This document shows, one piece after another, positions 1 through 64,000 of a stretch of 64,000 bases of DNA. The stretch is from positions 5,845 to 69,844 of the forward strand of contig CAMAXJ010000001.1 in the NCBI GenBank assembly GCA_945862155.1, in the 5' to 3' direction. Both the position numbers and the translations under genes were made by a program. The DNA comes from Rhodoluna limnophila. Its GTDB lineage: Bacteria > Actinomycetota > Actinomycetes > Actinomycetales > Microbacteriaceae. The notes beneath the pieces are model-generated. The model had not been told where the DNA came from and searched no databases. It saw only the letters and a list, made by a program, of their open reading frames with translations. Positions within the stretch are counted from its first letter, which is position 1. Each line of letters begins with the position of its first letter.

Positions 1-49
1 TCAAAAAGGTACTGACTTTGGTTTTTCTAGGCATGCATCAAGCTTAAAG

Positions 50-562
50 CTATTTACTCGGCGTTGTCGCCGAGATACCTAAGTGCACAGCACTCAGCAC
101 AAGGTAAGCACCAAAAAAGCCAACCGCTGAATTGATATCCAGCGGAACAGCTAGAAACAGCAGGCCAACAAGCAAGCTCAAACTCGCACTAATCAAGCTA
201 TCTTTTCCAAAACGAGTGGCAAAGCCAGATCTTCGAGCAAGATACATTTCAAATGCTCCGGCGATTAGTCCCCAGCCAGTCACAAGATAAACAAAGACCA
301 AGGCCGAGGCCTCTGGATCGGTTGCCGGAACCAATAGCGCAGCTGTGCCAACGAGCAGTGCAGCAAGTGTGAGTGGGAAATTCTCCAGCGAGAATATCCC
401 ATTTCCCCAAATTACGCTTCCAACTCCATTGAAAAGTGCAAAGCCGATTCCAAAGATTCCGAGTGCGAATAAGCCGGTTGCTGCCGAATGAGATTGATTG
501 AAAGTGATAAAGATTCCAACGCCGAAGGAAATTGCTGCTCGAAGAGCAAAAACAAATTTCAC
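50..562 (-). CDS. hypothetical polytopic membrane protein
   Basis: 170-aa ORF that is almost entirely hydrophobic helices (GIFGIGFALF, LLVGTAALLV, LLVGLLFLAV). It abuts the dnaB stop. No catalytic motif recognised. Confidence 0.6.
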   Translation of the reverse strand: MKFVFALRAAISFGVGIFITFNQSHSAATGLFALGIFGIGFALFNGVGSVIWGNGIFSLENFPLTLAALLVGTAALLVPATDPEASALVFVYLVTGWGLIAGAFEMYLARRSGFATRFGKDSLISASLSLLVGLLFLAVPLDINSAVGFFGAYLVLSAVHLGISATTPSK

Positions 563-565
563 TTA

Positions 566-1921
566 TTAGACCTTCATGTTTACAAAGCGCGAGTAGTGAC
601 CCTGGAAGGACACAGTAACGGTTCCGGTAGGACCAGAGCGCTGCTTGGCAAGAATCAAATCTGCCTCACCCGCTCTTGGGTGATCCGTGTCGCCGATAGC
701 TTCGCGGTGCAAAAGTACTACTACGTCAGCGTCTTGCTCCAAGGAACCAGATTCACGAAGGTGAGAAAGCTCAGGCTTTTTATCCTTGGTCTGTTCTGCT
801 TGACGGTTTAGCTGTGAAAGAGCAACCACTGGAATGTTTAGCTCTTTCGACAAAAGCTTTAGTGCACGAGAGAACTCGGAAACTTCCTGCTGACGCGATT
901 CGACTTTCTTACCCGAGGTAAGAAGCTGTAGGTAGTCGATCACGATCATCTTTAGCCCCACGCGCTGAGACAACCGTCTGCACTTCGCGCGAATTTCAAC
1001 CAGGGTCATGTTCGGTGAGTCGTCAATGTATAAAGGCGCATCGTTGATGCGACCGCGAACTTGAGCAAGCTTGGTCCAGTCGGAATCTGCGATGTTTCCT
1101 TTTCGCATTGACTGCAAAGGAATTGATGACTCCGCAGAAAGCATGCGCATAGCAATTTCTGCGCGACCCATTTCCAAGGAGAAAAACAGTGTTGATTTGC
1201 CCTGAGCAATTGCTGCGTTTCTTGCGATGTCCAATGCAAATGTTGACTTACCCATTGCAGGACGAGCGGCAACAATAATTAGCTGTCCTGGATGGAAACC
1301 GTTTGTTAGTGCGTCAAGTTCAGTGAAACCAGTTGGAACACCGACGAGATCTCCGTTGCTGTCCTGCGCTGCTTCGATTTCTGCAATAGCAGCCTCGATG
1401 GAATCGCTAAGCGCGACGTAGTCTTCACCGGTACCAGATTGTGTAACTCTGTAAACATCTTCTTGTGCTGTATTTACAAGATCAGTGACTTCACCTTCGT
1501 TGGCGTAACCAAGTTGTGCAATGCGTGTTCCAACTTCCACAAGTCTTCTTAGCGTTGCTTTTTCCTGAACAATCTTTGCGTAGAAAGAAGCGTTGGCTGC
1601 AGTTGGAACAGTGCTGGTAAGTGTGTGCAAATAATCTGCACCGCCGGAACGAACCAAACTTCCAGTCTTTACAAGCTGATCGGTAACTGTAATGACATCG
1701 GTTGGTTCACCCATTCCGTAAAGCGTGAGTAGTGCTTCAAAAATAATTTGGTGTTTCGGTGCGTAAAAGTCAGGACCGTGAACATATTCGAAAACTTCAG
1801 CAACTGCTTCTTGCGAAATTAACATCGCACCGAGCGTGGATTGCTCGGCTAGAAGGTCGTGAGGTAGCACTCTGTCAGTGGATCGCCCCGGCTCTGCCGG
1901 TAGTACGGGCGCCAATGACAT
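566..1921 (-). CDS. dnaB: replicative DNA helicase DnaB
   Basis: 451 aa. N-terminal DnaB domain (LPHDLLAEQSTLGAML), Walker A ARPAMGKST, Walker B IVIDYLQL, and AGGAG upstream of the ATG. No intein. Confidence 0.95.
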   Translation of the reverse strand: MSLAPVLPAEPGRSTDRVLPHDLLAEQSTLGAMLISQEAVAEVFEYVHGPDFYAPKHQIIFEALLTLYGMGEPTDVITVTDQLVKTGSLVRSGGADYLHTLTSTVPTAANASFYAKIVQEKATLRRLVEVGTRIAQLGYANEGEVTDLVNTAQEDVYRVTQSGTGEDYVALSDSIEAAIAEIEAAQDSNGDLVGVPTGFTELDALTNGFHPGQLIIVAARPAMGKSTFALDIARNAAIAQGKSTLFFSLEMGRAEIAMRMLSAESSIPLQSMRKGNIADSDWTKLAQVRGRINDAPLYIDDSPNMTLVEIRAKCRRLSQRVGLKMIVIDYLQLLTSGKKVESRQQEVSEFSRALKLLSKELNIPVVALSQLNRQAEQTKDKKPELSHLRESGSLEQDADVVVLLHREAIGDTDHPRAGEADLILAKQRSGPTGTVTVSFQGHYSRFVNMKV

Positions 1922-1995
1922 TGATTGCTCCTAGAAATGAGGGTGGTGATAACTTGTCTAGCATCCACCACTGACAAACCCTTATAAAGCCGCGG

Positions 1996-2220
1996 TGTGT
2001 ATAACACTGTGGATAACTCGGGGAAAACACTCTAATAAATCCGGAAAACTTGTGGATGGGCCTGTGGAACCGCAAATTCTTTCGGGCCCGCATGCCAAGT
2101 AAACACTGGCATTTGCTTGTGCATAACAAATTCATTGCAAACTCTCAAGATGGCAATGAGGGTTGTGTATAAGCCCCTCTTTTGGTCCAAAAACAGGGTG
2201 CTAACCGCAGGTTATCCACA
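1996..2220. promoter_or_regulatory. cluster of DnaA-box motifs in the dnaB upstream region
   Basis: Perfect boxes TGTGGATAA (2008-2016) and TTATCCACA (2212-2220). Near-boxes TGTGTATAA (1996-2004, 2164-2172), TGTGGATGG (2051-2059) and TGTGGAAC (2063-2070). Confidence 0.55.
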
Positions 2221-2269
2221 ACTTGTCAAAAGTGGCCCATTTGGATCATTTTTGGACCCCAGAAACACT

Positions 2270-2296
2270 AAACCCCAGACCTATGGCCTGGGGTTT
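2270..2296 (-). terminator. hairpin terminator downstream of rplI
   Basis: AAACCCCAG ... CTGGGGTTT inverted repeat immediately after the rplI stop, flanked by A/T runs. Confidence 0.5.
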
Positions 2297-2318
2297 AGTT
2301 CAATGCTTTGAAAGGTTT

Positions 2319-2771
2319 TTACTTCTTTCCAACAACCTTTAGCTTGATGGTTGCAACCAGGTCGCCGTGTAGACGCACGGTGGCTAGGTATTCGCCAACG
2401 GAACGAATCGGGTTTGGAATTTCAACCTTGCGCTTGTCTATGGAACCGATGCCTGCTTCAGCAACTGCTGCTGCGATGTCGCCAGTCTTGACTGAGCCGA
2501 ATAGTCGACCGCCAACGCCTGCCTTGATGGAAAGCTTCACGGAAGCTTCTTCCAGGCGAGCCTTTAGGGTCTGTGCCTCTTCGATGGTTGCTAGCTGACG
2601 TGCGTCACGAGCTGCGCGGATAGAACTAACCTGCTTCTCGCCGCCTTTGCTCCAGATAACAGCGAAGCCGCGAGGAAGTAGGTAGTTACGTGCGTAGCCG
2701 TTCTTAACTTCAACGACGTCGCCTGCAGAACCAAGTCCTGAGACCTCGTTAGTGAGAATGATCTTTGACAT
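2319..2771 (-). CDS. rplI: 50S ribosomal protein L9
   Basis: 150 aa. [35 protein letters not shown] is a typical L9 N-terminus, and the gene sits in rpsF-ssb-rpsR-rplI synteny. Confidence 0.95.
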
Positions 2772-2785
2772 ATTCCTGGTTCTCC

Positions 2786-3043
2786 TTAGCGGCCAGCACC
2801 GGCGTATGGCAATAGTGCCATCTCGCGTGCGTTCTTGATTGCGGTTGCGATGAGGCGCTGTTCCTGAACAGAAACACCGGTGATGCGACGTGCGCGGATC
2901 TTTCCGCGGTCTGAGATGAACTTTCTCAGTGTTGCAACATCCTTGTAGTCGATGATTCCGACCTTCATGAATTTAACTGGAGCTAGTTTGTCTAGCTTCG
3001 AGTTACGAGTTGGTTTACGACGTGGGTCGGTTTTTCCAGCCAT
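2786..3043 (-). CDS. rpsR: 30S ribosomal protein S18
   Basis: 85 aa with the ...[26 protein letters not shown]... S18 signature, plus synteny. Confidence 0.95.
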
Positions 3044-3069
3044 CTTGTTTTTCTCCTAGTTTCTAAACT

Positions 3070-3570
3070 TTAAAAAGGTGTGTCGTCTGATGCCGGAGCA
3101 CCCGGGTTTGCCCAGCCGTCATCGGCCTTTGCTGCAGCTGGTGCTGCAGGGGTGTTGGCCCAAGGATCTTGGGTCATTGCCGCTGGTGCGTTTCCGCCTT
3201 CGCGAGCACGGCGGGTGACTGTAGCTGTTGCATAGCGAAGGGATGGACCGATTTCTTCGATCTCAACTTCTAGTGAAGCGCGAGCCTCACCTGATGCAGC
3301 AGTGTAAGCAGAAGGAGCCTTTAGGCGACCGGTTACAACAACTCTGGAACCCTTGGTCAAAGACTGTGCAACGTTCTCGGCAAGTTCACGCCAAGCGGTG
3401 CAACGAACCCAAACAGTTTCGCCATCTTCCCAAGCATTGGTCTGCTTGTTCATTGTGCGAGGAGTGGATGCAACTCTTACGCTTGCAACAGCTACTCCAC
3501 CCTGGGTGTAACGAAGTTCTGGGTCGTCAGCAATGTTGCCAACTACGGTGATTGTGACTTCTCCGGCCAT
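3070..3570 (-). CDS. ssb: single-stranded DNA-binding protein
   Basis: 166 aa. OB-fold N-terminus (ITVVGNIADDPELRYTQGG), Gly/Pro/Ala-rich linker and an acidic C-terminal tip DDTPF. Confidence 0.95.
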   Translation of the reverse strand: MAGEVTITVVGNIADDPELRYTQGGVAVASVRVASTPRTMNKQTNAWEDGETVWVRCTAWRELAENVAQSLTKGSRVVVTGRLKAPSAYTAASGEARASLEVEIEEIGPSLRYATATVTRRAREGGNAPAAMTQDPWANTPAAPAAAKADDGWANPGAPASDDTPF

Positions 3571-3572
3571 GA

Positions 3573-4025
3573 TTACTCCGCTGCTGCTTCTACGGTCTCA
3601 GCTACCTTGTCAGCAGATTTTTCTTCTGAAGGGCGCGATGAGGAGGGCTTGTCTGAAGAGTCTTTTCTTGGACCCTTGCGCGGTGGGCGCTCGTAGGATT
3701 TCTCAGCTACATACTCAATCGGTGTGATTGTGAACTGAACGTCCTCGGCGCGTAGCACCTTGGTGCGCATGACAGCTTCTGAAAGGTTCAGCTGACGGTC
3801 AAGCTCGATAACGGCATCTGATGGAGCTGTCATGTTGATGACGGCGTAGATACCTTCGGACTTCTTCTGGATTTCATAAGCCAAACGGCGTCTGCCCCAG
3901 ATGCTCAAAGTGTCAACAGTGCCTTTAGCAGTGGTGATTACGTTGAGGAATTTTTCTAGGGATGGTTGTACTGTTTTTTCTTCGACGGTTGGGTCGAGAA
4001 TAACCATTACTTCGTACTGATGCAT
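3573..4025 (-). CDS. rpsF: 30S ribosomal protein S6 with a charged C-terminal extension
   Basis: 150 aa. [12 protein letters not shown] is an S6 N-terminus, and the gene is first in the rpsF-ssb-rpsR-rplI operon. Confidence 0.9.
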
Positions 4026-4124
4026 AGCTAACCCACCTCCTTTGGACTAGAGCGGCCATGGACGTTCCATGACAGGAGGGTATAAATGACATCTGCTACC
4101 TAAGATTCAGGCAACTTCCCTACT
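4026..4124 (-). promoter_or_regulatory. candidate structured rpsF 5' leader (S6:S18-type autoregulatory element)
   Basis: On the minus strand there is a CATGGA-ACG-TCCATG hairpin. A CCTCCT segment could pair with the AGGAGG Shine-Dalgarno just before the rpsF ATG. Confidence 0.3.
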
Positions 4125-5540
4125 CTAGCCCTTAGGCCACCACTCAAGCAAGGCCTTTTTGGCGGCCGCTTCGCCCATTGGGCCACTCTCTATTCGAAGC
4201 TCCAGAAGGTATTTATAGGCTTTCCCGACCCCGGGGCCTGCTGGAATGCCAAGGATTTCCATGATCTGCTCGCCGGTTAGATCAGGGCGCATGGCGTTTA
4301 GTTCTTCTTGCTCCATTACCTTCTCTATGCGCGCTTCCAGATCGTCGTAAGCGTGAGATAAAAGGTCTGCTTTTCGCTTGTTTCTGGTGGTGACGTCGGC
4401 GCGGGTAAGGATGTGCAGTCTCACTAGCTGATCTCCAGCGTCGCGCACATACCTTCTTATAGCGGCATCGGTCCATGCCTGATCGCTGTAACCAAAAAAG
4501 CGCAAGTGAAGCTCAATCAAAGAACAAACTGCTTTGATGGTGTCGTTATCAAAGCGAAGTTCCTTCATGCGCTTTTTAGCAAGCTTGGCACCAACCACAT
4601 CGTGGTGGTAGAAACTAACCGCTCCGCCAGGTTCTAATTTTCTGGTTGCCGGCTTTCCGATATCGTGCAGCAACGCTGCAAAGCGCAATGTGATATCAGG
4701 CTCTAGCTTGTAATCCTTCTCGTAGTCGATGGCCTGTTCAACGACTTTGAGGGTGTGCTCATAAACATCCTTGTGGTGGTGATGCTCATCGACTTCCAAT
4801 TTCAGCGCTGGAAGCTCCGGCAACACAATTTCAGCAAGTCCCGAATCAACTAGGGCTTCTAGGCCCTTGCGGGGAAATTTTCCGAGCATAAGTTTTTGTA
4901 GTTCAGCTTGAATTCTTTCGGCTGAAATAATGCTCAGGCGATCGCGCATCGAATGCATGGCTTCAAAAGTTTCTGGTTCAATTTCAAAACCCAACTGAGA
5001 TGCAAACCGCGCGCCGCGCAGCATGCGAAGTGGGTCATCGCCAAACGAGTCCTCTGGTTTGCCTGGGGTTTTTAGGACCTGGTCCATTAGGTCTCTAAGG
5101 CCGCCAAAGGGATCAACGAACTTTCTATCTGGGAGGGTTAGTGCCATTGAGTTCACTGTGAAATCGCGGCGCTTTAGATCTTCGGTTAGGTCTTTGCCAA
5201 AGCGAACTTCTGGTTTTCTAGAATCTGCGTCATAAGCATCGGTTCGATAAGTTGTGATTTCAATTTGATCGTCGCCGATCCGGCATCCGATGGTTCCAAA
5301 CTCTTTTCCTATTTCCCAGTGGCTATCTACTTTGCCTTTTATAAGGGCAAGGATCTCATCGGGGGTTGCGTTGGTAGTTAGGTCAACATCGGGAGCAACT
5401 CTTCCCAAAATTGCATCTCTTACTGGGCCGCCAACTAGAGCAAGTTCAAAACCGGCGCTCGAAAACAACTTCCCAAGTTTTTCCAACAGAGCAGTTGAAG
5501 TGAGATGCTCTAGGTTTTTCATTGCGTCGGCGGTTTCCAT
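4125..5540 (-). CDS. cca: CCA tRNA nucleotidyltransferase / poly(A) polymerase family protein with HD domain
   Basis: 471 aa. Nucleotidyltransferase motif GGPVRDAILGR...DVDLTT, RRDFTVN, and an HD motif LLHDIGKP. Confidence 0.85.
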   Translation of the reverse strand: METADAMKNLEHLTSTALLEKLGKLFSSAGFELALVGGPVRDAILGRVAPDVDLTTNATPDEILALIKGKVDSHWEIGKEFGTIGCRIGDDQIEITTYRTDAYDADSRKPEVRFGKDLTEDLKRRDFTVNSMALTLPDRKFVDPFGGLRDLMDQVLKTPGKPEDSFGDDPLRMLRGARFASQLGFEIEPETFEAMHSMRDRLSIISAERIQAELQKLMLGKFPRKGLEALVDSGLAEIVLPELPALKLEVDEHHHHKDVYEHTLKVVEQAIDYEKDYKLEPDITLRFAALLHDIGKPATRKLEPGGAVSFYHHDVVGAKLAKKRMKELRFDNDTIKAVCSLIELHLRFFGYSDQAWTDAAIRRYVRDAGDQLVRLHILTRADVTTRNKRKADLLSHAYDDLEARIEKVMEQEELNAMRPDLTGEQIMEILGIPAGPGVGKAYKYLLELRIESGPMGEAAAKKALLEWWPKG

Positions 5541-5622
5541 CGCTACCAGCTTGCCACACCCGCGTTTTTAGTGGCTTTGGGCAAGCCGAGATAGAGAATT
5601 TCTCGTTCGGTAGAATTGTGCA

Positions 5623-6072
5623 ATGCAATCAAACTCAAACCACACCGAGGTATCTTCCGGTGGGTTTGTGATTTCAAAATCTGACCCAACGCTTGTTGCC
5701 CTGATGGCCAGATTCAATCGCGGTGGAAAACTTGAGTGGTGTATTCCAAAAGGTCACCTCGAGCAAAACGAGACCAGCGAACAAGCAGCCATTAGAGAAG
5801 TGTTTGAAGAAACTGGCCTGGAAGCACAAATCATTCAGCACCTTGGAGAAGTGAACTACCTGTTCATCCAAGATGGATCAAAGATCAGCAAGACGGTTCA
5901 CGTGTATTTGATGCAGCAAACCGGAGGCGAGCTCTCCTTCGACAAAGACCCTCACAAAGAAGCCTCTGAATTGGAGTGGGTGCGGGTATCCGAGCTGCTG
6001 GCTAGGCTTTCTCATGGCAATGAAAAGCGCATTGCAAAATTGGCGATAGAACTTATTGAGGCACGCAGTTGA
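5623..6072 (+). CDS. NUDIX hydrolase
   Basis: 149 aa with Nudix box GHLEQNETSEQAAIREVFEETGL. It occupies the position of mutT4 in actinobacterial synteny. Confidence 0.85.
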   Translation: MQSNSNHTEVSSGGFVISKSDPTLVALMARFNRGGKLEWCIPKGHLEQNETSEQAAIREVFEETGLEAQIIQHLGEVNYLFIQDGSKISKTVHVYLMQQTGGELSFDKDPHKEASELEWVRVSELLARLSHGNEKRIAKLAIELIEARS

Positions 6073-6584
6073 AAAAGTACGTAAGGCAGATTTCCTTAGT
6101 CATCATCATTGCCGTAGCCGCTTCCACCGTTTTGGCAGCAACACCCGCCTTGCCTGCAACCCTCACTGAGGCTGACGCTGGTTCTGTTTCAATCGTGAAG
6201 GGCTCTGGCATCAACTTGGTTTCTCGTGAATCTTCTCTTCCTGTTGCGGTGACCAACACTCTGGCGGGTGAAGTTCGAGTGATTGTGAATTTGAAGTCCA
6301 ACTCAGCAAAGCTAGTTGTCGAGGATTCCACCATGCAGCTTGTCATTCCGGCCGGGACAACTGTAAATGCACAGTTTCCAATTAGAGCAATCGGTAGCGG
6401 CAACGTGGTGCTGGTTTCTTGGCTAACTGCGCTGTCTGGTCGTGAGCTTGGGGTGCGAGTTCCGATAAATCTCACCGTTAACCCAGATATCGAAACAGCG
6501 GCAATAGTGTTGTTTCTGAGCTTCGTTGCGGTGTTGATGGTTATCGGTGTTATTAGAACCCTTCGGCGAAGAAAAACTTCTTAA
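6069..6584 (+). CDS. secreted, C-terminally membrane-anchored beta-rich protein
   Basis: 171 aa with an N-terminal signal/TM (ISLVIIIAVAASTVLAA), a C-terminal TM and a basic tail RTLRRRKTS. Its start overlaps the NUDIX stop by 4 nt. Confidence 0.6.
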   Translation: MKKYVRQISLVIIIAVAASTVLAATPALPATLTEADAGSVSIVKGSGINLVSRESSLPVAVTNTLAGEVRVIVNLKSNSAKLVVEDSTMQLVIPAGTTVNAQFPIRAIGSGNVVLVSWLTALSGRELGVRVPINLTVNPDIETAAIVLFLSFVAVLMVIGVIRTLRRRKTS

Positions 6585-6593
6585 GGATTTTTC

Positions 6594-8222
6594 ATGGGCA
6601 TTGCCAGATCTTCCGTCATCATGGCCAGTGGCACCATAGCGTCCCGAATTCTCGGGTTCATTAGAACTGTTGTCCTCGCGCTAACAATCGGTGTTACAAC
6701 AGATGCTGCCGACGCCTTTGGTGTTGCCAATCAACTACCGAATAACGTCTATGCGATTATTGCCGGCGGTGTGCTTTCCGCGGTGCTAGTTCCGCAGATT
6801 GTTAAAGCCCGTAGCCACGACGACGATGGTCACGGCTACATCGACAGGCTTTTGACTTTGGCGATTACAGTCTTTGCCGTGGTCACCGTTGCCGCCACAC
6901 TGGCTGCGCCCTTACTTGTTTCGCTATACACAACCGGTTGGTCGCCTGCCCAGCTAGCGTTGGCAACGGCCTTTGCTTACTGGTGTTTACCGCAGCTGTT
7001 TTTCTATGGGCTTTATTCGATGCTTGGTGAAGTGCTAAATGCCAGAAGCGCGTTCGGTCCTTACATGTGGGCACCGGTACTAAACAACTTGGTTGGCCTA
7101 ATTGGCCTGATTGCTTTTTTTGTAATTTTCGGGGCAGACCCAACTGGCACAAGAACAGTTGAGCAGTGGGGTGCTTCCCAGATTGCACTTCTTAGTGGAT
7201 CTGCGACTTTGGGTGTCATGGCCCAAGCTTTCATATTGTTTTTTGCCTGGAGAAAAATTGGAATCAAGTTCTCACTAAATTTCTCCTGGCGCGGTGTGGG
7301 ACTTAGGCCAGCAATCAAAGCTGCCGGTTGGTCACTGGCCATGGTTTTGGTTTCCCAAATCGGTGGGCTAATTCAAACCGTTGTTGCATCGCGCGCGGTT
7401 GCTGATCGTGGCGATGGGCCAGCAATTGCATCGATTGCTGCGATGGTTATCGCTTGGTTAATCTTTATGCTTCCGCACTCGGTGGTGACCGTTTCTATTG
7501 CAACCGCTTACTTTACAAAGATGAGTGAGCACGTGCAGAAAAAACAGATTCACTTGATGAAGGCGGATTTGCGTTCATCGCTTCGAATAGTTGTTTTGGT
7601 AAATACCTTTTCTTCTATTGCACTAATTCTTCTTTCGCTGCCGGTGGCGAGAGTGTTTGTTGGGGAGTTTGACTCCACGGTTGCCTTGGGCAACGTGTTG
7701 TTTGCAACCATGTTTGGTTTGATTCCTTTTGGAATGGTGTTTATGTTTCAGCGAGCTTTCTACGCTCTGGAGGATACTCGAACACCGTTTGTGTTTACCT
7801 CGGTGCAAATTGTTTTTCATATTCTTGGATCGATTTACTTGTTCTTTAATATGGAATCTCAGTTTCTGGTTATGTCCCTTGCGGGTCTAACGAGCTTCAC
7901 CATCTTGATTCAGGCTTTGGCTGCCTATCTTTTGCTTCGAAGAAGGATCGGAGAAATTGGCGCACCCCCCAAAGGTCACGCCCTAACGCTTCGGGTAATT
8001 GTTGCTGGGTTTGTCACCTTCGCGGTTGGTACGGCGTCTATTATTTATCTGGGTGGGATTCGCGAGGACAGCTTCGCAATCGACACCATCGCAGGCGCGG
8101 TGGGGGTTATCTTTACCGCTGGAATGTTGATGCTTGTTTCCTATATCGTCACTTTGAAGCTACTCAAGGTTCCCGAGATAGACACTGCCTTCGACGGGAT
8201 CGCTGGAATACTGCGCCGCTAA
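6594..8222 (+). CDS. murJ: lipid II flippase MurJ/MviN
   Basis: 542-aa polytopic protein. The N-terminus SGTIASRILGFIRTVVLA...FGVANQLPN is typical of MurJ, plus synteny. Confidence 0.9.
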   Translation: MGIARSSVIMASGTIASRILGFIRTVVLALTIGVTTDAADAFGVANQLPNNVYAIIAGGVLSAVLVPQIVKARSHDDDGHGYIDRLLTLAITVFAVVTVAATLAAPLLVSLYTTGWSPAQLALATAFAYWCLPQLFFYGLYSMLGEVLNARSAFGPYMWAPVLNNLVGLIGLIAFFVIFGADPTGTRTVEQWGASQIALLSGSATLGVMAQAFILFFAWRKIGIKFSLNFSWRGVGLRPAIKAAGWSLAMVLVSQIGGLIQTVVASRAVADRGDGPAIASIAAMVIAWLIFMLPHSVVTVSIATAYFTKMSEHVQKKQIHLMKADLRSSLRIVVLVNTFSSIALILLSLPVARVFVGEFDSTVALGNVLFATMFGLIPFGMVFMFQRAFYALEDTRTPFVFTSVQIVFHILGSIYLFFNMESQFLVMSLAGLTSFTILIQALAAYLLLRRRIGEIGAPPKGHALTLRVIVAGFVTFAVGTASIIYLGGIREDSFAIDTIAGAVGVIFTAGMLMLVSYIVTLKLLKVPEIDTAFDGIAGILRR

Positions 8223-8277
8223 GCTTGGTTGTTGGCTAGGTGCCTAGCAATTTATAAGGCCGTTTTGGAGTAATCAA

Positions 8278-9198
8278 ATGCGCGAAGTAATAATCATCGG
8301 ATCCGGCCCCGCCGGATACACAGCTGCTATCTATGCAGCTAGAGCGGGCCTAACCCCTCTCATGATTGCTTCCAGCGTTGAGCCTGGTGGCGAACTTATG
8401 AAAACCACCGAAGTTGAGAACTACCCAGGTTTTCCAGGCGGTCTTATGGGTCCTGACTTGATGGCCAAATTCCAGGAGCAGGCCGAGCGCTTTGGGACAG
8501 AGATTTTGCTGCAGGACGTGGTGGAAGTTGACCTAAAGGCAAATCCAAAAATTGTGAAGTGTGGCAACGGAGATGTCTTTGAGGCAAAGGCCGTTATTTT
8601 GGCAACCGGGGCCGCTTACCGCGAACTAGGTTTGCCAAACGAAAAGGCTCTATCTGGTCATGGTGTTAGCTGGTGTGCCACCTGCGATGGTTTCTTCTTT
8701 AGAGAAAAGACAATTGCTGTTGTTGGCGGTGGCGACTCGGCCATGGAAGAGGCTTTGTTCCTGACTCGCTTCGCGACCAAGGTTTTTGTAATTCATCGCA
8801 GGGACACATTGAAGGCTTCCAAGATCATGCAGGATCGCGCCAAGGCAAACCCAAAGATCGAGTTCATCTGGAACAAGGGCGTTGAGGAGCTTCTTGGAGA
8901 TCCAAAGCTAACCGGGATCAAGCTCAAGGACACTGTCACCGGTGAAGAATCTCAAATGGACCTAGATGGACTATTTATTGCCATTGGAAATGACCCGAGA
9001 GTTTGGTTGGTTGAAAACCAGCTTGAGCTAACTGCAGAGAACTTCATCAAGGTTGATGGCAGATCTTCAAAGACCACAATCGAAGGTGTCTTTGCTTGCG
9101 GAGACGTTATTGATCCGACCTACCGTCAGGCAATCACCGCAGCTGGTTCTGGTTGTGTTGCAGCCCTTGACGCCGAGCACTTCATCGCCTCACACTAA
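8278..9198 (+). CDS. trxB: thioredoxin-disulfide reductase
   Basis: 306 aa with GSGPAGYTAAIYAAR FAD motif, redox CATCDG, and GGGDSAMEEA NADPH motif. Confidence 0.95.
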   Translation: MREVIIIGSGPAGYTAAIYAARAGLTPLMIASSVEPGGELMKTTEVENYPGFPGGLMGPDLMAKFQEQAERFGTEILLQDVVEVDLKANPKIVKCGNGDVFEAKAVILATGAAYRELGLPNEKALSGHGVSWCATCDGFFFREKTIAVVGGGDSAMEEALFLTRFATKVFVIHRRDTLKASKIMQDRAKANPKIEFIWNKGVEELLGDPKLTGIKLKDTVTGEESQMDLDGLFIAIGNDPRVWLVENQLELTAENFIKVDGRSSKTTIEGVFACGDVIDPTYRQAITAAGSGCVAALDAEHFIASH

Positions 9199-9222
9199 GA
9201 AACATAACCCTAAGGAGAACCC

Positions 9223-9546
9223 ATGTCAGCCAAGAACGTCACCACAGCATCCTTCCAAGCCGATGTGCTGGATAACCCGAAGCCAGTGATGGTTGATTTC
9301 TGGGCTGAGTGGTGTGGGCCTTGCCGCATGGTATCTCCGATTCTTGATGAGATTGCAACCGAGTACGCCGACAAGATTGACATCGTCAAAGTGAATGTGG
9401 ACGAAGAGCCTGAACTTGCGATGCAGTATGGCGTCACCGGCATTCCGATGATGGCAGTTTTCCAGGGCGGAACAATTGCGAAGCAAATGGTCGGAGCAAA
9501 ACCAAAGACCGCAATCGTCGAAGATTTGGCTGCATTCCTGGCTTAG
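9223..9546 (+). CDS. trxA: thioredoxin
   Basis: 107 aa with a WCGPC active site, directly after trxB. Confidence 0.95.
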   Translation: MSAKNVTTASFQADVLDNPKPVMVDFWAEWCGPCRMVSPILDEIATEYADKIDIVKVNVDEEPELAMQYGVTGIPMMAVFQGGTIAKQMVGAKPKTAIVEDLAAFLA

Positions 9547-9592
9547 CTAAGATTGTGGGAAACCTTGTTTCCCTAAAAATCTAAAGTGAGCC

Positions 9593-10837
9593 ATGGCAAA
9601 ACCGACAGGCGAAAGATTCGATCACTGGATCGATAGCTACGCCAAGCGCGCAGGCTCTCTCTCAGTTTCTGAAGTTCGAGCTCTCTTTGCAGTTGTATCA
9701 AGACCAGAGGTTGTTTCCCTTGCTGGCGGCATGCCAAATGTTTCTTCCCTGCCAAAAGAACTAATCACCGAAAGCTTTGAAAAGCTCATGTCGACCAAGG
9801 GTGACATGGCACTGCAGTATGGCGGCGGTCAGGGAGATATAACTCTCCGTGGACAAATCCACGACATCATGGCACTCGAAGGAATTTCTTCCAGCGTTGA
9901 GGATCTTGTAATCACAACCGGCTCGCAGCATGGCCTTGAATTGCTTGCAGGTTTATTTCTGGACGAAGGCGATGTTGTTATCGCCGAGGGACCCTCTTAT
10001 GTTGGCGCACTTGGAATCTTCCGTCACTATCTAGCTGAGGTTGAGCACGTCTATACCGACAATGACGGCATGTCACCGGAGGCACTTGAGCAGGCAATTG
10101 CAAAGCTGAAAAAAGCAAATAAGAAAATCAAGCTTTTATATCTGGTTCCAAACTTTGCCAACCCCTCTGGTGTGACGCTATCCGCCAAGAGAAGACCAGA
10201 GATTCTTGCTATTGCCAAACGCAACAACATTTTGGTGGTTGAAGATAACCCTTACGGACTTTTGTATTTTGATAAAAAGCCGCCCAAGGCGCTTCGCTCG
10301 ATAGATGACAACGTCATCTACCTTGGGTCTTTTTCCAAGATTTTGGTTCCGGGTTTCCGCGTTGGCTATGTTCTGGCCCCTCCCCCAATTAGAGAAAAGC
10401 TAGTGCTAGCTCAAGAATCTGCAATTTTGTGCCCGAGTGCTTTTTCGCAGATGTTGATATCCGAATACTTGGCAACCGCCGATTGGCAAAAACAAGTTGA
10501 CACTTTCAGAGGCGTTTACAAGCAGCGCAAAGATGCAGCCCTAAAGGCAATGAAGGAATACCTTCCTTCGCTCAAAACAACCAAGCCCGATGGTGGGTTC
10601 TATCTTTGGGTTGATCTGCCACAAGGCATGGACTCGAAGGCGATGCTTCCACTCGCTGTCAAAGAGCTGGTTGCCTATACGCCAGGAACCGCGTTCTATG
10701 GCGACGGTCAGGGCAAGAACAAACTTCGTATCTGCTATTCCTACCCAACACCTGAGCGCATAGATTTAGGGATCAAGCGGCTAAGCAACGTGATCAACTT
10801 GCAGCTCGATCTTCAACAAACCTTCGGGAAGGGCTAA
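9593..10837 (+). CDS. PLP-dependent aminotransferase (class I/II fold, 2-aminoadipate/LysN-like)
   Basis: 414 aa with PNFANPSG, VVEDNPYG, and the PLP-lysine motif GSFSKILVPGFRVGY. Confidence 0.8.
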   Translation: MAKPTGERFDHWIDSYAKRAGSLSVSEVRALFAVVSRPEVVSLAGGMPNVSSLPKELITESFEKLMSTKGDMALQYGGGQGDITLRGQIHDIMALEGISSSVEDLVITTGSQHGLELLAGLFLDEGDVVIAEGPSYVGALGIFRHYLAEVEHVYTDNDGMSPEALEQAIAKLKKANKKIKLLYLVPNFANPSGVTLSAKRRPEILAIAKRNNILVVEDNPYGLLYFDKKPPKALRSIDDNVIYLGSFSKILVPGFRVGYVLAPPPIREKLVLAQESAILCPSAFSQMLISEYLATADWQKQVDTFRGVYKQRKDAALKAMKEYLPSLKTTKPDGGFYLWVDLPQGMDSKAMLPLAVKELVAYTPGTAFYGDGQGKNKLRICYSYPTPERIDLGIKRLSNVINLQLDLQQTFGKG

Positions 10838-10840
10838 GCC

Positions 10841-11812
10841 ATGACTCCAACGAGCAAACAAGCCAGCAAGCTAAAGATTGTTGTTTTGGCTGGAGGAATA
10901 TCCCACGAGCGTGACATCTCTTTGAAATCCGGTCGCCGAGTTGCCGATGCCCTGATTGAAAAAGGCGCGCAAGTGATTATGCGCGAACCAGATCACGAGC
11001 TTCTTGAGAACCTCAAAAAAGACAAGCCCGATGTCATTTGGCCGGTGCTGCACGGCGCCAGCGGCGAAGACGGTGCCTTGAGGGACATCCTTTCTTTGAC
11101 CGGAATCCCATTTGTTGGGGCAACAGCAACAGCAGCAAAGTTGGCCTGGGATAAATCAATTGCCAAGATTCTGGTTGCCCAAAACGGTATCCAAACCCCG
11201 AGTTCAATTACCCTGCCACGTGAAACATTCAGGGAGCTCGACGCCGATTCCGTTCTAAAACTTGTTGCTAAATCCATATCCCTGCCGGTTGTTGTAAAGC
11301 CGGCCCGCTCAGGATCTGCTCAAGGTGTCACGATTGTCAAAAAGCAGGAGCAGCTGAGCCAGGCCATGATCGACGCCTATGTTTATTGCGATGTGGCAAT
11401 CATCGAAGATTTTGTTGAGGGCATCGAATTGGCAGTTGGGGTGATCGATCTAGGGGCGGGGCCTGCTGCCCTGCCAGCTGTTGAGATTAAGCCTCGTTCC
11501 GGACACTTCGGTTTCGAGGAGCGATACATCGCCGGCGAGACTGACTATTTTGTTCCGGCTAGACTCACCAACACCGTTGCTGCTAAGGCGGCCAAGATGG
11601 CTATCGTCGCTCACCAGGCTCTGGGTCTTAGGCATCTATGCCGAGTAGATATGATCGTTGACGCCAAGGGTGTCCCCTGGTTTTTGGAGGCAAATGTTTT
11701 GCCAGGACTAACAGAGACTTCTTTATTGCCGCAGGCAATCCTCGCTTCAGGGTCAACCCTGGGCGACGTTTATTACTCGCTAGCCCAAGCTGCTGTCAAA
11801 GGTCGCGGCTAG
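10841..11812 (+). CDS. ddl: D-alanine--D-alanine ligase
   Basis: 323 aa with GGISHERDISLKSG, HGASGEDGALRDIL, an ATP-grasp core, and EANVLPGLTETSL. Confidence 0.9.
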   Translation: MTPTSKQASKLKIVVLAGGISHERDISLKSGRRVADALIEKGAQVIMREPDHELLENLKKDKPDVIWPVLHGASGEDGALRDILSLTGIPFVGATATAAKLAWDKSIAKILVAQNGIQTPSSITLPRETFRELDADSVLKLVAKSISLPVVVKPARSGSAQGVTIVKKQEQLSQAMIDAYVYCDVAIIEDFVEGIELAVGVIDLGAGPAALPAVEIKPRSGHFGFEERYIAGETDYFVPARLTNTVAAKAAKMAIVAHQALGLRHLCRVDMIVDAKGVPWFLEANVLPGLTETSLLPQAILASGSTLGDVYYSLAQAAVKGRG

Positions 11813-12738
11813 TTCTTTTTCTTGTAGCCGATTGCATCCAAGATGCGGTTTAGATCTGCCACTGTTGCAAAATCAATCATTAGCTGGCCCTTCTTGCGGC
11901 CCAAAACAATCTTGACTTTGGTGTCTAACTGATCACCCAAACCATCGGCAATCTCTTTCAGAAGATCCTGTTTGGTGCCCTGTTTGATCTTTGGCTTTTT
12001 TGCCTCTGGCTTATCAAGGCCAACAAGTTCTTCCAGGGATCGAACCGACAAACCTTCGTTGATGGTTTTGGTTGCAAAGTGTTCCATTCTGAGTGCATCC
12101 GCTGCACCCAGAATTGCCCGGGCGTGACCGGCTGATAAAACTCCGGCGGCAACTTGACGCTGCACGCTGGCAGGAAGTTTTAGGAGTCGAAGTGTGTTTG
12201 TGATTTGCGGACGAGATCTTCCAATGCGCTCAGCAAGCTGCTCTTGGGTAATTCCAAAATCTTCCAGCAGCTGCGCATAAGCACTTGCTTCTTCAAGTGG
12301 GTTTAGGTCGCTTCTGTGCAAGTTTTCTAGCAGCGCATCGCGCAACATATTTTGATCTTCTGTTTCACGAATTACTGCAGGTATCTTTGTAAGGCCTGCC
12401 TCTTTGGATGCGCGCAGTCTGCGCTCACCCATGATCAGCTCATACTTGCCTTCAGATTTTTCGCGAACAACAATAGGTTGTAAAACTCCAAGCTCACGAA
12501 TCGAGTGAACGAGTTCTGCAAACGCTTCCGCTTCAAATACAGTTCGTGGTTGTTTCGCATTCGGTGCGATGGCTTTAATATCGAGGTGACCAAAGCGTGC
12601 GCCTGGAACCGTTGCAAGGGCTGGGCCCTTGGTTCCACCGGCAGGAAAGAAGATGTCAACTGGTCGTTCACTATTTTTCTCGGAAGTTGGTATTAGTGAA
12701 CCGATGCCTCGACCAAGTCCGCCTTTTTTCTCAGCCAC
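11809..12738 (-). CDS. parB: chromosome partitioning protein ParB
   Basis: 309 aa with the ParB box GERRLRASK and an HTH (TQEQLAERIGRSRPQITNTLRLL). It overlaps the parA stop. Confidence 0.95.
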   Translation of the reverse strand: MAEKKGGLGRGIGSLIPTSEKNSERPVDIFFPAGGTKGPALATVPGARFGHLDIKAIAPNAKQPRTVFEAEAFAELVHSIRELGVLQPIVVREKSEGKYELIMGERRLRASKEAGLTKIPAVIRETEDQNMLRDALLENLHRSDLNPLEEASAYAQLLEDFGITQEQLAERIGRSRPQITNTLRLLKLPASVQRQVAAGVLSAGHARAILGAADALRMEHFATKTINEGLSVRSLEELVGLDKPEAKKPKIKQGTKQDLLKEIADGLGDQLDTKVKIVLGRKKGQLMIDFATVADLNRILDAIGYKKKN

Positions 12739-13645
12739 GTCTTACTCCTTTGTTTGCTAATTCAATTGCCGCTTCCATGTACGCGATTGCACCGGGTGAT
12801 GAGTGATCGTAAGAAATTACGGACTTACCGTAGCTTGGTGCTTCGGATACGCGAACCGATCTTGGAATGATGGTTGATAAAACTTGAGTTGGGAAATGCA
12901 GCTTTACTTCATCAGCAACTTGGGATGCAAGTTTGGTGCGTGAGTCATACATCGTCAACAAAATTGTTGATAGTTCAAGTTCTGGGTTCAGGTGCTTTCT
13001 AATCATTTCAATTGAACGGGCGAGTTGTGAAAGACCTTCGAGTGCGTAGTACTCGCACTGAATCGGGATCAAAACTTCTTTGGCCGCAACAAATGCATTC
13101 ACGGTCAATAGACCCAGACTCGGTGGGCAGTCAATCAAGACATAGTCCGGCGGAGTTATTGTGGTTTGAAGATAAGTTTCGATTGCGTTGTGAAGTCTTT
13201 GCTCACGAGCCACTAGAGAAACAAGTTCAATCTCCGCACCTGCCAAGTGAATGGTTGCTGGAACACAAGTTAGTCCTGGGCGCTCGGGAGAAATCTGAAC
13301 CACTTGCTCCATTGGGACATCGTCAATTAAGACTTCGTAGATGCTCTTGATATCTGCGTGGTGATCGATGCCCAAAGCGGTTGATGCGTTGCCCTGAGGA
13401 TCCAGGTCAATCACAAGAACTTGCAATCCTTTTGAGGCCAGAGCTGCAGCCAGGTTAACGGCCGTGGTGGTCTTACCTACGCCACCTTTTTGGTTGGAAA
13501 TGGTAATTACTCGGGTAACCGAAGGTCTTGCCACTGTCTGTGCCCCGACATTGACCAAACGGCGGGAGTTTTCCACAAGTTCACGAGCAAGTGGTGTATC
13601 TGTGAAATCGGCTAAATCTCCTGCTAAATCATCAGGATGTTTCAC
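12731..13645 (-). CDS. parA: chromosome partitioning ATPase ParA/Soj
   Basis: Deviant Walker A NQKGGVGKTTTAVNLA. The longest ORF runs to 13678 (TTG). I prefer the in-frame GTG at 13645 embedded in parS, giving (M)KHPDD, which parallels the rsmG start. Confidence 0.9.
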   Translation of the reverse strand: MKHPDDLAGDLADFTDTPLARELVENSRRLVNVGAQTVARPSVTRVITISNQKGGVGKTTTAVNLAAALASKGLQVLVIDLDPQGNASTALGIDHHADIKSIYEVLIDDVPMEQVVQISPERPGLTCVPATIHLAGAEIELVSLVAREQRLHNAIETYLQTTITPPDYVLIDCPPSLGLLTVNAFVAAKEVLIPIQCEYYALEGLSQLARSIEMIRKHLNPELELSTILLTMYDSRTKLASQVADEVKLHFPTQVLSTIIPRSVRVSEAPSYGKSVISYDHSSPGAIAYMEAAIELANKGVRRG

Positions 13646-13653
13646 GTGAAACC
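13638..13653. promoter_or_regulatory. parS centromere-like site
   Basis: TGTTTCACGTGAAACC matches the conserved parS palindrome tGTTTCACGTGAAACa and overlaps the parA start. Confidence 0.8.
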
Positions 13654-13787
13654 ACCTTAATGTCGGAGTTATCCACAAGCCAACCAGTTGGTTGTGGAGA
13701 ACTGTCTTCGCGGTTGTTTGGGTAGCCTAGGCCGGAAACAACACTCAGCTTGGTAACCGAGGTTGATTCTGCTGGCTGCTCTGACAT

Positions 13788-14429
13788 CTATTTCTCCTGT
13801 GAAGAATCTAGTCTAGTTTCAACCACCGATGTGGGCTCAGCCAAAAACTTTTCCCCACAGACCACGATCTCGAAGCTCTCAATTTTGAGGTTCTTTTCTA
13901 GCTTCTGCGCCTCCAGAATTTCCTCCGGGGCCTTGGATCCCTTTAGGGCAATTACCCTGCCCCCGAGCTTCAAAAGCGGAACACAAAGGCGAAGCAGCTT
14001 ATCCAAAGCCGCCACGGCCCTGGCCGTGACCACATCAAACTGACCGCCCTCGACCTCCTCAGCCCGGGCCCGAACCACCTCAACGTTTTGTAGGTCAAGC
14101 TCGTCAACTACCTCTTGCAGCCAACTGGCCCTTCGGTCCATCGGCTCAATAAGAACAAAATCGGTGGCTGGAGCAATTATTGCCATTGGGATGCCCGGCA
14201 GCCCCGCCCCGGAGCCCACATCGGCCACTAGCTCCCCTGGCCTAATCAGTTCGGCAACTACCGCTGAGTTCAAGATGTGCCTGGACCAGATCTTGTCTAA
14301 TTCTCTTGGTCCCAGAAGACCCAGCTGGTCGCTGTCTTGGGCCAGCTTTTGGACATAGCTTCTGGCAAGTTTAATCTGGGGGCCAAAAATTGCCTCGGCG
14401 GCTTCGGGCTCGGACTCGAAATGTTTCAC
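13788..14429 (-). CDS. rsmG: 16S rRNA (guanine527-N7)-methyltransferase RsmG
   Basis: 213 aa with SAM motif VADVGSGAGLPGIPMAI, plus GidB synteny. The GTG start lies inside parS. Confidence 0.9.
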   Translation of the reverse strand: MKHFESEPEAAEAIFGPQIKLARSYVQKLAQDSDQLGLLGPRELDKIWSRHILNSAVVAELIRPGELVADVGSGAGLPGIPMAIIAPATDFVLIEPMDRRASWLQEVVDELDLQNVEVVRARAEEVEGGQFDVVTARAVAALDKLLRLCVPLLKLGGRVIALKGSKAPEEILEAQKLEKNLKIESFEIVVCGEKFLAEPTSVVETRLDSSQEK

Positions 14430-14437
14430 GTGAAACT
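14422..14437. promoter_or_regulatory. parS centromere-like site
   Basis: TGTTTCACGTGAAACT spans the jag stop codon (14436-14438) and the rsmG GTG start (14427-14429). Confidence 0.8.
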
Positions 14438-14930
14438 ATTCAGGTTTTGAGATGACGATGTGGCGGTCGCGGCCTTCGCCCTCAGATTCTGAGTGGAGGC
14501 CGGCCTCGCCGATCAGGTCGTGGGCGAGCTTGCGCTCGTAGGAGCTCATTGGCTTGAGGTGATATGGCTCGCCGCTGTCCTTGACCTTGTCAATAAACTT
14601 GGATACCGCTTTGGTCAACTGATCGATCTTGGCCTGGCGGGAGCCCCCAACATCCAGAATCAGTCTGGAGTAGCTTGAGGTCTTGACCTGCACAGCCAAC
14701 CGGGTCAGCTCCTGAAGGGCCTCAACGGTGTCTGGATGGGAGATAAGGTCCAGGTTGGAGTCTTTGCCCGCGGCTACGGCCAGGTAGGCGCGTCCCTCGC
14801 GGACGTCGATGTCAATATCGCCATCCAAATCAGTTATGTCAAGTAGTTCTTCTAGGTAGTCAGCGGCGACATCGCCCTCTTCTTCTAGCTGCTTGACGGT
14901 GCGGTCTTTGCTCTCATCTAATTCGGCCAT
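14436..14930 (-). CDS. jag: Jag/KhpB-type KH + R3H RNA-binding protein
   Basis: 164 aa with an acidic N-terminus and a C-terminal R3H-like segment (YERKLAHDLIGEAGLHSESEGEGRDRHIVI), downstream of yidC. Confidence 0.8.
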   Translation of the reverse strand: MAELDESKDRTVKQLEEEGDVAADYLEELLDITDLDGDIDIDVREGRAYLAVAAGKDSNLDLISHPDTVEALQELTRLAVQVKTSSYSRLILDVGGSRQAKIDQLTKAVSKFIDKVKDSGEPYHLKPMSSYERKLAHDLIGEAGLHSESEGEGRDRHIVISKPE

Positions 14931-14940
14931 CTGTGGCTAC

Positions 14941-15897
14941 CTACTTCTTCTTTTTCTTGTTGTCTTTTTTAGCGCGGTTTTTGCCCTTGGGCTGCTCGCG
15001 CTGAGTCTTTTCTTCCGCTTCGGCGGCTGCCTTGGCAGCTGCTTCGGCATCTAGCTTTTCCTGGAGCTCCTTCGGGAGCTTGCCTTTTTTAGCCAAGCGG
15101 TCAATACGAGCCTGGTAGGCGGGGGAGCCATCGGTTGGCATGTTGCGGATAACAATAAACTGCTGGCCCATGGTCCAGAAGTTCGAAGTTAGCCAGTAGG
15201 TGATAACGGCAATCGGGAAAGTGACTCCGGAAATCACAAAGATTAGGGGGAAGATGTAAAGCAAGATCTTCTGGGTTTGCATGTATTGGCTGTTCTGAAC
15301 AGCTGGGTTTTGGTTCTTGGCGATGATCTGTTTTTGGGTGATGAACTGCGAAGCAGACATCAAAACCACCATGACCCCGGCCATGACCTGAACTTGGATG
15401 GTGGTGGCGGTCAAGAAGGTTTCTGACAGCCTCGCCCCAAACAAACTTGCCTCAGAAAACTGGATGGCCAGCTCAGAGCTCATTGGACCCACACCGGATT
15501 TTCTGGCCTGGGCGTCATTCAGTGTGAAGAAAAGCCCCATAAAAATAGGGATCTGGACCAAAATCGGTAGGCATGATGACAGTGGGTTAGATCCGGTTTT
15601 CTTGTAAAGATCCATTTGCTCTTTGGCAAATTTCTCCCTGGATTCACGGTCGTTCTTGCCCTTGTATTTCTTCTGAAGCTTTTGCAGTTCCGGCTGAACC
15701 AGCATCATGTTTCGCTGAGACTTAATTTGCTTCACGAACAGTGGGATCAGGGCTGACCGAACAACTAGCACTAGGCCAACAACTGATAGCACCCAGCTGA
15801 GGCCGGAGTCCGGGGAGAGTCCAAAAAAGCCAAATAGGGAGTGAAAGCCAACCAAAATTAGCTCAATTACCCATTTGACCGGGAACAGTAGGTCCAT
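14941..15897 (-). CDS. yidC: membrane protein insertase YidC
   Basis: 318 aa with a multi-TM 60-kDa-insertase core (PLSSCLPILVQIPIFMGLF) and a Lys-rich C-terminal tail. Confidence 0.9.
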   Translation of the reverse strand: MDLLFPVKWVIELILVGFHSLFGFFGLSPDSGLSWVLSVVGLVLVVRSALIPLFVKQIKSQRNMMLVQPELQKLQKKYKGKNDRESREKFAKEQMDLYKKTGSNPLSSCLPILVQIPIFMGLFFTLNDAQARKSGVGPMSSELAIQFSEASLFGARLSETFLTATTIQVQVMAGVMVVLMSASQFITQKQIIAKNQNPAVQNSQYMQTQKILLYIFPLIFVISGVTFPIAVITYWLTSNFWTMGQQFIVIRNMPTDGSPAYQARIDRLAKKGKLPKELQEKLDAEAAAKAAAEAEEKTQREQPKGKNRAKKDNKKKKK

Positions 15898-15900
15898 TTC

Positions 15901-16203
15901 TTACCTTTCCTGAGGCTTTGTTGCAACAAAGCCATTTTCCAAAACTACGAACCTCTGGCCGGAGTCCTTCACGGGATCAATTCCGCCCTTGGACCAGGGG
16001 TTGCAACGGAAGATTCTAAGAATCGTCCAAAAACTTCCCGCGATCACTCCTCGCTGCTGAATCTGGCCTAGGCCATAAGCCGAGCAACTCGGGTAATACC
16101 GGCAAACATCCCCGTACAACGGGGATATGAGCTTTCTATATCCCTTTAGAAACAAAACGACTAGGTTCCTTGGAACCAGCCAAATCGTCCACAAAGTCTT
16201 CAT
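15901..16203 (-). CDS. yidD: membrane protein insertion efficiency factor YidD
   Basis: 100 aa with the YRKLISPLYGDVCRYYPSCSAYG signature. Confidence 0.85.
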   Translation of the reverse strand: MKTLWTIWLVPRNLVVLFLKGYRKLISPLYGDVCRYYPSCSAYGLGQIQQRGVIAGSFWTILRIFRCNPWSKGGIDPVKDSGQRFVVLENGFVATKPQER

Positions 16204-16526
16204 TTGAGCCCTAGGACCCGATCGAAATCGGAGGCCAGGGCCGAAAACTCAAGTTCTGAGCTTCCTGGAAGGGGTCTTAGCACCAACTGGGAACCGGCGG
16301 GAAACTGGTTCAACTTGTCCCGAGCTATGCTTCGAAGCCTTCTTTTTAGTTGATTTCGCTTTACGGCTCCGCCGCAAGCTTTCGATACTACGAATCCAAA
16401 TCTGGTGGGATTTTCGGTTTCGAGTAGCTGGTAACCGACCAGATGTTTAGTTGAGAGTTTTTTTCCCTGTCGCATTACTTTCCGGAAATCATCCCCTCGA
16501 ACCAGTCGGTTTGCTCTTGTGAGCAT
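16200..16526 (-). CDS. rnpA: ribonuclease P protein component
   Basis: 108-aa basic protein (AVKRNQLKRRLRS) located between rpmH and yidD. Confidence 0.9.
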   Translation of the reverse strand: MLTRANRLVRGDDFRKVMRQGKKLSTKHLVGYQLLETENPTRFGFVVSKACGGAVKRNQLKRRLRSIARDKLNQFPAGSQLVLRPLPGSSELEFSALASDFDRVLGLK

Positions 16527-16535
16527 GGGGAGCGG

Positions 16536-16673
16536 TTAAGCCGAAAGTTCTTTGCGGCCCTTGCGGCGACGGGCGGCCAAAATTGCGCGGCCGGCGCGAG
16601 TTGCCATGCGAAGGCGGAAGCCGTGAGTCTTTGAACGACGACGGTTATTCGGCTGGAAAGTGCGCTTGCTCAT
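16536..16673 (-). CDS. rpmH: 50S ribosomal protein L34
   Basis: Hand-translated 45-aa ORF below the track cut-off: [45 protein letters not shown]. Confidence 0.9.
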
Positions 16674-16839
16674 GTGTTTACACTCCGAAAATCATTGAGG
16701 AATCGGGTCAGTCGGCTATTGGCCTTGTTCTTACTGGGCAGTTGATTCCAACTTCTGCTCAACTACATAAATCTAGGGCCTGTGGGGGTGTTTGGTCAAG
16801 TCGAAAAGAATCTAATTTGATGTGAGGGCTTTTAGATAT

Positions 16840-16960
16840 TTGTCCACAACTTAATTTGCTTTTATCCAAATAAATCAGTTGAATAACGGTTGAGGTTTCC
16901 GACTTTTCCACAGCTTATAAACTTGGGGGGAGGGTGTGGAAAACTACTTGTTTATCCCAG
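16840..16960. promoter_or_regulatory. DnaA boxes in the dnaA promoter region
   Basis: TTGTCCACA (16840-16848), TTATCCAAA (16862-16870), TTTTCCACA (16904-16912), TGTGGAAAA (16935-16943), TTATCCCAG (16952-16960). Confidence 0.55.
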
Positions 16961-16970
16961 AGGAAAATCA

Positions 16971-18389
16971 ATGAACCAGCTCGATGAGATAACCCAGCAG
17001 TGGGTTGCAGTCATCGACCGTCTTGCCGAAAAGGGAACCCTAAGCCCGCAGTTGATGGGCTTTTTGACCCTGGTTGAGCCCAAGGGTGTCCTGGCGGACA
17101 CCCTCTATCTTGAGGTCCCGAACGACCTAACTAGAGGAATGTTGGAGCAGCGAATTCGCGGCGACATCCTCGAAGTTTTGCAAGAAAATGCCCTCATGGG
17201 TGGTCCCACCAACTTTGCCGTGGTGGTAAACCCCGATATCGAGGCCGATCCTTTGATCACCGAGGCTCCGGAAAACGTCTATCCGATCGGATCTGCCCCT
17301 TCCTTGCAGGGTGAAGAATACCCTCGCAAAACAGGTGCCGTCGGGGTCTTGTTTGATACCCGCCTGAACTCAAAGTACAACTTCGACAACTTCGTTACCG
17401 GAGGATCCAACCGCTTTGCTCACGCGGCTGCTTTCGCCGTTTCCGAAACTCCAGCGAAGGCCTATAACCCACTATTTATTTATGGAGGTTCGGGGCTTGG
17501 CAAGACCCATTTGCTGCACGCCATTGGCCACTATGCCCTGAATCTTTACCCCAAGATCAAGGTTCGTTACGTCTCCTCAGAAGAATTCACCAACGACTTT
17601 ATTAATGCAATTCAGAACAACCGAACCTCTTTCTTCCAGGCTGAATATCGGGATATGGACGTCCTGCTAATTGACGACATCCAGTTCTTGCAGGGTAAAG
17701 ACCAAACCCAAGAAGCTTTCTTTCACACGTTCAACACTCTCCACGATCACAACAAGCAGGTGGTTATCACATCTGATTTGCCGCCCAAGGAGCTAACCGG
17801 TTTCGAGGAGCGCATGCTCTCCCGCTTCGAGTGGGGTCTGATCACAGACATCCAGGCTCCTGAGCTTGAGACCCGTATTGCCATTTTGAGGAAAAAAGCC
17901 GAGAACGAAAAGATAAAGGTCCCGGACGAAATCCTCGAATATATGGCAGCCCGAGTGGCATCAAACATCCGCGAGCTCGAGGGAACCCTGATTCGAGTCA
18001 CAGCCTTTGCCGCCCTAAACCGCACCCCGGTGGATATGAACCTAGTCACTGCTGTTTTGAAGGATATCGTCCCACTGGGAGACGAGACCATCATCGTCCC
18101 GAACGATATCATCGGCGAAGTCTCCAAGTACTACTCGATTAGCGCCGATGACCTCTTTGGCTCATCCCGCCAGCAGGCTGTTGCCCAGGCCAGGCAGATC
18201 GCCATGTATCTGATCCGCGAGCAGACCAACTTGTCTCTTCCAAAGATTGGCCAGCTTTTTGGAAACCGCGACCACACCACAGTTATGTATGCCAACAAGA
18301 AGGTCACCGACCTAATGAAAGAGCGCCGAAGCCTCTATAACCAAGTAACTGAGATTTTGAACCGAGTCAAGCAAAAGTCCCGTGGATAA
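16971..18389 (+). CDS. dnaA: chromosomal replication initiator DnaA
   Basis: AAA+ Walker A GGSGLGKTHLL, Walker B LLIDDIQF, and C-terminal DNA-binding domain (HTTVMYANKKV). I prefer the ATG at 16971 with a GAGGAAAA RBS over the TTG-extended ORF from 16890. Confidence 0.95.
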   Translation: MNQLDEITQQWVAVIDRLAEKGTLSPQLMGFLTLVEPKGVLADTLYLEVPNDLTRGMLEQRIRGDILEVLQENALMGGPTNFAVVVNPDIEADPLITEAPENVYPIGSAPSLQGEEYPRKTGAVGVLFDTRLNSKYNFDNFVTGGSNRFAHAAAFAVSETPAKAYNPLFIYGGSGLGKTHLLHAIGHYALNLYPKIKVRYVSSEEFTNDFINAIQNNRTSFFQAEYRDMDVLLIDDIQFLQGKDQTQEAFFHTFNTLHDHNKQVVITSDLPPKELTGFEERMLSRFEWGLITDIQAPELETRIAILRKKAENEKIKVPDEILEYMAARVASNIRELEGTLIRVTAFAALNRTPVDMNLVTAVLKDIVPLGDETIIVPNDIIGEVSKYYSISADDLFGSSRQQAVAQARQIAMYLIREQTNLSLPKIGQLFGNRDHTTVMYANKKVTDLMKERRSLYNQVTEILNRVKQKSRG

Positions 18390-18687
18390 GCTGTGGATAA
18401 CTGCTGTTTTCTGTGGAATCTCAGCTAGCAACTAGCCCACAGGCCGCCTTTCACTCACAGCAGCATGGGTTATACACAAAGTTATCCCCAGCTGTGTAAA
18501 CAACTTTCACGATTGTAGTTTCAGGGCGTTTGTTGCTAAGTAGCTGTTTATCAACAGTTTCCACACGGGTTACTGTTGTTATTACTTAATTAGTTTTCTA
18601 AGGTGCTATAACTCTTTAGGAAAAACCTTTAGGTAAAAACAAATCTCAAGTTATGCCAAGATTGAAACCCAAACAGACAGGTCAAAA
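18381..18687. other. oriC (dnaA-dnaN intergenic origin with DnaA boxes and an AT-rich unwinding region)
   Basis: CGTGGATAA (18381-18389), TGTGGATAA (18392-18400), TGTGGAATC (18412-18420), TTATACACA (18470-18478), TTATCCCCA (18482-18490), GTTTCCACA (18557-18565). An AT-rich tract lies at about 18576-18650. Confidence 0.75.
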
Positions 18688-19824
18688 GTGAAATTTCAGG
18701 TCAATAAAGACGTTCTAAATGAAGCGGTCTCATTTGCTGTGAGATTACTACCCCAGAGAACCACGCTTCCCATCCTTAGTGGAATTTTGATCGAAGCAGA
18801 TGCCAACGCTCTCAGACTCTCAGTTTTTGACTATGACACCTCAGCCCAGGTTGAAATTGCAGCCAAAGTAGAAGAAGCCGGAAGAGTTCTAGTTTCAGGT
18901 CGTCTAATGGCTGAAATTGTCAGCAAACTTCCAAATGCAGCAGTCGATTTTTCGACAGACGGTTCAAAAGTTCAAGTCAATTGTGGATCGGCAAAATTTT
19001 CCCTGCTGACCATGCCAATCGATGAATATCCGTCGCTTCCCGAGATCCCAGCAACAACCGGCTCTGTCTCTGGGGAGGCCTTCTCCGCAGCCATCTCTCA
19101 AATTGCAGTTGCGGCATCGCGCGAGGACGTGACACCTGTCCTAACAACAGTTTTACTGGAAACAACAAAAGACAGTATTTCTCTTGTTGCCACCGACCGA
19201 TACCGCGTGGCGGTTCAAGACATCGCATGGAAGTCGAATGCGGGCGAAAAAAGCGCCCTTATCCCAGCCAAGACGCTTCAAGAAATTGCTAAGACGTTTG
19301 CCAACCAGGGGGAGATATCGATCTCAATCAACCCCTCCGACGAGAAAGATCTGATTGCGTTCAAGGCAAACAACCGCTCGGTTACCTCTCGCCTTATAAA
19401 AGGAAATTTCCCGGCAGTAAAAACGCTCTTTCCAGAAAAGATTGAAAACTTTGCAATTCTAAACACCCAAGACCTTTTGGATTCAACAAAACGAGTGTCC
19501 TTAGTTCTTGAGCGCGAAAGCCCAATCAAATTCACTTTTAGCTCCGCATCACTAAACCTGGAGGCAGCAGGCGGCGAAACCGCACAAGCATCTGAGTCAA
19601 TAGATGTGCAGCTAACGGGCGGGGAAGTGGTTGTCTCCCTAAAGCCACAGTTTCTAATCGACGGGCTTGCCGGAGTGAAAACTGAGTATGTGAAGATTGG
19701 CTTTACCAACAGCGAGAACCCAAATCGCCCATCACCGGTTTTGATAACAAACCATTCGACAAAAGAAAAAGAATCTAGCGATAGCTACATGTATCTTCTG
19801 CAGCCCAATCTTCTTGGTCGCTAA
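18688..19824 (+). CDS. dnaN: DNA polymerase III beta sliding clamp
   Basis: 378 aa with a GTG start. MKFQVNKDVLNEAVSFAVRLLPQRTTLPILSGILIEA is a typical DnaN N-terminus. Confidence 0.95.
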   Translation: MKFQVNKDVLNEAVSFAVRLLPQRTTLPILSGILIEADANALRLSVFDYDTSAQVEIAAKVEEAGRVLVSGRLMAEIVSKLPNAAVDFSTDGSKVQVNCGSAKFSLLTMPIDEYPSLPEIPATTGSVSGEAFSAAISQIAVAASREDVTPVLTTVLLETTKDSISLVATDRYRVAVQDIAWKSNAGEKSALIPAKTLQEIAKTFANQGEISISINPSDEKDLIAFKANNRSVTSRLIKGNFPAVKTLFPEKIENFAILNTQDLLDSTKRVSLVLERESPIKFTFSSASLNLEAAGGETAQASESIDVQLTGGEVVVSLKPQFLIDGLAGVKTEYVKIGFTNSENPNRPSPVLITNHSTKEKESSDSYMYLLQPNLLGR

Positions 19825-19871
19825 AGCCATTAAAGAAAAAACAGAATTTTCCGCGAGATAGCTACAGCGCT

Positions 19872-21035
19872 GTGTATGTGAAAAAGGTTCGCCTCACCAA
19901 CTTTAGAAACTACAAATGGACAGAACTAGAGCTCTTCCCCGGCGTCAACTTGCTCCATGGCCCTAACGGCCAAGGTAAGACCAATTTGGTCGAAGCAATC
20001 AACTTTTTTGGGAGCCTCAGCTCTCACCGGGTTGCAGGTCTTACCCCCCTAATCAAACAAGGCGAAGAAACCGCAATAATTTCGCTCGAACTAGCTCACG
20101 ATGAGCGCGAACTGCTGTTGGAATTTGAGCTCAATTCAGACTCAACTAACCGAGCCAGGTTAAACAAGTCACCGGTCGCCAAAACAAAGGATATTCTGGG
20201 GTATCTAAATTCCGTGATTTTCGCCCCCGAGGATCTAGATATCGTAAAGCGCGACCCAACAAACCGCCGGGCGTTTATCGATCAACTGATAGTTCAGTTC
20301 ACACCACGCATGCTCGGTGTTTATTCGGACTTCGATCGAGTGCTGAAACAGCGGAACACATTGCTGAAGTCCGCCAGGGCAACGGGAACAAAGGGCAACG
20401 CACTTTCAACCCTTTCAGCCTGGGATGAATCACTTATATCACTGGGATCAGAAATAATTGCGGCCCGTGTGAACATTGCCCAAAAGCTTGAGCCTGGGCT
20501 TATCGCTAACTACAAAGCAATAGCAAAAAGTAACAACGAGCCAAAAATGTTTATCAGATCCTCCATCAATGGCGCCAGCGTGAACGAGGGCGAAGAACCA
20601 GAGGGAAAGGGGTACTTGGAAACGACCGACCGCGAACAGATCGCCAGACTTTTTCGAGAGACCCTTGAGCGCACAAGGCCCAAAGAACTTGAACGAGGAA
20701 TAACACTCGTAGGACCCCACCGAGATGATTTGGTTCTAATTCTTGGCAGCTTGCCAGCAAAAGGCTACGCATCGCACGGTGAGAGCTGGTCTTACGCGCT
20801 AGCGCTGCGACTTGCATCGCTTGAGATTCTAAAAGCCGAATCAAGACTCGGCGATCCGATTTTGATCCTCGACGATGTCTTCGCCGAGCTTGATTCAGAC
20901 AGAAGAGCCAAGCTCGCCGAGCTTGTCCTGGGCAACGAACAGGTAATCATTACCGCCGCAGTAATTGAAGATGTGCCGGAGGCGCTGAGCGCGAAAAGGT
21001 TTAGTGTTGTGGCAGGTGAGATAACAAATGGCTGA
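19872..21035 (+). CDS. recF: DNA replication and repair protein RecF
   Basis: 387 aa with Walker A GPNGQGKTNLVEA, an SMC-like signature, and Walker B ILILDDVFAELD. Confidence 0.95.
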   Translation: MYVKKVRLTNFRNYKWTELELFPGVNLLHGPNGQGKTNLVEAINFFGSLSSHRVAGLTPLIKQGEETAIISLELAHDERELLLEFELNSDSTNRARLNKSPVAKTKDILGYLNSVIFAPEDLDIVKRDPTNRRAFIDQLIVQFTPRMLGVYSDFDRVLKQRNTLLKSARATGTKGNALSTLSAWDESLISLGSEIIAARVNIAQKLEPGLIANYKAIAKSNNEPKMFIRSSINGASVNEGEEPEGKGYLETTDREQIARLFRETLERTRPKELERGITLVGPHRDDLVLILGSLPAKGYASHGESWSYALALRLASLEILKAESRLGDPILILDDVFAELDSDRRAKLAELVLGNEQVIITAAVIEDVPEALSAKRFSVVAGEITNG

Positions 21036-21513
21036 TGACAAAAACTTTGCGGTTGACTTTTACTACGCCATGAAACAAGCGGTCACCGGACGCGTTTCTA
21101 AGGACCAGAAGCGAATCACCGAAAAGAAGAAAAATCGCTCAAAACCCTTTGACGCCGGGCGCGATCCGATTTCGGCATCAAATTCCATTGATTCTTTGAT
21201 GCAGGATTTTCGCTGGCAGTCGCAAATGGAAGAAGCTGAGCTTTTTGTTAGGTGGGCGCAAATCGTTGGCGATCTAAATGCTAAAAATACCCAGCCCGAA
21301 AATCTCGCAAATGGCAAACTTACGATTCGATGCAAATCAACCGCCTGGGCTACAGAATTGCGTTTAATGCAAACCCAGATTTTAGAGAAAATCGGCAGCT
21401 CTTTTCCGGAGCTTGAAATTAAGACCATTTCGTTTCTGGGACCCGACGCCCCGTCTTGGAAAAAAGGCCCTAGGTCTGTGCCGGGTCGAGGACCCAGAGA
21501 CACTTACGGGTAG
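21028..21513 (+). CDS. DUF721 / DciA-family protein (Rv0004-like)
   Basis: 161 aa. It occupies the conserved recF-gyrB position and has a TAWATELRLMQ core and the characteristic C-terminus GRGPRDTYG. Confidence 0.75.
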   Translation: MADDKNFAVDFYYAMKQAVTGRVSKDQKRITEKKKNRSKPFDAGRDPISASNSIDSLMQDFRWQSQMEEAELFVRWAQIVGDLNAKNTQPENLANGKLTIRCKSTAWATELRLMQTQILEKIGSSFPELEIKTISFLGPDAPSWKKGPRSVPGRGPRDTYG

Positions 21514-21641
21514 TAGCTCACAGCCTGAAACTTTAAGTGCTCGATGTGGGGTAAAATAGAACCAGTTAGCAAACCCCAATGTAAGTCGAGTAATCGCTGT
21601 TATGTGGAACTAACGAGGCGAATTACAAGGAGCACAAATAG

Positions 21642-23723
<2,082 letters not shown>

Positions 23724-23738
23724 AAGCGAAAAAAACTC

Positions 23739-26234
23739 ATGGTAGATAAGACACCGGCAACCGAGCCTCGGATGGACCACGTAGAGCAGGTCGACCTACA
23801 GGTCGAAATGCAGCGCAGCTATTTGGATTACGCAATGAGCGTTATCGTAGGCCGCGCACTTCCTGATGTTAGGGATGGACTAAAGCCAGTTCACCGCAGA
23901 GTTTTGTATGCGATGTACGACGGCGGCTACCGCCCAGACAAACAGTTCTCAAAGTGTTCGCGCGTAGTTGGCGATGTCATGGGTCAGTATCACCCGCACG
24001 GTGACACTGCAATCTATGACACTTTGGTAAGACTTGTTCAGTCTTGGAACCTTCGCTACCCGTTAGTGCTTGGTCAGGGAAACTTTGGTTCACCCGGAAA
24101 CGACCCAGCTGCTGCACCTAGATACACCGAATGCAAGATGGCACCACTTGCAATGGAAATGGTTCGAGACATCGACGAAGACACCGTTGATTTCCAAGAT
24201 AACTACGACGGCAGAACCCAAGAGCCGACAATTCTTCCATCAAGAATTCCAAATCTTCTAATCAACGGATCAATCGGTATCGCAGTTGGAATGGCAACAA
24301 ACATTCCACCGCACAACCTGCGTGAGGTTGCTGACGGCGCGATCTGGGCTCTGGAGAACCCAGAAGCCACCCAAGAAGAATTACTTGCCGCATTGATGCA
24401 GCGCATCAAGGGACCGGATTTTCCAACTGGAGCAGAAATTATTGGAAAGCGCGGCATCGAAGACGCTTACCGAACCGGTCGTGGTTCAATCACGATGCGA
24501 GCAATCGTAAGTGTTGAAGAATTACAAAACAGAACTTGTCTTGTTGTCACCCAGCTTCCTTACCAGGTAAACCCTGACAATTTGGCTCAGAAAATTGCCG
24601 AGCTTGTCAAAGAAGGCAAGCTAACTGGCATTGCTGACATCAGAGATGAAACTTCTGGTCGCACCGGTCAAAGACTTGTCGTTGTTCTAAAAAAAGACGC
24701 GGTTGCGAGAGTCGTGCTAAACAATTTGTATAAGTACACCCAACTTCGCGAGAACTTCAGCGCCAACATGCTGGCACTCGTAGATGGTGTTCCAAGAACC
24801 CTTTCTCTGGATGGCTTTATTTCCAACTGGGTTGAGCACCAGGTAAACGTCATAGTTCGCAGAACAAACTTCAGACTCAAAAAAGCCGAAGAGCGCGCCC
24901 ACATCCTTCGCGGCTACCTAAAAGCCCTCGATGCACTAGATAAGGTCATTGCCCTTATCCGCAAGAGCGCAACAGCGGATGATGCCAAAGATGGTCTGAT
25001 GACAATGCTCAAGATTGACGAGCTGCAGGCTCGCGCAATCTTGAACATGCAACTAAGACAGCTTGCCGCACTTGAGCGCCAGAAGATCATCGATGAGGCT
25101 GCAGCGCTTGAGCTTGAGATCAAGGAATACAAGTCGATCATTGCCTCCCCAAAAAAGCAGCGCGAGATCATCAAGTCGGAACTAGAAGAAGTTGTTTCTC
25201 GCCACGGCGACGAGCGCAGAACAGCTCTTCAGGTCGGCGGCGATGACGATGTTTCAACAGAGGATCTAATCCCTGAAGAAGAGATGGTTATTACCGTCAC
25301 CCGCGGCGGATACATCAAGCGAACCAAGAGCACTAACTACCGCAGCCAACACCGCGGTGGTAAGGGTGTTAAGGGAGCCTCGCTTCGAGCAGACGATGTT
25401 GTTTCACACTTCTTTGTGACAACAACTCACCACTGGCTGTTGTTCTTCACCAACAAGGGTCGCGTCTATCGCGCGAAGGCTTACGAGGTTCAAGAAGCAG
25501 GAAGAGATGCCAAGGGTCAGCACGTGGCCAACCTGCTTTCGATGCAACCGGACGAGATGATCGCATCGGTGTTGGACATCAAGGATTACAGCAAGGCGCC
25601 ATACTTGGTGCTTGCAACCAAGAGCGGTTTGGTTAAGAAAACCGCTCTCGAGGCCTATGACACCCCACGCTCTGGTGGAATCATCGCCATCAAGCTAAAA
25701 GGCGAAGATGAAGTGGTAGCTGCAATGTTGGTTTCTAATTCTGATGATCTACTACTTGTCTCGCGCAAGGGAATGTCAATTAGGTTCTCGGCTTCCGAGA
25801 AATCACTTCGCGCCATGGGTCGTGACACATCCGGAAACATCGGTATGAATTTCCGCAAGGGAGACTTCCTTCTTTCTGCAACGGTTGTCAACGACATCGC
25901 TGATTCATACGTCTTTATTGCCACCGAAGGTGGATACGCCAAGAGAACGGCTGTGGATCAGTACCGACCTCAAAATAGGGGTGGTTTGGGCATAAAGGTG
26001 GCCAAACTCGAAGAAAAACGCGGTGATTTAGTGGGAGCTATTATCTGCAGCGAATCTGACGAGGTGCTAGTTGTCCTTGCTAGCGGTAAAGTTGTCAGGT
26101 CAGCCGTCAGTGAGGTTCCAGCCAAGGGCCGGGACACCATGGGTGTGGTTTTTGCCAGATTCGATGAAGCTGACTCAGTTATTGGACTAGCAAAGAACTC
26201 AGAGCGCAACTTAGAGGGAGCAGTAGAAGAATGA
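23739..26234 (+). CDS. gyrA: DNA gyrase subunit A
   Basis: 831 aa with [23 protein letters not shown], the [15 protein letters not shown], and C-terminal beta-pinwheel repeats. Confidence 0.95.
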
Positions 26235-26641
26235 GTGATGCTCCGGCAAGAAAACCTAGATTTGGATACCGTCCGGCTCCTGCGCAAAAACAAGTTGCCC
26301 TAAAGCTAGTCAAAATCGAAGTTTGGTCCGCCATTAAGGCAGGTTTCTTCGTGACCGTAGCAGCTGGAATTGCAACCGTTGTTGGCTTTTTTGCTCTCTG
26401 GTTTGTAGTTGGTCAAATTGGTCTTTTCGCTTCTTTGAACTCTCTGCTTTCTGGAGTGTTTGGAGATGGCGGAGTTGATATCGAGCAAGAGCTATCTCTG
26501 CCTCGAGTTATGTCTTTCGCCACAACACTGGCGATTGTGAATGTGATTCTCGGAACGGCTTTGACAGGACTTTACGCGATGATCTTCAACGTGATCGGCA
26601 AGATCACCGGCGGTATCGCAATACGTTTCACAAACAACTAA
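26231..26641 (+). CDS. DUF3566-type membrane protein (Rv0007-like)
   Basis: 136 aa with a basic N-terminus and two TM segments. Its start overlaps the gyrA stop (ATGA), and its position after gyrA is conserved. Confidence 0.75.
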
Positions 26642-26716
26642 ATAGTCAAGATTCACCTGGGCCCAAGCGGGGTTTGAGCATCCAATTCGGATGCATTAGA
26701 CTCAATGAAGCTCTAG

Positions 26717-26793
26717 GGGCCTATAGCTCAGGTGGTTAGAGCGCTTCACTGATAATGAAGAGGTCGGAGGTTCAAGTCCTCCTAGGCCCACCA
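26717..26793 (+). tRNA. tRNA-Ile (anticodon GAT), CCA encoded
   Basis: Hand-folded cloverleaf: acceptor GGGCCTA/TAGGCCC, D arm GCTC..GAGC, anticodon arm CTTCA-CTGATAA-TGAAG, T arm GGAGG-TTCAAGT-CCTCC. Confidence 0.95.
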
Positions 26794-26825
26794 GGAAGCC
26801 TCGAAACATCTGAGGATTCCTAAAC

Positions 26826-26898
26826 GGGGACTTAGCTCAGTTGGTAGAGCACCTGCTTTGCAAGCAGGGGGTCAGGGGTTCGACCCCCCTAGTCTCCA
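26826..26898 (+). tRNA. tRNA-Ala (anticodon TGC), CCA not encoded
   Basis: Acceptor GGGGACT/AGTCTCC with the G3:U70 alanine identity pair, anticodon arm CCTGC-TTTGCAA-GCAGG, T arm AGGGG-TTCGACC-CCCCT. Confidence 0.95.
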
Positions 26899-26899
26899 C
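26888..26899 (+). repeat. direct repeat copy 1 (tRNA-Ala 3' end), CCTAGTCTCCAC
   Basis: Exact 12-mer shared with 30316-30327. Confidence 0.6.
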
Positions 26900-26907
26900 C
26901 CGCAAAG

Positions 26908-26940
26908 AAAAGACCCGCGAGAAATCGCGGGTCTTTTCTA
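26908..26940 (+). terminator. intrinsic terminator after tRNA-Ala
   Basis: AGACCCGCGA-GAAA-TCGCGGGTCT stem-loop followed by TTTTCTATTT. Confidence 0.75.
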
Positions 26941-27098
26941 TTTAGTTTGTATAACTTAATGCCATAAACCTAATCGGATCCCCCAAGATAAGAGATAAAA
27001 CCCCGGTTGGTTTAATGTTGAATTTGACTCTTAGTTAATCGGATGCGAATCGATTCTTTCCCAAATCAAAATCGACTCTAGGCGTGTACATAATTCGG

Positions 27099-27929
27099 TC
27101 ACTTCGCGGCTCGTTGTGAATTTGATTTGGCCCCATGCCTCTTTCCAAGGCCAGTGAACATGGTGTCGTGTAAAACTAGAATGTGTGATTGGCACTCTCT
27201 GATTGCCACGGGGGTATCACCTGAGATGATGGCATCAAGAATTCTTTGGTGTTCCAAGTTCGACTCCTGGAGGTACTCAATCGGATACGGGACGAAGTAT
27301 TGATAAAGTTGTCGCAAAATTTCGGAATGGGCGTCCCTCGCCCACCCCATCCCACTCGCTTCAACCAGACCAAGGTGAAAAAGCGCATCGGCTCGGTGAT
27401 AGGCGGCCCAGTCTGTTGCTGAGGATGCCGTGTCTATGTGTTGCTGTAGGACATCGATATGCTGTTTTTTGGGATTACTGGATGCGGCACTGACAAGGGC
27501 GGTTTCCACCAGAGCGCGTTCATCAATGAGCCGATTGATGGTTTTTGAGTCGGCGTTATAAGAACTCACGGCTGAAACAACATGTCCAAGGGGATCGTCT
27601 GAAACAAAACTGCCACCAGTTTTACCCCGCCGCCGGACCACCAAGCCCTCTTTGGCCAGTTTTTCCAAGGCCCTTCTGGCAGTTATTACGCTGACGTCTA
27701 GGGCTTCGGCGATGTCTTGATCGTGCGGTAGTCTTTCGGCTGGCCGGAGAAGACCGTGCTCGATAGCAAGAGCAATTCGGGCACAGACAGTGTCAACAGC
27801 GCTCAATCGGGTGATGTGAGCCACTGAATCGATCAGCAGCTTGTTCTTGGGATCCGCCATTACTCGACTTTCAGGGCTATTTGCGAGGACCTTCAGGATA
27901 ACTTGCTTAATTCGTTCATTCTGATACAT
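27099..27929 (-). CDS. GntR-family transcriptional regulator (FadR/FCD subfamily)
   Basis: 276 aa with a winged HTH (LPHDQDIAEALDVSVITARRALEKLAKEGLVVRRRGKTGGSFV) and a helical FCD-like C-terminal domain. An alternative start lies at 27860. Confidence 0.8.
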   Translation of the reverse strand: MYQNERIKQVILKVLANSPESRVMADPKNKLLIDSVAHITRLSAVDTVCARIALAIEHGLLRPAERLPHDQDIAEALDVSVITARRALEKLAKEGLVVRRRGKTGGSFVSDDPLGHVVSAVSSYNADSKTINRLIDERALVETALVSAASSNPKKQHIDVLQQHIDTASSATDWAAYHRADALFHLGLVEASGMGWARDAHSEILRQLYQYFVPYPIEYLQESNLEHQRILDAIISGDTPVAIRECQSHILVLHDTMFTGLGKRHGAKSNSQRAAK

Positions 27930-27952
27930 TTAGTCCAATCTCAATAGCAAAG

Positions 27953-28855
27953 GTGCTCGTGGACGGCAAACTCTCGATTATCGCGGTGCAGGCTTCGCCG
28001 CAGAATTTCTCTGGATCCCTTGATCGGTTCGCAGAAGATCTTGCAAACGTCGTTGCCCGCCACCCCGAAGCCGAAATGGTCATCTACCCAGAGCTGCACC
28101 TTTTTCATCCACTGGCCAACGAGTCAGGGGAGCAACACTCGGTCGTAAGTCTTGACGCGGTGGATATCGACGGTGATTTTGTCCGGGGCTTGGGGGACAT
28201 TGCCCGACTCCACAAGATTTGGCTTATCCCCGGATCCATAAACGAAAAAGGTTCTGCCGAAAATTTCTACAACACGGCGCTTGTCTTTAATCCAGAGGGA
28301 CAAATTGTTGCGCGATACCGAAAGATTTTCCCCTGGAGACCGTTCGAGCCGCACACCCCGGGGTCGTCTTTCGTGGTCTTCGATATTCCAACCGTGGGGA
28401 AAATTGGGCTCAACACCTGTTACGACATCTGGTTCCCAGAAACCTGTCGTCATCTGGCGTGGATGGGCGCTGAACTAATTATCAACCTGGTCAAGACCAG
28501 TACTTCAGATCGCGCTCAGGAAATTATTCTCACCAGAGCCAACGCTATCTTCAATCAGGTAGCGCTATTGAGTGTGAACAGTGCTGGACCCGAGGGTGTC
28601 GGCTGTTCACTCGTTGTGGGCCCGGAGGGCGAAGTCATCACAGATGCTATGCATACCAATCGAGCAGAGCTGGAGTACACCTTTGATTCAGGAAGCGTCG
28701 AGCGCGTTCGAAAGAACGGAACGGCCGGAACCAACAAAATGTGGGAACAGTTTCGCTCAGGTGACCACCCAATTCCGTTACCTCTTTACAACGGATCAAT
28801 AGACCCATCTCGGTGGACGCCGTCCACCGACCTCCCCCCAATTAAGGAGAAATAA
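27953..28855 (+). CDS. carbon-nitrogen hydrolase (nitrilase superfamily amidase)
   Basis: 300 aa. Glu-Lys-Cys triad contexts YPELHLF, RYRKIFPW and LNTCYDIWFPE. GTG start. Confidence 0.85.
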   Translation: MLVDGKLSIIAVQASPQNFSGSLDRFAEDLANVVARHPEAEMVIYPELHLFHPLANESGEQHSVVSLDAVDIDGDFVRGLGDIARLHKIWLIPGSINEKGSAENFYNTALVFNPEGQIVARYRKIFPWRPFEPHTPGSSFVVFDIPTVGKIGLNTCYDIWFPETCRHLAWMGAELIINLVKTSTSDRAQEIILTRANAIFNQVALLSVNSAGPEGVGCSLVVGPEGEVITDAMHTNRAELEYTFDSGSVERVRKNGTAGTNKMWEQFRSGDHPIPLPLYNGSIDPSRWTPSTDLPPIKEK

Positions 28856-30189
28856 TGGCAACACCGACAACGCTCAAACGAGTCCTGGGGCTACGGTCTC
28901 TGGTGTTCTTTGGACTCGCCTATATGACACCAATGATTGTTCTGGGTATCTTCGGCATCGTGGCTGAGGTTACTGAAGGCGCCAGCGCATCGGCCTATGC
29001 AGTTGCACTTGTGGCCATGATATTCACCGCAGCCAGCTACGGTCGACTTTCGGCGGCATTTCCGGTTTCAGGCTCTGCCTACACCTATGTTCGAAAAACG
29101 ATTGATTCGCGGGCCGGCTTCGCAGTCGGTTGGGCAATCCTCCTGGACTACCTTTTCCTCCCAATGGTCATTTGGCTCATCGGCGCCGCATACATGCAAG
29201 CACAGTTCCCGGACGTGCCTGTATTCGTTTGGCTCCTAGCCTTCATATCAATCACAACAATTCTCAACGTCATCGGCTTGAAAGTCGCGGACCGCGCCAA
29301 CATGTTGTTGATGGCCTTCCAGGCGCTTGTCCTAATCCTGTTTGTAGGATTTTCCGTTGCGTTCGTCCTCGGTGGCGGCGGAACAGGAAGCCTGCTTGAT
29401 GCCGGACCATTTCTTGGAGACAACGGATCTATCACCGCAATAACCGCAGGAGCGGCAATTGCTGCTTACTCTTTCCTCGGATTCGATGCAATTACAACAT
29501 TCACCGAAGAGACGATTGAACCAAAGAAGACTGTCCCTCGGGCAATTCTTTTGGTAGCAATTATCGGAGGAGTAATCTTCATTGTTGTTTCGTACACCAC
29601 TCAACTGGTTTACCCAGGTGGCACTTTTGAAGATGTAGGGTCAGCGGCCCTTTTGATTGCTGGTCAAATTGGTGGAGCTGCGTTCAGCGCCATATTCCTG
29701 GCCGGCTTGATCATCGCTCAGTTCACTTCGGGACTAGCAGCACAGGCGTCAGCCTCCCGCTTGCTCTTTGCAATGGGACGAGATGGCGTGTTGCCTAAAA
29801 AGGCATTCGGGGCCATCACGACTCGCTTCAAGACACCAGTATTCAACCTGGTTGCTATTGGTGGAGTCGGTCTTATAGCGCTGTTCCTCGACATCACTAC
29901 CTCCACATCGTTTATTCTGTTTGGCGCGTTCCTCGCCTTCGTGATGGTAAACATCGCGGTCATCGCCCACTTTGTCCGCGAGAGGAAATCAGGAAGAAAC
30001 CTAAATGCAGTGACTCATGTCGTGTTCCCATTACTAGGAGCTATTGTTTGTGCGTACTTGCTTCTTCAGTTAGACGCGACGGCAATCACGTTGGGGCTTT
30101 CGTGGCTTGGCATCGGGCTAGTCGTCCTGATGATTGTCACTAAGTTCTTTCGGGTCGCTCCACCGGAAGTGGCCGCGAAGGGGGATTAG
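28855..30189 (+). CDS. APC-superfamily amino acid/amine permease
   Basis: 444 aa with about 12 TM segments. The ATG overlaps the hydrolase TAA (ATAATG), indicating translational coupling. Confidence 0.85.
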   Translation: MATPTTLKRVLGLRSLVFFGLAYMTPMIVLGIFGIVAEVTEGASASAYAVALVAMIFTAASYGRLSAAFPVSGSAYTYVRKTIDSRAGFAVGWAILLDYLFLPMVIWLIGAAYMQAQFPDVPVFVWLLAFISITTILNVIGLKVADRANMLLMAFQALVLILFVGFSVAFVLGGGGTGSLLDAGPFLGDNGSITAITAGAAIAAYSFLGFDAITTFTEETIEPKKTVPRAILLVAIIGGVIFIVVSYTTQLVYPGGTFEDVGSAALLIAGQIGGAAFSAIFLAGLIIAQFTSGLAAQASASRLLFAMGRDGVLPKKAFGAITTRFKTPVFNLVAIGGVGLIALFLDITTSTSFILFGAFLAFVMVNIAVIAHFVRERKSGRNLNAVTHVVFPLLGAIVCAYLLLQLDATAITLGLSWLGIGLVVLMIVTKFFRVAPPEVAAKGD

Positions 30190-30315
30190 CCCCGTCATAG
30201 CCTTCGGTGGTGCTGGGGTGCTATTTCCCTGGCATCACCGAAAGGGGCGAGTTTCCAAGTGAGAGGGAAGGCTGCACATTCGACATCGCGCTGAGGCGGC
30301 GCCCAGATTTAGCGG

Positions 30316-30327
30316 CCTAGTCTCCAC
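30316..30327 (+). repeat. direct repeat copy 2, CCTAGTCTCCAC
   Basis: Exact copy of the tRNA-Ala 3' terminal 12-mer. It is followed by an A-rich run and a terminator, as at the tRNA. Confidence 0.6.
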
Positions 30328-30331
30328 ATAG

Positions 30332-30370
30332 AAAATCTCCCTCCATCAAATGGAGGGAGATTTTCTTTTT
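30332..30370 (+). terminator. intrinsic terminator
   Basis: 14-bp stem AAAATCTCCCTCCA / TGGAGGGAGATTTT with loop TCAAA, followed by CTTTTT. Confidence 0.75.
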
Positions 30371-30392
30371 CTCAAAGCCTTAGATTAGAAAC

Positions 30393-31097
30393 ATGTGCGG
30401 CCGCTTTGCGATGGAAGAAATGCTCAACGACATGGTCGCGGAGTTTGGTCTAAAAGGTCTTCCAAATAGAGAACTGCCTATGGATTGGAACATCAAGCCC
30501 ACACAGGATATTTACGTCATCAAGAACGAAACCCTAGAGATTTCATCTTGGGGACTAATTGCTCCGTGGAGCAAGAACGCCACCGAAGCCCTAAGAAGCC
30601 AGTCGGCTGCAATAAATGCCCGGTCAGAAACGGTACATGAAAAGCCGACTTTCAAAAACGCATTTCGCCGGTCAAGGTGTTTAATTCCAGCAAGTGGATA
30701 CTACGAGTGGGCGACAGAGCTTGGTAAATACAAACCAAGACAGCCTGTATACATCTCTCGAACTGACGAGAAGATTCTGGTATTTGCTGCAATCCAAGAT
30801 CAATGGGTAGCACCGGATGAAGAAGTAAAAAGCAGCGTTGCAATCATCACCAGAGATGCCGTAGGCGAATTAGCTACCGTACACAGCCGCATGCCAATGT
30901 TTTTGCCCCGTGACCGCTGGGAAGCATGGATGGATCCGGCTTTGCAGGATGTGAATAAAGTGCGCTCGCTGTTTGATAACTTCCAGCCTGATGCCCACCT
31001 AAGGTTTTGGACAGTATCAGATTTAGTCAACTCGATCAAAAACAGTGGCCGGGAATTAATTGAACCCGTCGATTTAATGCCTGAGACGTTGTTTTAG
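30393..31097 (+). CDS. SOS response-associated peptidase (SRAP/YedK/HMCES family, abasic-site DNA-protein crosslink)
   Basis: 234 aa with the invariant N-terminal MCGRF (catalytic Cys2) and a PASGYYEW motif. Confidence 0.85.
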   Translation: MCGRFAMEEMLNDMVAEFGLKGLPNRELPMDWNIKPTQDIYVIKNETLEISSWGLIAPWSKNATEALRSQSAAINARSETVHEKPTFKNAFRRSRCLIPASGYYEWATELGKYKPRQPVYISRTDEKILVFAAIQDQWVAPDEEVKSSVAIITRDAVGELATVHSRMPMFLPRDRWEAWMDPALQDVNKVRSLFDNFQPDAHLRFWTVSDLVNSIKNSGRELIEPVDLMPETLF

Positions 31098-31120
31098 TTC
31101 CAAGCCATTAGCATTTCAAC

Positions 31121-31291
31121 ATGCGCAACCGTTGGATCCTGATTGGCTACCTAGCCTTGTTCTTTGGCGTGGTGTCGCTCTATGACAGGTATAAAGAAAA
31201 CACCTTTTTGGTTATTGTTGCCACCGCTATTATTTTGATAACTGGATTGCTCGCCTGGATCTGGTCAGTTCAACCCAACAAGGACGAATAA
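31121..31291 (+). CDS. small two-TM membrane protein (56 aa, hand-called)
   Basis: MRNRWILIGYLALFFGVVSLYDRYKENTFLVIVATAIILITGLLAWIWSVQPNKDE. Its TAA overlaps the next ATG (TAATG). No strong SD. Confidence 0.4.
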   Translation: MRNRWILIGYLALFFGVVSLYDRYKENTFLVIVATAIILITGLLAWIWSVQPNKDE

Positions 31292-31515
31292 TGTCAGAAA
31301 AAGTTAAAGGACCAGCAAGCTACTTTCCCTCTATCGAAGAAAAGTATGGCAAGCCAATGGAGTACTGGTTCAAGCAGCTAACCAAGGTCAAGACCAAAAC
31401 CCACATGGAACAAGTTGCGTTTCTAAAAAATGAACATGCAATGGGGCACGGTCATGCCAACGCAATCGTCGCTTATGTGAAGGCTAAGGCCGCTAAATGG
31501 CCCTCGGCGAATTAG
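31291..31515 (+). CDS. DUF4287-like small protein
   Basis: 74 aa. The pattern PASYFPSIEEKYGKPMEYW...HGHANAIVAYVKA matches my recollection of DUF4287. Confidence 0.65.
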   Translation: MSEKVKGPASYFPSIEEKYGKPMEYWFKQLTKVKTKTHMEQVAFLKNEHAMGHGHANAIVAYVKAKAAKWPSAN

Positions 31516-31545
31516 ACTTGGGGCTATATCAAGAAAGAGAATTTC

Positions 31546-32154
31546 ATGTCTGAGCAGCCCCCACAAGAGCCAAAGAAGAATTCCAAAGGCCTTCCCACCT
31601 GGGCTTGGTTTGTTGGAACCTTCGCAATCGTGAGCTTGCTCGGCAACGTGGTCTTCGGTGGAAACACCTGGATCACAACGGCCATGAACGCCGTCAACAG
31701 CACCATTGCTTCTTTGCAGGTTGAAAAAGACACCTCGAAAGATGCATTTTGCCTGACCGGCTCTATTTCGGCAATTGACAAAGAAAACGCGAGTGCGGTT
31801 ATCAACGAAGCTGATGCACTAATTGGCACAACTACCGGTGCAATCGGGTATGCATCTATGGCCGAAGTTGAGGAAGAAAAGACCAAAGCAATCACCATCA
31901 TCCAAGAATCTGCACCAACGTACCGAGCACTTGGAGAGAGAATCATTACTGCAAAAACCTGCGATGATGCCACTTTTAGCTTCCTAATGGAAGATTTTGG
32001 AAACACTTTGGTGGACATGGGTGAGAACTTCGACCAGTGGAGCTTGCAGGCGTTATCGGAGAAGCCAGAATTGCTAAGTGGCCTGCCGACTCTTATTGAA
32101 ACCGCAGTTATAAAGGCTCAGGCGCTAATCAAATTCGTGGAGACGCTGGAGTAG
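31546..32154 (+). CDS. hypothetical N-terminally anchored helical protein
   Basis: 202 aa with one N-terminal TM (WAWFVGTFAIVSLLGNVVFGG) and an A/G-rich SD upstream. I prefer it over the antisense 164-aa ORF. Confidence 0.55.
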   Translation: MSEQPPQEPKKNSKGLPTWAWFVGTFAIVSLLGNVVFGGNTWITTAMNAVNSTIASLQVEKDTSKDAFCLTGSISAIDKENASAVINEADALIGTTTGAIGYASMAEVEEEKTKAITIIQESAPTYRALGERIITAKTCDDATFSFLMEDFGNTLVDMGENFDQWSLQALSEKPELLSGLPTLIETAVIKAQALIKFVETLE

Positions 32155-33337
32155 CTTTTTCATCAATCATTTGCTTGTAAAGAGCAATTGTTTTTTTGCT
32201 GATCTCACTCTGAGATAGCCATCTGTTGTCTGAAAGAGTTTCGCGCCTTGTTGCACCCTCTGAAATTTCTTTGTTGGCCTTTTTGATTGTCTTTGCCAAA
32301 CCCTTGATGGTGCCGGTCTCATCAAGCCAGTTGCTTCCCTCAGGAAGCTCCGCTGAGATTTTTGAATCGCAGAGTATTGTCGGTGTTCTAGTCGCTGCAG
32401 CCTCGTAAACCGTTAGTCCTTGAGTTTCAAAGCCAATGCTGGTTTGCATCACGGCGTCGGCGTTAGCAAAAACCTGCAAGATTTCCCGGTGCGGCAGCTT
32501 GCCGTGGAACTTTACTCGCTTGGATAGCAGTCTTGCGCGAACCAGGTTCTTGGCAGCCCGTTCGAGGGGGCCAAACCCGTAGATGTCCAAAGTGGCATTA
32601 GTTTTGGCCTTCGCAAAAGCTTCAATTGTCTGAAGGATTCTTTTCTCCGGCTGCATGCGCCCTGCCCAAACAAAGCGTACGGGTTTTTGAGGAATTGTTG
32701 CAGTGCGGGTGACATCTGCCAGAAGGTCGTCGTCGACCCCGGTGATCATGACATCAACTTCCGTGGCAACACCTTTTTCCTTTAGCATTTTTGCGAAGTG
32801 CGATGAGGGCGCTATTACCTTCTCCATGTTGCGGTGGATAAAAGCCATATACTCAAAGGCCGTAAAAACCTTTGGGTAGTTGGCAATTTTTAGAAAATGT
32901 GCGTGCTGCCAGGTGAAGAACCTCAGGAAAATAATCTTTAGTGGCTTACCGATTAGCTTGTTTGCCATCACGTCAATGTTGGTGTGGGCGGTATAGACCA
33001 AAGGCAGATTTCTTGACCTGGCTAATTCAATGGCCAAGCTAGCGGCAGCAAAATCCCCCTGAAGGTGCACCAGGTCGTAGTTTTGCGATTCGTATTGGCT
33101 CTGGCAGAACTTGGCTGCCTTGCGGAGTGACCAAACCACCGAGTATTCCCGACCAATGCTGGGGTAGCTAGAGGGGATTACTTTTATGTCTTTGTCGTAG
33201 GTGGCTCGCTTGGACTTGGGAGCAAAGATGGTGACCTGAACCCCGTTGCGGTTCAGATACTTCTTTTGAAGCATGACCGAGGTTTGGAGCCCACCTAGGG
33301 AATGCGGATGTTGATCCATGAACAGTGCAATGTGCAA
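32129..33337 (-). CDS. GT4-family (GT-B fold) glycosyltransferase
   Basis: 402 aa with N-terminal GGLQTS and the C-terminal E-x7-E region (TSIGFETQGLTVYEAAATRTP). The 3' end overlaps the convergent gene by 26 nt. Confidence 0.8.
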   Translation of the reverse strand: MHIALFMDQHPHSLGGLQTSVMLQKKYLNRNGVQVTIFAPKSKRATYDKDIKVIPSSYPSIGREYSVVWSLRKAAKFCQSQYESQNYDLVHLQGDFAAASLAIELARSRNLPLVYTAHTNIDVMANKLIGKPLKIIFLRFFTWQHAHFLKIANYPKVFTAFEYMAFIHRNMEKVIAPSSHFAKMLKEKGVATEVDVMITGVDDDLLADVTRTATIPQKPVRFVWAGRMQPEKRILQTIEAFAKAKTNATLDIYGFGPLERAAKNLVRARLLSKRVKFHGKLPHREILQVFANADAVMQTSIGFETQGLTVYEAAATRTPTILCDSKISAELPEGSNWLDETGTIKGLAKTIKKANKEISEGATRRETLSDNRWLSQSEISKKTIALYKQMIDEKATPASPRI

Positions 33338-33411
33338 AAAGGGCCTTTTTCCTGTCGGCGGCGAGTCGATAGCTAGACAAATCTACTCCTGATGCGACTT
33401 AGAATTAGGTT

Positions 33412-33894
33412 ATGACAATCAAAAACTTAGAACTGACAATGCTTAATGGCACCAAGGCTAGCTTCGGCGATTTCGCTGACAAGGTTGTTTTGGTAGTCAA
33501 CGTTGCATCCCGCTGCGGGCTATCTCCCCAGTACGAAGCGCTAGAGGCCATGCATAAAAAGTATGCTGACCGCGGCTTCAGCGTTTTAGGCATGCCTTCC
33601 AACCAGTTCCTTCAGGAACTAGGTAAATCAGAAAAGATTGCCGAGTATTGTTCAACCACTTGGGGAGTAACTTTCCCGATGACCGAGAAGGTAAAGGTCA
33701 ACGGCAAAAACGCTCACGATCTATACAAAGAACTAACTAAGACCAAAGACGGCGCAGGCCTTGCCGGTCCAGTTGCCTGGAACTTTGAAAAGTTTTTGGT
33801 TTTGCCAAACGGCACAGTTCACCGTTTTCGCCCAACCGTAAAGCCAGACTCACCGGAAATCATCTCGATAATCGAAGCAAATCTTCCTCGTTGA
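33412..33894 (+). CDS. gpx: glutathione peroxidase (Cys type)
   Basis: 160 aa with VVNVASRCGLSPQY, LGMPSNQF and WNFEKFLV motifs. Confidence 0.9.
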   Translation: MTIKNLELTMLNGTKASFGDFADKVVLVVNVASRCGLSPQYEALEAMHKKYADRGFSVLGMPSNQFLQELGKSEKIAEYCSTTWGVTFPMTEKVKVNGKNAHDLYKELTKTKDGAGLAGPVAWNFEKFLVLPNGTVHRFRPTVKPDSPEIISIIEANLPR

Positions 33895-33965
33895 AGTATC
33901 CGAATGAGCGAATTAGATATTCTCATTAAGCAAAAGCGGCACGTGCTTGTTGGACGGCTAAGTTA

Positions 33966-35156
33966 ATGCAAAACACTTACTTTGTTGACGGAGTTCGCAC
34001 TCCATTCGGGAAAGCCGGAGAAAAGGGTGTCTACTGGAACACTCGAGCAGATGACCTAATGGTCAAAGCGATTATCGGTCTACTAGATCGTCACCCAAAT
34101 CTTCCCAAGGAAGCAATCGACGATGTTGCTATTGCAGCCACCGATCAAACTGGCGACCAGGGTTTAACCATTGGAAGGACCTCGGCTTTACTTTCAGGTC
34201 TTCCACTATCCGTTCCCGGCTTTGCAATTGACCGGATGTGTGCCGGGGCCATGACTGCTGTGACATTGACCGGATCTGCGATTGGCGTTGGTTCCTACGA
34301 TGTAGTTCTCGCAGGAGGTGTGGAGCACATGGGGCACCACCCAATGAGTGAATGGGCAGATCCAAACCCGAGGCTCCTAGCCGAGAAACTGTTTGCCCAA
34401 GAAGCTTTGAACATGGGTTGCACAGCTGAAAATATCCACGACCGCTTTCCAGTTTTAACCAAGGAGCGCGCAGATGCCTTTGCGGTTAGAAGCCAGCAGC
34501 GTGCAGCAGCTGCTTACGACAAGGGCTACATCCAGCAAGATCTAGTTTCAGTTGCCGTAAGCACACCAGAAGGTGTTCGAGTAGTTGATCGCGATGAACT
34601 ACTACGGCCTAATTCAACCGTTGAGGGAATGAAAGATCTAAAGACACCCTTTAGGGCTAACGGCAAAGTCACCGCAGGAAACGCCTCTCCTTTGACAGAT
34701 GGAGCAACCATTTCTCTACTTGCCGGCGATCAAGCGCTAAAGCAATACGATCTACGCCCACGCATGCGCATGGTTGGATTTGCTTTTGCTGGTGTTGAGC
34801 CCGAGCTGATGGGCACCGGCCCAATCCCCTCAACGGAAAAGGCACTAAAAAAAGCAGGACTTACTATTTCTGATATTGGCCTCTTCGAAATCAACGAGGC
34901 TTTCGCAGTCCAAGTTCTTTCATTCCTTGAACACTTTAAGATTGCCGATGATGACCCCCGTGTTAACTCCTGGGGTGGAGCAATAGCATTTGGTCACCCG
35001 CTGGCTTCTTCAGGCGTTCGCTTGATGAATCAACTATCCCGCCAGTTCGAAATGCGCCGTGATGTTCAGTACGGAATTACCACGATGTGTATTGGTTTGG
35101 GCATGGGCGGAACTGTTATCTGGGAGAACGAGTTTTTCGACGGGAAAAAAAGCTGA
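33966..35156 (+). CDS. acetyl-CoA C-acyltransferase (thiolase, FadA-like)
   Basis: 396 aa with nucleophile context IDRMCAGAMTA, NEAFAVQ, GHPLASSGVR and CIGLGMGG. Confidence 0.9.
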   Translation: MQNTYFVDGVRTPFGKAGEKGVYWNTRADDLMVKAIIGLLDRHPNLPKEAIDDVAIAATDQTGDQGLTIGRTSALLSGLPLSVPGFAIDRMCAGAMTAVTLTGSAIGVGSYDVVLAGGVEHMGHHPMSEWADPNPRLLAEKLFAQEALNMGCTAENIHDRFPVLTKERADAFAVRSQQRAAAAYDKGYIQQDLVSVAVSTPEGVRVVDRDELLRPNSTVEGMKDLKTPFRANGKVTAGNASPLTDGATISLLAGDQALKQYDLRPRMRMVGFAFAGVEPELMGTGPIPSTEKALKKAGLTISDIGLFEINEAFAVQVLSFLEHFKIADDDPRVNSWGGAIAFGHPLASSGVRLMNQLSRQFEMRRDVQYGITTMCIGLGMGGTVIWENEFFDGKKS

Positions 35157-35185
35157 GTCAATAAGGATTGATGGCCAAGGGTGTA

Positions 35186-36388
35186 TCAGGGCAACAAAAA
35201 CTTGGTTCGGTAGCTTTGGATAGTTGGCCGCATGCCAATCCCGCAAACCCCAACCAGTTTGTCATTTCTGAAATATTCAAAAACGCACTCGCCAGATATT
35301 TCACCCGCAACTAACTCGCTTCTGTCGGCGAGGTATGTCATTCCGAAGGCAAGGATGTGCATGTCGTATTGGTCAGACCAAAACGAGGGCAGCGGAGCAA
35401 ACGGCTCCGCTAGCATTTCTGCTATCGATTCGCCGTTTAGGTATTTGCCCAGAATTAGCCCTGCGCGTTTTCCAGTTTCGGTCGGCAGGTTCCAGTGCTC
35501 GACGCGACGAGGCACTTGGTCAAACAGCGGGTTGACATAGCGCGCCACATCGCCAACTGCAAAGACATTTTCAACTAACGTGCCATTTGAAGAAACCGCC
35601 CGCAGTCCGCCATCAACCAAAACGCCATTAGAGATATCTATTCCACTTCCCTCGAGCCATTCGGTATTTGGCAAAGAGCCAATTGCAACTACAACTAGAT
35701 CTGCATCGTAGATAACCCCTGAATCAAGAATCACTCTTTCCACATGCCCATCACCGATCAAGCCAAACACCGAGGCGCCTTTAACAAACTCGACACCCAT
35801 AAGTTCATGGCGGCGCTTAACTTCTCGACCTAGAGTTTTACCGAGTGCTTCTTGCATTGGCTCATGAGTTCTTGCAACAACTTTCACTTGGCAGCCAGCC
35901 TTGACGGCAGTGGCGGCAACTTCACACCCAATGAACCCGGCGCCAAGAATCAAAACCTTCACTCCGGGAAGAAGCTGCTTACGCAGGGCAACGGCATCGT
36001 CAAAAGTTCTTAGAACGTGAATGCCTGAGATGCCATTGGCATCAACTGGCAGTGGCTTTGGTCGAAGGCCGGTTGCAATAACTAGCGCTCTGTATGGATG
36101 ACTGGTCCCGGATAGATCAGTAACTTTTTGTTCTTGGATATCTAATGACGTAGCGGCTTTTCCCAGCACCCATTCCACATCAGCTACCGATTCTTTGATG
36201 GGGAAGTAGATTTCATCAATGTCACCGGTTCCGCTTAGTAATTCCTTAGATAGCGGAGGTCTGTTGTATGGAAGGTATGGCTCATTGCCGATTACTTTTA
36301 TCGGGCCGGCGTAGCCGGCACGGCGAAGCCCTTCAGCAGAGCGCAGCCCAGCTAGTGAGCCACCAACAATTACTACCGGAGCGGACAA
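35186..36388 (-). CDS. NAD(P)H-ferredoxin reductase (putidaredoxin-reductase-like FAD flavoprotein)
   Basis: 400 aa with VVIVGGSLAGLRSAEGL, NRPPLSKE, ILGAGFIGCEVA and FAVGDVA. Confidence 0.85.
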   Translation of the reverse strand: MSAPVVIVGGSLAGLRSAEGLRRAGYAGPIKVIGNEPYLPYNRPPLSKELLSGTGDIDEIYFPIKESVADVEWVLGKAATSLDIQEQKVTDLSGTSHPYRALVIATGLRPKPLPVDANGISGIHVLRTFDDAVALRKQLLPGVKVLILGAGFIGCEVAATAVKAGCQVKVVARTHEPMQEALGKTLGREVKRRHELMGVEFVKGASVFGLIGDGHVERVILDSGVIYDADLVVVAIGSLPNTEWLEGSGIDISNGVLVDGGLRAVSSNGTLVENVFAVGDVARYVNPLFDQVPRRVEHWNLPTETGKRAGLILGKYLNGESIAEMLAEPFAPLPSFWSDQYDMHILAFGMTYLADRSELVAGEISGECVFEYFRNDKLVGVCGIGMRPTIQSYRTKFLLP

Positions 36389-36397
36389 AATCGTTAG

Positions 36398-36589
36398 CTA
36401 CTGAGCGATGCGAATAGCCTGCATCGGGCAGATATCAACCGCTGCCTCGACATTGTCTCGTTCGCTGTCGTCAACTTCGGCCACGTATTCCAACTTGTCC
36501 TCGGCGTTCAATTTGAAAACGGTTGGAGCTTCGAATACGCACTGTCCGTAGTGCTGACACTTGTTCATGTCAACTTCGACTTTGATCAT
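36398..36589 (-). CDS. small [3Fe-4S]/[4Fe-4S] ferredoxin (P450 redox-partner type)
   Basis: 63 aa with CQHYGQC ... CP cluster ligands. It immediately follows the FAH gene with zero spacer. Confidence 0.8.
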   Translation of the reverse strand: MIKVEVDMNKCQHYGQCVFEAPTVFKLNAEDKLEYVAEVDDSERDNVEAAVDICPMQAIRIAQ

Positions 36590-37465
36590 TTACTTCTCCT
36601 CGATTCGTGACGGATAAAGGTCTTTGGATGGAGTTCGTATGCCACGGAATTCCCAGTCGCCACCCATAGCGGTTGAAATCACTTCTTCGCTTTCAGTTGG
36701 CTGGGCTCCCACATCAGATCGAATTGGAGATGAACCGTGAACAATTTTGTTGCTCAAGCGGCCAAGCCCTTCAACCTCAACCTCAACAACATCGCCTGGC
36801 TGCACCGGTCTTGAGTTTGCTGGTGTGCCGGAAAAAATCATGTCCCCTGGCACTAGCGTGATGGTGCGAGCTAGATCTGCAACAAGGTAGTTCATATCCC
36901 ATTCCATGTTTTTGGTGTTGTCGTCTTGCTTTAGCTCACCGTTGACATAGGTGCGAATGTACTTGTTGCGAAAGTCCCAGTCGGTGACCATTCCTGGTCC
37001 AACCGGAGCCAAGGTGTCCGCACCTTTTACTCGAAGCATGGAACCGGCGTCGGTGTCTCTGAAATCGTGCAGACCATAGTCGTTACCAACTGAGTATCCA
37101 GCAATGTATTGACCTGCTTCATCAGGCGAAATGTTCTTGCAAGTTTTGCCGATGATGATCACGATTTCACCCTCGTAGTTCAACCACTTGCAACGATCCG
37201 GGCGGACAACATGTCCATGATGTGAATTCAAAGCAGTTATTGGCTTGTGAAAGTAAGTTGGGGCAGATGGCAATTTGGTCATGAATTCATCGGTACGGGA
37301 TTGGTAGTTCAAATGGACAGCCAAGATTTTGGTTGGCTCACTCGGGGCAAGATGAATGGCATCCTCGATGGCAACTTTTCTGCCATCGGCAGCCACCAAG
37401 TCGTTGCCGACTCTAAGCACCTGAACCGGCGCTCCTTCTAATTGAATCCGACGATACTCAGTCAC
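36590..37465 (-). CDS. fumarylacetoacetate hydrolase (FAH) family enzyme (HpaG/decarboxylase-isomerase-like)
   Basis: FAH-fold motifs (KILAVHLNY, NYEGEIVIIIGK, GYSVGNDYGLHD, MIFSGTP). The start is trimmed to GTG 37465, which overlaps the upstream stop by 8 nt. The longest ORF reaches 37606. Confidence 0.75.
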   Translation of the reverse strand: MTEYRRIQLEGAPVQVLRVGNDLVAADGRKVAIEDAIHLAPSEPTKILAVHLNYQSRTDEFMTKLPSAPTYFHKPITALNSHHGHVVRPDRCKWLNYEGEIVIIIGKTCKNISPDEAGQYIAGYSVGNDYGLHDFRDTDAGSMLRVKGADTLAPVGPGMVTDWDFRNKYIRTYVNGELKQDDNTKNMEWDMNYLVADLARTITLVPGDMIFSGTPANSRPVQPGDVVEVEVEGLGRLSNKIVHGSSPIRSDVGAQPTESEEVISTAMGGDWEFRGIRTPSKDLYPSRIEEK

Positions 37466-38366
37466 GCGAAAGAACCAGGTCCTTTGGTCTTGGGAAGCCA
37501 GCTTCAGGCTCAGGGAAGTAAACGTGAACTTGTCCCGTACCAATTGAGTTTTCATAGTCGGAGTACATAACACCCTTGGCGGTGTTGTCTCTCTCACCGG
37601 TCGCACCAGCCATGGTCAACCAATGGCTGAAGTTAGCCTCAGGCTTGAACTGCTTGAACTCATCCATGGTGTCCAGGATTCGTGCGTGATCTCCCTGCTT
37701 CATCCACTCGATGCGCTCTAGATCTGCAAGGCGCGCACCTTCTGAATAGATGTGGCTTGGGTCAGAGGACTCGTGCTTGCGAAGGTCGCGAAGCTTGTAG
37801 AAAGTGTGAGACAGGGCACCGGAAGCTAGCAGCAATACTTTACGATCGGTGTCGCGAATTGCTTCACCCAAGGCGCGACCGGCGCGCAAGAAATCCTCCG
37901 CTGTTGCAGTTTGGCAAACAGAAATAGAAACCCACTTCTTGTCCAGGCCGCGACCTAGGTAGTGCCAAAGGTTTACAGTGGCATAGAAGATTGGAAGATG
38001 CGGATCGCTAATTGGAGTTATCCAGGTTCCGTTTTTCTCGTCGTATTTCGCAGCTGCCATGGCAAGTTCCGGGTCACCCTTGAATGCGTAGGGAACCTGA
38101 GACATGCCTCGAGGAAGCTCTTCGGAAGTGAACAATCCAGAGCGCTCTGCCTGAGCGGTAATTACAAACTCAACTGTGGTGGCCCAATGGCTGTCAAGAA
38201 CAACTACTGTGTCGTAGTCCAGAGTCTCCATGACCTCTTTGCGGAATCTCTTTAGTCCTGGAACTAGCGAAATCTCCTTGCCCTCGTTTAGGTCATAACG
38301 AACCTTTTCGGGCAACATGATTGTTGGCACGTGAGCCAAGATTGCGGCTCCAACTACTTTTCCCAT
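37458..38366 (-). CDS. class III (LigB-type) extradiol ring-cleavage dioxygenase (HpaD/AmnB-like)
   Basis: MGKVVGAAILAHVP N-terminus, VVLDSHW, LLASGALSH, GTGQVHVYFP. A GGAAGGA RBS lies 6 nt upstream of the ATG at 38366. Confidence 0.8.
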   Translation of the reverse strand: MGKVVGAAILAHVPTIMLPEKVRYDLNEGKEISLVPGLKRFRKEVMETLDYDTVVVLDSHWATTVEFVITAQAERSGLFTSEELPRGMSQVPYAFKGDPELAMAAAKYDEKNGTWITPISDPHLPIFYATVNLWHYLGRGLDKKWVSISVCQTATAEDFLRAGRALGEAIRDTDRKVLLLASGALSHTFYKLRDLRKHESSDPSHIYSEGARLADLERIEWMKQGDHARILDTMDEFKQFKPEANFSHWLTMAGATGERDNTAKGVMYSDYENSIGTGQVHVYFPEPEAGFPRPKDLVLSRD

Positions 38367-38368
38367 TT

Positions 38369-39835
38369 CTATTCCTTCCATCCATTCGGTGAAATAACTG
38401 TGTTCTTTACATCTGCGTAGAAATCAAAAGACCAATTGCCACCCTCGCGGCCGATTCCAGATTTCTTGGAACCACCGAAGGGAGCCTTGAGGTCGCGAAC
38501 AAAGAAGCAGTTAATCCATATTGTTCCAGCAACTACCTCTGAAGCAATCCGCTTGGCATGTTCACGATTGCCTGAAACAATGACGGCTGCCAAACCAAAC
38601 TCGGTGCCGTTGGCCATTTCAATTAGCTGCTCATCTGTTGAAAAAGTCTGCATAGTCAAAACTGGGCCAAAGATCTCGGAGGTGACAATTTCCGCACCCA
38701 CCGGAGGGTTGACAATCAGTGTTGGTCTAAAGAACAGACCCCCCAGCTCACTGTTGGGCTCACCGCCCATAACTACTTTGATGCCGTCGTTCTTTGCGCG
38801 ATCTACAAATCCTTTGATGCGCTCGAAGTGCACTGGATGTATCTGAGGACCGATGTCGGTGTCTGGGTCTCGCGGGTCGCCCTGCTGAAGCTTCGCAGCC
38901 CTTTCTTGGAACTTTTTGGAAAACTCATCGGCAACCGATTCGTGCACCAGCAAACGAGTTCCAGAAAGACAAACCTGACCTGCGTTGTCGTACTGCTCAA
39001 CTGCCAGTTCGGCGGCAAGATCGAGGTCGGCATCTTCCAAAACAATCGTTGGAGATTTTCCACCCAGCTCAAAAGAAACCGGGGTTAGGTTCTCGGCCGC
39101 GGCGTGAGCTATCTTCTTCGCAGTCGGGACAGAGCCGGTGAATGAAATTCTTGCGATATCCGGATGGGAAACTAGAGCGTTGCCAACCTCAGCACCGAAA
39201 CCTTGCACAACGTTGAATACTCCCGCTGGAATTCCTGCTTTCACCGTTAGGTCAGCAAAGAAGGAAGCCGAGAGCGGAGTCCACTCAGCAGGTTTCAAAA
39301 TCACAGTGTCTCCGGCTGCAAGAGCTGGACCAATCTTCCAAGTTGCAAGCATCAGCGGTGCATTCCAAGGTGTCACCAAAACTGCAACCCCGGAAGGATC
39401 CCAGGAGATGTTGTTGGTGTGACCGCGAGTTTCCCAGCTTTCGTGGTGAAGATCGTTGATAGCCCAATCGGCAAAGAATCGAAGGTTTAGTGCAACTCTG
39501 GGCATGACGCCTCGAATATGAGACCTAAGCAAAGAACCATTGTCCAGAGTTTCGAGATTTGCTAGCTGCTCCAGATTTTCTTCGACCAGTGCCGCTAGTC
39601 GATGCAGTAATTCACCGCGGCCCTTGGGTCCCAGCTTGGACCATTCGGGGAAAGCTTTGCGAGCTGCCGCAACAGCTAGGTCAGCTTCGCGCTGACCACC
39701 TTTTGAAATTTTCGCGAGCAGGGCGCCATCAATGGGAGAAAAATTGTCGAAGGTTTCAGATGAGGAAACGCGTTGGCCACCAATGAAGTGACGGGTGTCT
39801 ACGGTAAGGCCCGATAGTGCAACGGTGTCAGTCAC
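38369..39835 (-). CDS. NAD(P)+ aldehyde dehydrogenase (hydroxymuconic-semialdehyde-dehydrogenase-like by context)
   Basis: ALDH motifs FTGSVPTAKKI, ELGGKSP and NAGQVCLSGTR (catalytic Cys). The start is trimmed to GTG 39835 after a GAAGGGG RBS. Confidence 0.85.
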   Translation of the reverse strand: MTDTVALSGLTVDTRHFIGGQRVSSSETFDNFSPIDGALLAKISKGGQREADLAVAAARKAFPEWSKLGPKGRGELLHRLAALVEENLEQLANLETLDNGSLLRSHIRGVMPRVALNLRFFADWAINDLHHESWETRGHTNNISWDPSGVAVLVTPWNAPLMLATWKIGPALAAGDTVILKPAEWTPLSASFFADLTVKAGIPAGVFNVVQGFGAEVGNALVSHPDIARISFTGSVPTAKKIAHAAAENLTPVSFELGGKSPTIVLEDADLDLAAELAVEQYDNAGQVCLSGTRLLVHESVADEFSKKFQERAAKLQQGDPRDPDTDIGPQIHPVHFERIKGFVDRAKNDGIKVVMGGEPNSELGGLFFRPTLIVNPPVGAEIVTSEIFGPVLTMQTFSTDEQLIEMANGTEFGLAAVIVSGNREHAKRIASEVVAGTIWINCFFVRDLKAPFGGSKKSGIGREGGNWSFDFYADVKNTVISPNGWKE

Positions 39836-39929
39836 AATTGCCCCTTCGCAATTCGTTCGGATACTAACAATACAATAAAGCACCCGCGGCCCCAAGGCCA
39901 ACAGGAAGTTCTAACGATCGAAAAAGAAC

Positions 39930-40430
39930 CTAGTCCTGGGCCTCGGTAAAGGCGGTTATCTTCCTCAGGGCAACAGTCAATTCCCGCTTTTCGGTCTTGC
40001 TGAACCCGCTCAAGACCTGTTGTTCGTGGGTGTTGAAATCAGGGAACAGCTTCTTCATAAGGGCCCTGCCTTTGGAGGTTAGAGTCACAATCACCAGACG
40101 CTTGTCCCCGGTGCCAGGATCCCGTTTCAGGTATCCCTTGCCCTCGAGGGTTTGTAGCACGCCGGTGAGGGTCGCCTTAGAAAAGCCGCCTTCTTCCGCG
40201 ATAACCCTGGTCTCGATAGGCTCCCAGATCCAAGACACCCACAGCACCACAAATCCAGTCCAGGAAAGCTCGTGGGGTCCAAGGACAGTGCGTTCAAGAT
40301 AGTTTCTGGTGGCATTGGCGGCGCGGAAGATATTGCTGATCGCAGCCATGGAGTCAAAATCCAGGGTCATGCCAGAGAGCTTGTTTTCAACCTGTCGCTC
40401 GGTCTCACTGAGGGTATGAGCTCCAGACAT
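39930..40430 (-). CDS. MarR-family transcriptional regulator
   Basis: 166 aa with a winged HTH (FSKATLTGVLQTLEGKGYLKRDPGTGDKRLVIVTLTSKG). It heads the ring-cleavage operon and is divergent from the P450. Confidence 0.85.
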   Translation of the reverse strand: MSGAHTLSETERQVENKLSGMTLDFDSMAAISNIFRAANATRNYLERTVLGPHELSWTGFVVLWVSWIWEPIETRVIAEEGGFSKATLTGVLQTLEGKGYLKRDPGTGDKRLVIVTLTSKGRALMKKLFPDFNTHEQQVLSGFSKTEKRELTVALRKITAFTEAQD

Positions 40431-40586
40431 CAGCTTCTCCGATTCGTTGGTATGGCACCTAACAATGACAATAGCCGAGCCTCAGGGACTATTCCCCATG
40501 ACTTTCTGGATATTTGTCCTAAAGGCCCAGTGAAATGTGTAGATTATTAGCGTCCAAACAATCTCCAAAAAAGAGAGAGCTCAACG

Positions 40587-41822
40587 ATGAGTTATAACTT
40601 TGCAGACTTAGACCTATTCGAAAAGGGCGCCCCTTGGCAAGCCTTCGCCGAAGTAAGAGCCACCGGCAAGCCACACTTTTCTGAAGAAGCAGCACCCAAC
40701 CATGGCTTTTGGTCAATCATGGGATACAGCGACATCGTTAAAGTCCTTCGAGACTCAGAGACTTTTACCTCAGAACGCTTCACAAATCTTGAAGAAGTCG
40801 ATGCCGAACAAGAACAGGCTCGCAGATCACTTCTTGAAACAGACGGACTGCGTCACCGAGCACTCAGGCGAATGCTGCAAGGAGAGTTCACTCCGCAGGC
40901 AGTAAGCAAATACGAAACGTTTTTGAGAGGGCTTACAGCCACCACACTAGACAGCGCGTTTGCCAAGGGTGAATTCGATTTCGTTGAAGACGTCAGCGCA
41001 GATTTTCCAATTCGAGTTCTAGCTCGAATACTGGATGTTCCCGACGAAGACACCGGTCAACTAATCGACTGGGGTAACCGAATGATTGGTAACACCGATC
41101 CCGAGCATGCAGATGTTTTGATGGAAGATCCAGAATCAGAAAAGTATCGCCTGGTTCCATTTAGATCCCCTGCAGCACTTGAAGTATTTGAGTATGGTCA
41201 GGCACTAGCTGCCCAGCGACGCGGCAAGGGGAAAAAAGACCTGGTCTCAGTTTTGGCAGATGGCGTCCCATCGGATGGAATTCCACTATCGGAGCGAGAC
41301 TTCAACACAAACTTCCTTTTGTTAGTCGTTGCTGGAAACGAAACTACCCGTCACACCATCTCTCACACCATGAACAATTTGATAAAGAACCCAGACCAGT
41401 TAGCTCTTCTACAAGAAGACCCTTCACTTATTCCATGGGCGGTGGAGGAGTTTTTGAGATTTGCATCACCGGTTTATCACTTCAGAAGGACAACCACTAA
41501 AGATGTCGAAATCAATGGCGTGAAAATCAAGGAAGGCCAAAAAGTATTGCCTTGGTTTGCTTCGGGAAACAGAGACCCAGAAATCTTCAAAGATCCAAAC
41601 AAAATGGATGTGACCAGAAATCCAAACGAACACATGACATTTGGCCGCGGAGGGCCACACATGTGTCTGGGAAATGCCCTAGCTCGAATTGAGATGCGAG
41701 TGATGTTTGAGGATTTGATTTCTCGAATTGACCGCGTCGAGCGAACCGGAAGCATCGATTACCTAAGGTCTAACTTCGTGCACGGCATAAAGAGAATGCC
41801 GGTTAAGGTTCACCTCAGATAA
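40587..41822 (+). CDS. cytochrome P450 monooxygenase
   Basis: 411 aa with I-helix AGNETT, EEFLRF (ExxR), and heme loop FGRGGPHMCLGNALAR. Confidence 0.9.
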   Translation: MSYNFADLDLFEKGAPWQAFAEVRATGKPHFSEEAAPNHGFWSIMGYSDIVKVLRDSETFTSERFTNLEEVDAEQEQARRSLLETDGLRHRALRRMLQGEFTPQAVSKYETFLRGLTATTLDSAFAKGEFDFVEDVSADFPIRVLARILDVPDEDTGQLIDWGNRMIGNTDPEHADVLMEDPESEKYRLVPFRSPAALEVFEYGQALAAQRRGKGKKDLVSVLADGVPSDGIPLSERDFNTNFLLLVVAGNETTRHTISHTMNNLIKNPDQLALLQEDPSLIPWAVEEFLRFASPVYHFRRTTTKDVEINGVKIKEGQKVLPWFASGNRDPEIFKDPNKMDVTRNPNEHMTFGRGGPHMCLGNALARIEMRVMFEDLISRIDRVERTGSIDYLRSNFVHGIKRMPVKVHLR

Positions 41823-42528
41823 GGTTGGCAACTTTCGATAGATAGTTGTCCACCAATTGAAACGTTCTTTGCTTGGCAGCTTCTTCTTCGGCGGCCGTCT
41901 GACTCATCATGACAATCGGATCTTGACCGTCTTGCTGGACCTTCTTGTCCCCGCCCCAGTCGAGCCAACCTTTTAGTCCAGCCGAATCAAGTTCAGGATG
42001 GAATTGAACACCGAGGGACTTATTGATAACAAACGCTTGTGAGGAAACTGGATTGCGTGCGATTTCTTTGACGCCACCAGGCAATACCCATTGGTCGTAG
42101 TGAAATTGGAACCACGGACCATTAGAAACTAGGTCTGGTTCTTCCGACCAAATGTAAGTCCAACCAATCTCGGCCTTAGGTGATCTAGATACCGAACCAC
42201 CAAGCGCTCTGGCAATTAGCTGACCCCCGAAACAAATGCCAAGCACGGGCTTGCCCGATTCGACGGCATTTTTAATCCATGCCAATTCCGGCTGAAGCCA
42301 GTTCCCGATGCAGTCATCGTCCCAGGCGCCCCAAGGTGCCCCTAGGGGAATGATTAGGTCGTAGTTATCTATGTTTGGAAATTCGAATGCCACATTGGGA
42401 GATTCAAAGTTTTCTTCGGGTACCACTAGCTGGGTCTCAATTTCAAAGCCATGATGGGCCAGTCTTTGTCCAACTGGGCCTACCGGGCTGACGTGATCAT
42501 GCTGAATAAATAGCGCTTTCACAATCAC
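41815..42528 (-). CDS. class I glutamine amidotransferase-like hydrolase (candidate gamma-glutamyl-amide hydrolase)
   Basis: 237 aa with nucleophile elbow GICFGGQ and His-Glu VQFHPE. It overlaps the convergent P450 gene by 8 nt. Confidence 0.8.
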   Translation of the reverse strand: MIVKALFIQHDHVSPVGPVGQRLAHHGFEIETQLVVPEENFESPNVAFEFPNIDNYDLIIPLGAPWGAWDDDCIGNWLQPELAWIKNAVESGKPVLGICFGGQLIARALGGSVSRSPKAEIGWTYIWSEEPDLVSNGPWFQFHYDQWVLPGGVKEIARNPVSSQAFVINKSLGVQFHPELDSAGLKGWLDWGGDKKVQQDGQDPIVMMSQTAAEEEAAKQRTFQLVDNYLSKVANLI

Positions 42529-42645
42529 ACTCCCCAGGAATTAGGCCTAGAAAAAAGGTTCCGAGTCGATGCCGGATGGCTTTAGTATATCTCATTAGAT
42601 ACCAAACGATTCAACACCGCATTCATTGCCACAAAGGAGTAGCAA

Positions 42646-43998
42646 ATGGGTAGCTCACTAGAGTCTCTTCAGAAAGAACTCAAGTCCAAGAACATTGACG
42701 TTCTTAGAGTCATTTACTTGGATATTCTCGGCGTCATCAGAGCAAAAGACATGCTGGTATCCCAGCTAGGTCGCATCAATCACGGCGGCCCAGGCTTTTG
42801 TCAGGGCGTGTGGGTGACCACAACAGGCGGTGACGTTCTAGATGGCAACAATCTCGTCACTGACGGACTTGAAGATTTCGTATCTCAAGTGGTGCCCGAG
42901 TCATGGCGCCCACTTCCCTGGGAACCTGGAGTGGCATACGCCGTTGCAGGAGCAAACAACCCAGACGGAAGCAAGAACCTACTCTCACCGCGAAACGTTT
43001 TGGAATCTGTTGTTGCAAAGTACCAGGCACTGGGACTTCACCCAATTGTTGGACCAGAGCTCGAGTTTTACATCGCAGAACAGGACGAGAACGGAAAGTA
43101 CCGCAGGGCTATCGAACACAAGGGACAGGTTTACACTTCTGGATCTGTAGTTGACCCTAAGGGTACTTTCCTAAATCTCCTTCGTATGGTTGACCAAATG
43201 GACATCGGCGTATTTGCCGGTAACCATGAATTCAGCCCATCCCAGTACGAGATTAACTTTTGGCACGGTCCAGCGGTAGATGCCGCTGATCGAACACTTC
43301 TATTCAAAACTGCAGTGAAAGAAGTTGTTGCGAGGGCCGGTCAGCACGCAACCTTCTGCGGTAAGCCATGGAGCGATGAGGGTGGAAGCGGATTCCACCT
43401 TCACTTCTCGGTAGAAGATGGTAAGGGCAAGAACCTAATGCACGATGGCGGCACTGGACTTAGCGAAGTTGGTCTCCAGATAATCGCTGGTATCACCAAG
43501 CACGCTGCTGCACTGACAGCCATCTGTAACCCAACAATCAACGCCTTCAAGAGACTCGGCCCTGACACGCTCGCGCCTTACCGCGCGAACTGGGGATTCG
43601 ATAACCGTTCAGCAATGGTTCGCATCCCGCCAGAGCACGGAGCCGGAACCAGGCTCGAAGTTCGAGTTGCTGATGGAGCTGCAAACCCATATCTGATGAT
43701 TGCTGCAATTTTGGCTGCTGGTTTGGATGGGATCCAAAGCAAGCTAACAGCACCAGAGCCAGTTGTTGGACTGTCTTATGAGAATGAATCGGCCCCGGTA
43801 CTTCCGATGAGCTTGGAAGCTGCGCTGGATGCACTCGAAGCTGACACCGTACTTCGTGATTTGCTAGCTGGGCCTATTGTTGATGTCTTCCAAATCTTGA
43901 AGCGCGATGAAGTAAAGCGCTACAAAGAAGCTGTTTCTGATCCGAACACTCGAGACACTACCGACTGGGAAGTCAAGGAGTACATGTCAGATTTCTAA
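42646..43998 (+). CDS. glutamine synthetase family protein (gamma-glutamyl-amine synthetase-like: GlnA3/PuuA/IpuC/TdnQ type)
   Basis: 450 aa with the GS catalytic-domain pattern (GPELEFY, HEFSPSQYEIN, GSGFHLHFS, NAFKRL, NRSAMVRIP). Confidence 0.85.
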   Translation: MGSSLESLQKELKSKNIDVLRVIYLDILGVIRAKDMLVSQLGRINHGGPGFCQGVWVTTTGGDVLDGNNLVTDGLEDFVSQVVPESWRPLPWEPGVAYAVAGANNPDGSKNLLSPRNVLESVVAKYQALGLHPIVGPELEFYIAEQDENGKYRRAIEHKGQVYTSGSVVDPKGTFLNLLRMVDQMDIGVFAGNHEFSPSQYEINFWHGPAVDAADRTLLFKTAVKEVVARAGQHATFCGKPWSDEGGSGFHLHFSVEDGKGKNLMHDGGTGLSEVGLQIIAGITKHAAALTAICNPTINAFKRLGPDTLAPYRANWGFDNRSAMVRIPPEHGAGTRLEVRVADGAANPYLMIAAILAAGLDGIQSKLTAPEPVVGLSYENESAPVLPMSLEAALDALEADTVLRDLLAGPIVDVFQILKRDEVKRYKEAVSDPNTRDTTDWEVKEYMSDF

Positions 43999-44010
43999 AG
44001 TCAAAAGACT

Positions 44011-44829
44011 TTAGACAGTTGGATCGGAAAAGTCCGCAACCAAAGTTCCACCTGCAAAGGTGACTCCTAGTTCGCGGTAGTAACCTCCGAGTACTTTTTC
44101 TACTGGAAGAATTGAACCCAACTCGTCCCACTGCGAATCTCCAAGAACAATTTCGGCGTCACCACTCCAGGTCACACCAATTTCAGCATCGCTGGAACCA
44201 AGTGAAACAAGTTGGTCTAACGAGTTACCTTTTCCTGGAGTAATCGAAGGCATCCAACGACTGTGCAACATTTTGTGTCCGTTCACAAAACCATTGCTGT
44301 CAGAGGGCTGACGCAATGTAACAATCGCACTAGCAAGTCTGTGATCGTAGGCCGAAACGCTCGCACCTAGCTTCGCGCCGGGCTCAAGCTTTGGTGTTGC
44401 CTGACCGTTATTGAAAACTCTTGTGACGGCAATGCTGCCAAGTTTTTTGGGGTAGCCCTGGAACCAACCTCGTGCAATTGCGAAATCTTTTGTCACCCAG
44501 ATTGCAACACAGCGTGAATACGTGACGTCTTTGTATTTGCAGCGAATGACAACGAAAGTTTCGAGATACTGCGATCGAACTGGATCTAGCAGTTCTGCCT
44601 TTGATGTCGAACATGATTGCCAGTCGGCCCAGATGATTGCGACACCACCTGGCTGATCGTCCGCTAACTCCACTCCCTCCGGAAACAGCGCAGCAACGTT
44701 TTTGGGATCGGTTAGATACTCAACCGTTAGAAGGGTGCCCGAGTAAAGCCAAGGCATTTCTGGGATGATTGCGCTTTTACCCGTTGGGGTTTTAGGGGCT
44801 AGAAATCCACGTAATTTGCTCATGGACAA
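44011..44829 (-). CDS. acetoacetate decarboxylase (ADC) family protein
   Basis: 272 aa. ADC-fold pattern with a WFQGYPKKLG Lys-Lys motif resembling the Schiff-base lysine pair of ADC/MppR/Sbi00515-type enzymes. Confidence 0.7.
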   Translation of the reverse strand: MSMSKLRGFLAPKTPTGKSAIIPEMPWLYSGTLLTVEYLTDPKNVAALFPEGVELADDQPGGVAIIWADWQSCSTSKAELLDPVRSQYLETFVVIRCKYKDVTYSRCVAIWVTKDFAIARGWFQGYPKKLGSIAVTRVFNNGQATPKLEPGAKLGASVSAYDHRLASAIVTLRQPSDSNGFVNGHKMLHSRWMPSITPGKGNSLDQLVSLGSSDAEIGVTWSGDAEIVLGDSQWDELGSILPVEKVLGGYYRELGVTFAGGTLVADFSDPTV

Positions 44830-44988
44830 TAGGGTACAGAGTCATTTGGGTACAAACGAGGCATTTTTGAGTATTTTTCTTCATGAATTTCGCCTCGGCG
44901 ACTTGACCAAATGGGCGATTAGGGCAAGATTAGTCATATCGTTTTGACACAAACGATTCTCCATTCAATGAAGAAGGGAGCCATATAC

Positions 44989-46473
44989 ATGGCCAAAGAA
45001 TCAAGCACCTCGCTGCGCAAAGGCCGTCTTGGCGTAGCGGGAATCGTATTTTTCGTGGTGGCAGCTAGTGCCCCACTGGTAGGAATGACCGGAGCTGTTC
45101 CGGTAGCCATGCTCCTAGGAAATGGAGCAGCCACCCCAGGTGCCTATCTGGCAGTCGGAATAACACTTCTGATTTTCTCAGTCGGTTATGCAGCTATGAG
45201 CCACAAGGTAACTAACGCCGGAGCATTCTTTGCCTACGTCGGAAAAGGCCTTGGCGTAAACGCCGGAGTCGGTTCTGCTTATGCATCGATTGTTGGATAC
45301 GTAACTATCCAGCTGGCAATCTATGGATTCTTCGGATTGACCATGGGTTTGACCATGGCGCAGTTCGGCGTGGATCTGGCTTGGTGGGTTTGGGCGCTAA
45401 TTGCCTGGCTACTGGTCACCGGTCTTTCACTTCTGAGCGTTGACATCGGAGCAAAAATTCTCGGTGTTCTGCTTGCTGTTGAATTGCTATCGCTACTTGT
45501 GACCGCTGTTGCAATTTTGATCAACGGTGGACCCGAAGGCGCGAACGTAGGAGCTTCGTTTGATCTAGGCCTAGTGTTTGCTGGTGGCTTTGCTGGAACT
45601 GCTGGAATTGCTTTGGCATTTGCCTTCGCATCCTTCATCGGATTCGAAGCAACAGCAATCTATGGCGAAGAGTCCAAAAACCCTAAGCGCGATGTCCCTA
45701 GAGCTACTTACTGGGCAATTGGAATCATCAGCGGTTTGTTTGCTGTAGTTTCCTTCGCAATGGTTACTGGTATGGGCGCGGGTGCAATCATCGACCAGGT
45801 TGTCGAGCGCTCAGGCGGACTAGCCGATCCTTCTGCTGTTTTGTTTAGCTTGGCAGCAGAGTATGTATCACCTGAAATTGTTGTGGTAATGGCACTGCTT
45901 GTTGTCACCAGCTTGTTCGCCGGACTATTGGCGTTCCAGAATGCTGCTGCAAGGTACTTCTTTGCTATGGGCCGCGGAGGCGTTATGCCTTCAGCTTTGG
46001 GTAGAACCAACGCTGCTGGCGCGCCACAAAATGGAGCAATCCTAACCTCAGTAATTGCAGCTGCAGTGATCATTGCATTTGCGGCAGCTGGGTTGGATCC
46101 ATTCCTGAACCTGTTTAGTTGGATGAGCGGTGTTGCAGTTATCGCTGTGGTGGCCGTTGAGATTCTGGTTTCCGTTGCAGTAATCGCCTTCTTCCAGAAA
46201 AACGGTGGCGGTAACCTGTGGAACTCCAAGATCGCACCTGGAGCATCCATCGTGCTTCTTATCGCAGGGCTTTACATGCTTATGGCCCGCTTCAACTTGC
46301 TAGCTGGAACTGCTGCCGATGGAGTCGACCCATCGCTACCAGAGTCTGGTTGGGCATTGAGCGGACTCGGCTGGTTCCTAGTGCTGTCCCCATTCATCGC
46401 ATTCATTATTGGCTTCGTGGTGTCCTCCACTAACAAGTCCAAGAACGCTGCACTGGTTAAGGACTTTGCGTAG
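44989..46473 (+). CDS. APC-superfamily amino acid/amine permease
   Basis: About 12 TM segments. The start is trimmed to the ATG at 44989, 8 nt after a GAAGGGAG RBS. The longest ORF starts at 44944 (TTG). Confidence 0.85.
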   Translation: MAKESSTSLRKGRLGVAGIVFFVVAASAPLVGMTGAVPVAMLLGNGAATPGAYLAVGITLLIFSVGYAAMSHKVTNAGAFFAYVGKGLGVNAGVGSAYASIVGYVTIQLAIYGFFGLTMGLTMAQFGVDLAWWVWALIAWLLVTGLSLLSVDIGAKILGVLLAVELLSLLVTAVAILINGGPEGANVGASFDLGLVFAGGFAGTAGIALAFAFASFIGFEATAIYGEESKNPKRDVPRATYWAIGIISGLFAVVSFAMVTGMGAGAIIDQVVERSGGLADPSAVLFSLAAEYVSPEIVVVMALLVVTSLFAGLLAFQNAAARYFFAMGRGGVMPSALGRTNAAGAPQNGAILTSVIAAAVIIAFAAAGLDPFLNLFSWMSGVAVIAVVAVEILVSVAVIAFFQKNGGGNLWNSKIAPGASIVLLIAGLYMLMARFNLLAGTAADGVDPSLPESGWALSGLGWFLVLSPFIAFIIGFVVSSTNKSKNAALVKDFA

Positions 46474-46488
46474 GAATAATTTGAAAAC

Positions 46489-46528
46489 AATTAGCTGGGG
46501 GCCAACTAAGTTTGGCCCCCAGCTAATT
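46489..46528 (+). terminator. 17-bp perfect inverted repeat (terminator or protein-binding palindrome)
   Basis: AATTAGCTGGGGGCCAA - CTAAGT - TTGGCCCCCAGCTAATT, 15 nt after the permease stop. No U-tract follows. Confidence 0.55.
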
Positions 46529-46536
46529 CCAGGAAG

Positions 46537-46794
46537 GTGATTGTGGATAAAGAATTTGACCTTGATGTCACATTTGAACAGCAAGCCGACGAGGCATTAA
46601 TTGCTTCGCTTAGTCCTGAAAAACTCTCTAAGCACATTCAGAATCTTCCTGCCGACTTAGTAGATGCAGCAACCGGAATTCTTATCGAACACAGAACCTA
46701 CTCCGATGTCTCGCAGCAACTGGGCATTAGGCAGCAAGAACTCGTCAGAGCCGTTCATCGCGCAAAACTACTTATTAGCGAGTCTCAAAACTAA
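46537..46794 (+). CDS. stand-alone sigma-70 region-4-like HTH protein (or fragment of an ECF sigma factor)
   Basis: 85 aa. LPADLVDAATGILIEHRTYSDVSQQLGIRQQELVRAVHRAKLLI matches the sigma region 4.2 pattern. GTG start after an AGGAAGG RBS, and a stop codon lies 10 codons upstream in frame. Confidence 0.5.
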   Translation: MIVDKEFDLDVTFEQQADEALIASLSPEKLSKHIQNLPADLVDAATGILIEHRTYSDVSQQLGIRQQELVRAVHRAKLLISESQN

Positions 46795-46892
46795 ACAAAC
46801 TGCGCAACACATCCGTCTAACTGGCATGCAAATCGCCATTCGAAACATTTGAAGTCTTTAACCACCACCCTTATCGTCTGAGAGAGTCCAAA

Positions 46893-48251
46893 GTGAGTTA
46901 CACACTTATCAACCCGGCAACCGAAGAGTCGATGGAGACTATCGAGCACCTCGACGCGAGGCAAACCGATGAAGCGATCGAAAAGGCAGTCAAGGCCCAA
47001 GAGAAGTGGGCAGCACTAGCTCCTGGCGATCGAGCCATGTTGCTTAGGCGTTTTGCGTCAGCAGTTGATGCCGACAACGAAAACTTAGCTCAACTGGAAG
47101 TTAGAAATTCTGGACACCCAATTGATCAGGCGCGCTATGAAGCCAACAATGTTCGCGATGTTTTGAATTACTACGCCGGAGCACCAGAGCGACTAGTTGG
47201 CAAACAAATTCCGGTAGCCGGTGGAATTGCAGTTACATTCCATGAACCAATCGGCGTGGTTGGAATGATCACCCCTTGGAACTACCCAATGCCAATTGCT
47301 GGCTGGGGAATGGCCCCCGCTCTTGCGGCGGGGAATGCAGTGGTTCTAAAGCCTGCTGAGTGGACCCCACTTACCTCGATGCGCTTAGCCGAGCTTGGAT
47401 TAGAAGCAGGATTACCCGAGAACTTGTTTCAGGTCCTGAATGGGAAAGGAACCGTTGTTGGAGAGCGCCTAGTCACCAACGAAAAAGTCGGGAAGATTGT
47501 TTTCACTGGTTCCACTTCGGTTGGAAAGCACATCATGCGCGGTGCCGCTGATCAAATCAAACGCGTAACGCTAGAACTTGGCGGCAAGAGCGCCAACATC
47601 ATTTTTGAAGACGCCGACGTTGTGAAGGCTGCAACCACTGCGCCTTATGCGGTTTTTGAAAACGCTGGGCAGGACTGCTGTGCGAGATCAAGAATTTTGG
47701 TGCAGAGATCCGTCTACGACAAATTCATGGAAGCTTTAGAACCGGTAGTCAAAGCAGTAAAGGTGGGAGACCCAAGCCTTAGCGGAACAGAAGTTGGCCC
47801 CTTGGTGAGTAAAGCGCACCGCGAAAACGTCAGTAGTTTCCTCGATGGAGCCGACGTTGCATTTCAAGGCAGCGCCCCAACCGGAAAAGGCTTTTGGTTT
47901 GCCCCAACTGTTGTTCTAGCAAAGAGCCCAAGCGATAGATGCATGGCGGAAGAGATTTTTGGCCCGGTAGTAACCGTTTATCCGTTTGAGACAGAAGCCG
48001 AAGCAATAGAGCTGGCAAACGGGACAGAGTACGGACTATCTGGTTCGATTTGGACACGCGATTTAGGACGTGGCATCCGCGTCTCAAGAGCTGTGCAAAG
48101 TGGAAACCTTGCCGTGAATTCTCATTCGTCTCTTAGGTACACAACACCATTTGGTGGCATGAAGCAATCTGGTATGGGTCGTGAACTCGGTCCAGACGCA
48201 CCACTTCACTTCACAGAAGAAAAGGTAGTTTTCTTCAATTCAAATAGCTAG
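46893..48251 (+). CDS. NAD(P)+ aldehyde dehydrogenase (PuuC/IpuH-like by context)
   Basis: 452 aa with FTGSTSVGKHI, ELGGKSA and NAGQDCCARSR. GTG start. Confidence 0.85.
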   Translation: MSYTLINPATEESMETIEHLDARQTDEAIEKAVKAQEKWAALAPGDRAMLLRRFASAVDADNENLAQLEVRNSGHPIDQARYEANNVRDVLNYYAGAPERLVGKQIPVAGGIAVTFHEPIGVVGMITPWNYPMPIAGWGMAPALAAGNAVVLKPAEWTPLTSMRLAELGLEAGLPENLFQVLNGKGTVVGERLVTNEKVGKIVFTGSTSVGKHIMRGAADQIKRVTLELGGKSANIIFEDADVVKAATTAPYAVFENAGQDCCARSRILVQRSVYDKFMEALEPVVKAVKVGDPSLSGTEVGPLVSKAHRENVSSFLDGADVAFQGSAPTGKGFWFAPTVVLAKSPSDRCMAEEIFGPVVTVYPFETEAEAIELANGTEYGLSGSIWTRDLGRGIRVSRAVQSGNLAVNSHSSLRYTTPFGGMKQSGMGRELGPDAPLHFTEEKVVFFNSNS

Positions 48252-48263
48252 AGCAGATAACCG

Positions 48264-49148
48264 CTATCGATTCTGGTAGCCGCTGGCAATTTCCAAAACC
48301 GCAAGAGCGCCAAGTCGAACAGTTCTGCCGTCGGCACTGTCAGCCATCGCGTCAATCTCTGTGACGTCAACAGATCGAACTTGTTTTGCTTTTCCAACCA
48401 GGAATGCAAACTGGCGCAGCTCATCAGCCGAAATTCCTCCCGGTGCAGCAGCCGGACAGGCTGGAACAAAAGCTCGATCACAAACATCCATGTCGAAATC
48501 AACATGAAGTTGCTTGTTGCCAAGTTTTGAAAGAGCCTCATCCATCACAGAGTCGGCACTTCTATTTCTTAGTGCTGAGCGTGGAATTACGTGAACACCG
48601 TACTCTTTTGCCCTTGCTGCATACTGTGGTGAATTTGAAAAGTCATTTATTCCAATTTGAACAACGCTCGTGCCGGGAAGACCCGCTTCAATCAGTCGTC
48701 TAACTGGAGAGCCATTTGAAACGCCATCACGAAGATCGTGATGGGCATCAAATGTAATCAAGCCACTTGATGCGAGCTCATCGCCAAACACTCCGCGCAT
48801 GACGGCATAGGTAATTGAGTTGTCGCCACCGAGGGCGATTGCAAGACCAGAATTTTTAGTTACTCTTGCGGCAAGCCCCATCGTTGTTTCTTCGCCGTCG
48901 GGAGAATCCGGAGTTTCGGAATCTCCAAAATCTGCGATTGAGAGATCTCTGACATCTTTGCCCTGGCTCCAGCTGTAAGTGGAGTAGCGAGCTAGCGCGA
49001 CTCTGATCTCTGTTGGGGTGGCATCGGCGCCGGTTGCCGAAATGGATGTCCCGGACGCCAAAACCCCAAACAGCCCTAAGTCATACTGACCTGATCCTGC
49101 TGGGCTTAGCCAGCCGGCGGCTCTAGGCCACAGAGCGTCTTCGCTCAC
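48264..49148 (-). CDS. hutG: arginase-family ureohydrolase, formimidoylglutamase by hut context
   Basis: 294 aa with metal motifs FDAHHDLRD and DFDMDVCD, and GGDNS where arginases/agmatinases have GGDHS. Divergent from hutU. Confidence 0.65.
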   Translation of the reverse strand: MSEDALWPRAAGWLSPAGSGQYDLGLFGVLASGTSISATGADATPTEIRVALARYSTYSWSQGKDVRDLSIADFGDSETPDSPDGEETTMGLAARVTKNSGLAIALGGDNSITYAVMRGVFGDELASSGLITFDAHHDLRDGVSNGSPVRRLIEAGLPGTSVVQIGINDFSNSPQYAARAKEYGVHVIPRSALRNRSADSVMDEALSKLGNKQLHVDFDMDVCDRAFVPACPAAAPGGISADELRQFAFLVGKAKQVRSVDVTEIDAMADSADGRTVRLGALAVLEIASGYQNR

Positions 49149-49243
49149 TTTTGGTCCAATCGATTCTTTGGCAAAACGTGCAAGTCATTTGAGATTACCC
49201 TGTTAGCAGGGCTTTATAAACATCGATGTTGATGGAGAAAAAC

Positions 49244-50908
49244 ATGACCACTTATACCCGCGGGGATCTGCACGCAGCCACCGGTTCAACTCTCACCGCA
49301 AAGGGCTGGGGTCAAGAAGCAGCACTTCGAATGCTGCATAACAACTTAGATCCAGCAGTTGCCGAGCATCCAGAAGAACTTATTGTTTACGGCGGCAGCG
49401 GTAAAGCAGCTCGCAACTGGGCAAGCTTCGACGCGATAGTAAAGACCCTCACAAACCTAGAAAACGACGAGACCATGCTGGTCCAATCCGGAAAGCCAGT
49501 TGGTGTCTTCCGCACCCACGAGTGGGCACCTCGAGTAATCCTTGCTAACTCCAACTTGGTGGGCGACTGGGCCACCTGGCCAGAATTTAGAAGACTCGAG
49601 CACCTGGGCCTGACGATGTACGGTCAGATGACTGCAGGATCTTGGATCTATATCGGAACTCAAGGAATCCTTCAGGGAACCTACGAAACATTTGCAGCTG
49701 TTGCTGCAAAGAGATTCGGCGGAACACTAGCTGGAACACTTACCCTGACCGGTGGTTGCGGAGGTATGGGTGGAGCTCAGCCACTAGCTGTAACAATGAA
49801 CGAGGGAACCTGCTTGATCATTGACGTTGACGAATCAAGACTTAGAAGAAGAATCCAGGACCGCTACCTCGACGAACTAGCCGACAACATAGATGATGCA
49901 ATTGAAAAAGTGCTCAAGTACAAGTCGGAGAAAAAAGCTATCTCGGTTGGACTTGCTGACAACGCGGCAACAATCTTTACTGAGCTATTGAAGCGCGATA
50001 TTCCAATCGATATAGTTACCGACCAAACCTCGGCTCACGATCCCCTTTATTACATTCCTGAAGGTGTAAGCGTCGAAGATGCGAGGGCGATGGCCGAAAA
50101 GGATCCTGCAGATTTCACAATCCGTGCGGAAGCTGCAATGGCTAAGCACGTTGAGGCAATGGTTGGCTTTATGAACAAAGGGGCCGAAGTCTTTGACTAC
50201 GGCAACTCAATTCGCGATGAAGCTCGAAAAGGCGGCTTCAAAGACGCCTTCAAGTTCCCAGGATTTATCCCGGCATACATCAGACCGTTGTTCTGTGAAG
50301 GTAAAGGCCCGTTCCGCTGGGTAGCACTTTCGGGAGATAAGAAAGATATCTATCGCACCGATCAGGCAATTCTTGATCTGTTCCCAGACAATGCTCACCT
50401 GCACCGCTGGATCAAGATGGCTCAAGACAGAGTGCAGTTCCAAGGACTCCCAGCAAGAATTTGTTGGCTTGGTTACGGCGAACGTGACAAAGCCGGAGCT
50501 GTGTTCAATGATTTAGTAAAAAAAGGAGAGGTGTCCGCACCGATTGTTATCGGACGAGACCACTTGGATTGTGGATCGGTTGCTAGCCCGTACCGCGAAT
50601 CAGAAGCCATGCTCGATGGCTCCGATGCCATCGCTGACTGGCCACTGCTAAACGCGATGATCAACATCGCAAGCGGTGCTTCTTGGGTTTCAATCCACCA
50701 CGGCGGCGGAGTTGGTATTGGAAGATCCATTCACGCCGGTCAAGTTTCTGTTGCTGATGGAACCGATCTTGCAGCTGAGAAACTAAACAGGGTTCTCACC
50801 AACGATCCAGGCATGGGAGTGATTCGTCACGTTGATGCCGGATACAAGGAAGCAGAAGGCGTCGCAAGAGCCAAGCATGTACACGTGCCAATGCTCGACA
50901 CCGAGTAA
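49244..50908 (+). CDS. hutU: urocanate hydratase
   Basis: Highly conserved urocanase sequence ([48 protein letters not shown]). I prefer the ATG at 49244 after a GGAGA RBS; the longest ORF starts at 49226. Confidence 0.95.
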
Positions 50909-50912
50909 ACAC

Positions 50913-52100
50913 ATGTCTCTTGCAATTACCAATATTGGTTCTTTAGTCACCAATAATCCCAATCTTGGATCTGGCATACTAGGCGAACTAGAAAACGCAG
51001 GCGTTGTAATTGAAGACGGAAAAATTGTTTGGGTTGGCAGTTCCAGATCAGCACCTGCAAGCGATCAAACAATTGACGCCCAAGGAATGGGAGTAATCCC
51101 GGGCTTTGTTGATTCACACGCCCACATGGTTTTTGCAGGGGATAGATCCAAAGACTTTGAAGCCCGCATGAACGGCGAGAAATACTCGGCCGGTGGAATC
51201 AAATCAACTGTTGCAAAAACACGCGCTGCAAGCGATGCCGAACTAGAAGCCAACTTTTTATCTTTGCAAAACGAAATGATTCGCTCCGGAATCACTACCT
51301 TTGAATCAAAATCCGGCTACGGACTATCGGTTCATGATGAAGCCCGCTGTCTTGCAATCGCGGCAAAGCACACCAGTGAAACCACCTTCCTTGGAGCCCA
51401 TGTGGTTCCAGAAGACTACGCCGGCAGAGCCGACGACTACATTGCGCTTGTGACCGGTGAGATGCTGCAATCTTGCGCACCGCATGCGAAGTGGGTGGAT
51501 GTTTTCTGTGACGTCGGAGCATTCGATGTTGATCAGTCGCGTGCGATTCTCAAGTCAGGAATTGCCAAAGGCCTGATGCCTCGCATTCACGCCAATCAGC
51601 TAGCTCAAGGCGGCGGCGTCCAGCTGGCAGTTGAGCTTGATTGTGCATCGGCTGATCACTGCACACACCTTTCTGCCAAAGACATCGAAGCACTCGCCGG
51701 TTCCAATACCGTTGCCACCATGCTTCCAGGGGCTGAGTTTTCCACCAGAGCTAACTACCTAGATGCCAAGAAGCTCTTTGCTGCAGGTGTCACAGTTGCC
51801 CTTGCAACGGACTGTAATCCAGGCTCGAGCTATACGACGTCTATGGGCTTTTGCATTGCGGTAGCAATCAGGGACATGGGATTTAGCCCAGAGCAGGCTC
51901 TTTGGTCGGCAACTCTAGGAGGCGCGAAGGCCCTTAGACGAACTGACATCGGCGCACTCTCTGTTGGCATGAGCGCGGACTTTTCAATTCTTTCGGCCCC
52001 AAGTTTTAGACACCTGGGCTATCGCCCAGGAGTAGATCAGATTTCACAAGTACTTAGAAGCGGCAAAACCATCTATAAGCACCAGGACGGAACTAAATGA
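50913..52100 (+). CDS. hutI: imidazolonepropionase
   Basis: Amidohydrolase motifs (GFVDSHAHMVFAG, FCDVGAF, IHANQL, ADHCTHL, LATDCNPGSS). The start is trimmed to the ATG at 50913, just after the hutU stop. Confidence 0.9.
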   Translation: MSLAITNIGSLVTNNPNLGSGILGELENAGVVIEDGKIVWVGSSRSAPASDQTIDAQGMGVIPGFVDSHAHMVFAGDRSKDFEARMNGEKYSAGGIKSTVAKTRAASDAELEANFLSLQNEMIRSGITTFESKSGYGLSVHDEARCLAIAAKHTSETTFLGAHVVPEDYAGRADDYIALVTGEMLQSCAPHAKWVDVFCDVGAFDVDQSRAILKSGIAKGLMPRIHANQLAQGGGVQLAVELDCASADHCTHLSAKDIEALAGSNTVATMLPGAEFSTRANYLDAKKLFAAGVTVALATDCNPGSSYTTSMGFCIAVAIRDMGFSPEQALWSATLGGAKALRRTDIGALSVGMSADFSILSAPSFRHLGYRPGVDQISQVLRSGKTIYKHQDGTK

Positions 52101-53587
52101 CCATCACACTGAACTCATCTGGATTGACCATGGAGCAGGTGGTTGCAGTTGCCAGAAATGGTACCAAGATCGAAATCTCTAAAGAAGCGCTTACGAAGAT
52201 GGCAGCTACCCGAGCTCACATCGAAACTTTGGCTAAGGCAGAAACCCCGGTCTATGGAATCTCAACTGGTTTTGGTGCACTTGCTAACCAGCACATTGCA
52301 CCTGAAGATCGAGTGCAACTGCAGAAATCATTAATTCGATCCCATGCCGCAGGCATGGGCGACCCTGTTGAAAAAGAAGTAGTTCGAGCCCTGATGCTGC
52401 TTCGACTAAAGACACTGGTTAGTGGTCGAACCGGAGTCCGTCCAGAACTTGCAACCACCTACGCCGATTTGATCAACGCCCAGATCACACCAATAGTTCA
52501 CGAATACGGATCTTTAGGTTGCAGTGGGGATCTTGCCCCACTTGCCCACTGCGCACTTGTCCTGATGGGCGAAGGTCGAGCAGTTGGTCCAGACGGGATC
52601 GAAAAGCCAGTGCCTGAACTCTTAGCCGCAGCAGGAATCAAGCCAATAGAACTTCGCGAAAAAGAAGGCCTTGCCCTAATAAATGGAACAGACGGCATGC
52701 TCGGCATGCTGGTACTGGCGCTGCATGATCTAAATAAATTGTGCGACCAGGTTGATGTAGTTGCTGCAATGAGCGTTGAAGCTCAAATGGGCACAGATCA
52801 GGTCTATAGACCTGAACTACATGAGCCGCTACGTCCACACCCAGGACAGGCAAAAAGTGCAGCAAATATGTTTGCAGCGCTTGCAGGATCTGAAGTTGTC
52901 GCATCTCACCGCGAAGGTGACGATCGGGTACAAGATGCTTACTCGCTTCGCTGCGCCCCACAGGTTGCAGGTGCAGTGCGTGACACCATCACTCACGCAA
53001 CCCTTGTTGCAACTCGTGAGATAGCAGCAACGGTGGATAACCCAGTTGTTTTGGAATCAGGTGAAGTCACATCGAACGGTAACTTCCATGGAGCACCAGT
53101 TGGCTACGTGCTGGACTTTTTAGCCATTGCTGCAACTGATCTTTCTTCAATTTCTGAAAGAAGAACCGACCGCATGTTGGACCGCTATCGCTCAAATGGT
53201 TTGACTCCGTTTTTGGCAGGAGATGCCGGAGTTGATTCGGGTTTGATGATTGCCCAGTACACCCAAGCTGGATTGGTTTCAGAAAACAAGAGATTGTCAG
53301 TTCCCGCCAGCGTTGACTCAATCCCTTCCTCGGCAATGCAAGAAGACCATGTCTCAATGGGTTGGCACGCGGGACGAAAGCTACGAAAAGTTGTAGACAA
53401 CCTAAGACGAGTTGTTGCCATTGAATTGGTCACGGCAGCCCGTGCACTGGATATGAGAGCACCACTAAAGCCCGCTCCAATCACAGGAGCGCTTCTGTCT
53501 AAACTTCGTAAAGAAGTTCCTGGCGTTGGACCAGATCGTTTCCTAGCACCGGAACTTGAAGCTGCAGAAAGACTACTCAGGGCGTAA
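52097..53587 (+). CDS. hutH: histidine ammonia-lyase
   Basis: 496 aa with the MIO-forming GSLGCSGDLAPLAH (Ala-Ser-Gly equivalent context). The start overlaps the hutI stop. Confidence 0.95.
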   Translation: MTITLNSSGLTMEQVVAVARNGTKIEISKEALTKMAATRAHIETLAKAETPVYGISTGFGALANQHIAPEDRVQLQKSLIRSHAAGMGDPVEKEVVRALMLLRLKTLVSGRTGVRPELATTYADLINAQITPIVHEYGSLGCSGDLAPLAHCALVLMGEGRAVGPDGIEKPVPELLAAAGIKPIELREKEGLALINGTDGMLGMLVLALHDLNKLCDQVDVVAAMSVEAQMGTDQVYRPELHEPLRPHPGQAKSAANMFAALAGSEVVASHREGDDRVQDAYSLRCAPQVAGAVRDTITHATLVATREIAATVDNPVVLESGEVTSNGNFHGAPVGYVLDFLAIAATDLSSISERRTDRMLDRYRSNGLTPFLAGDAGVDSGLMIAQYTQAGLVSENKRLSVPASVDSIPSSAMQEDHVSMGWHAGRKLRKVVDNLRRVVAIELVTAARALDMRAPLKPAPITGALLSKLRKEVPGVGPDRFLAPELEAAERLLRA

Positions 53588-53622
53588 ATCTAAGGCGCAA
53601 AGAGGCAAGCCTCATTAGCGCA

Positions 53623-54669
53623 TTAGAGACAGCTACTGAGAATTTTCCTGGCTAATGCATAGTCAAGCCTGCGGCGTCGCCTTCCAGTTCTGTCGTTGCC
53701 CTTGAAAGGCGCCAACACAAGATCACCAGAGCGCTGCCTTATTGAGGCAAGGAGGGCATTAGCTTTTGAAATCAATTCAGGTATGTCCACATCCGCAACA
53801 CCTGGAACCTCTAGGTAAGTCATCAACCTAGAGGAAACAACTACCGAATCACTCGGATACCCAAAGTCCTTAGCCGCAACAAAAGCAATCGATGTTTTTC
53901 CGTCGCTGCCATCTACCGCGCGCAATCCAATGCGACCATTCGGGTCATTGAAATAAATGTTCTGCTTTGGCGCGTTTGACTGCCGAAGGAAGAGAATTTC
54001 CTTCAGGGTTCCGATGCTTTGCTCACCAGTAAAGACGTGCGCGTCATCGCGCACCTTCTTTCCAAAGCACGCAACCAAAGCCGGCGCATCGGTATCCGCA
54101 AAGAGTTGGTCTTGTATAACCACGGCTAGCTCTAGTCGGTGCTTCGGAAAGGTAGAAAGTAGAAAAGTCTCAGGGATAATGGCAACTACGTAATCGGCTG
54201 AAGCAAGAGCATTCTCAAGAGCTATTCGGTAAAGGTTTTTCTGAGTTGAGTTAGCAAAATACTTGGCCACTAATTGCTCAACACCTTTACGCTTTGCAGA
54301 GTGATTAGCAAGATACGGCGGGTTTGTGACAATCACAGCGCGCTCCGGATTCGGGATTGCAACTAGCGAATCGTTTATGGCCCAGTTTGCGCCTTGAATG
54401 TCAAACCCGGTTGCTTGCTTTACTTGGCGCCCAAGAATTAGATCCGCTTTGATTGTTTCAAGAAGGTGGCCATCGCCTGCGAAGGGATCTAGCAGGTATC
54501 CGTTGGATTCAATTAAGGCATTTTCTAGAAAATGTCTAACTTGATGGGTGAGCCAGCCAGATTTGGTTGTGTAGAAAGAACCCAAGGAAACTTTGTCTAT
54601 ATCGACCTCGACGGTTCGGTTCTTGGCCTTAGAAACCAGCATGCGGCCAAGCGGCCGATTTGAACTCAT
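53623..54669 (-). CDS. orphan gamma-class N6-adenine DNA methyltransferase
   Basis: 348 aa with SAM motif I LLDPFAGDGHLL, catalytic motif IV VIVTNPPYL about 50 aa later, and a C-terminal putative target-recognition domain. Confidence 0.7.
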   Translation of the reverse strand: MSSNRPLGRMLVSKAKNRTVEVDIDKVSLGSFYTTKSGWLTHQVRHFLENALIESNGYLLDPFAGDGHLLETIKADLILGRQVKQATGFDIQGANWAINDSLVAIPNPERAVIVTNPPYLANHSAKRKGVEQLVAKYFANSTQKNLYRIALENALASADYVVAIIPETFLLSTFPKHRLELAVVIQDQLFADTDAPALVACFGKKVRDDAHVFTGEQSIGTLKEILFLRQSNAPKQNIYFNDPNGRIGLRAVDGSDGKTSIAFVAAKDFGYPSDSVVVSSRLMTYLEVPGVADVDIPELISKANALLASIRQRSGDLVLAPFKGNDRTGRRRRRLDYALARKILSSCL

Positions 54670-54684
54670 GGCACAATAGTAACC

Positions 54685-55215
54685 ATGACTTCACATACCC
54701 ATGTAGCGACAATCAAAACCAACCTAGGAAGCATAAAGGTAAACCTTTTTGCTCTGCAGGCACCCAAGACCGTTGAGAACTTCATCGGCCTTAGCGATGG
54801 ATCCATTGAATGGACCCACCCAAAGCGCGGCCCACAGCCAAAAGGAACACCTTTATACAACGGCGTGATCTTCCACCGCATCATTCCTGATTTCATGCTT
54901 CAGGGCGGTGACCCAACCGGAACCGGCATGGGAGGCCCAGGATATAACTTCGGTGACGAGATTCACCCGGAACTAACCTTCAACGAGCCCTACAAGCTAG
55001 CCATGGCTAACGCAGGACCTGGCACCAACGGTTCGCAGTGGTTTATCACCACAGTTCCAACCACCTGGCTCTATGGCAAGCACACTATTTTTGGTGATGT
55101 TGTTGATCCAGACAGCCGCAAGGTAGTTGACAAGATTCAGGCTGTGGAAACTGGTCCGCAAGATAAGCCAATCGACGATGTAGTGATCGAGTCAATTTCT
55201 GTAGAAACCCTTTAG
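54685..55215 (+). CDS. ppiA: peptidyl-prolyl cis-trans isomerase (cyclophilin)
   Basis: 176 aa with FHRIIPDFMLQGGDP and GPGTNGSQWFIT motifs. Confidence 0.9.
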   Translation: MTSHTHVATIKTNLGSIKVNLFALQAPKTVENFIGLSDGSIEWTHPKRGPQPKGTPLYNGVIFHRIIPDFMLQGGDPTGTGMGGPGYNFGDEIHPELTFNEPYKLAMANAGPGTNGSQWFITTVPTTWLYGKHTIFGDVVDPDSRKVVDKIQAVETGPQDKPIDDVVIESISVETL

Positions 55216-55229
55216 TTTCTAAAACCCAA

Positions 55230-55880
55230 ATGGCCAGATTGAAATCGGATCAGCCGAGAGTGACCCTCTCGCTGATAATGATCAATCTGGTCATTTGGCT
55301 TTTGCAGGTGATTCCAGGATCTACCCTAACTTCGACACTTTTCTATGCACCGCTTCTAACGGTTATCGAACCGTGGCGAATGATTACCGCAGGGTTTGTT
55401 CATTCGCCCGATAGCTTCTGGCATATCTTGTTGAACGCCTACTCCATCTATATCTTCGGCCGAGTAATCGAACCGATGCTTGGGCCCATTAGGTTTTTGG
55501 TTCTTTACCTGGTTTCCATCTTTGGTGGATCGGCGATGGTGTTGTGGCTTAGCGAACCGGTGGTTCCAGTAGTTGGTGCCTCCGGCGCTTTCTTTGGGCT
55601 TATGGGCGCTTACCTGATCATGCTTCGAGCCATTGGCGATAACTCAGGACTACTTGTTGGACTAATTGCCGTGAACTTAGCCTTTGGATTCTTGGTGCCA
55701 GGCATATCTTGGCAAGGTCACTTAGGAGGGCTTCTTGCCGGAATGGCAGTGACTGCCGTTTACGCGCGCACCAGATACAAATCAGGCCTTAGCCAAAAGA
55801 TTCAAGTCTTGGGTGTTATTGGATTAATTGCTGTGGCAACGGTAGCGGGAGTTGTATTCCGACTGCCATTTGCCTTCTAG
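55230..55880 (+). CDS. rhomboid-family intramembrane serine protease
   Basis: 216 aa with six TM segments, HILLNAYSIY, the catalytic GASGAFFG, and a later H in GHLGG. Confidence 0.85.
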   Translation: MARLKSDQPRVTLSLIMINLVIWLLQVIPGSTLTSTLFYAPLLTVIEPWRMITAGFVHSPDSFWHILLNAYSIYIFGRVIEPMLGPIRFLVLYLVSIFGGSAMVLWLSEPVVPVVGASGAFFGLMGAYLIMLRAIGDNSGLLVGLIAVNLAFGFLVPGISWQGHLGGLLAGMAVTAVYARTRYKSGLSQKIQVLGVIGLIAVATVAGVVFRLPFAF

Positions 55881-55888
55881 AAGTTAAA

Positions 55889-56152
55889 TTACTTCCAGCG
55901 GGTTGTCATCATGAAACCGATCATGGCAATGCCAAAACCAATCAGGATATTCCAGTTACCAACGTTTAACGGAGTTGCTGCTCCTAGCGGGAACTGAGCG
56001 CTGGTCACGTAGTAAGTGATGATCCAGATAAGCCCAATAATCATGAAGCCAAACATCACGGGCTTAAACCAAACTGGGTTTAGTGACTCTCCGGAGTCGC
56101 TTCCAGTTTTTTTGGACGGCTTTGATTTCGGCAGGTTATTGAGTTCAGACAT
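55889..56152 (-). CDS. crgA: cell division protein CrgA
   Basis: Small 2-TM protein with NPVWFKPVMFGFMIIGL and C-terminal TTRWK. The start is trimmed to the ATG at 56152. Confidence 0.8.
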   Translation of the reverse strand: MSELNNLPKSKPSKKTGSDSGESLNPVWFKPVMFGFMIIGLIWIITYYVTSAQFPLGAATPLNVGNWNILIGFGIAMIGFMMTTRWK

Positions 56153-56183
56153 GAGCTCAATTCTACAACTAGGCTTTACACAA

Positions 56184-56819
56184 ATGACCAAGATTCTCGT
56201 GCTGGATAACTACGACAGCTTCGTATACACGCTAAATGGCTACCTGCAGCAGTTGGGTGCCGAGACAGACGTGATTAGAAACGACGCCATTGAGGCATCC
56301 GAGCTTCCAGCCCTAATGGCCAAATACGATGGCGTCCTAATCTCCCCGGGACCTGGAACCCCAGCCGATGCGGGACTGAGCATCCCGGTAGTCAAAGAAG
56401 CACTTGTCACCAACCAACCGGTATTCGGTGTTTGCCTAGGCCACCAAGCCATCGCAGAGGCAATGGGTGCAACCGTCCAGTCAGCACAAGAACTAATGCA
56501 TGGCAAAACTTCAGAAGTTCAACACGACAACAGTTTGATTTTCAAAGATGTCCCAAAATCTTTTCGCGCCACCCGCTATCACTCACTCGCGGTTTTGGAT
56601 GGAACTGTTCCTAAAGATCTAATCGTGACTTCACGCACCAAGGGAGGCGTGATCATGGGTTTGCAGCACGCAACTAAACCAATTTACGGAGTGCAGTTTC
56701 ACCCGGAGTCAGTAATGACAGAGGGGGGCTATCAGATGCTCGGAAACTGGTTGGAATCAATCGGGCTCAAAGGTGCAGCGCAAAAAGCCAAGTCACTTTC
56801 CCCGATGGTTAATCTCTAG
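56184..56819 (+). CDS. trpG: anthranilate/aminodeoxychorismate synthase component II (glutamine amidotransferase)
   Basis: MTKILVLDNYDSFVYT, GVCLGHQAI (Cys nucleophile) and GVQFHPES. The start is trimmed to 56184. Confidence 0.85.
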   Translation: MTKILVLDNYDSFVYTLNGYLQQLGAETDVIRNDAIEASELPALMAKYDGVLISPGPGTPADAGLSIPVVKEALVTNQPVFGVCLGHQAIAEAMGATVQSAQELMHGKTSEVQHDNSLIFKDVPKSFRATRYHSLAVLDGTVPKDLIVTSRTKGGVIMGLQHATKPIYGVQFHPESVMTEGGYQMLGNWLESIGLKGAAQKAKSLSPMVNL

Positions 56820-58597
56820 CCAGTAGCCACACAATTTAGCGTCAAGGTGATTATCGAACGCTGAGGCGCAAGTCCTGCAGGAATCGACTGAGTTCCAACT
56901 AGAGTTCCAGCGGTTCCTGCACAAGTCACCGGCTGAGCGATAACAACACTGAAACCAACTTCAGGCGCTTGCATGATTCGCTGAGCCTCGGAGATACTCA
57001 AGTTCTCAACGTTTGGTACTTGCACTTGACCATCAGATACCAGCAGGTTCACAACTGATCCGCCAGGGACTCTTTCGTTAGCTGCAGGAACGGATTCAAT
57101 AACCGAGCCCTTGACAACATTTGCTGAGTTTGCAGGGGATATAACTCCAAGTACCAACCCGACTCCCTCTAGAGCTGCTCTGGCGGCTTCTTCGGTGAGA
57201 CCGGTTAGAAACGGAACCGATGTTTCAAGTTTTCCTGAAGAAACCACAATTTCAATTGTTGTTCGCTCAGGAACCTTGGTCCCAGCTGGAGGATCGGTTC
57301 GAATTATTACTCCTGCTGCGATCTCATCACTTGCTTCAGTAATTCTCAAAACCAGCAATCCCTGATCACGAAGGGCCTGGGCTCCATCATCAAATAGCGC
57401 ACCTGATACATCAGCTACGGGGATACCTGAATTAGCCGTTGGAAAAAATGGCTGGAATGATCCGCCCAATGTAAGAAGCCAAATGACCAGACCAATTAGC
57501 ACTACCGATGCACCGGATCCAACACCCCAAAGCACACCAGCCGAAGGGCGTTCGCTTCGAGAAGCGCTCTGGATTCTAATTGCACTGGTTTCGGTATTTG
57601 AATTGAAATCAACACCCAATTCCTTGAAGAAATCTTCTGGTTGAACTTCGCCGATTACTTCAGTTTGAGCAGACTCAATTACCTGTGTTGGTTGCGCAGC
57701 AACAGGAATTGCTCTAGTCGGGGAAGTTTTTTTCTGCAGAGCCTGTCCGTTAGCTGCTGCGATCAAATGATCGCGGAATTCCTCTGCGGTCTGGAAACGC
57801 TCAATGCGATCTTTCGCAAGTGCGTTTAGAACCACTTGATCCATCTCCGGTGAAATATCTGCATTGTGTGCTGATGGTGGAGTCACTTTTGCGCTCACGT
57901 GTTGGTAGGCAACCGAAACGGCAGTATCGCCCTTGAAGGGTGGGCGGCCTGCAAGCATCTCGTAAAGCACAACACCGGTCGAGTAAAGATCTGTTCTAGC
58001 ATCTACCGCTTCGCCTCTGGCTTGCTCGGGGGAGAAGTACTGGGCAGTGCCAACAATTCCCGAGGTGTGAGCCTGGGTTGCGGAAGAGTCAGAGATTGCG
58101 CGGGCAATGCCAAAGTCCATGACTTTGACCTGTCCTTCTTCGGTGACCATTATGTTCGACGCTTTGATGTCGCGGTGGATGATTCCAGCTTTGTGCGAAT
58201 ACTCAAGGGCAGTAAGCACGCCCTTGGCGTAGCCAACGGCTTCGCTAGAAGTTAGTTTTCGCTCGTGCATCAAATCCCGTAGGAGCTTGCCCTTGACGTA
58301 TTCCATGACAATAAAAGGTGTCTTGCGAACGTTGCCGTTAGAGTCAGTGGTGATTTCTTCGCCGGCGTCATAGATACGAACAATGGTTGGGTGAGCCATC
58401 TTCGCTGATGCTTGGGCTTCCTGAGCGAAGCGGGATTCGAAGTTCTCATCATTAGCTAGGTCGGACTTGAGTAGCTTGATGGCAATCTTTCGCCCGAGGC
58501 GAAGATCGACTCCTTCAAACACATCAGCCATACCGCCGCGGCCGATGATTTCGCCCACATTGTAGCGACCAGCTAATACCCGCTCTTGATCAGACAA
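56816..58597 (-). CDS. pknB: Ser/Thr protein kinase PknB with extracellular PASTA repeats
   Basis: 593 aa with kinase motifs GRGGMADV, HRDIKASN, DFG and SPEQ, one TM, and about three PASTA-like repeats. Confidence 0.9.
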   Translation of the reverse strand: MSDQERVLAGRYNVGEIIGRGGMADVFEGVDLRLGRKIAIKLLKSDLANDENFESRFAQEAQASAKMAHPTIVRIYDAGEEITTDSNGNVRKTPFIVMEYVKGKLLRDLMHERKLTSSEAVGYAKGVLTALEYSHKAGIIHRDIKASNIMVTEEGQVKVMDFGIARAISDSSATQAHTSGIVGTAQYFSPEQARGEAVDARTDLYSTGVVLYEMLAGRPPFKGDTAVSVAYQHVSAKVTPPSAHNADISPEMDQVVLNALAKDRIERFQTAEEFRDHLIAAANGQALQKKTSPTRAIPVAAQPTQVIESAQTEVIGEVQPEDFFKELGVDFNSNTETSAIRIQSASRSERPSAGVLWGVGSGASVVLIGLVIWLLTLGGSFQPFFPTANSGIPVADVSGALFDDGAQALRDQGLLVLRITEASDEIAAGVIIRTDPPAGTKVPERTTIEIVVSSGKLETSVPFLTGLTEEAARAALEGVGLVLGVISPANSANVVKGSVIESVPAANERVPGGSVVNLLVSDGQVQVPNVENLSISEAQRIMQAPEVGFSVVIAQPVTCAGTAGTLVGTQSIPAGLAPQRSIITLTLNCVATG

Positions 58598-58639
58598 TTG
58601 GTCTTACCCCGTTCTTACATTTCAATATTACCCAGCCCA

Positions 58640-60064
58640 TCAGTTCCCACTTCCGCCAGTGGGACTTGGGGAAGGAAAGGGAAACACTGTAGAGCTCGGC
58701 AAAGGGATAGAACCATCGGTTGGTTCAGAGCCAGGCGTTGATTCAGTTGGATAAGGAAGAGTTATTTGCTGGATGTAGTAGTAAATCTTCACTGTTGCTC
58801 CAACTTTCACCTGCCCCAAGCCATCGGCTTTATAAACAGTCAAGATTCGAGGATCTTCTAGATTCAGCGGTTCCCCTGGAACCGCATCAACTACGAGCCC
58901 GCGTTCTTTGAGGAAAATAGAGGCATCCGCCACGTTCTTGCCGATCACATCAGTTAGCAAAACCACAACAGTTGGAGTCAAATCTTCGGCTGGAATTTTC
59001 GTTGGTGAAACAGTTGGCTCAAAGGTTGGAACTGGAACTTCACTTTGCTGCTCGCTCATCAAGCTCAACACAATCGCTATCATCACACCGGCTGCTGCCG
59101 CAAACAGCACACCAATAAGTGCGAGCCAAGGCCAAATAATAGGTAGCGTCTCCAAAGGCTCGGTCTTCGGGTCTGGCTCAGTAACTCTGGTTCGAACCGT
59201 CGGAGTTTGATCCTGATTGAAAATCTCGGTTGGAGAAACTCCCTCAAGCTGGAGCCGTAATGCTCTGGCACGGTTTGAAAGATCTAGTGCAGAACCTGGT
59301 CGCTGGTTAGGTTTTTTGGCAAGGCAGGAAAAAACTAAATCCTGAACCCGCTGATCGATGTCTTGACCCATGGCAGGAGGCTTGTCGTTGATCTGCGCCA
59401 TGGCAATGACCATTTGTGATTCACCAGTGAACGGCCTTCTTCCAGTTAATGCCTCGTAGGCAACAATTCCAAGGGAGTAAATATCCGTTGAGGGTGTTGC
59501 CTGCTTACCCGTTGCCTGCTCTGGAGCAAGGTATTGAACAGTTCCCATAACTTGACCGGTGGCGGTCAGGGCAACCTGGTCGGCCACCCTTGCGATACCA
59601 AAGTCTGTGATCTTTACTTTCCCGCTGGGGGTAATCAAAAGGTTCCCTGGCTTCACATCGCGGTGCACCAGGCCATCCTCGTGAGCTGCGTGCAATGCGC
59701 GCGCAGTTTGTTCCATGATGCTTAGAACCTCAACACCAGTTAGGCGAATGCGCTTTTCAATGATGCGAGCTAGTGAATCACCAGATACTAGTTCCATGAC
59801 CAGATACGCAGAACCAGATCCTTCACCGTAGTCGTAAACATCCGCAATTCCTTCGTGATCCACGCGGGCCGCATGTTTTGCTTCAACACGGAAACGTTCC
59901 AGAAAACCCGGGTCACCCATGAACTCGGGTTTTAAGATCTTGATTGCAACATCTCGAAGAATTACTTCATCATGCGCACGCCATACCTCGCCCATACCGC
60001 CAATTGCGATGCGATCAACTAGTCGATAGCGGTTTCCGTAAACTTGCCCAGCCTCTGGCTTCAT
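58640..60064 (-). CDS. pknA: Ser/Thr protein kinase in the pknA position, with TM and one PASTA-like extracellular domain
   Basis: 474 aa with [23 protein letters not shown], a TM ([23 protein letters not shown]), and C-terminal [21 protein letters not shown].... Confidence 0.8.
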
Positions 60065-61512
60065 TGGCCAAACACCGCCTTGAAAAACGACCTAGCAACC
60101 GGCGCAGCGGTTCCATTACCGCTTGCCCCAGAATCTCGTCCTCCGCCATCTTCAACCACTAGTGCGATGGCAACCTTGGGATTTATTGAAGGCGCAAAGC
60201 CTGTGAACCAAAGAGTGACTCGTTCATTGTCACCGTTTTCGGCAGTTCCGGTTTTTCCGGCTACCTTCACGCCATAAACGGAGGCGTTGCTAGCAACGCC
60301 TTTGGATACCGACTGAACCATCATCTTCTTCAGCGCATCTGCGGTTGCTGCAGTTATCGGCTGAGCTAGCACTTCAGGTTGCGGGGATGAAATCACAGAA
60401 AGGTTGGGGCTAATCACGCTCTCGATTAGGTTCGGCTGCATCATCAGCCCACCGTTTGCAATGGCTGATGAAATCAGAGCCATTTGCAATGGGCTTACCC
60501 GAACATCGAACTGTCCGAAAGACGAAAGCCCAAGTTGAGCATCATCCATCTCTTCTGGGAAAACACTCGGGGTTGCGAGCATCGGAACACGAATTTCTTT
60601 GCCAAAGCCAAACAGCTCAGCCTGAGCTCGAAGTCGATCCTGCCCTAAGGCAAGACCCAACTCAACAAAAGGCACGTTGCAGCTATAGCGCAACGCATAA
60701 CTAAGGGTCACGGTGGAATCAGAACCGCAGGTGTTTCTTGAGGAGTTAAAAACTTCGGAGGTAGATCCTGGAAGCTGAACCGAGACTGGATTCGGGAAAG
60801 TGCTTGCGTTGTTATATTCTCCAGATTCCAGGGCGGCAGCTGCCACTACCAGCTTGAATACCGATCCCGGGTGATACAAGTCCCCGCCGATGGTTTTGTT
60901 GATCAATGGGTTAGCTGGGTCTGATTCAAGCTCAACGTATTTTTCGCTCACCTTCTCGCTGTTGTGGCCAGCAATTCGGTTGACGTTAAAGCCAGGCTTT
61001 GAGACCATCGCAAGGATGTTGCCCGTGACTGGATCAATAGCAATCAAAGCCCCGCGGTAGTCGCCCAGGGCGTCCCAGGCAGCTTGCTGCAAGCTAGGGT
61101 CAAGGGTTAGCTCAACCGCAGCGCCTGTGATCGGGTTGCCAGATAAAACAGCATTGACCTGCTCGAAAAACTGTGAGGAGCTTTGACCGGATAGGTAAGA
61201 GTTGGCAGCTGATTCGATTCCGGTTGCGCCTCGGAAGACAGAGAAGTATCCGGTCACGCCCGAGTAAACCTCGTTGTCATAAGTTCTCAAGTATCGATAG
61301 GCGCTATCGACCGCAATAGATTCAGCGATTGGTTTGCCATCGACCAGAATTGGTCCGCGCTGTGTCTTATAGCTTTCGTAGATATTTCTAACGTTTCTTG
61401 GATCATTTGCCAAAGCCTCTGTGTCGACTGCCTGCAAAAGAGTTCCTGCCAAAAATAGGCTCATGAACATCGCAGCAACTACCAGCGAGACTCTTCTTAG
61501 TTCCTTAGTCAT
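60061..61512 (-). CDS. pbpA: class B penicillin-binding protein (transpeptidase) PbpA
   Basis: 483 aa with an N-terminal TM, SVFK (SxxK), SCN (SxN) and KTGT motifs. Confidence 0.85.
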
Positions 61513-62885
61513 CGAATGCTCACCTCGGCCTGGCGATCAGCAGCTGAGTCAGAAAGACGAAGAAGCATGGCGATGATGATCCAGTTAGCAAGAAGCGATG
61601 ATCCACCTGCTGCCAATAGCGGCGTGGTAAGTCCGGTCAAAGGAAGAATTCTGGTGACGCCACCGATAACCACAAACACCTGCAGAGCAATCACAAAAGC
61701 AAAACCAACCGCCATCAGCTTGGCAAATTCATCGTTGTGCCTAAAGCCAACTTTTAGTCCACGGGCTACCAGCAAGAAGTACAGAGCAAGAATTGCAAAG
61801 AAGCCAATCAGGCCTAACTCTTCTGCAAGGCTGGAAATAATAAAGTCGCTTTCGGCCAAAGGAACTAACTGCGGCACACCGCCACCAAGGCCGGTTCCAA
61901 ACAATCCACCATTAGCCATGCCGAATATTCCCTGAACGATCTGGTAGCTACCGCCAACGGCGTCGTAGTTTTCTTGGTCGAACGGGTTCAGCCACGAATC
62001 AAAGCGTCGCGAAACGTAGTCCAAGACACGGGATGCAACAAGCCCACCGGTGATAAGCATTGCAACGCCGATGCCGGCGTAGAAAGCACGACCGGTTGCA
62101 ACATAGATCATCACCAGAAATAGTCCGAAATACAAAATGCTGGTTCCAAGATCGCGCTGCAAAACCAAAACACCAATGCTTGCAAGCCAGATCACCAAGA
62201 TAGGCCCAAGCTCACGACCCCTTGGAATTCGAACTCCTAAGATTTTTCTACCAACAACCGCTAGCGAATCTTTGCGATTTACCAAGTAGCCTGCGAAGAA
62301 AATAATCAGTGCGATCTTGGCTATTTCACCTGGCTGGAAAGTGACACCGAAAAAGGAAATCCATAGTGTTGCGCCATTAATAGTTGTTCCGATAAATGGC
62401 ACCAAGGGAAGTAGCAGTAGCGCGATACCAACGGCCATCGAAACATATACGTATCTGCGTAAAAACAGCTGGCTAGGAACAAACGATATGACAATCGCAG
62501 CTATTGCCATAGCAAGCGCTGTCCACATCACCTGCCTAACCGCAAATAGCTCAGCACCACCGGAGGCAATGCTTGCAAGATCAAGTCGGTAAATCATCGC
62601 GATACCAAGGCCGTTTAGCGCAACAGCAATTGGCAATATCAGCGGGTCAGCCTCTGATGCTCGGCGGCGAAGAATTAGGTGCAAAACAAAAGCAAATGCA
62701 ATTGGTGGAAACCAGTAGGTGAACAAATCGGTTGTGATTTTTTCCAGAATGGAAAGCTGAATCTGCGCTATTTCAAAGGCGTTTAGTCCTGCCGCGAAAA
62801 ACAGCAAGAGCGCTTCTAGGTTTCTAGATCTCGGAACTACCTTGATTAGCTTTGAAATCTGAAGGGCTTCGGTCAGCGGATTCAT
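61509..62885 (-). CDS. rodA: SEDS-family peptidoglycan glycosyltransferase RodA/FtsW
   Basis: 458-aa polytopic protein with QPGEIAKIALIIF and ESDFIISSLAEELG motifs. Confidence 0.9.
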   Translation of the reverse strand: MNPLTEALQISKLIKVVPRSRNLEALLLFFAAGLNAFEIAQIQLSILEKITTDLFTYWFPPIAFAFVLHLILRRRASEADPLILPIAVALNGLGIAMIYRLDLASIASGGAELFAVRQVMWTALAMAIAAIVISFVPSQLFLRRYVYVSMAVGIALLLLPLVPFIGTTINGATLWISFFGVTFQPGEIAKIALIIFFAGYLVNRKDSLAVVGRKILGVRIPRGRELGPILVIWLASIGVLVLQRDLGTSILYFGLFLVMIYVATGRAFYAGIGVAMLITGGLVASRVLDYVSRRFDSWLNPFDQENYDAVGGSYQIVQGIFGMANGGLFGTGLGGGVPQLVPLAESDFIISSLAEELGLIGFFAILALYFLLVARGLKVGFRHNDEFAKLMAVGFAFVIALQVFVVIGGVTRILPLTGLTTPLLAAGGSSLLANWIIIAMLLRLSDSAADRQAEVSIR

Positions 62886-62887
62886 CG

Positions 62888-64000
62888 CTAGTTGCCCCCT
62901 AGCTGATCCAAAACTCTTCTGGCTTCCTCAAGACTCTCGGTGGCAATTGATCGCTTCAGCGCTTCGCGCTGGAAATCCGTTAGCGACTCGAGAGTGATGC
63001 TGGAAACTTCATAAACGGTTGAGAATCTAAATGGCCCAAGATCTTCCCTGATGCCTTTGTAGATAACAACTACCCCGTCGCTTGTTCCAACAAAGAACCT
63101 AGTCTGGGTGTATTCATAGGCTAGGAATAGTCCATAGATTGCTACAGCAACCAGCAAGACATAGGTAGCAAGTTGGCGCAGCCTTCGAGCACGGATTCGA
63201 CCCTTGGTGTCTTTGAGAATCTTTTCCAGTAGCTCTTCGGACTCTGGAGCAAAGCTGGTTGGATCCTCTGGTTTTTGGAGCATTTCAATAAGCGTCATTG
63301 GGTTCAGAATCCTCAGGATTCTTCTACCGCGGCGCTCGTCGATAACAACTTCGCTTGCGGCCGAGCCAACAAAGTTTCGAGATGCAGATGCCGCTGTCTC
63401 TTCCTTTTCATCTAAAACATCGACCAAAACAATAGTGACGTTATCCGGTGCCCCAAATTCCAGCGCCTCGCCAACCAGCAAATTAGTTGCTTCTTGAACA
63501 TTGGATTTAGAAAGCATGATGCGGTGCATTAGCCCTTCTGGGATAACACCGGATAGACCATCGCTGCAAACCATCCAACGGTCGCCAGGTTTGGTTTCAA
63601 AGGTTTCAAGATCAACTTCTGGGAACTGCTCGACATCTCCTAGTACGCGCATAAGCACGCTTCGTCTTGGATGAACCAGCGCTTCTTCTTCCGAGATGCG
63701 GCCAGTATCAACAAGTCGCTGGACGAATGTGTGATCTGTTGTGATCTGCTTCACAACGCCGTCTCGGGCAAGATAAATTCTTGAGTCCCCTATGTGCCCT
63801 ATGGAAACACTGGTTCCATGAACCAACATCCCAGAAAAAGTTGTTCCCATTCCAGCAAGGTCAGAGTGCTCCCCAACACAAGCGCTGAGTTTCTGATTTG
63901 CCTGCCAGATGTAGTCAATAAGTTTTTGCTCAGCCTGCTGGTAGTTTTCTACCGGCTCATCGGCGGTTGCAATATGCTGGGCGGTGATTGCCGAGGCTAT
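62888..64000 (-). CDS. pstP: PP2C-family Ser/Thr phosphatase PstP (5' end beyond the window)
   Basis: PP2C motifs GDSRIYL, MVCSDGL and DNVTIVLVDV, plus a C-terminal TM. The reading frame stays open upstream of the listed Met to position 64000. Confidence 0.85.
   Translation of the reverse strand: MASAITAQHIATADEPVENYQQAEQKLIDYIWQANQKLSACVGEHSDLAGMGTTFSGMLVHGTSVSIGHIGDSRIYLARDGVVKQITTDHTFVQRLVDTGRISEEEALVHPRRSVLMRVLGDVEQFPEVDLETFETKPGDRWMVCSDGLSGVIPEGLMHRIMLSKSNVQEATNLLVGEALEFGAPDNVTIVLVDVLDEKEETAASASRNFVGSAASEVVIDERRGRRILRILNPMTLIEMLQKPEDPTSFAPESEELLEKILKDTKGRIRARRLRQLATYVLLVAVAIYGLFLAYEYTQTRFFVGTSDGVVVIYKGIREDLGPFRFSTVYEVSSITLESLTDFQREALKRSIATESLEEARRVLDQLGGN

Follow-up and report, generated by a model that had tools for sequence, protein, structure and literature searches.

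A predicted P450 and ring-cleavage regulon in a Rhodoluna-like freshwater actinobacterium may degrade a glutamate-masked aromatic amine

The genome of a Rhodoluna-like freshwater actinobacterium (1.17 Mb, ~93.5% complete) is the source of the window analyzed here, a stretch of 64,000 nucleotides. A ring-cleavage operon lies on its minus strand. The operon encodes a MarR-family regulator (39930-40430; PF01047), an HpaE-like aldehyde dehydrogenase (ALDH) of 488 residues (38369-39835; Aldedh), a LigB-type (class III) extradiol dioxygenase (37458-38366; PF02900), a single-domain, HpaG/HpcE-like enzyme of the FAH family (36590-37465; PF01557), a 63-residue ferredoxin with three cysteines (36398-36589; CxxYxxC...CP, Fer4_13/Fer4_15), and, as the last gene, an FAD/NAD ferredoxin reductase of the putidaredoxin-reductase type (35186-36388). 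A cytochrome P450 (40587-41822, plus strand; PF00067) is transcribed divergently from the MarR gene across a 156-bp spacer (40431-40586). The first-pass annotation had described these seven genes and their arrangement, and the Pfam and NCBIfam profiles used to assign gene identities bear it out, with some starts corrected.

Start sites were revised from ortholog alignments and sequence. ALDH begins at GTG 39835, preceded by GAAGGGG, and the dioxygenase at ATG 38366, 2 nt past the ALDH stop. The FAH gene begins at GTG 37465, giving 291 rather than 338 residues, and its start GTGACTGA overlaps the dioxygenase stop by 8 nt. The FAH and ferredoxin genes abut (0 nt), and 9 nt separate the ferredoxin gene from that of the reductase. 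The operon's junctions had been called overlapping or zero-spacer; this description suits the stretch from ALDH through the reductase, but not the MarR-ALDH junction, where the revised start leaves a 94-nt spacer that contains an operator-like site.

Further genes adjoin the P450. A class I glutamine-amidotransferase-like (GATase-like) hydrolase (41815-42528, minus; GATase and partial Peptidase_C26) is convergent with it, with an 8-nt overlap. Next come a ligase that resembles glutamine synthetase (GS-like; 42646-43998, plus; Gln-synt_C), an ADC-fold enzyme of the MppR/Sbi00515 type (44011-44823, minus; PF06314), and an APC-family permease (44968-46473, plus; AA_permease). The permease probably starts at ATG 44968, not TTG 44944; the TCAATG at this start is conserved. 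Beyond it lie an 85-residue helix-turn-helix protein with only a sub-threshold KorA-like match (46537-46794, plus) and a second aldehyde dehydrogenase (ALDH2), similar to aminobutyraldehyde and betaine-aldehyde dehydrogenases (46893-48251, plus).

All divergent promoter regions of the cluster contain an 18-bp palindrome, TCGTTTG-N4-CAAACGA, to which no strand is assigned. It is found in the MarR/P450 spacer (40544-40561, 26 nt before the P450 start), in the GATase/GS-like spacer (42592-42609), and twice between the ADC-fold and permease genes, at 44842-44859 on the ADC side and at 44939-44956 on the permease side, the latter a perfect ATCGTTT-N6-AAACGAT. The operator-like site before ALDH (39853-39870, minus) has one mismatch and lies 17 nt upstream of the start codon. 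These sites, including those at 42592-42609 and 44842-44859, are conserved footprints across 40 genomes. The pattern TYRTTWK-N3-MCMAACRA has four exact and two one-mismatch sites in the window, all six within the cluster; the rest of the window has none, and the rest of the genome shows no excess. In 22 distant loci, 43 matches were found against 0.38 expected, and those that were mapped fall between cluster genes. The palindrome is predicted to be one operator that the ring-cleavage genes have in common with the P450 system.

Linkage was counted in 32 Microbacteriaceae loci, each 19 kb or longer. Ten core genes (ferredoxin reductase, ferredoxin, FAH, LigB, ALDH, MarR, P450, GATase-like, GS-like, and ADC-fold) keep the same order in all 32. 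The permease is present in 30 of these loci and the helix-turn-helix gene, at varying positions, in 20, while linkage of an ALDH2 ortholog to the cluster is confined to the closest relatives. The gene set is reshuffled yet stays together in five further actinobacterial families of the order, and it also occurs on a plasmid of Streptomyces canus and in an Embleya record from a plasmid collection. A Novosphingobium plasmid carries orthologous LigB, FAH, and ADC-fold genes (59%, 72%, and 51% identity) with a non-orthologous P450/GS pair (38% and 34%). Among relatives at least 85% complete, each has P450, LigB, and ADC-fold genes all together or not at all. The MarR gene adjoins the cluster in most distant loci, the GS-like gene adjoins the P450 in most distant clusters, and the ferredoxin accompanies the P450 in most clusters. 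A C26 hydrolase occurs in 60 of ~105 loci examined; none was found within the cluster of the source genome.

The minimal clusters L104, L106, and L109 consist only of LigB-ferredoxin-reductase genes facing GS-like-P450-GATase genes, the GATase-like gene being co-transcribed after the other two. In S. lunaelactis, a PuuC-like ALDH (554 bits) and a PuuD-like C26 hydrolase form an operon that shares an operator-bearing spacer with ALDH-LigB-FAH; the second ALDH of the Streptomycetaceae regulon is a different one, PuuC-like. A decarboxylase gene follows FAH there, and its best matches are tyrosine decarboxylases (129 bits, cut-off 905); this gene is present in that one cluster variant only. No P450, ferredoxin, or ferredoxin reductase was found in the S. 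lunaelactis cluster, so hydroxylation is either not always needed or done elsewhere.

The earlier proposal, which joins the P450 system to ring cleavage in a single functional unit, is supported by the constant set in the 32 loci, the linkage retained after rearrangement, the all-or-none distribution, the common palindrome, and a search of the genome that turned up no further aromatic hydroxylase. It was too narrow in extent. The genes first flagged are probably only half of one MarR-controlled regulon of ~11 genes (35186-46473), to which the adjoining GS-like ligase, gamma-glutamyl hydrolase, ADC-fold enzyme, and permease also belong.

All family matches of the cluster proteins fall below curated equivalog cut-offs, and substrate specificities may therefore differ from those of the Hpa enzymes. 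The first-pass annotation had left a homoprotocatechuate set (hpaD/hpaE/hpaG/hpaR) and an aminophenol set (amnB/amnC) as alternatives. Within this limit, the scores of three enzymes point to the Hpa type. The best NCBIfam match of the dioxygenase is HpaD_Fe (134 bits, cut-off 316), and its best match in the PDB, from which the closest structures were taken, is 8iq8 (HpaD; 1e-21 vs 1e-10 for AmnB). It is 28.8% identical to E. coli HpaD, and His12, His60, His187, and Glu258 are invariant; by sequence, it is a subfamily of its own, nearest to HpaD. The FAH enzyme (PF01557, 178 bits) scores 203 bits with the HpaG C-terminal model (cut-off 276) vs 20 bits with DmpE, and 1gtt (HpcE) is its best PDB match (206 bits); it is a probable decarboxylase/isomerase of the ring-fission diacid. 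ALDH (Aldedh, 517 bits) matches HpaE best (505 bits, cut-off 638; HMSD, 424 bits), which suggests an HpaE-like ring-fission semialdehyde dehydrogenase. The set thus appears to be of the homoprotocatechuate rather than the aminophenol or catechol type.

The P450 has normal monooxygenase motifs (Cys360 in FGRGGPHMCLG; AGNETT at 249-254). Its family assignment, suggested as a check on the earlier reading, places it in the CYP125/CYP268/CYP124 clan (CYP125MRCA, 353 bits; extant CYP125 and CYP268, ~218 bits). The reductase matches Pyr_redox_2 (198 bits) and Reductase_C, and its best NCBIfam matches, all below cut-off, are ferredoxin-NAD+ reductases. Three-Cys Fer4_13/15 ferredoxins are a known type of actinobacterial P450 partner. 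The GS-like protein (Gln-synt_C, 315 bits) is below every NCBIfam cut-off (GlnA, 264 vs 429; GGputSyn, 244 vs 650) and is a third or fourth paralogue, two true GS genes lying elsewhere in the genome; it is probably a gamma-glutamyl-amine synthetase, and the GATase-like enzyme probably a gamma-glutamyl-amide hydrolase. The ADC-fold protein (PF06314, 181 bits; MppR and Sbi00515, 153-156 bits) retains the Schiff-base lysine (K128) and the Glu/Tyr/Arg equivalents of Sbi00515/MppR. The permease, a probable amine importer, matches ethanolamine and polyamine permeases best among the NCBIfam models, though weakly.

HpaBC and Rieske oxygenases, first noted locally as absent, are missing from the ~93.5%-complete genome as a whole, where HpaB_N, Ring_hydroxyl_A, CHMI, and tautomerase have no match, FAD_binding_3 matches N-terminal fragments only, and HpcH_HpaI matches one 23-bit fragment. 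An HpaBC-type hydroxylase that could feed the dioxygenase was sought and not found, nor was any other aromatic hydroxylase or alternative lower pathway. This leaves the P450 as the sole hydroxylase candidate, which, as had been suggested, would make the catecholic substrate. Isomerase, hydratase, and aldolase genes had all been called missing; CHM isomerase and HpaI were indeed not found, but the ADC-fold enzyme (44011-44823) is probably the hydratase-aldolase of the lower pathway.

From the gene identities, conserved linkage, all-or-none distribution, and common operator, all observed, we infer the substrate and every enzymatic step of a route to which a probability of about 0.6 is given: degradation of a tyramine- or dopamine-like aromatic amine with its amino group masked by glutamate. 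The aralkylamine would be imported by the permease, and the GS-like ligase would couple its amino group, at the expense of ATP, to glutamate's gamma-carboxyl. The P450, with electrons from the three-Cys ferredoxin and FAD reductase, would hydroxylate the gamma-glutamyl amide to a catechol. The HpaD-like dioxygenase would open the ring next to the diol, the HpaE-like ALDH would oxidize the semialdehyde, and the HpaG-like FAH enzyme would decarboxylate and isomerize the diacid. The ADC-fold enzyme would hydrate the 2-oxo-enoate and cleave it by aldol chemistry, in place of HpaH and HpaI, to pyruvate and a gamma-glutamyl amino-aldehyde, which for a two-carbon side chain would be gamma-glutamyl-gamma-aminobutyraldehyde. 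As in the putrescine (Puu) pathway, the last steps would fall to a second ALDH and to a gamma-glutamyl hydrolase (here the GATase-like enzyme, in most relatives one of the PuuD-like C26 type). The C26 hydrolases of many loci and the PuuC/PuuD-like operon of S. lunaelactis favor such an ending, and the decarboxylase encoded there favors an amine as the starting compound. No published description of such a route or gene cluster was found. Besides the sub-cut-off family scores, the P450-less S. lunaelactis cluster, and the low score and single-variant occurrence of the tyrosine-decarboxylase-like gene, three further points count against it: the nearest characterized kin of the P450 (CYP125, CYP124, CYP142, and CYP268) hydroxylate terminal methyls of sterols and branched lipids rather than aromatic rings; the genome yielded no equivalent of a CHM isomerase; and not every genome has, within its cluster, the second ALDH and C26 hydrolase that the proposed ending needs.

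An unlikely alternative, though the best of those considered, is an arylamine route. An aniline-type amine would be glutamylated, the P450 would replace the Rieske oxygenase AtdA3A4 and hydroxylate ortho to the nitrogen, and the GATase-like hydrolase would release a 2-aminophenol for meta-cleavage by the dioxygenase acting as an AmnB-type 1,6-dioxygenase; pyruvate and acetaldehyde would then be formed by ALDH, FAH in a role analogous to that of 4-oxalocrotonate decarboxylase, and the ADC-fold enzyme. This would use all core genes and make a second ALDH unnecessary. The module mirrors the described composition of aniline dioxygenase (GS-like, oxygenase, GATase-like, and reductase), to which the minimal clusters also conform, and 2-aminophenol 1,6-dioxygenase beta subunits are the second-best structural relatives of the dioxygenase. 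However, LigB, FAH, and ALDH score higher to Hpa than to Amn/Xyl/Dmp types, an AmnA-like second subunit and a deaminase are both absent, and the GS-like protein matches the arylamine ligase NpaA1 (8WWU) with 154 bits, below the 205 bits of an ordinary GS. The charged-substrate permease, the PuuC/PuuD-like regulon members, and the tyrosine-decarboxylase-like gene of relatives would be left unexplained, and it is not obvious which natural arylamine would be abundant enough to retain 11 genes in a 1.2-Mb genome.

Less probable still is a glutamyl-masked pathway in which the amine arrives already as a catechol or guaiacol and the P450 O-demethylates a methoxy-phenol amine (e.g., 3-methoxytyramine) or oxidizes the side chain. 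The P450-less S. lunaelactis cluster and the aliphatic C-H hydroxylases among the P450's relatives would suit it, as would the fact that five or six soil clusters additionally encode a VanA-type Rieske oxygenase, from a family with O-demethylase members, together with a PDR-type reductase. Yet the P450 is core in 32/32 long loci and all-or-none with LigB, its top structural matches include no known aryl O-demethylase P450 family, and the genome offers no other catechol-making enzyme.

Equally improbable are two separate, co-regulated, non-sequential pathways, a Puu/Ipu-like P450 route for an aliphatic amine and homoprotocatechuate-like cleavage of an aromatic acid. The isopropylamine (Ipu) logic comprises GS-like, P450, ferredoxin, reductase, hydrolase, and ALDH proteins; these alone fit it here, and the P450 clan prefers aliphatic termini. 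However, the ferredoxin and reductase genes are translationally coupled to FAH and LigB, not to the P450, and minimal clusters retain LigB with the GS-like, P450, and GATase genes. The ring-cleavage half would have no other hydroxylase to supply its catechol and no aromatic-acid transporter, and gains and losses involve the complete set. Very improbable is that the ferredoxin and reductase, always within the ring-cleavage operon and never beside the P450, reduce the dioxygenase's oxidized iron, as is established for XylT-type proteins with other extradiol dioxygenases: XylT-type proteins are plant-type 2Fe-2S ferredoxins and this one is not, many clusters have LigB without the pair but with another reductase (e.g., L016, L103, L110, and L115-L117), and the P450-less cluster has neither.

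In the preferred, glutamate-masked route, the GS-like ligase and gamma-glutamyl hydrolase in the unit make a gamma-glutamyl amide the probable P450 substrate, rather than a free aromatic acid like 4-hydroxyphenylacetate. The glutamyl group would stop the amine from cyclizing onto ring-fission products as the freshwater and soil actinobacteria that carry the gene set degrade it.

All seven genes listed in the first-pass annotation, which had described a minus-strand ring-cleavage operon facing a divergent cytochrome P450, are present in the region by Pfam and NCBIfam domain matches. The operon begins with a MarR regulator (39930-40430), separated by 94 nt from an aldehyde dehydrogenase (ALDH) that starts at GTG 39835 with the ribosome site GAAGGGG in front. 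A LigB-family dioxygenase follows (start ATG 38366, 2 nt past the ALDH stop), then a FAH-family enzyme of 291 residues (start GTG 37465), a 63-residue ferredoxin (Fdx, 36398-36589; Fer4_13/15, three cysteines in CxxYxxC...CP), and a ferredoxin reductase (FdR, 35186-36388; Pyr_redox_2 and Reductase_C). The starts of FAH, LigB, and ALDH were corrected using ortholog alignments and the sequence itself; GTGACTGA at the FAH start overlaps the LigB stop. Coupling is tight, with spacers of 2, -8, 0, and 9 nt at the junctions from ALDH to FdR. The P450 (40587-41822, plus strand; cysteine ligand C360, I-helix motif AGNETT) lies across a 156-bp gap from MarR.

The functional unit extends past these seven genes, as four more lie directly beside the P450. 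A class I amidotransferase-like hydrolase (GATase-like, 41815-42528) is convergent with the P450 and overlaps it by 8 nt. It is followed by a glutamine-synthetase-like ligase (GS-like, 42646-43998), a gene with the acetoacetate decarboxylase fold (ADC, 44011-44823), and an APC permease (44968-46473). Located 3' of the permease gene is a perfect 17-nt inverted repeat with a 6-nt loop (46489-46528), placed before a gene for an 85-residue helix-turn-helix protein (46537-46794) with only a sub-threshold KorA-like match. This small gene accompanies the cluster in 20 of 32 loci and is placed after FdR in most other genomes. A second aldehyde dehydrogenase (46893..48251, plus strand) was rejected as a universal cluster member, since no relatives but the closest have its orthologue linked to the cluster. 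Histidine-utilisation genes (hutG-like, hutU and onward; 48264-53587) adjoin the cluster only in this lineage, a neighbourhood that is not conserved among other carriers.

One MarR regulator and one putative 18-bp operator sharply define the regulon. Alignment of 40 different Microbacteriaceae genomes revealed a single conserved block in each of the three divergent spacers, the imperfect palindrome TCGTTTG-N4-CAAACGA. It occurs exactly at 40544-40561 in the MarR/P450 spacer, at 42592-42609 in the GATase/GS-like spacer, and at both 44842-44859 and 44939-44956 in the ADC/permease spacer. Copies with one mismatch lie 17 nt before the ALDH start (39853-39870) and inside LigB, about 65 nt past its start (38284-38301), where the match could be due to chance or represent an internal site. 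All six sites fall within the cluster, as palindromic operators of a MarR-type repressor regulon would, and the pattern TYRTTWK-N3-MCMAACRA has no match at up to one mismatch elsewhere in the 64-kb window. Since the pattern was derived from these very sites via phylogenetic footprints, its exact window matches are circular evidence; independent tests come from distant loci and the rest of the genome. In 22 distant high-GC loci there are 43 matches, compared with 0.38 ± 0.63 in shuffles. Those mapped lie between cluster genes (e.g., GS-like/ADC, LigB/GS-like, and ALDH/permease); in Streptomycetaceae they fall between ALDH-LigB-FAH and an operon pairing a second ALDH with a C26 hydrolase. Elsewhere in the 1.17-Mb genome there is no excess, the five scattered one-mismatch matches being no more than chance. 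The actinobacterial operator was not found in a Novosphingobium plasmid locus carrying a related cluster. An initial pattern, ATCGTTT-N6-AAACGAT with three mismatches, showed no overall enrichment in the window (6 vs. 3.05). An inverted-repeat search of the three spacers found nothing because the operator arms are imperfect, and generic promoter and terminator scans of 35000-48400 gave fewer matches than shuffles and were left unused. Absence of co-induction between the P450 and the ring-cleavage operon had been named as grounds for abandoning the earlier proposal; at the sequence level, the P450 carries the same operator as that operon.

The ring-cleavage enzymes most closely resemble those of homoprotocatechuate degradation. 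Like the hpa/hpc system of E. coli (HpaD/HpcB, HpaE, HpaG/HpcE, HpaR), the cluster combines a LigB-type dioxygenase, an NAD-dependent ALDH, and a FAH-fold enzyme in one operon with a MarR-type regulator. LigB, ALDH, and FAH best match HpaD, HpaE, and HpaG, respectively, each below the equivalog cut-off, and no enzyme of the cluster reaches a curated equivalog threshold. LigB belongs to the LigB superfamily (PF02900, 76.5 bits vs. a cut-off of 26.3) and scores 133.8 bits against the HpaD equivalog TIGR02298 (cut-off 315.95). Its closest solved relative is 3,4-dihydroxyphenylacetate 2,3-dioxygenase (8iq8, 1e-21), followed by 2-aminophenol 1,6-dioxygenase beta subunits (1e-10). By pairwise identity, LigB forms a distinct subfamily, since it shares at least 59% with its own orthologues across phyla and 28.8% with E. 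coli HpaD. His12, His60, His187, and Glu258 are invariant in five orthologues and are the predicted two-His-one-Glu iron ligands and catalytic His. ALDH reaches 505 bits to HpaE (cut-off 638). FAH has the HpaG C-terminal domain as its best family match (203 bits, cut-off 276) and HpcE (1gtt) as its best structural match, with only 20 bits to the XylI/XylJ/DmpE type; it has one domain, not the two of the HpaG equivalog.

Beyond these three enzymes, the cluster departs from hpa/hpc. It adds the P450 system, the GS-like ligase, the gamma-glutamyl hydrolase, and the ADC-fold enzyme, while HpaBC, HpaF, HpaH, and HpaI are absent from the genome carrying it. The assembly (1.17 Mb, 63 contigs) is 93.5% complete and gave no match to HpaB_N, Ring_hydroxyl_A, CHM isomerase, or 4-OT tautomerase. 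FAD_binding_3 matched only N-terminal dinucleotide-fold fragments, and HpcH/HpaI a single 23-bit fragment. FAH-family genes number two in all. No two-subunit Rieske oxygenase was found in the genome, only small Rieske domains elsewhere in it. The earlier statement that HpaBC and Rieske oxygenases are missing therefore extends genome-wide, as far as the genome is assembled.

The lower pathway, also noted as missing, is likely provided by the ADC-fold enzyme. This protein has the PF06314 fold (181 bits) and matches MppR and Sbi00515 at 153-156 bits, with 175 against the MppR equivalog (cut-off 380). Its K128 aligns with the Schiff-base lysines K122 of Sbi00515 and K156 of MppR, and equivalents of the neighbouring Glu, Tyr, and Arg are kept. 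Instead of decarboxylating, MppR and Sbi00515 catalyse aldol, dehydration, and cyclisation reactions of 2-oxo acids. The reverse of such chemistry would amount to hydration and retro-aldol cleavage, which is the HpaH and HpaI step. The context also differs from that of MppR and Sbi00515, as the cluster appears to be catabolic. A biosynthetic reading was set aside given the permease and repressor, the streamlined genomes, and the lack of conserved biosynthetic core neighbours in the loci examined.

All components of a class I P450 system are present, namely the P450 with Cys360 and AGNETT, the three-Cys ferredoxin, and the reductase. By sequence similarity, the P450 is a member of the CYP125/CYP124/CYP142/CYP268 clan, scoring 353 bits to the reconstructed ancestor CYP125MRCA and about 218 bits to extant CYP125 and CYP268. 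Members of this clan are aliphatic omega-hydroxylases, acting on sterols and branched lipids in Actinomycetota, and the similarity thus does not predict ring hydroxylation. CYP125-clan systems are likewise class I with small three-Cys ferredoxins. Unlike them, this P450 has neighbours outside steroid catabolism, with no steroid genes beside it in the window, and carries about 12 extra residues around positions 178-197 (…LMEDPESEKYRLVPFRSP…) that face gaps in the alignments with CYP125MRCA and CYP125.

The GS-like protein is below every curated cut-off (264 vs. 429 for GlnA; 244 vs. 650 for GGputSyn, gamma-glutamylputrescine synthetase). The genome encodes four GS homologues, two of which are genuine GS above the cut-off and outside the cluster; the GS-like protein is distinct from this housekeeping enzyme, as a gamma-glutamylation pathway calls for. 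It scores 154 bits to the arylamine ligase NpaA1 (8WWU) and 205 bits to ordinary GS, and orthology to PuuA, AtdA1, or NpaA1 was not found. Comparison with plasmid-borne relatives did not discriminate, since GlnA, GlnT, and a GS-family gene on a Sphingobium sp. YBL2 plasmid are all about 33% identical to it. The hydrolase at 41815-42528 is a candidate gamma-glutamyl-amide hydrolase by its GATase and partial C26 matches. Elsewhere in the genome, a second GS-like gene has a C26 hydrolase gene immediately after it (contig C49, 3902-5876), a Puu-like pair that probably serves polyamines, and a further C26 gene lies on contig C48 (5816-6457). Either C26 gene could supply the hydrolase missing from the cluster.

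The cluster is widespread and conserved as a unit. Relatives of the P450 and LigB come from Rhodoluna and other freshwater Microbacteriaceae metagenome-assembled genomes. Eighty loci with a LigB alignment were fetched, and gene content and order were read from the 32 of at least 19 kb. ADC, GS-like, GATase, P450, MarR, ALDH, LigB, FAH, Fdx, and FdR occur in the same order in 32/32, and the permease is present in 30. Among 40 relatives, each genome with a completeness of at least 85% has either all three of the P450, LigB, and ADC orthologues or none of them, and the few discordant genomes are at most 71% complete. In 300 genomes drawn from the order, LigB orthologues turned up in 17 further genomes of five other families. 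In the loci fetched from these families, the cluster genes are reshuffled yet still neighbours, and GS-like and P450 are adjacent and co-directional in most. A minimal form, LigB-Fdx-FdR facing GSlike-P450-GATase, is found in three loci (L104, L106, and L109). Annotated records from a Streptomyces canus plasmid and from Embleya, the latter in a plasmid collection, also carry the gene set. A further, alphaproteobacterial version is found on a plasmid of Novosphingobium sp. EMRT-2 (pABRDHK22). Its LigB, FAH, and ADC are orthologous to those of the cluster (59%, 72%, and 51% identity, respectively), while the adjacent P450 and GS-like genes are non-orthologous (38% and 34%); it has a 2Fe-2S ferredoxin and two ALDHs. 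Recruitment of a different P450/GS pair to the same ring-cleavage genes is a strong sign that the two modules work together. Pfam scans of gap ORFs in high-GC loci mostly matched spurious frames. Single second copies of LigB in two genomes (G171:C51:8807-9703, L113; G268:C76:10707-11603, L114) each contain one in-frame TGA, stand alone without other cluster genes, and are probably decaying duplicates.

The favoured reading of these observations is a proposed pathway for a tyramine- or dopamine-type aralkylamine. The amine would be imported and gamma-glutamylated by the GS-like ligase, after which the P450 would hydroxylate the glutamylated amine to a catechol. The HpaD-, HpaE-, and HpaG-like enzymes would open and process the ring with the glutamyl group still attached, and the ADC-fold enzyme would cleave the product to pyruvate and a gamma-glutamyl amino-aldehyde. 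Carried through homoprotocatechuate chemistry, a -CH2CH2NH-gamma-Glu side chain would give gamma-glutamyl-gamma-aminobutyraldehyde, on which PuuC acts. From there, GABA and glutamate would be set free by the action of a second ALDH and of a gamma-glutamyl hydrolase. Each chemical step is read from family resemblance and gene context; only the gene identities, linkage, distribution, and operator are observed. Overall, gamma-glutamyl protection of a biogenic aralkylamine through P450 hydroxylation and complete meta cleavage, with the ADC-fold enzyme as hydratase-aldolase and an entry into Puu chemistry, in a form that many abundant freshwater Actinobacteria, Rhodoluna and its relatives among them, would share, is given a probability of roughly 40%.

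Cluster variants in relatives fit this glutamyl-masked route. Of about 105 fetched loci, 60 contain a PuuD-like C26 gene, in most cases placed between MarR and ALDH but sometimes elsewhere in the cluster (e.g., L013:8057-8758, L111:7252-8052, and L017:13504-14271). It was lost in the lineage of the window, which accounts for the short MarR-ALDH spacer (39836-39929) with its operator-like site. In Streptomyces lunaelactis and Embleya, a PuuC-like ALDH (554 bits to PuuC, the best of all families; cut-off 850) forms an operon with a C26 hydrolase whose best match is PuuD (92 vs. a cut-off of 266), and this operon shares an operator-rich spacer with ALDH-LigB-FAH. On the S. lunaelactis plasmid pSLUN1 (NZ_CP026305.1), seven operator sites lie between the cluster genes. 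No P450, ferredoxin, or reductase was found within 14 kb of this cluster, and a PLP decarboxylase follows FAH; the two families it matches best are both tyrosine decarboxylases, with scores far below the cut-off. The only group II PLP decarboxylase of the window's own genome (contig C4, L122:2685-6135) best matches diaminobutyrate decarboxylase, far below the cut-off. It was rejected as a cluster partner owing to its polyamine-type neighbours, which match N-carbamoylputrescine amidase and agmatine deiminase (both below cut-off), and the lack of an operator.

The putrescine utilisation (Puu) pathway of E. coli (PuuA, PuuB, PuuC, and PuuD) shares with the proposed route the masking of an amine as a gamma-glutamyl amide during oxidation, as well as its ending, in which a gamma-glutamyl amino-aldehyde is handled by an ALDH and a C26 hydrolase. 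In relatives, the regulon includes PuuC-like and PuuD-like genes. However, the cluster has no PuuB oxidase, and the part oxidised would be the aromatic ring. In the isopropylamine (Ipu) pathway, known from Pseudomonas sp. KIE171 and Arthrobacter aurescens TC1, a GS-like ligase turns the amine into a gamma-glutamyl amide. A P450 that has a dedicated ferredoxin and reductase hydroxylates this amide, and the glutamyl group is then removed. The cluster resembles Ipu in its GS-like ligase and P450 with ferredoxin and reductase; unlike the cluster, Ipu involves no ring cleavage and has a small aliphatic amine as its substrate.

Aniline dioxygenase systems (AtdA1-A5, TdnQTA1A2B, and NpaA1-type), in which the oxygenase acts on a gamma-glutamyl amide, offer another comparison. 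Both they and the cluster combine a GS-like ligase and a GATase-like hydrolase with an oxygenase and a reductase, and extradiol cleavage comes next. The GS-like ligase, P450, and GATase-like hydrolase could act as an aniline-dioxygenase analogue that supplies 2-aminophenol to an AmnB-like LigB. Such an arylamine route would give every core gene a role and agrees with the minimal clusters, but it leaves the Hpa-type rather than Amn/Xyl-type affinities unexplained, together with the permease, the Puu-like members, and the decarboxylase, and is considered unlikely. Aniline dioxygenase is, moreover, a two-subunit Rieske dioxygenase, whereas the cluster has a P450 and ferredoxin, its GS-like protein is only a distant relative of NpaA1, and its ring-cleavage enzyme is LigB/HpaD-like.

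The P450 could instead be a demethylase or side-chain oxidase, a role with low probability. It would accommodate the existence of a P450-less cluster and the VanA-like and phthalate-dioxygenase-reductase-like pairs in five or six soil clusters. In five soil actinobacterial loci (L103, L110, L112, L115, and L116), the cluster adds a VanA-type Rieske oxygenase and a phthalate-dioxygenase-reductase-like Fer2/NAD protein, and in L016 and L117 the latter alone; Fdx and FdR were not found in these seven loci.

Two independent pathways under one repressor are just as improbable. Fdx and FdR are translationally coupled to the FAH and LigB genes, the minimal clusters are hard to reconcile with separate functions, and the genome has no other catechol-forming enzyme. 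That the ferredoxin of the operon serves to reactivate the dioxygenase is highly improbable given its type and its co-variation with the P450, as both redox partners are found alongside the P450 in most clusters and are lacking in the P450-less one.

Hpa, Puu, Ipu, aniline dioxygenase, and MppR/Sbi00515 each match the cluster only partly. Literature searches returned no description of the gene combination or of bacterial catabolism through gamma-glutamyl-tyramine or -dopamine, and searches on Sbi00515 and on Rhodoluna with P450 returned no description of such a cluster. In the literature searched, gamma-glutamyltyramine appears only as a biosynthetic intermediate of methanofuran/methylofuran or in metabolomics lists. 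What gives the cluster solid interest is its wide occurrence, its sharp limits, and the existence of cultured carriers open to direct tests. These include Microcella alkalica DSM 19663, Yonghaparkia sp. Root332, Salinibacterium amurskyense DSM 16400, and Streptomyces canus, and every step of the pathway can therefore be tested directly. If true, the aralkylamine route would represent a new type of aromatic-amine degradation in which protecting-group logic is carried through ring cleavage. It would also provide the first physiological role of an MppR/Sbi00515-type ADC-fold enzyme in catabolism and a function for a CYP125-clan P450 outside lipid and sterol metabolism. Finally, it would identify the substrate class on which streamlined freshwater Actinobacteria (Rhodoluna, Aurantimicrobium, Microcella, and kin) spend 11 genes, and would bear on the carbon and nitrogen cycling of biogenic amines in lakes.

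Follow-up and report, generated by a model that had tools for sequence, protein, structure and literature searches.

A conserved Rhodoluna limnophila gene cluster with a possible role in the breakdown of phenolic amines as gamma-glutamyl amides

What is the function of a cytochrome P450 whose gene lies between an extradiol ring-cleavage operon and genes for a glutamine-synthetase-family ligase, a glutamine-amidotransferase-fold hydrolase, and a permease? The question is raised by a stretch of 64,000 nucleotides (the window) from Rhodoluna limnophila, a tiny freshwater actinobacterium whose gene cluster is common to very abundant lake bacteria. A preliminary description had proposed that gamma-glutamylation, a P450 with its ferredoxin and reductase, and extradiol cleavage are combined here. 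As a whole that interpretation is partly supported, and its core appears to be upheld by the co-occurrence of the genes, the operator, and the loss of ammonium-site residues from the ligase. Our argument starts from established features of the cluster: its gene content, its conservation, the operator that its promoters share, and this loss of residues. We tentatively favor the reading that positions 35186-46794, with an accessory aldehyde dehydrogenase (ALDH2), form one regulon for the uptake and breakdown of a phenolic arylalkylamine (tyramine or dopamine type) via N-gamma-glutamylation. As had been supposed, we found no published description in the literature of a route with gamma-glutamylation, P450/Fdx/FdR, and extradiol cleavage, and this route appears to be undescribed.

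The features of the cluster are as follows.

35186-36388, minus strand: ferredoxin reductase (FdR; FAD/NAD, 400 aa; Pfam Pyr_redox_2 and Reductase_C)
36398-36589, minus strand: small ferredoxin (Fdx; 63 aa; Pfam Fer4_15 / Fer4_13, precomputed for the identical gene in locus L001)
36590-37420, minus strand: FAA-hydrolase-family enzyme (FAAH; 276 aa), HpaG-like (PF01557)
37458-38366, minus strand: LigB-type (class III) extradiol ring-cleavage dioxygenase (302 aa; PF02900)
38369-39835, minus strand: ALDH1 (488 aa), muconic-semialdehyde-type dehydrogenase, HpaE-like (PF00171)
39930-40430, minus strand: MarR-family regulator (PF01047)
40543-40562, no strand: operator-like palindrome 1 (ATTATTAGCGTCCAAACAAT), marR-P450 intergenic region (pattern match)
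40587-41822, plus strand: cytochrome P450 (411 aa), CYP125/124-related (PF00067)
41815-42522, minus strand: stand-alone class-I glutamine-amidotransferase-fold hydrolase (GATase; 235 aa; PF00117 and PF07722, Peptidase_C26-like)
42591-42610, no strand: operator-like palindrome 2 (CTCATTAGATACCAAACGAT), GATase-GS intergenic region (pattern match)
42646-43998, plus strand: glutamine-synthetase-family ligase (GS-like; 450 aa; Gln-synt_C, 315 bits)
44011-44823, minus strand: acetoacetate-decarboxylase-superfamily enzyme (ADC; 270 aa), MppR/Sbi00515-like (PF06314, 181 bits)
44938-44957, no strand: operator-like palindrome 3 (ATCGTTTTGACACAAACGAT), ADC-APC intergenic region (pattern match)
44989-46473, plus strand: APC-superfamily permease (494 aa from ATG 44989; PF00324 and PF13520)
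46537-46794, plus strand: small HTH protein (83-85 aa), KorA / sigma-region-4-like (homologues, Foldseek, sub-threshold Pfam)
46893-48251, plus strand: ALDH2 (452 aa; PF00171)

All of the gene families named in the preliminary description are present at the coordinates given there, as judged by Pfam and NCBIfam matches, and the GATase gene does converge on the P450 gene with an 8-nt overlap (41815-41822). The adjacent extradiol operon with its Fdx and FdR genes is also real. It is a single, tightly packed minus-strand unit in which the MarR gene, divergent from the P450 gene, comes first, followed by ALDH1, LigB, and FAAH, with Fdx and then FdR co-operonic at the 3' end. The ADC gene sits between the GS and APC genes. 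The hut genes near the cluster are unrelated to the pathway.

The arrangement is conserved far beyond chance. We sampled 32 related genome loci from Microbacteriaceae and Ca. Planktophila and counted genes over assessable loci only (24, or 18 for genes of the minus-strand operon). A P450 gene adjoins the GS gene in 23/24 loci, including those of Rhodoluna, Microcella, Rhodoglobus, and Ca. Planktophila. The APC and ADC genes are each found in 22 of the 24, Fdx in 18/18, LigB, FAAH, and ALDH1 in 17/18 each, and MarR in 15/18; FdR is syntenic in the loci that extend that far (42-95% identity). FAAH is 80-97% identical among actinobacterial loci and 74% identical to a Novosphingobium protein, and LigB has orthologues in Novosphingobium and Streptomyces (59-63% identity). 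The GATase is found in 20/24 loci; it is missing from four Planktophila-type loci and is dispensable in several lineages. The ADC gene, previously listed as a side item, is found wherever LigB, FAAH, and ALDH1 are and is missing along with them in short loci (L018, L025, L028). This short form consists of FdR-Fdx-MarR, P450, GATase, GS, and APC genes with unrelated genes on the flanks.

Contrary to what would have refuted the preliminary proposal, co-occurrence of the P450, GS-like, and GATase genes extends beyond this genome, to two actinobacterial orders and to Streptomyces, Novosphingobium, Ruegeria, and Sagittula. Related clusters are found on a Streptomyces canus plasmid and in Novosphingobium EMRT-2, Ruegeria TM1040, and Sagittula, and in Streptomyces and Novosphingobium the same genes are found together in different orders. 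In Ruegeria, the trio adjoins paaABCD, and no ring-cleavage dioxygenase was found beside it.

A 20-bp palindrome (ATCGTTT-N6-AAACGAT) is present in all three divergent promoter regions of the cluster, 30-45 bp upstream of the P450, GS, and APC genes, and its positions are conserved across lineages. Because the same conserved operator is found in three divergent promoters, we regard the genes as one regulon. An element equivalent to palindrome 1 occupies the corresponding place in loci of Rhodoluna, Microcella, Rhodoglobus, Planktophila, and Aurantimicrobium, and palindrome 2 is more symmetrical in other lineages (e.g., TATCGTTTGATACCGAACGATC in Microcella). Palindrome 3 is a perfect 7+7 inverted repeat, and an AACGATT core is found in 22 of the 25 orthologous ADC-APC regions. 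The regulator acting through this operator is most likely the MarR protein.

The sequence of the GS-like protein predicts a gamma-glutamyl-amine synthetase, not an ammonia glutamine synthetase. The ATP, metal, glutamate, and catalytic residues are retained and the ammonium-site residues are lost: FCQGVW stands in place of FDGSS, and the flap reads PDTLAP, with its Glu replaced, instead of PGYEAP. The protein scores below the NCBIfam cut-offs for GlnA, type III GS, and GGputSyn, and a Pfam search gave no match to Gln-synt_N. The GATase has the motifs GICFGGQ and FHPE, and its best PDB match is a stand-alone GATase from M. smegmatis (7D54, crystallized with Gln; 190 bits). We propose that it is a gamma-glutamyl-amide hydrolase or a glutaminase. 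The P450 has the motifs AGNETT, EEFLR, and FGRGGPHMCLG. Its best PDB match is the reconstructed ancestor CYP125MRCA (353 bits; ~50% identity, estimated by eye from the printed alignment), and the extant CYP125, CYP124, and CYP268 score ~215 bits. The best NCBIfam matches of FdR are ferredoxin-NAD+ reductases, and FdR is presumed to be the electron donor for the P450.

The ring-cleavage enzymes resemble HpaD, HpaE, and HpaG, but all fall below the Hpa equivalog cut-offs, which is consistent with a side chain other than carboxymethyl. LigB scores 132 bits against HpaD_Fe (cut-off 316), and its best PDB match is 3,4-dihydroxyphenylacetate 2,3-dioxygenase (8iq8; E 9e-22), with beta subunits of aminophenol dioxygenases ranking next. 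HpaE is the best NCBIfam match of ALDH1 (505 bits; cut-off 638), and FAAH scores 200 bits against HpaG-C-term (cut-off 276); we propose that FAAH is a decarboxylase/isomerase acting on the ring-fission product. HpaF, HpaH, and HpaI were absent from the cluster in profile searches. The ADC-family protein matches MppR (4jm3) and Sbi00515 (4zbo/6eej) in the PDB (E ~1e-44), which we take to perform pyruvate aldol/dehydration chemistry, and their Schiff-base Lys is conserved in it (GYPKKLG). Because it co-varies with LigB, FAAH, and ALDH1 and keeps this Lys, we place it with ring cleavage, where it is probably the hydratase-aldolase.

A version of the cluster without a P450, on plasmid pSLUN1 of Streptomyces lunaelactis, bears on the order of the steps. 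It has orthologues of GS (43% identity), LigB (63%), ALDH1 (62%), FAAH (70%), and ADC (57%), and no P450 or other oxidase was found in it. In place of the P450 there are an amino-acid permease and a PLP decarboxylase whose nearest solved structures are bacterial tyrosine/aromatic amino-acid decarboxylases. The cluster also encodes a PuuC-like aldehyde dehydrogenase, in one operon with a PuuD-like Peptidase_C26 hydrolase. PuuD-like hydrolases recur within clusters elsewhere (L017, L019, and L042, each in addition to the GATase, and Rhodoluna L006), as do PuuC-like or aminobutyraldehyde-type dehydrogenases adjoining APC or FdR genes; L019 and L042 have in addition a class-III aminotransferase and one more aldehyde dehydrogenase. 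The pSLUN1 gene set and the recurrent PuuD-like, PuuC-like, and aminotransferase genes suggest that the amine is aromatic and remains glutamylated throughout ring cleavage, such that a glutamylated catechol is cleaved and a Puu-like tail follows. Thus, de-glutamylation straight after the P450 step, as initially proposed, is probably incorrect, and removal of the glutamyl group would come later.

ALDH2, the aldehyde dehydrogenase first assigned to the pathway, lies outside the conserved core: it and the hut genes keep their position only within Rhodoluna-like genomes. Its best NCBIfam match is aminobutyraldehyde dehydrogenase (PRK13473, 438 bits; cut-off 615), and outside Rhodoluna-like loci a non-orthologous PuuC-like or aminobutyraldehyde-type enzyme is in a comparable place. 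We propose that ALDH2 is an accessory, lineage-specific enzyme for terminal aldehyde oxidation, although it may be an unrelated neighbor.

From these genes we infer a substrate, a position of P450 attack, and an order of steps. The amine would be imported by the APC permease, the proposed amine importer, and joined to the gamma-carboxyl of glutamate by the GS-like ligase in an ATP-dependent reaction. The P450, with electrons from Fdx and FdR, would convert the gamma-glutamyl amide to a catechol, and the LigB-type dioxygenase would open the ring with the amine still in its masked amide form; masking would prevent the amine from cyclizing onto the ring-fission product. ALDH1, FAAH, and ADC (as hydratase-aldolase) could then convert this product to pyruvate and an N-gamma-glutamyl amino-aldehyde. 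A Puu-like finish, by a PuuC-like dehydrogenase (here ALDH2) and a gamma-glutamyl hydrolase (the GATase-fold protein here, a PuuD-like enzyme in relatives), would yield glutamate and an omega-amino acid such as GABA. The three divergent promoters would be co-ordinated via the common palindromic operator.

Several observations do not fit this pathway easily. The short form is puzzling if the P450 makes only a catechol, as ring-cleavage genes would be needed elsewhere, and the position of the Ruegeria trio better fits conversion of an amine to an aldehyde. Since the closest solved GATase relative was crystallized with glutamine, the GATase could be a glutaminase, the nearest P450 relatives are lipid/sterol terminal hydroxylases and not phenol hydroxylases, and the PuuC-like dehydrogenases of the clusters score close to phenylacetaldehyde dehydrogenases too. 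The window has no PuuD-like gene, and there is no match to the operator pattern at ALDH2.

The main rival to the proposed pathway, possible but in our view doubtful, retains the regulon and gamma-glutamylation and has the P450 hydroxylate the carbon adjoining the amide nitrogen. The Pseudomonas route for piperidine and the mycobacterial routes for pyrrolidine and morpholine have been suggested to involve P450 attack at this position. Collapse of the carbinolamide, or hydrolysis by the GATase, would release glutamine, or glutamate and ammonia, plus an arylacetaldehyde. An aldehyde dehydrogenase would oxidize the latter to 3,4-dihydroxyphenylacetate (or a relative) for ordinary homoprotocatechuate-type meta-cleavage, with ADC replacing HpaH and HpaI. 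Such N-dealkylation accounts for the self-contained short form with its unrelated flanks, for the roseobacter trio beside phenylacetate (paa) genes, and for the dispensable hydrolase, since glutamine would be usable as such. It also fits the Gln bound by the nearest GATase structure and HpaD, HpaE, and HpaG being the best models for the ring-cleavage enzymes. However, S. lunaelactis keeps the GS and the ring-cleavage set without an oxidase, and the amine could not be removed there before ring cleavage. N-dealkylation leaves no role for a PuuD-like hydrolase alongside the GATase, and with a single oxygenase it would require the Rhodoluna substrate to be a catecholamine already. The sub-cut-off scores of the Hpa-like enzymes and the absence of HpaF, HpaH, and HpaI also argue against it.

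A pathway of the Ipu or Puu kind, with a polyamine or small aliphatic amine as the substrate, is unlikely. In it the P450 would replace IpuD (hydroxylase) or PuuB (oxidase), hydroxylating or oxidatively deaminating the gamma-glutamyl amide at its far end, and ring cleavage would belong to a separate pathway that shares only the neighborhood and redox partners with the amine genes. The cluster gene set does match the Ipu inventory, which is a GS-like protein, P450, Fdx, FdR, gamma-glutamyl hydrolase, permease, and aldehyde dehydrogenase. The P450 is related to the terminal hydroxylases CYP125, CYP124, and CYP153, the weak best NCBIfam matches of the permease are ethanolamine and polyamine transporters, and the recurrent Puu-like and aminobutyraldehyde-type enzymes, the aminotransferase, and the short form without ring-cleavage genes also fit this reading. 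However, the ring-cleavage and amine genes are interleaved (ADC between GS and APC; Fdx/FdR inside the LigB operon) under the same operator, and they recur together in Streptomyces and Novosphingobium in other orders. Even without a P450, the GS and ring-cleavage genes remain together, beside an aromatic-type decarboxylase.

We consider it improbable that an arylamine proper, of the aniline, aminophenol, or aminobenzoate type, is converted to a gamma-glutamyl anilide and then to a catechol by the P450 in place of a Rieske dioxygenase, with the GATase as an overflow hydrolase. GS-like and GATase-like genes beside oxygenase and meta-cleavage genes are the Tdn/Atd/Npa layout, the GS-like protein is detectably related to NpaA1 (8wwu; 154 bits), and LigB is also like aminophenol dioxygenase beta subunits. 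However, the GS-like protein resembles GSI-alpha and GmaS more closely than NpaA1, and a Rieske oxygenase is missing. Only if the substrate were already phenolic could one P450 hydroxylation convert an anilide to a catechol. In the Streptomyces variant the amine would come from an amino-acid decarboxylase and thus have an alkylamine side chain, and an arylamine gives no role to the recurrent PuuC-like, PuuD-like, and aminotransferase genes. It is very improbable that the genes are unrelated and lie together by chance, and that the GS-like protein is an ordinary glutamine synthetase paralogue for ammonium assimilation: the strands do alternate over at least five transcription units and every database name for the protein is 'glutamine synthetase', but synteny is kept across orders and phyla, the operator is conserved and common to the promoters, and the ammonium-site residues are replaced in a protein that scores below the GlnA cut-off.

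The APC ORF spans 44944-46473. Its likely start is ATG 44989, based on the gene call in L001 and on the overlap of the operator with the upstream TTG. The HTH protein encoded downstream had been called sigma-4-like. An 85-aa ORF is present, but the sigma-4 call is sub-threshold (Pfam Sigma70_r4_2 in two homologues, E 0.003-0.1), and Foldseek matches to KorA and ECF sigma region 4 (TM ~0.55-0.6; AF2 pLDDT 73.5) have weak E values of 4e-3 to 0.3. Homologues are found in long-form loci, after the APC or after the FdR gene, and have the common motif RTxSDVSQxLGIRQxELVxxxHRAK. This protein (46537-46794) is a possible second regulator.

The genes around the P450 very probably belong to one conserved regulon that serves the gamma-glutamyl-mediated breakdown of an aromatic amine and links the P450 to extradiol ring cleavage. 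The preliminary description proposed a novel gamma-glutamylation pathway for amines built on a glutamine synthetase (GS)-like ligase, a class I glutamine amidotransferase (GATase)-like hydrolase, a P450, an aldehyde dehydrogenase (ALDH) and a permease. Gene and domain calls agreed with it on every family and position, including the overlap of the GATase and P450 genes. The genes are arranged as follows.

40587-41822 (+), P450
41815-42522 (-), class I GATase/Peptidase_C26-like protein, with an 8-nt overlap with the P450 stop
42646-43998 (+), GS-family protein (the ligase)
44011-44823 (-), acetoacetate decarboxylase (ADC)-family protein
likely 44989-46473 (+), APC permease
46537-46794 (+), 85-aa ORF
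46893-48251 (+), aldehyde dehydrogenase (ALDH2)
40430 down to 35186 (-), packed unit of MarR, HpaE-like ALDH (ALDH1), LigB-type extradiol dioxygenase, FAA-hydrolase-family protein (FAAH), 63-aa ferredoxin and ferredoxin reductase

The minus-strand unit, from MarR to the ferredoxin reductase, is divergent from the P450 gene. Because the ferredoxin and reductase genes close this unit, the presumed redox partners of the P450 are co-transcribed with the ring-cleavage genes. The G+C content of the window is flat at about 50%, and Rfam and tRNA scans found no riboswitch or other RNA element within the cluster. The GS-like gene of this Rhodoluna-like Microbacteriaceae window is 100% identical to the copy on a 1.29-Mb chromosome (OZ248465.1, "Microbacteriaceae bacterium MiE-23b"). 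The gap that separates the permease gene from the 85-aa ORF contains a perfect inverted repeat of 17 bp (AATTAGCTGGGGGCCAA ... TTGGCCCCCAGCTAATT, 46491-46530). It resembles a terminator or attenuator and would part the permease transcript from the small gene and ALDH2.

A shared operator ties the amine genes to the ring-cleavage genes. A 20-bp palindrome with the consensus ATCGTTT-N6-AAACGAT occurs in each of the cluster's three divergent intergenic regions, 30-45 bp upstream of the plus-strand gene.

40543-40562, palindrome in the marR|P450 region
42591-42610, palindrome in the GATase|GS region
44938-44957, palindrome in the ADC|APC region

The number of palindromes within the window is circular as evidence, since the pattern was derived from those very sites. 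Independent evidence comes from the Rhodoluna, Microcella, Rhodoglobus, Planktophila-type and Aurantimicrobium loci, in which the palindrome is found at equivalent positions. Its AACGATT core is present in 16/26 GATase|GS regions and 22/25 ADC|APC regions. Conservation across lineages in all three regions places the amine genes under the same regulator as the ring-cleavage operon, most likely MarR. The 85-aa protein is a possible second regulator. It had been described as a sigma-4-like helix-turn-helix (HTH) protein, and it is indeed conserved and helical, with a weak likeness to KorA and to sigma region 4; a single-sequence AF2 model gave weak Foldseek E-values, and we assign it to the HTH proteins only tentatively. 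A pattern scan of the window found no palindrome preceding ALDH2 (46893-48251). The sole other near-match in the 64-kb window (4912-4931, minus strand) has one mismatch and is probably fortuitous, as about 0.6 such sites are expected by chance.

The grouping of these genes is meaningful. A scan of one genome per species gave 33 loci with relatives of the ligase, onto which all cluster proteins were mapped by tblastn.

Conservation of cluster genes among loci with relatives of the ligase
P450 next to the ligase, 23/24 assessable loci
GATase, 20/24 assessable loci
Permease, 22/24 assessable loci
ADC-family gene, 22/24 assessable loci
LigB, FAAH and ALDH1, 17/18 assessable loci each
Ferredoxin, 18/18 assessable loci
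MarR, 15/18 assessable loci

Among the carriers are Rhodoluna, Pontimonas, Rhodoglobus, Microcella alkaliphila, Aurantimicrobium and, from a different order, Ca. Planktophila. Identities to the Planktophila proteins are high (P450, 76%; FAAH, 81%; LigB, 77%; ADC, 72%; ligase, 60%), which suggests that the cluster may have spread laterally among freshwater Actinobacteria. The 85-aa ORF is conserved yet varies in position, and sits after the reductase gene in distant loci. A tblastn search of plasmid records extended the distribution beyond these taxa. On a Streptomyces canus plasmid (L036), the genes for ferredoxin, reductase, ADC, ALDH, LigB and FAAH adjoin GS and P450 genes, accompanied by genes for an APC permease, an F420-type oxidoreductase and another P450; its P450 of the cluster type and LigB are 61% and 63% identical to those of the window. 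Novosphingobium EMRT-2 (L037) has MarR, LigB (59%), P450-GS-ALDH, ADC and FAAH-ALDH-ferredoxin. The second S. canus P450 (in the region 1289-3851) is unrelated (24% identical) and has its own ferredoxin; together with the F420-dependent luciferase-like oxidoreductase it may provide added oxidation steps for a less oxidized substrate.

The ligase is predicted by its sequence to be a gamma-glutamyl-organic-amine ligase of its own clade. An alignment with B. subtilis GS (4s0r) shows that residues for binding metal, ATP and glutamate are conserved (GPELEF, NHEFSPSQYEINF, KPWSDEGGSGFHLHFS, NRSAMVRIP and RLEVR). The ammonium site of GS consists of Asp50' and Ser53' of FDGSS and of Glu327 in the flap (S. 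typhimurium numbering). Both parts are exchanged in the ligase: the N-terminal F-DGSSI reads FCQGVWV and the flap PGYEAP reads PDTLAP. Pfam Gln-synt_N has no match in the protein, and scores fall below the cut-offs for GlnA (TIGR00653, 263.8 bits versus 429), for type III GS (TIGR03105, 270.6 versus 469.6) and for the gamma-glutamylputrescine synthetase model GGputSyn (NF045547, 243.7 versus 650), so that it is no PuuA-type synthetase. A GS catalytic domain with an intact ATP, glutamate and metal site and a remodeled ammonium pocket is what characterizes the "GoaS" class, the gamma-glutamyl-organic-amine synthetases (PuuA, IpuC, AtdA1/TdnQ, NpaA1, GlnA2-4 and GmaS). Detectable relatives among solved structures include GmaS (7cql, 186 bits; 9qur, 181 bits) and, only distantly, NpaA1 (154 bits), and the ligase is about equidistant from the GSI-alpha, GmaS and NpaA1 structures.

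The ring-cleavage genes resemble those of the homoprotocatechuate (Hpa/Hpc) pathway of E. coli and Klebsiella, which likewise has a LigB-type dioxygenase, a semialdehyde dehydrogenase, an FAA-hydrolase-family decarboxylase/isomerase and a MarR-family regulator. HpaD, HpaE and HpaG are the top model matches of LigB, ALDH1 and FAAH, yet none reaches the equivalog cut-off (LigB to HpaD_Fe, 132 bits versus 316; ALDH1 to HpaE, 505 versus 638; FAAH to HpaG-C-term, 200 versus 276). In contrast to Hpa, there is no HpaF isomerase, HpaH hydratase or HpaI aldolase among the cluster gene products; an ADC-family protein is found there instead. A short form of the cluster, in the related loci L018, L025 and L028 (with partial views in L023 and L026), consists of FdR-Fdx-MarR | P450 | GATase | GS | APC and has neither the ring-cleavage genes nor ADC. 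A search of its flanks for displaced ring-cleavage genes found only glycosyltransferase and other unrelated genes. Since both are missing together, the ADC-family enzyme is functionally part of ring cleavage, which corrects the first reading of the gene. The protein can be aligned over its full length with MppR and Sbi00515 (E ~1e-44; PDB 4jm3, 4zbo) and keeps the Schiff-base lysine. These relatives act on 2-oxo acids, by aldol addition of pyruvate and by dehydration. They are biosynthetic or of unknown physiological role, whereas the cluster's enzyme stands in a catabolic ring-cleavage setting; by that context and by its score against the MppR equivalog (TIGR04460, 174.6 bits versus a cut-off of 380) it is not an MppR. 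Most simply, it is probably a combined hydratase-aldolase that stands in for HpaH and HpaI.

RefSeq names two LigB orthologues "catechol 1,2-dioxygenase": WP_136957710.1 of Novosphingobium EMRT-2 (L037, 10976-11833) and WP_108155225.1 of S. lunaelactis (L040, 4569-5543). Both belong to the LigB extradiol family and are 59-63% identical to the LigB of the window, so the annotation is probably wrong. An intradiol route in Novosphingobium, which the name would suggest, was rejected, since the protein is an orthologue of the extradiol enzyme LigB at 59% identity. In S. canus the corresponding protein bears the name "3,4-dihydroxyphenylacetate 2,3-dioxygenase".

The S. lunaelactis plasmid pSLUN1 points to the substrate. 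It encodes the ligase (43%), LigB (63%), ALDH1 (62%), FAAH (70%), ADC (57%) and MarR, and no P450. In place of the P450, its cluster carries a genuine amino-acid permease, a group II PLP decarboxylase that among solved structures is closest to bacterial tyrosine and aromatic amino-acid decarboxylases, and an operon that pairs a PuuC-like ALDH with a PuuD-like Peptidase_C26 hydrolase. From this gene content, the amine in S. lunaelactis would arise by amino-acid decarboxylation and then be glutamylated, with ring cleavage as its sole predicted onward route. The preliminary description had allowed for aryl- or alkyl-amines; the amine route stands, and the decarboxylase variant points to an arylalkylamine as the substrate.

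Genes related to those for the final steps of the Puu pathway of E. coli (PuuP, PuuA, PuuB, PuuC, PuuD) recur in related clusters. In Puu, an amine is kept masked by ATP-dependent gamma-glutamylation during oxidation of the remainder of the molecule; an ALDH acts on the gamma-glutamyl amino-aldehyde, and the glutamate is taken off by a Peptidase_C26 hydrolase. PuuD-like hydrolases lie within the cluster, in addition to the GATase, in L017, L019, L042 and the Rhodoluna locus L006. A second ALDH recurs beside the gene for the permease or that for the reductase: the Planktophila enzyme shares 57% identity with the PuuC-like enzyme of S. lunaelactis, and that of L042 scores above the aminobutyraldehyde-dehydrogenase cut-off. 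L019 and L042 add a class III aminotransferase and another ALDH. The PuuC-like gene at 554 bits and the clear PuuD-like genes are in related clusters and not in the window, where ALDH2 reaches 324.7 bits against the PuuC model (cut-off 850). An ALDH had been placed in the pathway at first; a second ALDH does recur, but ALDH2 itself is not core and is in place only in Rhodoluna-like genomes. No PuuB-type FAD oxidase or other amine-oxidase/DAO-type gene was found in 35186-48251, in which the sole flavoprotein is the ferredoxin reductase. The cluster's amino-aldehyde would stem from aromatic ring fission, that of Puu from diamine oxidation.

We favor, tentatively, a six-step mechanism by way of a glutamylated tyramine- or dopamine-type amine, in which the ring would be opened with the amide on and the product passed to a Puu-like tail. 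An arylalkylamine of this type would be taken up (step 1) and gamma-glutamylated by the ligase (step 2). The P450 would oxidize the glutamylated amine to a catechol (step 3), a step unneeded if the substrate is already a catechol, as could be the case in S. lunaelactis. LigB would then open the ring with the amide in place (step 4). The ring-fission product of free DOPA-type substrates cyclizes, as in the formation of betalamic acid; a masked amine would not cyclize onto the ring-fission product. By analogy with the homoprotocatechuate route, ALDH1, the FAAH decarboxylase/isomerase and the ADC-fold hydratase-aldolase would act next (step 5), and from an ethylamine side chain they would give pyruvate and gamma-glutamyl-4-aminobutanal. 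The latter is the exact substrate of PuuC; a PuuC-like ALDH and a gamma-glutamyl hydrolase would yield GABA and glutamate (step 6). The hydrolase step of the original proposal is kept here, but its order is revised; de-glutamylation probably follows ring cleavage, as the PuuC- and PuuD-like genes of pSLUN1 suggest. By analogy, the cluster would have an Ipu-like upper part (ligase, P450 with ferredoxin and reductase, hydrolase, permease), an Hpa-like middle and a probable Puu-like tail. It falls below the curated membership thresholds of the Ipu/Puu/Hpa comparison set, and the ADC enzyme is in none of the three. More tentatively still, we speculate that freshwater Actinobacteria of the Luna/Rhodoluna and acI/Planktophila groups, and some soil and marine bacteria, use an undescribed route for biogenic aromatic amines that keeps the amine masked through ring fission and relies on a CYP125-like P450, an ADC-fold hydratase-aldolase and a Puu-like tail.

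The P450 has all the heme motifs and is about 50% identical (353 bits) to a laboratory-reconstructed CYP125 ancestor, "CYP125MRCA" (PDB 8vxi, 8vxg). Extant CYP125, CYP124 and CYP268 enzymes are much more distant than the ancestor, and extant CYP125 structures score only about 210-218 bits. There are no sterol-catabolic genes near the P450, and by similarity and gene context it does not belong to the CYP125 sterol C26-monooxygenases. Evidently the CYP125-like family has members with non-sterol roles in genome-streamlined aquatic bacteria. The GATase contains the Cys motif GICFGGQ and the His-Glu motif FHPE. Its closest structure is a stand-alone GATase of M. smegmatis crystallized with glutamine (PDB 7D54), and it matches Pfam Peptidase_C26 (34 bits, cut-off 20.5) with its best match in a different GATase branch.

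The P450 might instead act by N-dealkylation, a reading that we consider rather unlikely. Hydroxylation beside the amide nitrogen would release glutamine (or glutamate and ammonia) and an arylacetaldehyde, which would enter a homoprotocatechuate-type pathway; the piperidine (Pip) route is reportedly a precedent for P450 attack at such a position. N-dealkylation accounts better for the self-contained short form. It also accounts better for a hydrolase that is dispensable, the GATase being missing from four Planktophila-type loci, S. canus and Novosphingobium. The same is true of the megaplasmid of Ruegeria TM1040 (L038, 6493-14686), in which a GATase | P450-GS trio directly adjoins paaABCD and a paaE-like gene, under a GntR regulator. 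The Ruegeria P450 is 39% identical to that of the window, and Sagittula stellata has GS-GATase-P450 in one operon; the location of the Ruegeria genes hints that such trios feed phenylacetate catabolism, perhaps from phenylethylamine. However, N-dealkylation leaves unexplained the P450-less cluster of S. lunaelactis and the extra PuuD-like hydrolase.

An Ipu- or Puu-like pathway for an aliphatic amine beside an unrelated aromatic module is improbable. The Ipu enzymes of Pseudomonas sp. KIE171 turn isopropylamine into L-alaninol by way of gamma-glutamyl intermediates (de Azevedo Wäsch et al. 2002, cited in PMC1713258 and PMC11335346); the Ipu homologues on plasmids of Arthrobacter aurescens TC1 are likewise clustered and not in one operon. 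The likeness to Ipu is extensive: a GS-like enzyme for the synthesis of gamma-glutamyl amides, a P450 whose substrate is the glutamylated amide and which is served by ferredoxin and reductase, a GATase-fold hydrolase, a permease and an ALDH. All seven families of the Ipu-type inventory are in the cluster and are conserved together. In contrast, Ipu has no ring-cleavage dioxygenase, FAAH or ADC and serves a small aliphatic amine, whereas in our cluster the redox partners share a transcription unit with an extradiol dioxygenase and the P450 resembles CYP125. This linkage to aromatic ring-cleavage genes argues for a substrate other than isopropylamine, and an unrelated module is contradicted by the interleaving of the genes, by the shared operator and by the recurrence of the arrangement in other phyla.

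Still less probable is an arylamine route like that of AtdA1-A5, TdnQTA1A2B and NpaA1-A5, which proceeds via gamma-glutamylanilide or gamma-glutamyl-naphthylamide (PMC11335346). These systems do share with the cluster a GS-like "GoaS" ligase and a GATase-like hydrolase that supply a glutamylated aromatic amine to an oxygenase before meta-cleavage. Their oxygenase is a two-component Rieske enzyme, whereas the cluster contains no Rieske or ring-hydroxylating dioxygenase gene and has a P450 in that place. Moreover, the decarboxylase-containing variant does not fit an arylamine, and the comparative evidence favors an arylalkylamine made by decarboxylation. That the genes are juxtaposed by chance, or that the ligase is a true GS, is effectively excluded by the ligase's remodeled ammonium site and by the co-occurrence of P450, GS-like and GATase genes across related loci and in Ruegeria and Sagittula. 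The preliminary description had named a lack of such co-occurrence outside this genome as grounds for refutation; the genes do occur together elsewhere.

The interpretation first offered is thus largely right and is strengthened by the comparative evidence, with corrections to the ALDH, the ADC enzyme, the order of de-glutamylation and the substrate class. It had also called the combination undescribed, and in full-text literature available without subscription we found no GS-like/P450/extradiol cluster and no catabolism of gamma-glutamyl-tyramine or -dopamine; gamma-glutamyltyramine appeared there only in methanofuran/methylofuran biosynthesis and metabolomics lists. If our reading is correct, the "protecting-group" catabolism of Puu, Ipu and Atd/Npa extends to a P450 and extradiol ring cleavage, gamma-glutamyl protection would for the first time be seen to last through the fission of an aromatic ring, and the MppR/Sbi00515 branch of the ADC superfamily would have a physiological catabolic role. 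The chemistry would extend known gamma-glutamyl strategies and introduces no new principle, and the substrate is a predicted one.

The interest of the cluster is that it is apparently undescribed, carried by a streamlined genome, widespread in dominant freshwater bacteria and directly testable. The host genome is about 1.29 Mb, yet the cluster of about 12 kb is retained. Lake metagenomes and acI bacteria commonly contain near-identical clusters, with single 90%-identity clusters of the ligase comprising 220-280 member sequences. The acI bacteria are among the most abundant freshwater bacterioplankton. Retention in a small genome, together with this abundance, suggests that aromatic amines, as an unrecognized class of dissolved organic nitrogen and carbon, are important to these organisms. 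Metabolic reconstructions of these lineages miss the pathway because every source calls the ligase "glutamine synthetase" and two LigB orthologues carry the name "catechol 1,2-dioxygenase". The operator and MarR offer a ready handle for finding the inducer, and Microcella, Streptomyces canus and Novosphingobium are culturable carriers.

Downstream of ALDH2 is a complete hut set (48264-53587) in which hutG, an arginase-family gene on the minus strand, is transcribed divergently from hutU-hutI-hutH; the 918 bits of hutU are well over the model cut-off. The similarity of the ADC protein to MppR prompted us to consider a guanidino- or imidazole-amine route that included the hut and arginase-family genes, and this was rejected because they are a standard histidine-utilization set. 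ALDH2 and the hut genes hold their position only in Rhodoluna-like genomes, and the hut set, syntenic with the amine cluster nowhere else, is a neighbor and not part of the pathway. The cluster is inserted between two blocks. On one side is an origin-proximal block typical of Actinobacteria (16890-26900), with dnaA-dnaN-recF-gyrB-gyrA, named from ORF sizes and order since the Pfam scan covered 27953 onwards, followed by tRNA-Ile(GAT) and tRNA-Ala(TGC). On the other are ppiA, a rhomboid gene, a trpG-like GATase gene, pknB, pknA, pbpA and rodA (54685-63850). In Microcella the cluster is in another place, between UvrD-type helicase genes. At 27953-30189, a carbon-nitrogen hydrolase gene (nitrilase/amidase superfamily) and a second APC-family permease gene overlap, stop on start, and are possibly another uptake-and-hydrolysis pair for a small amide or amine.
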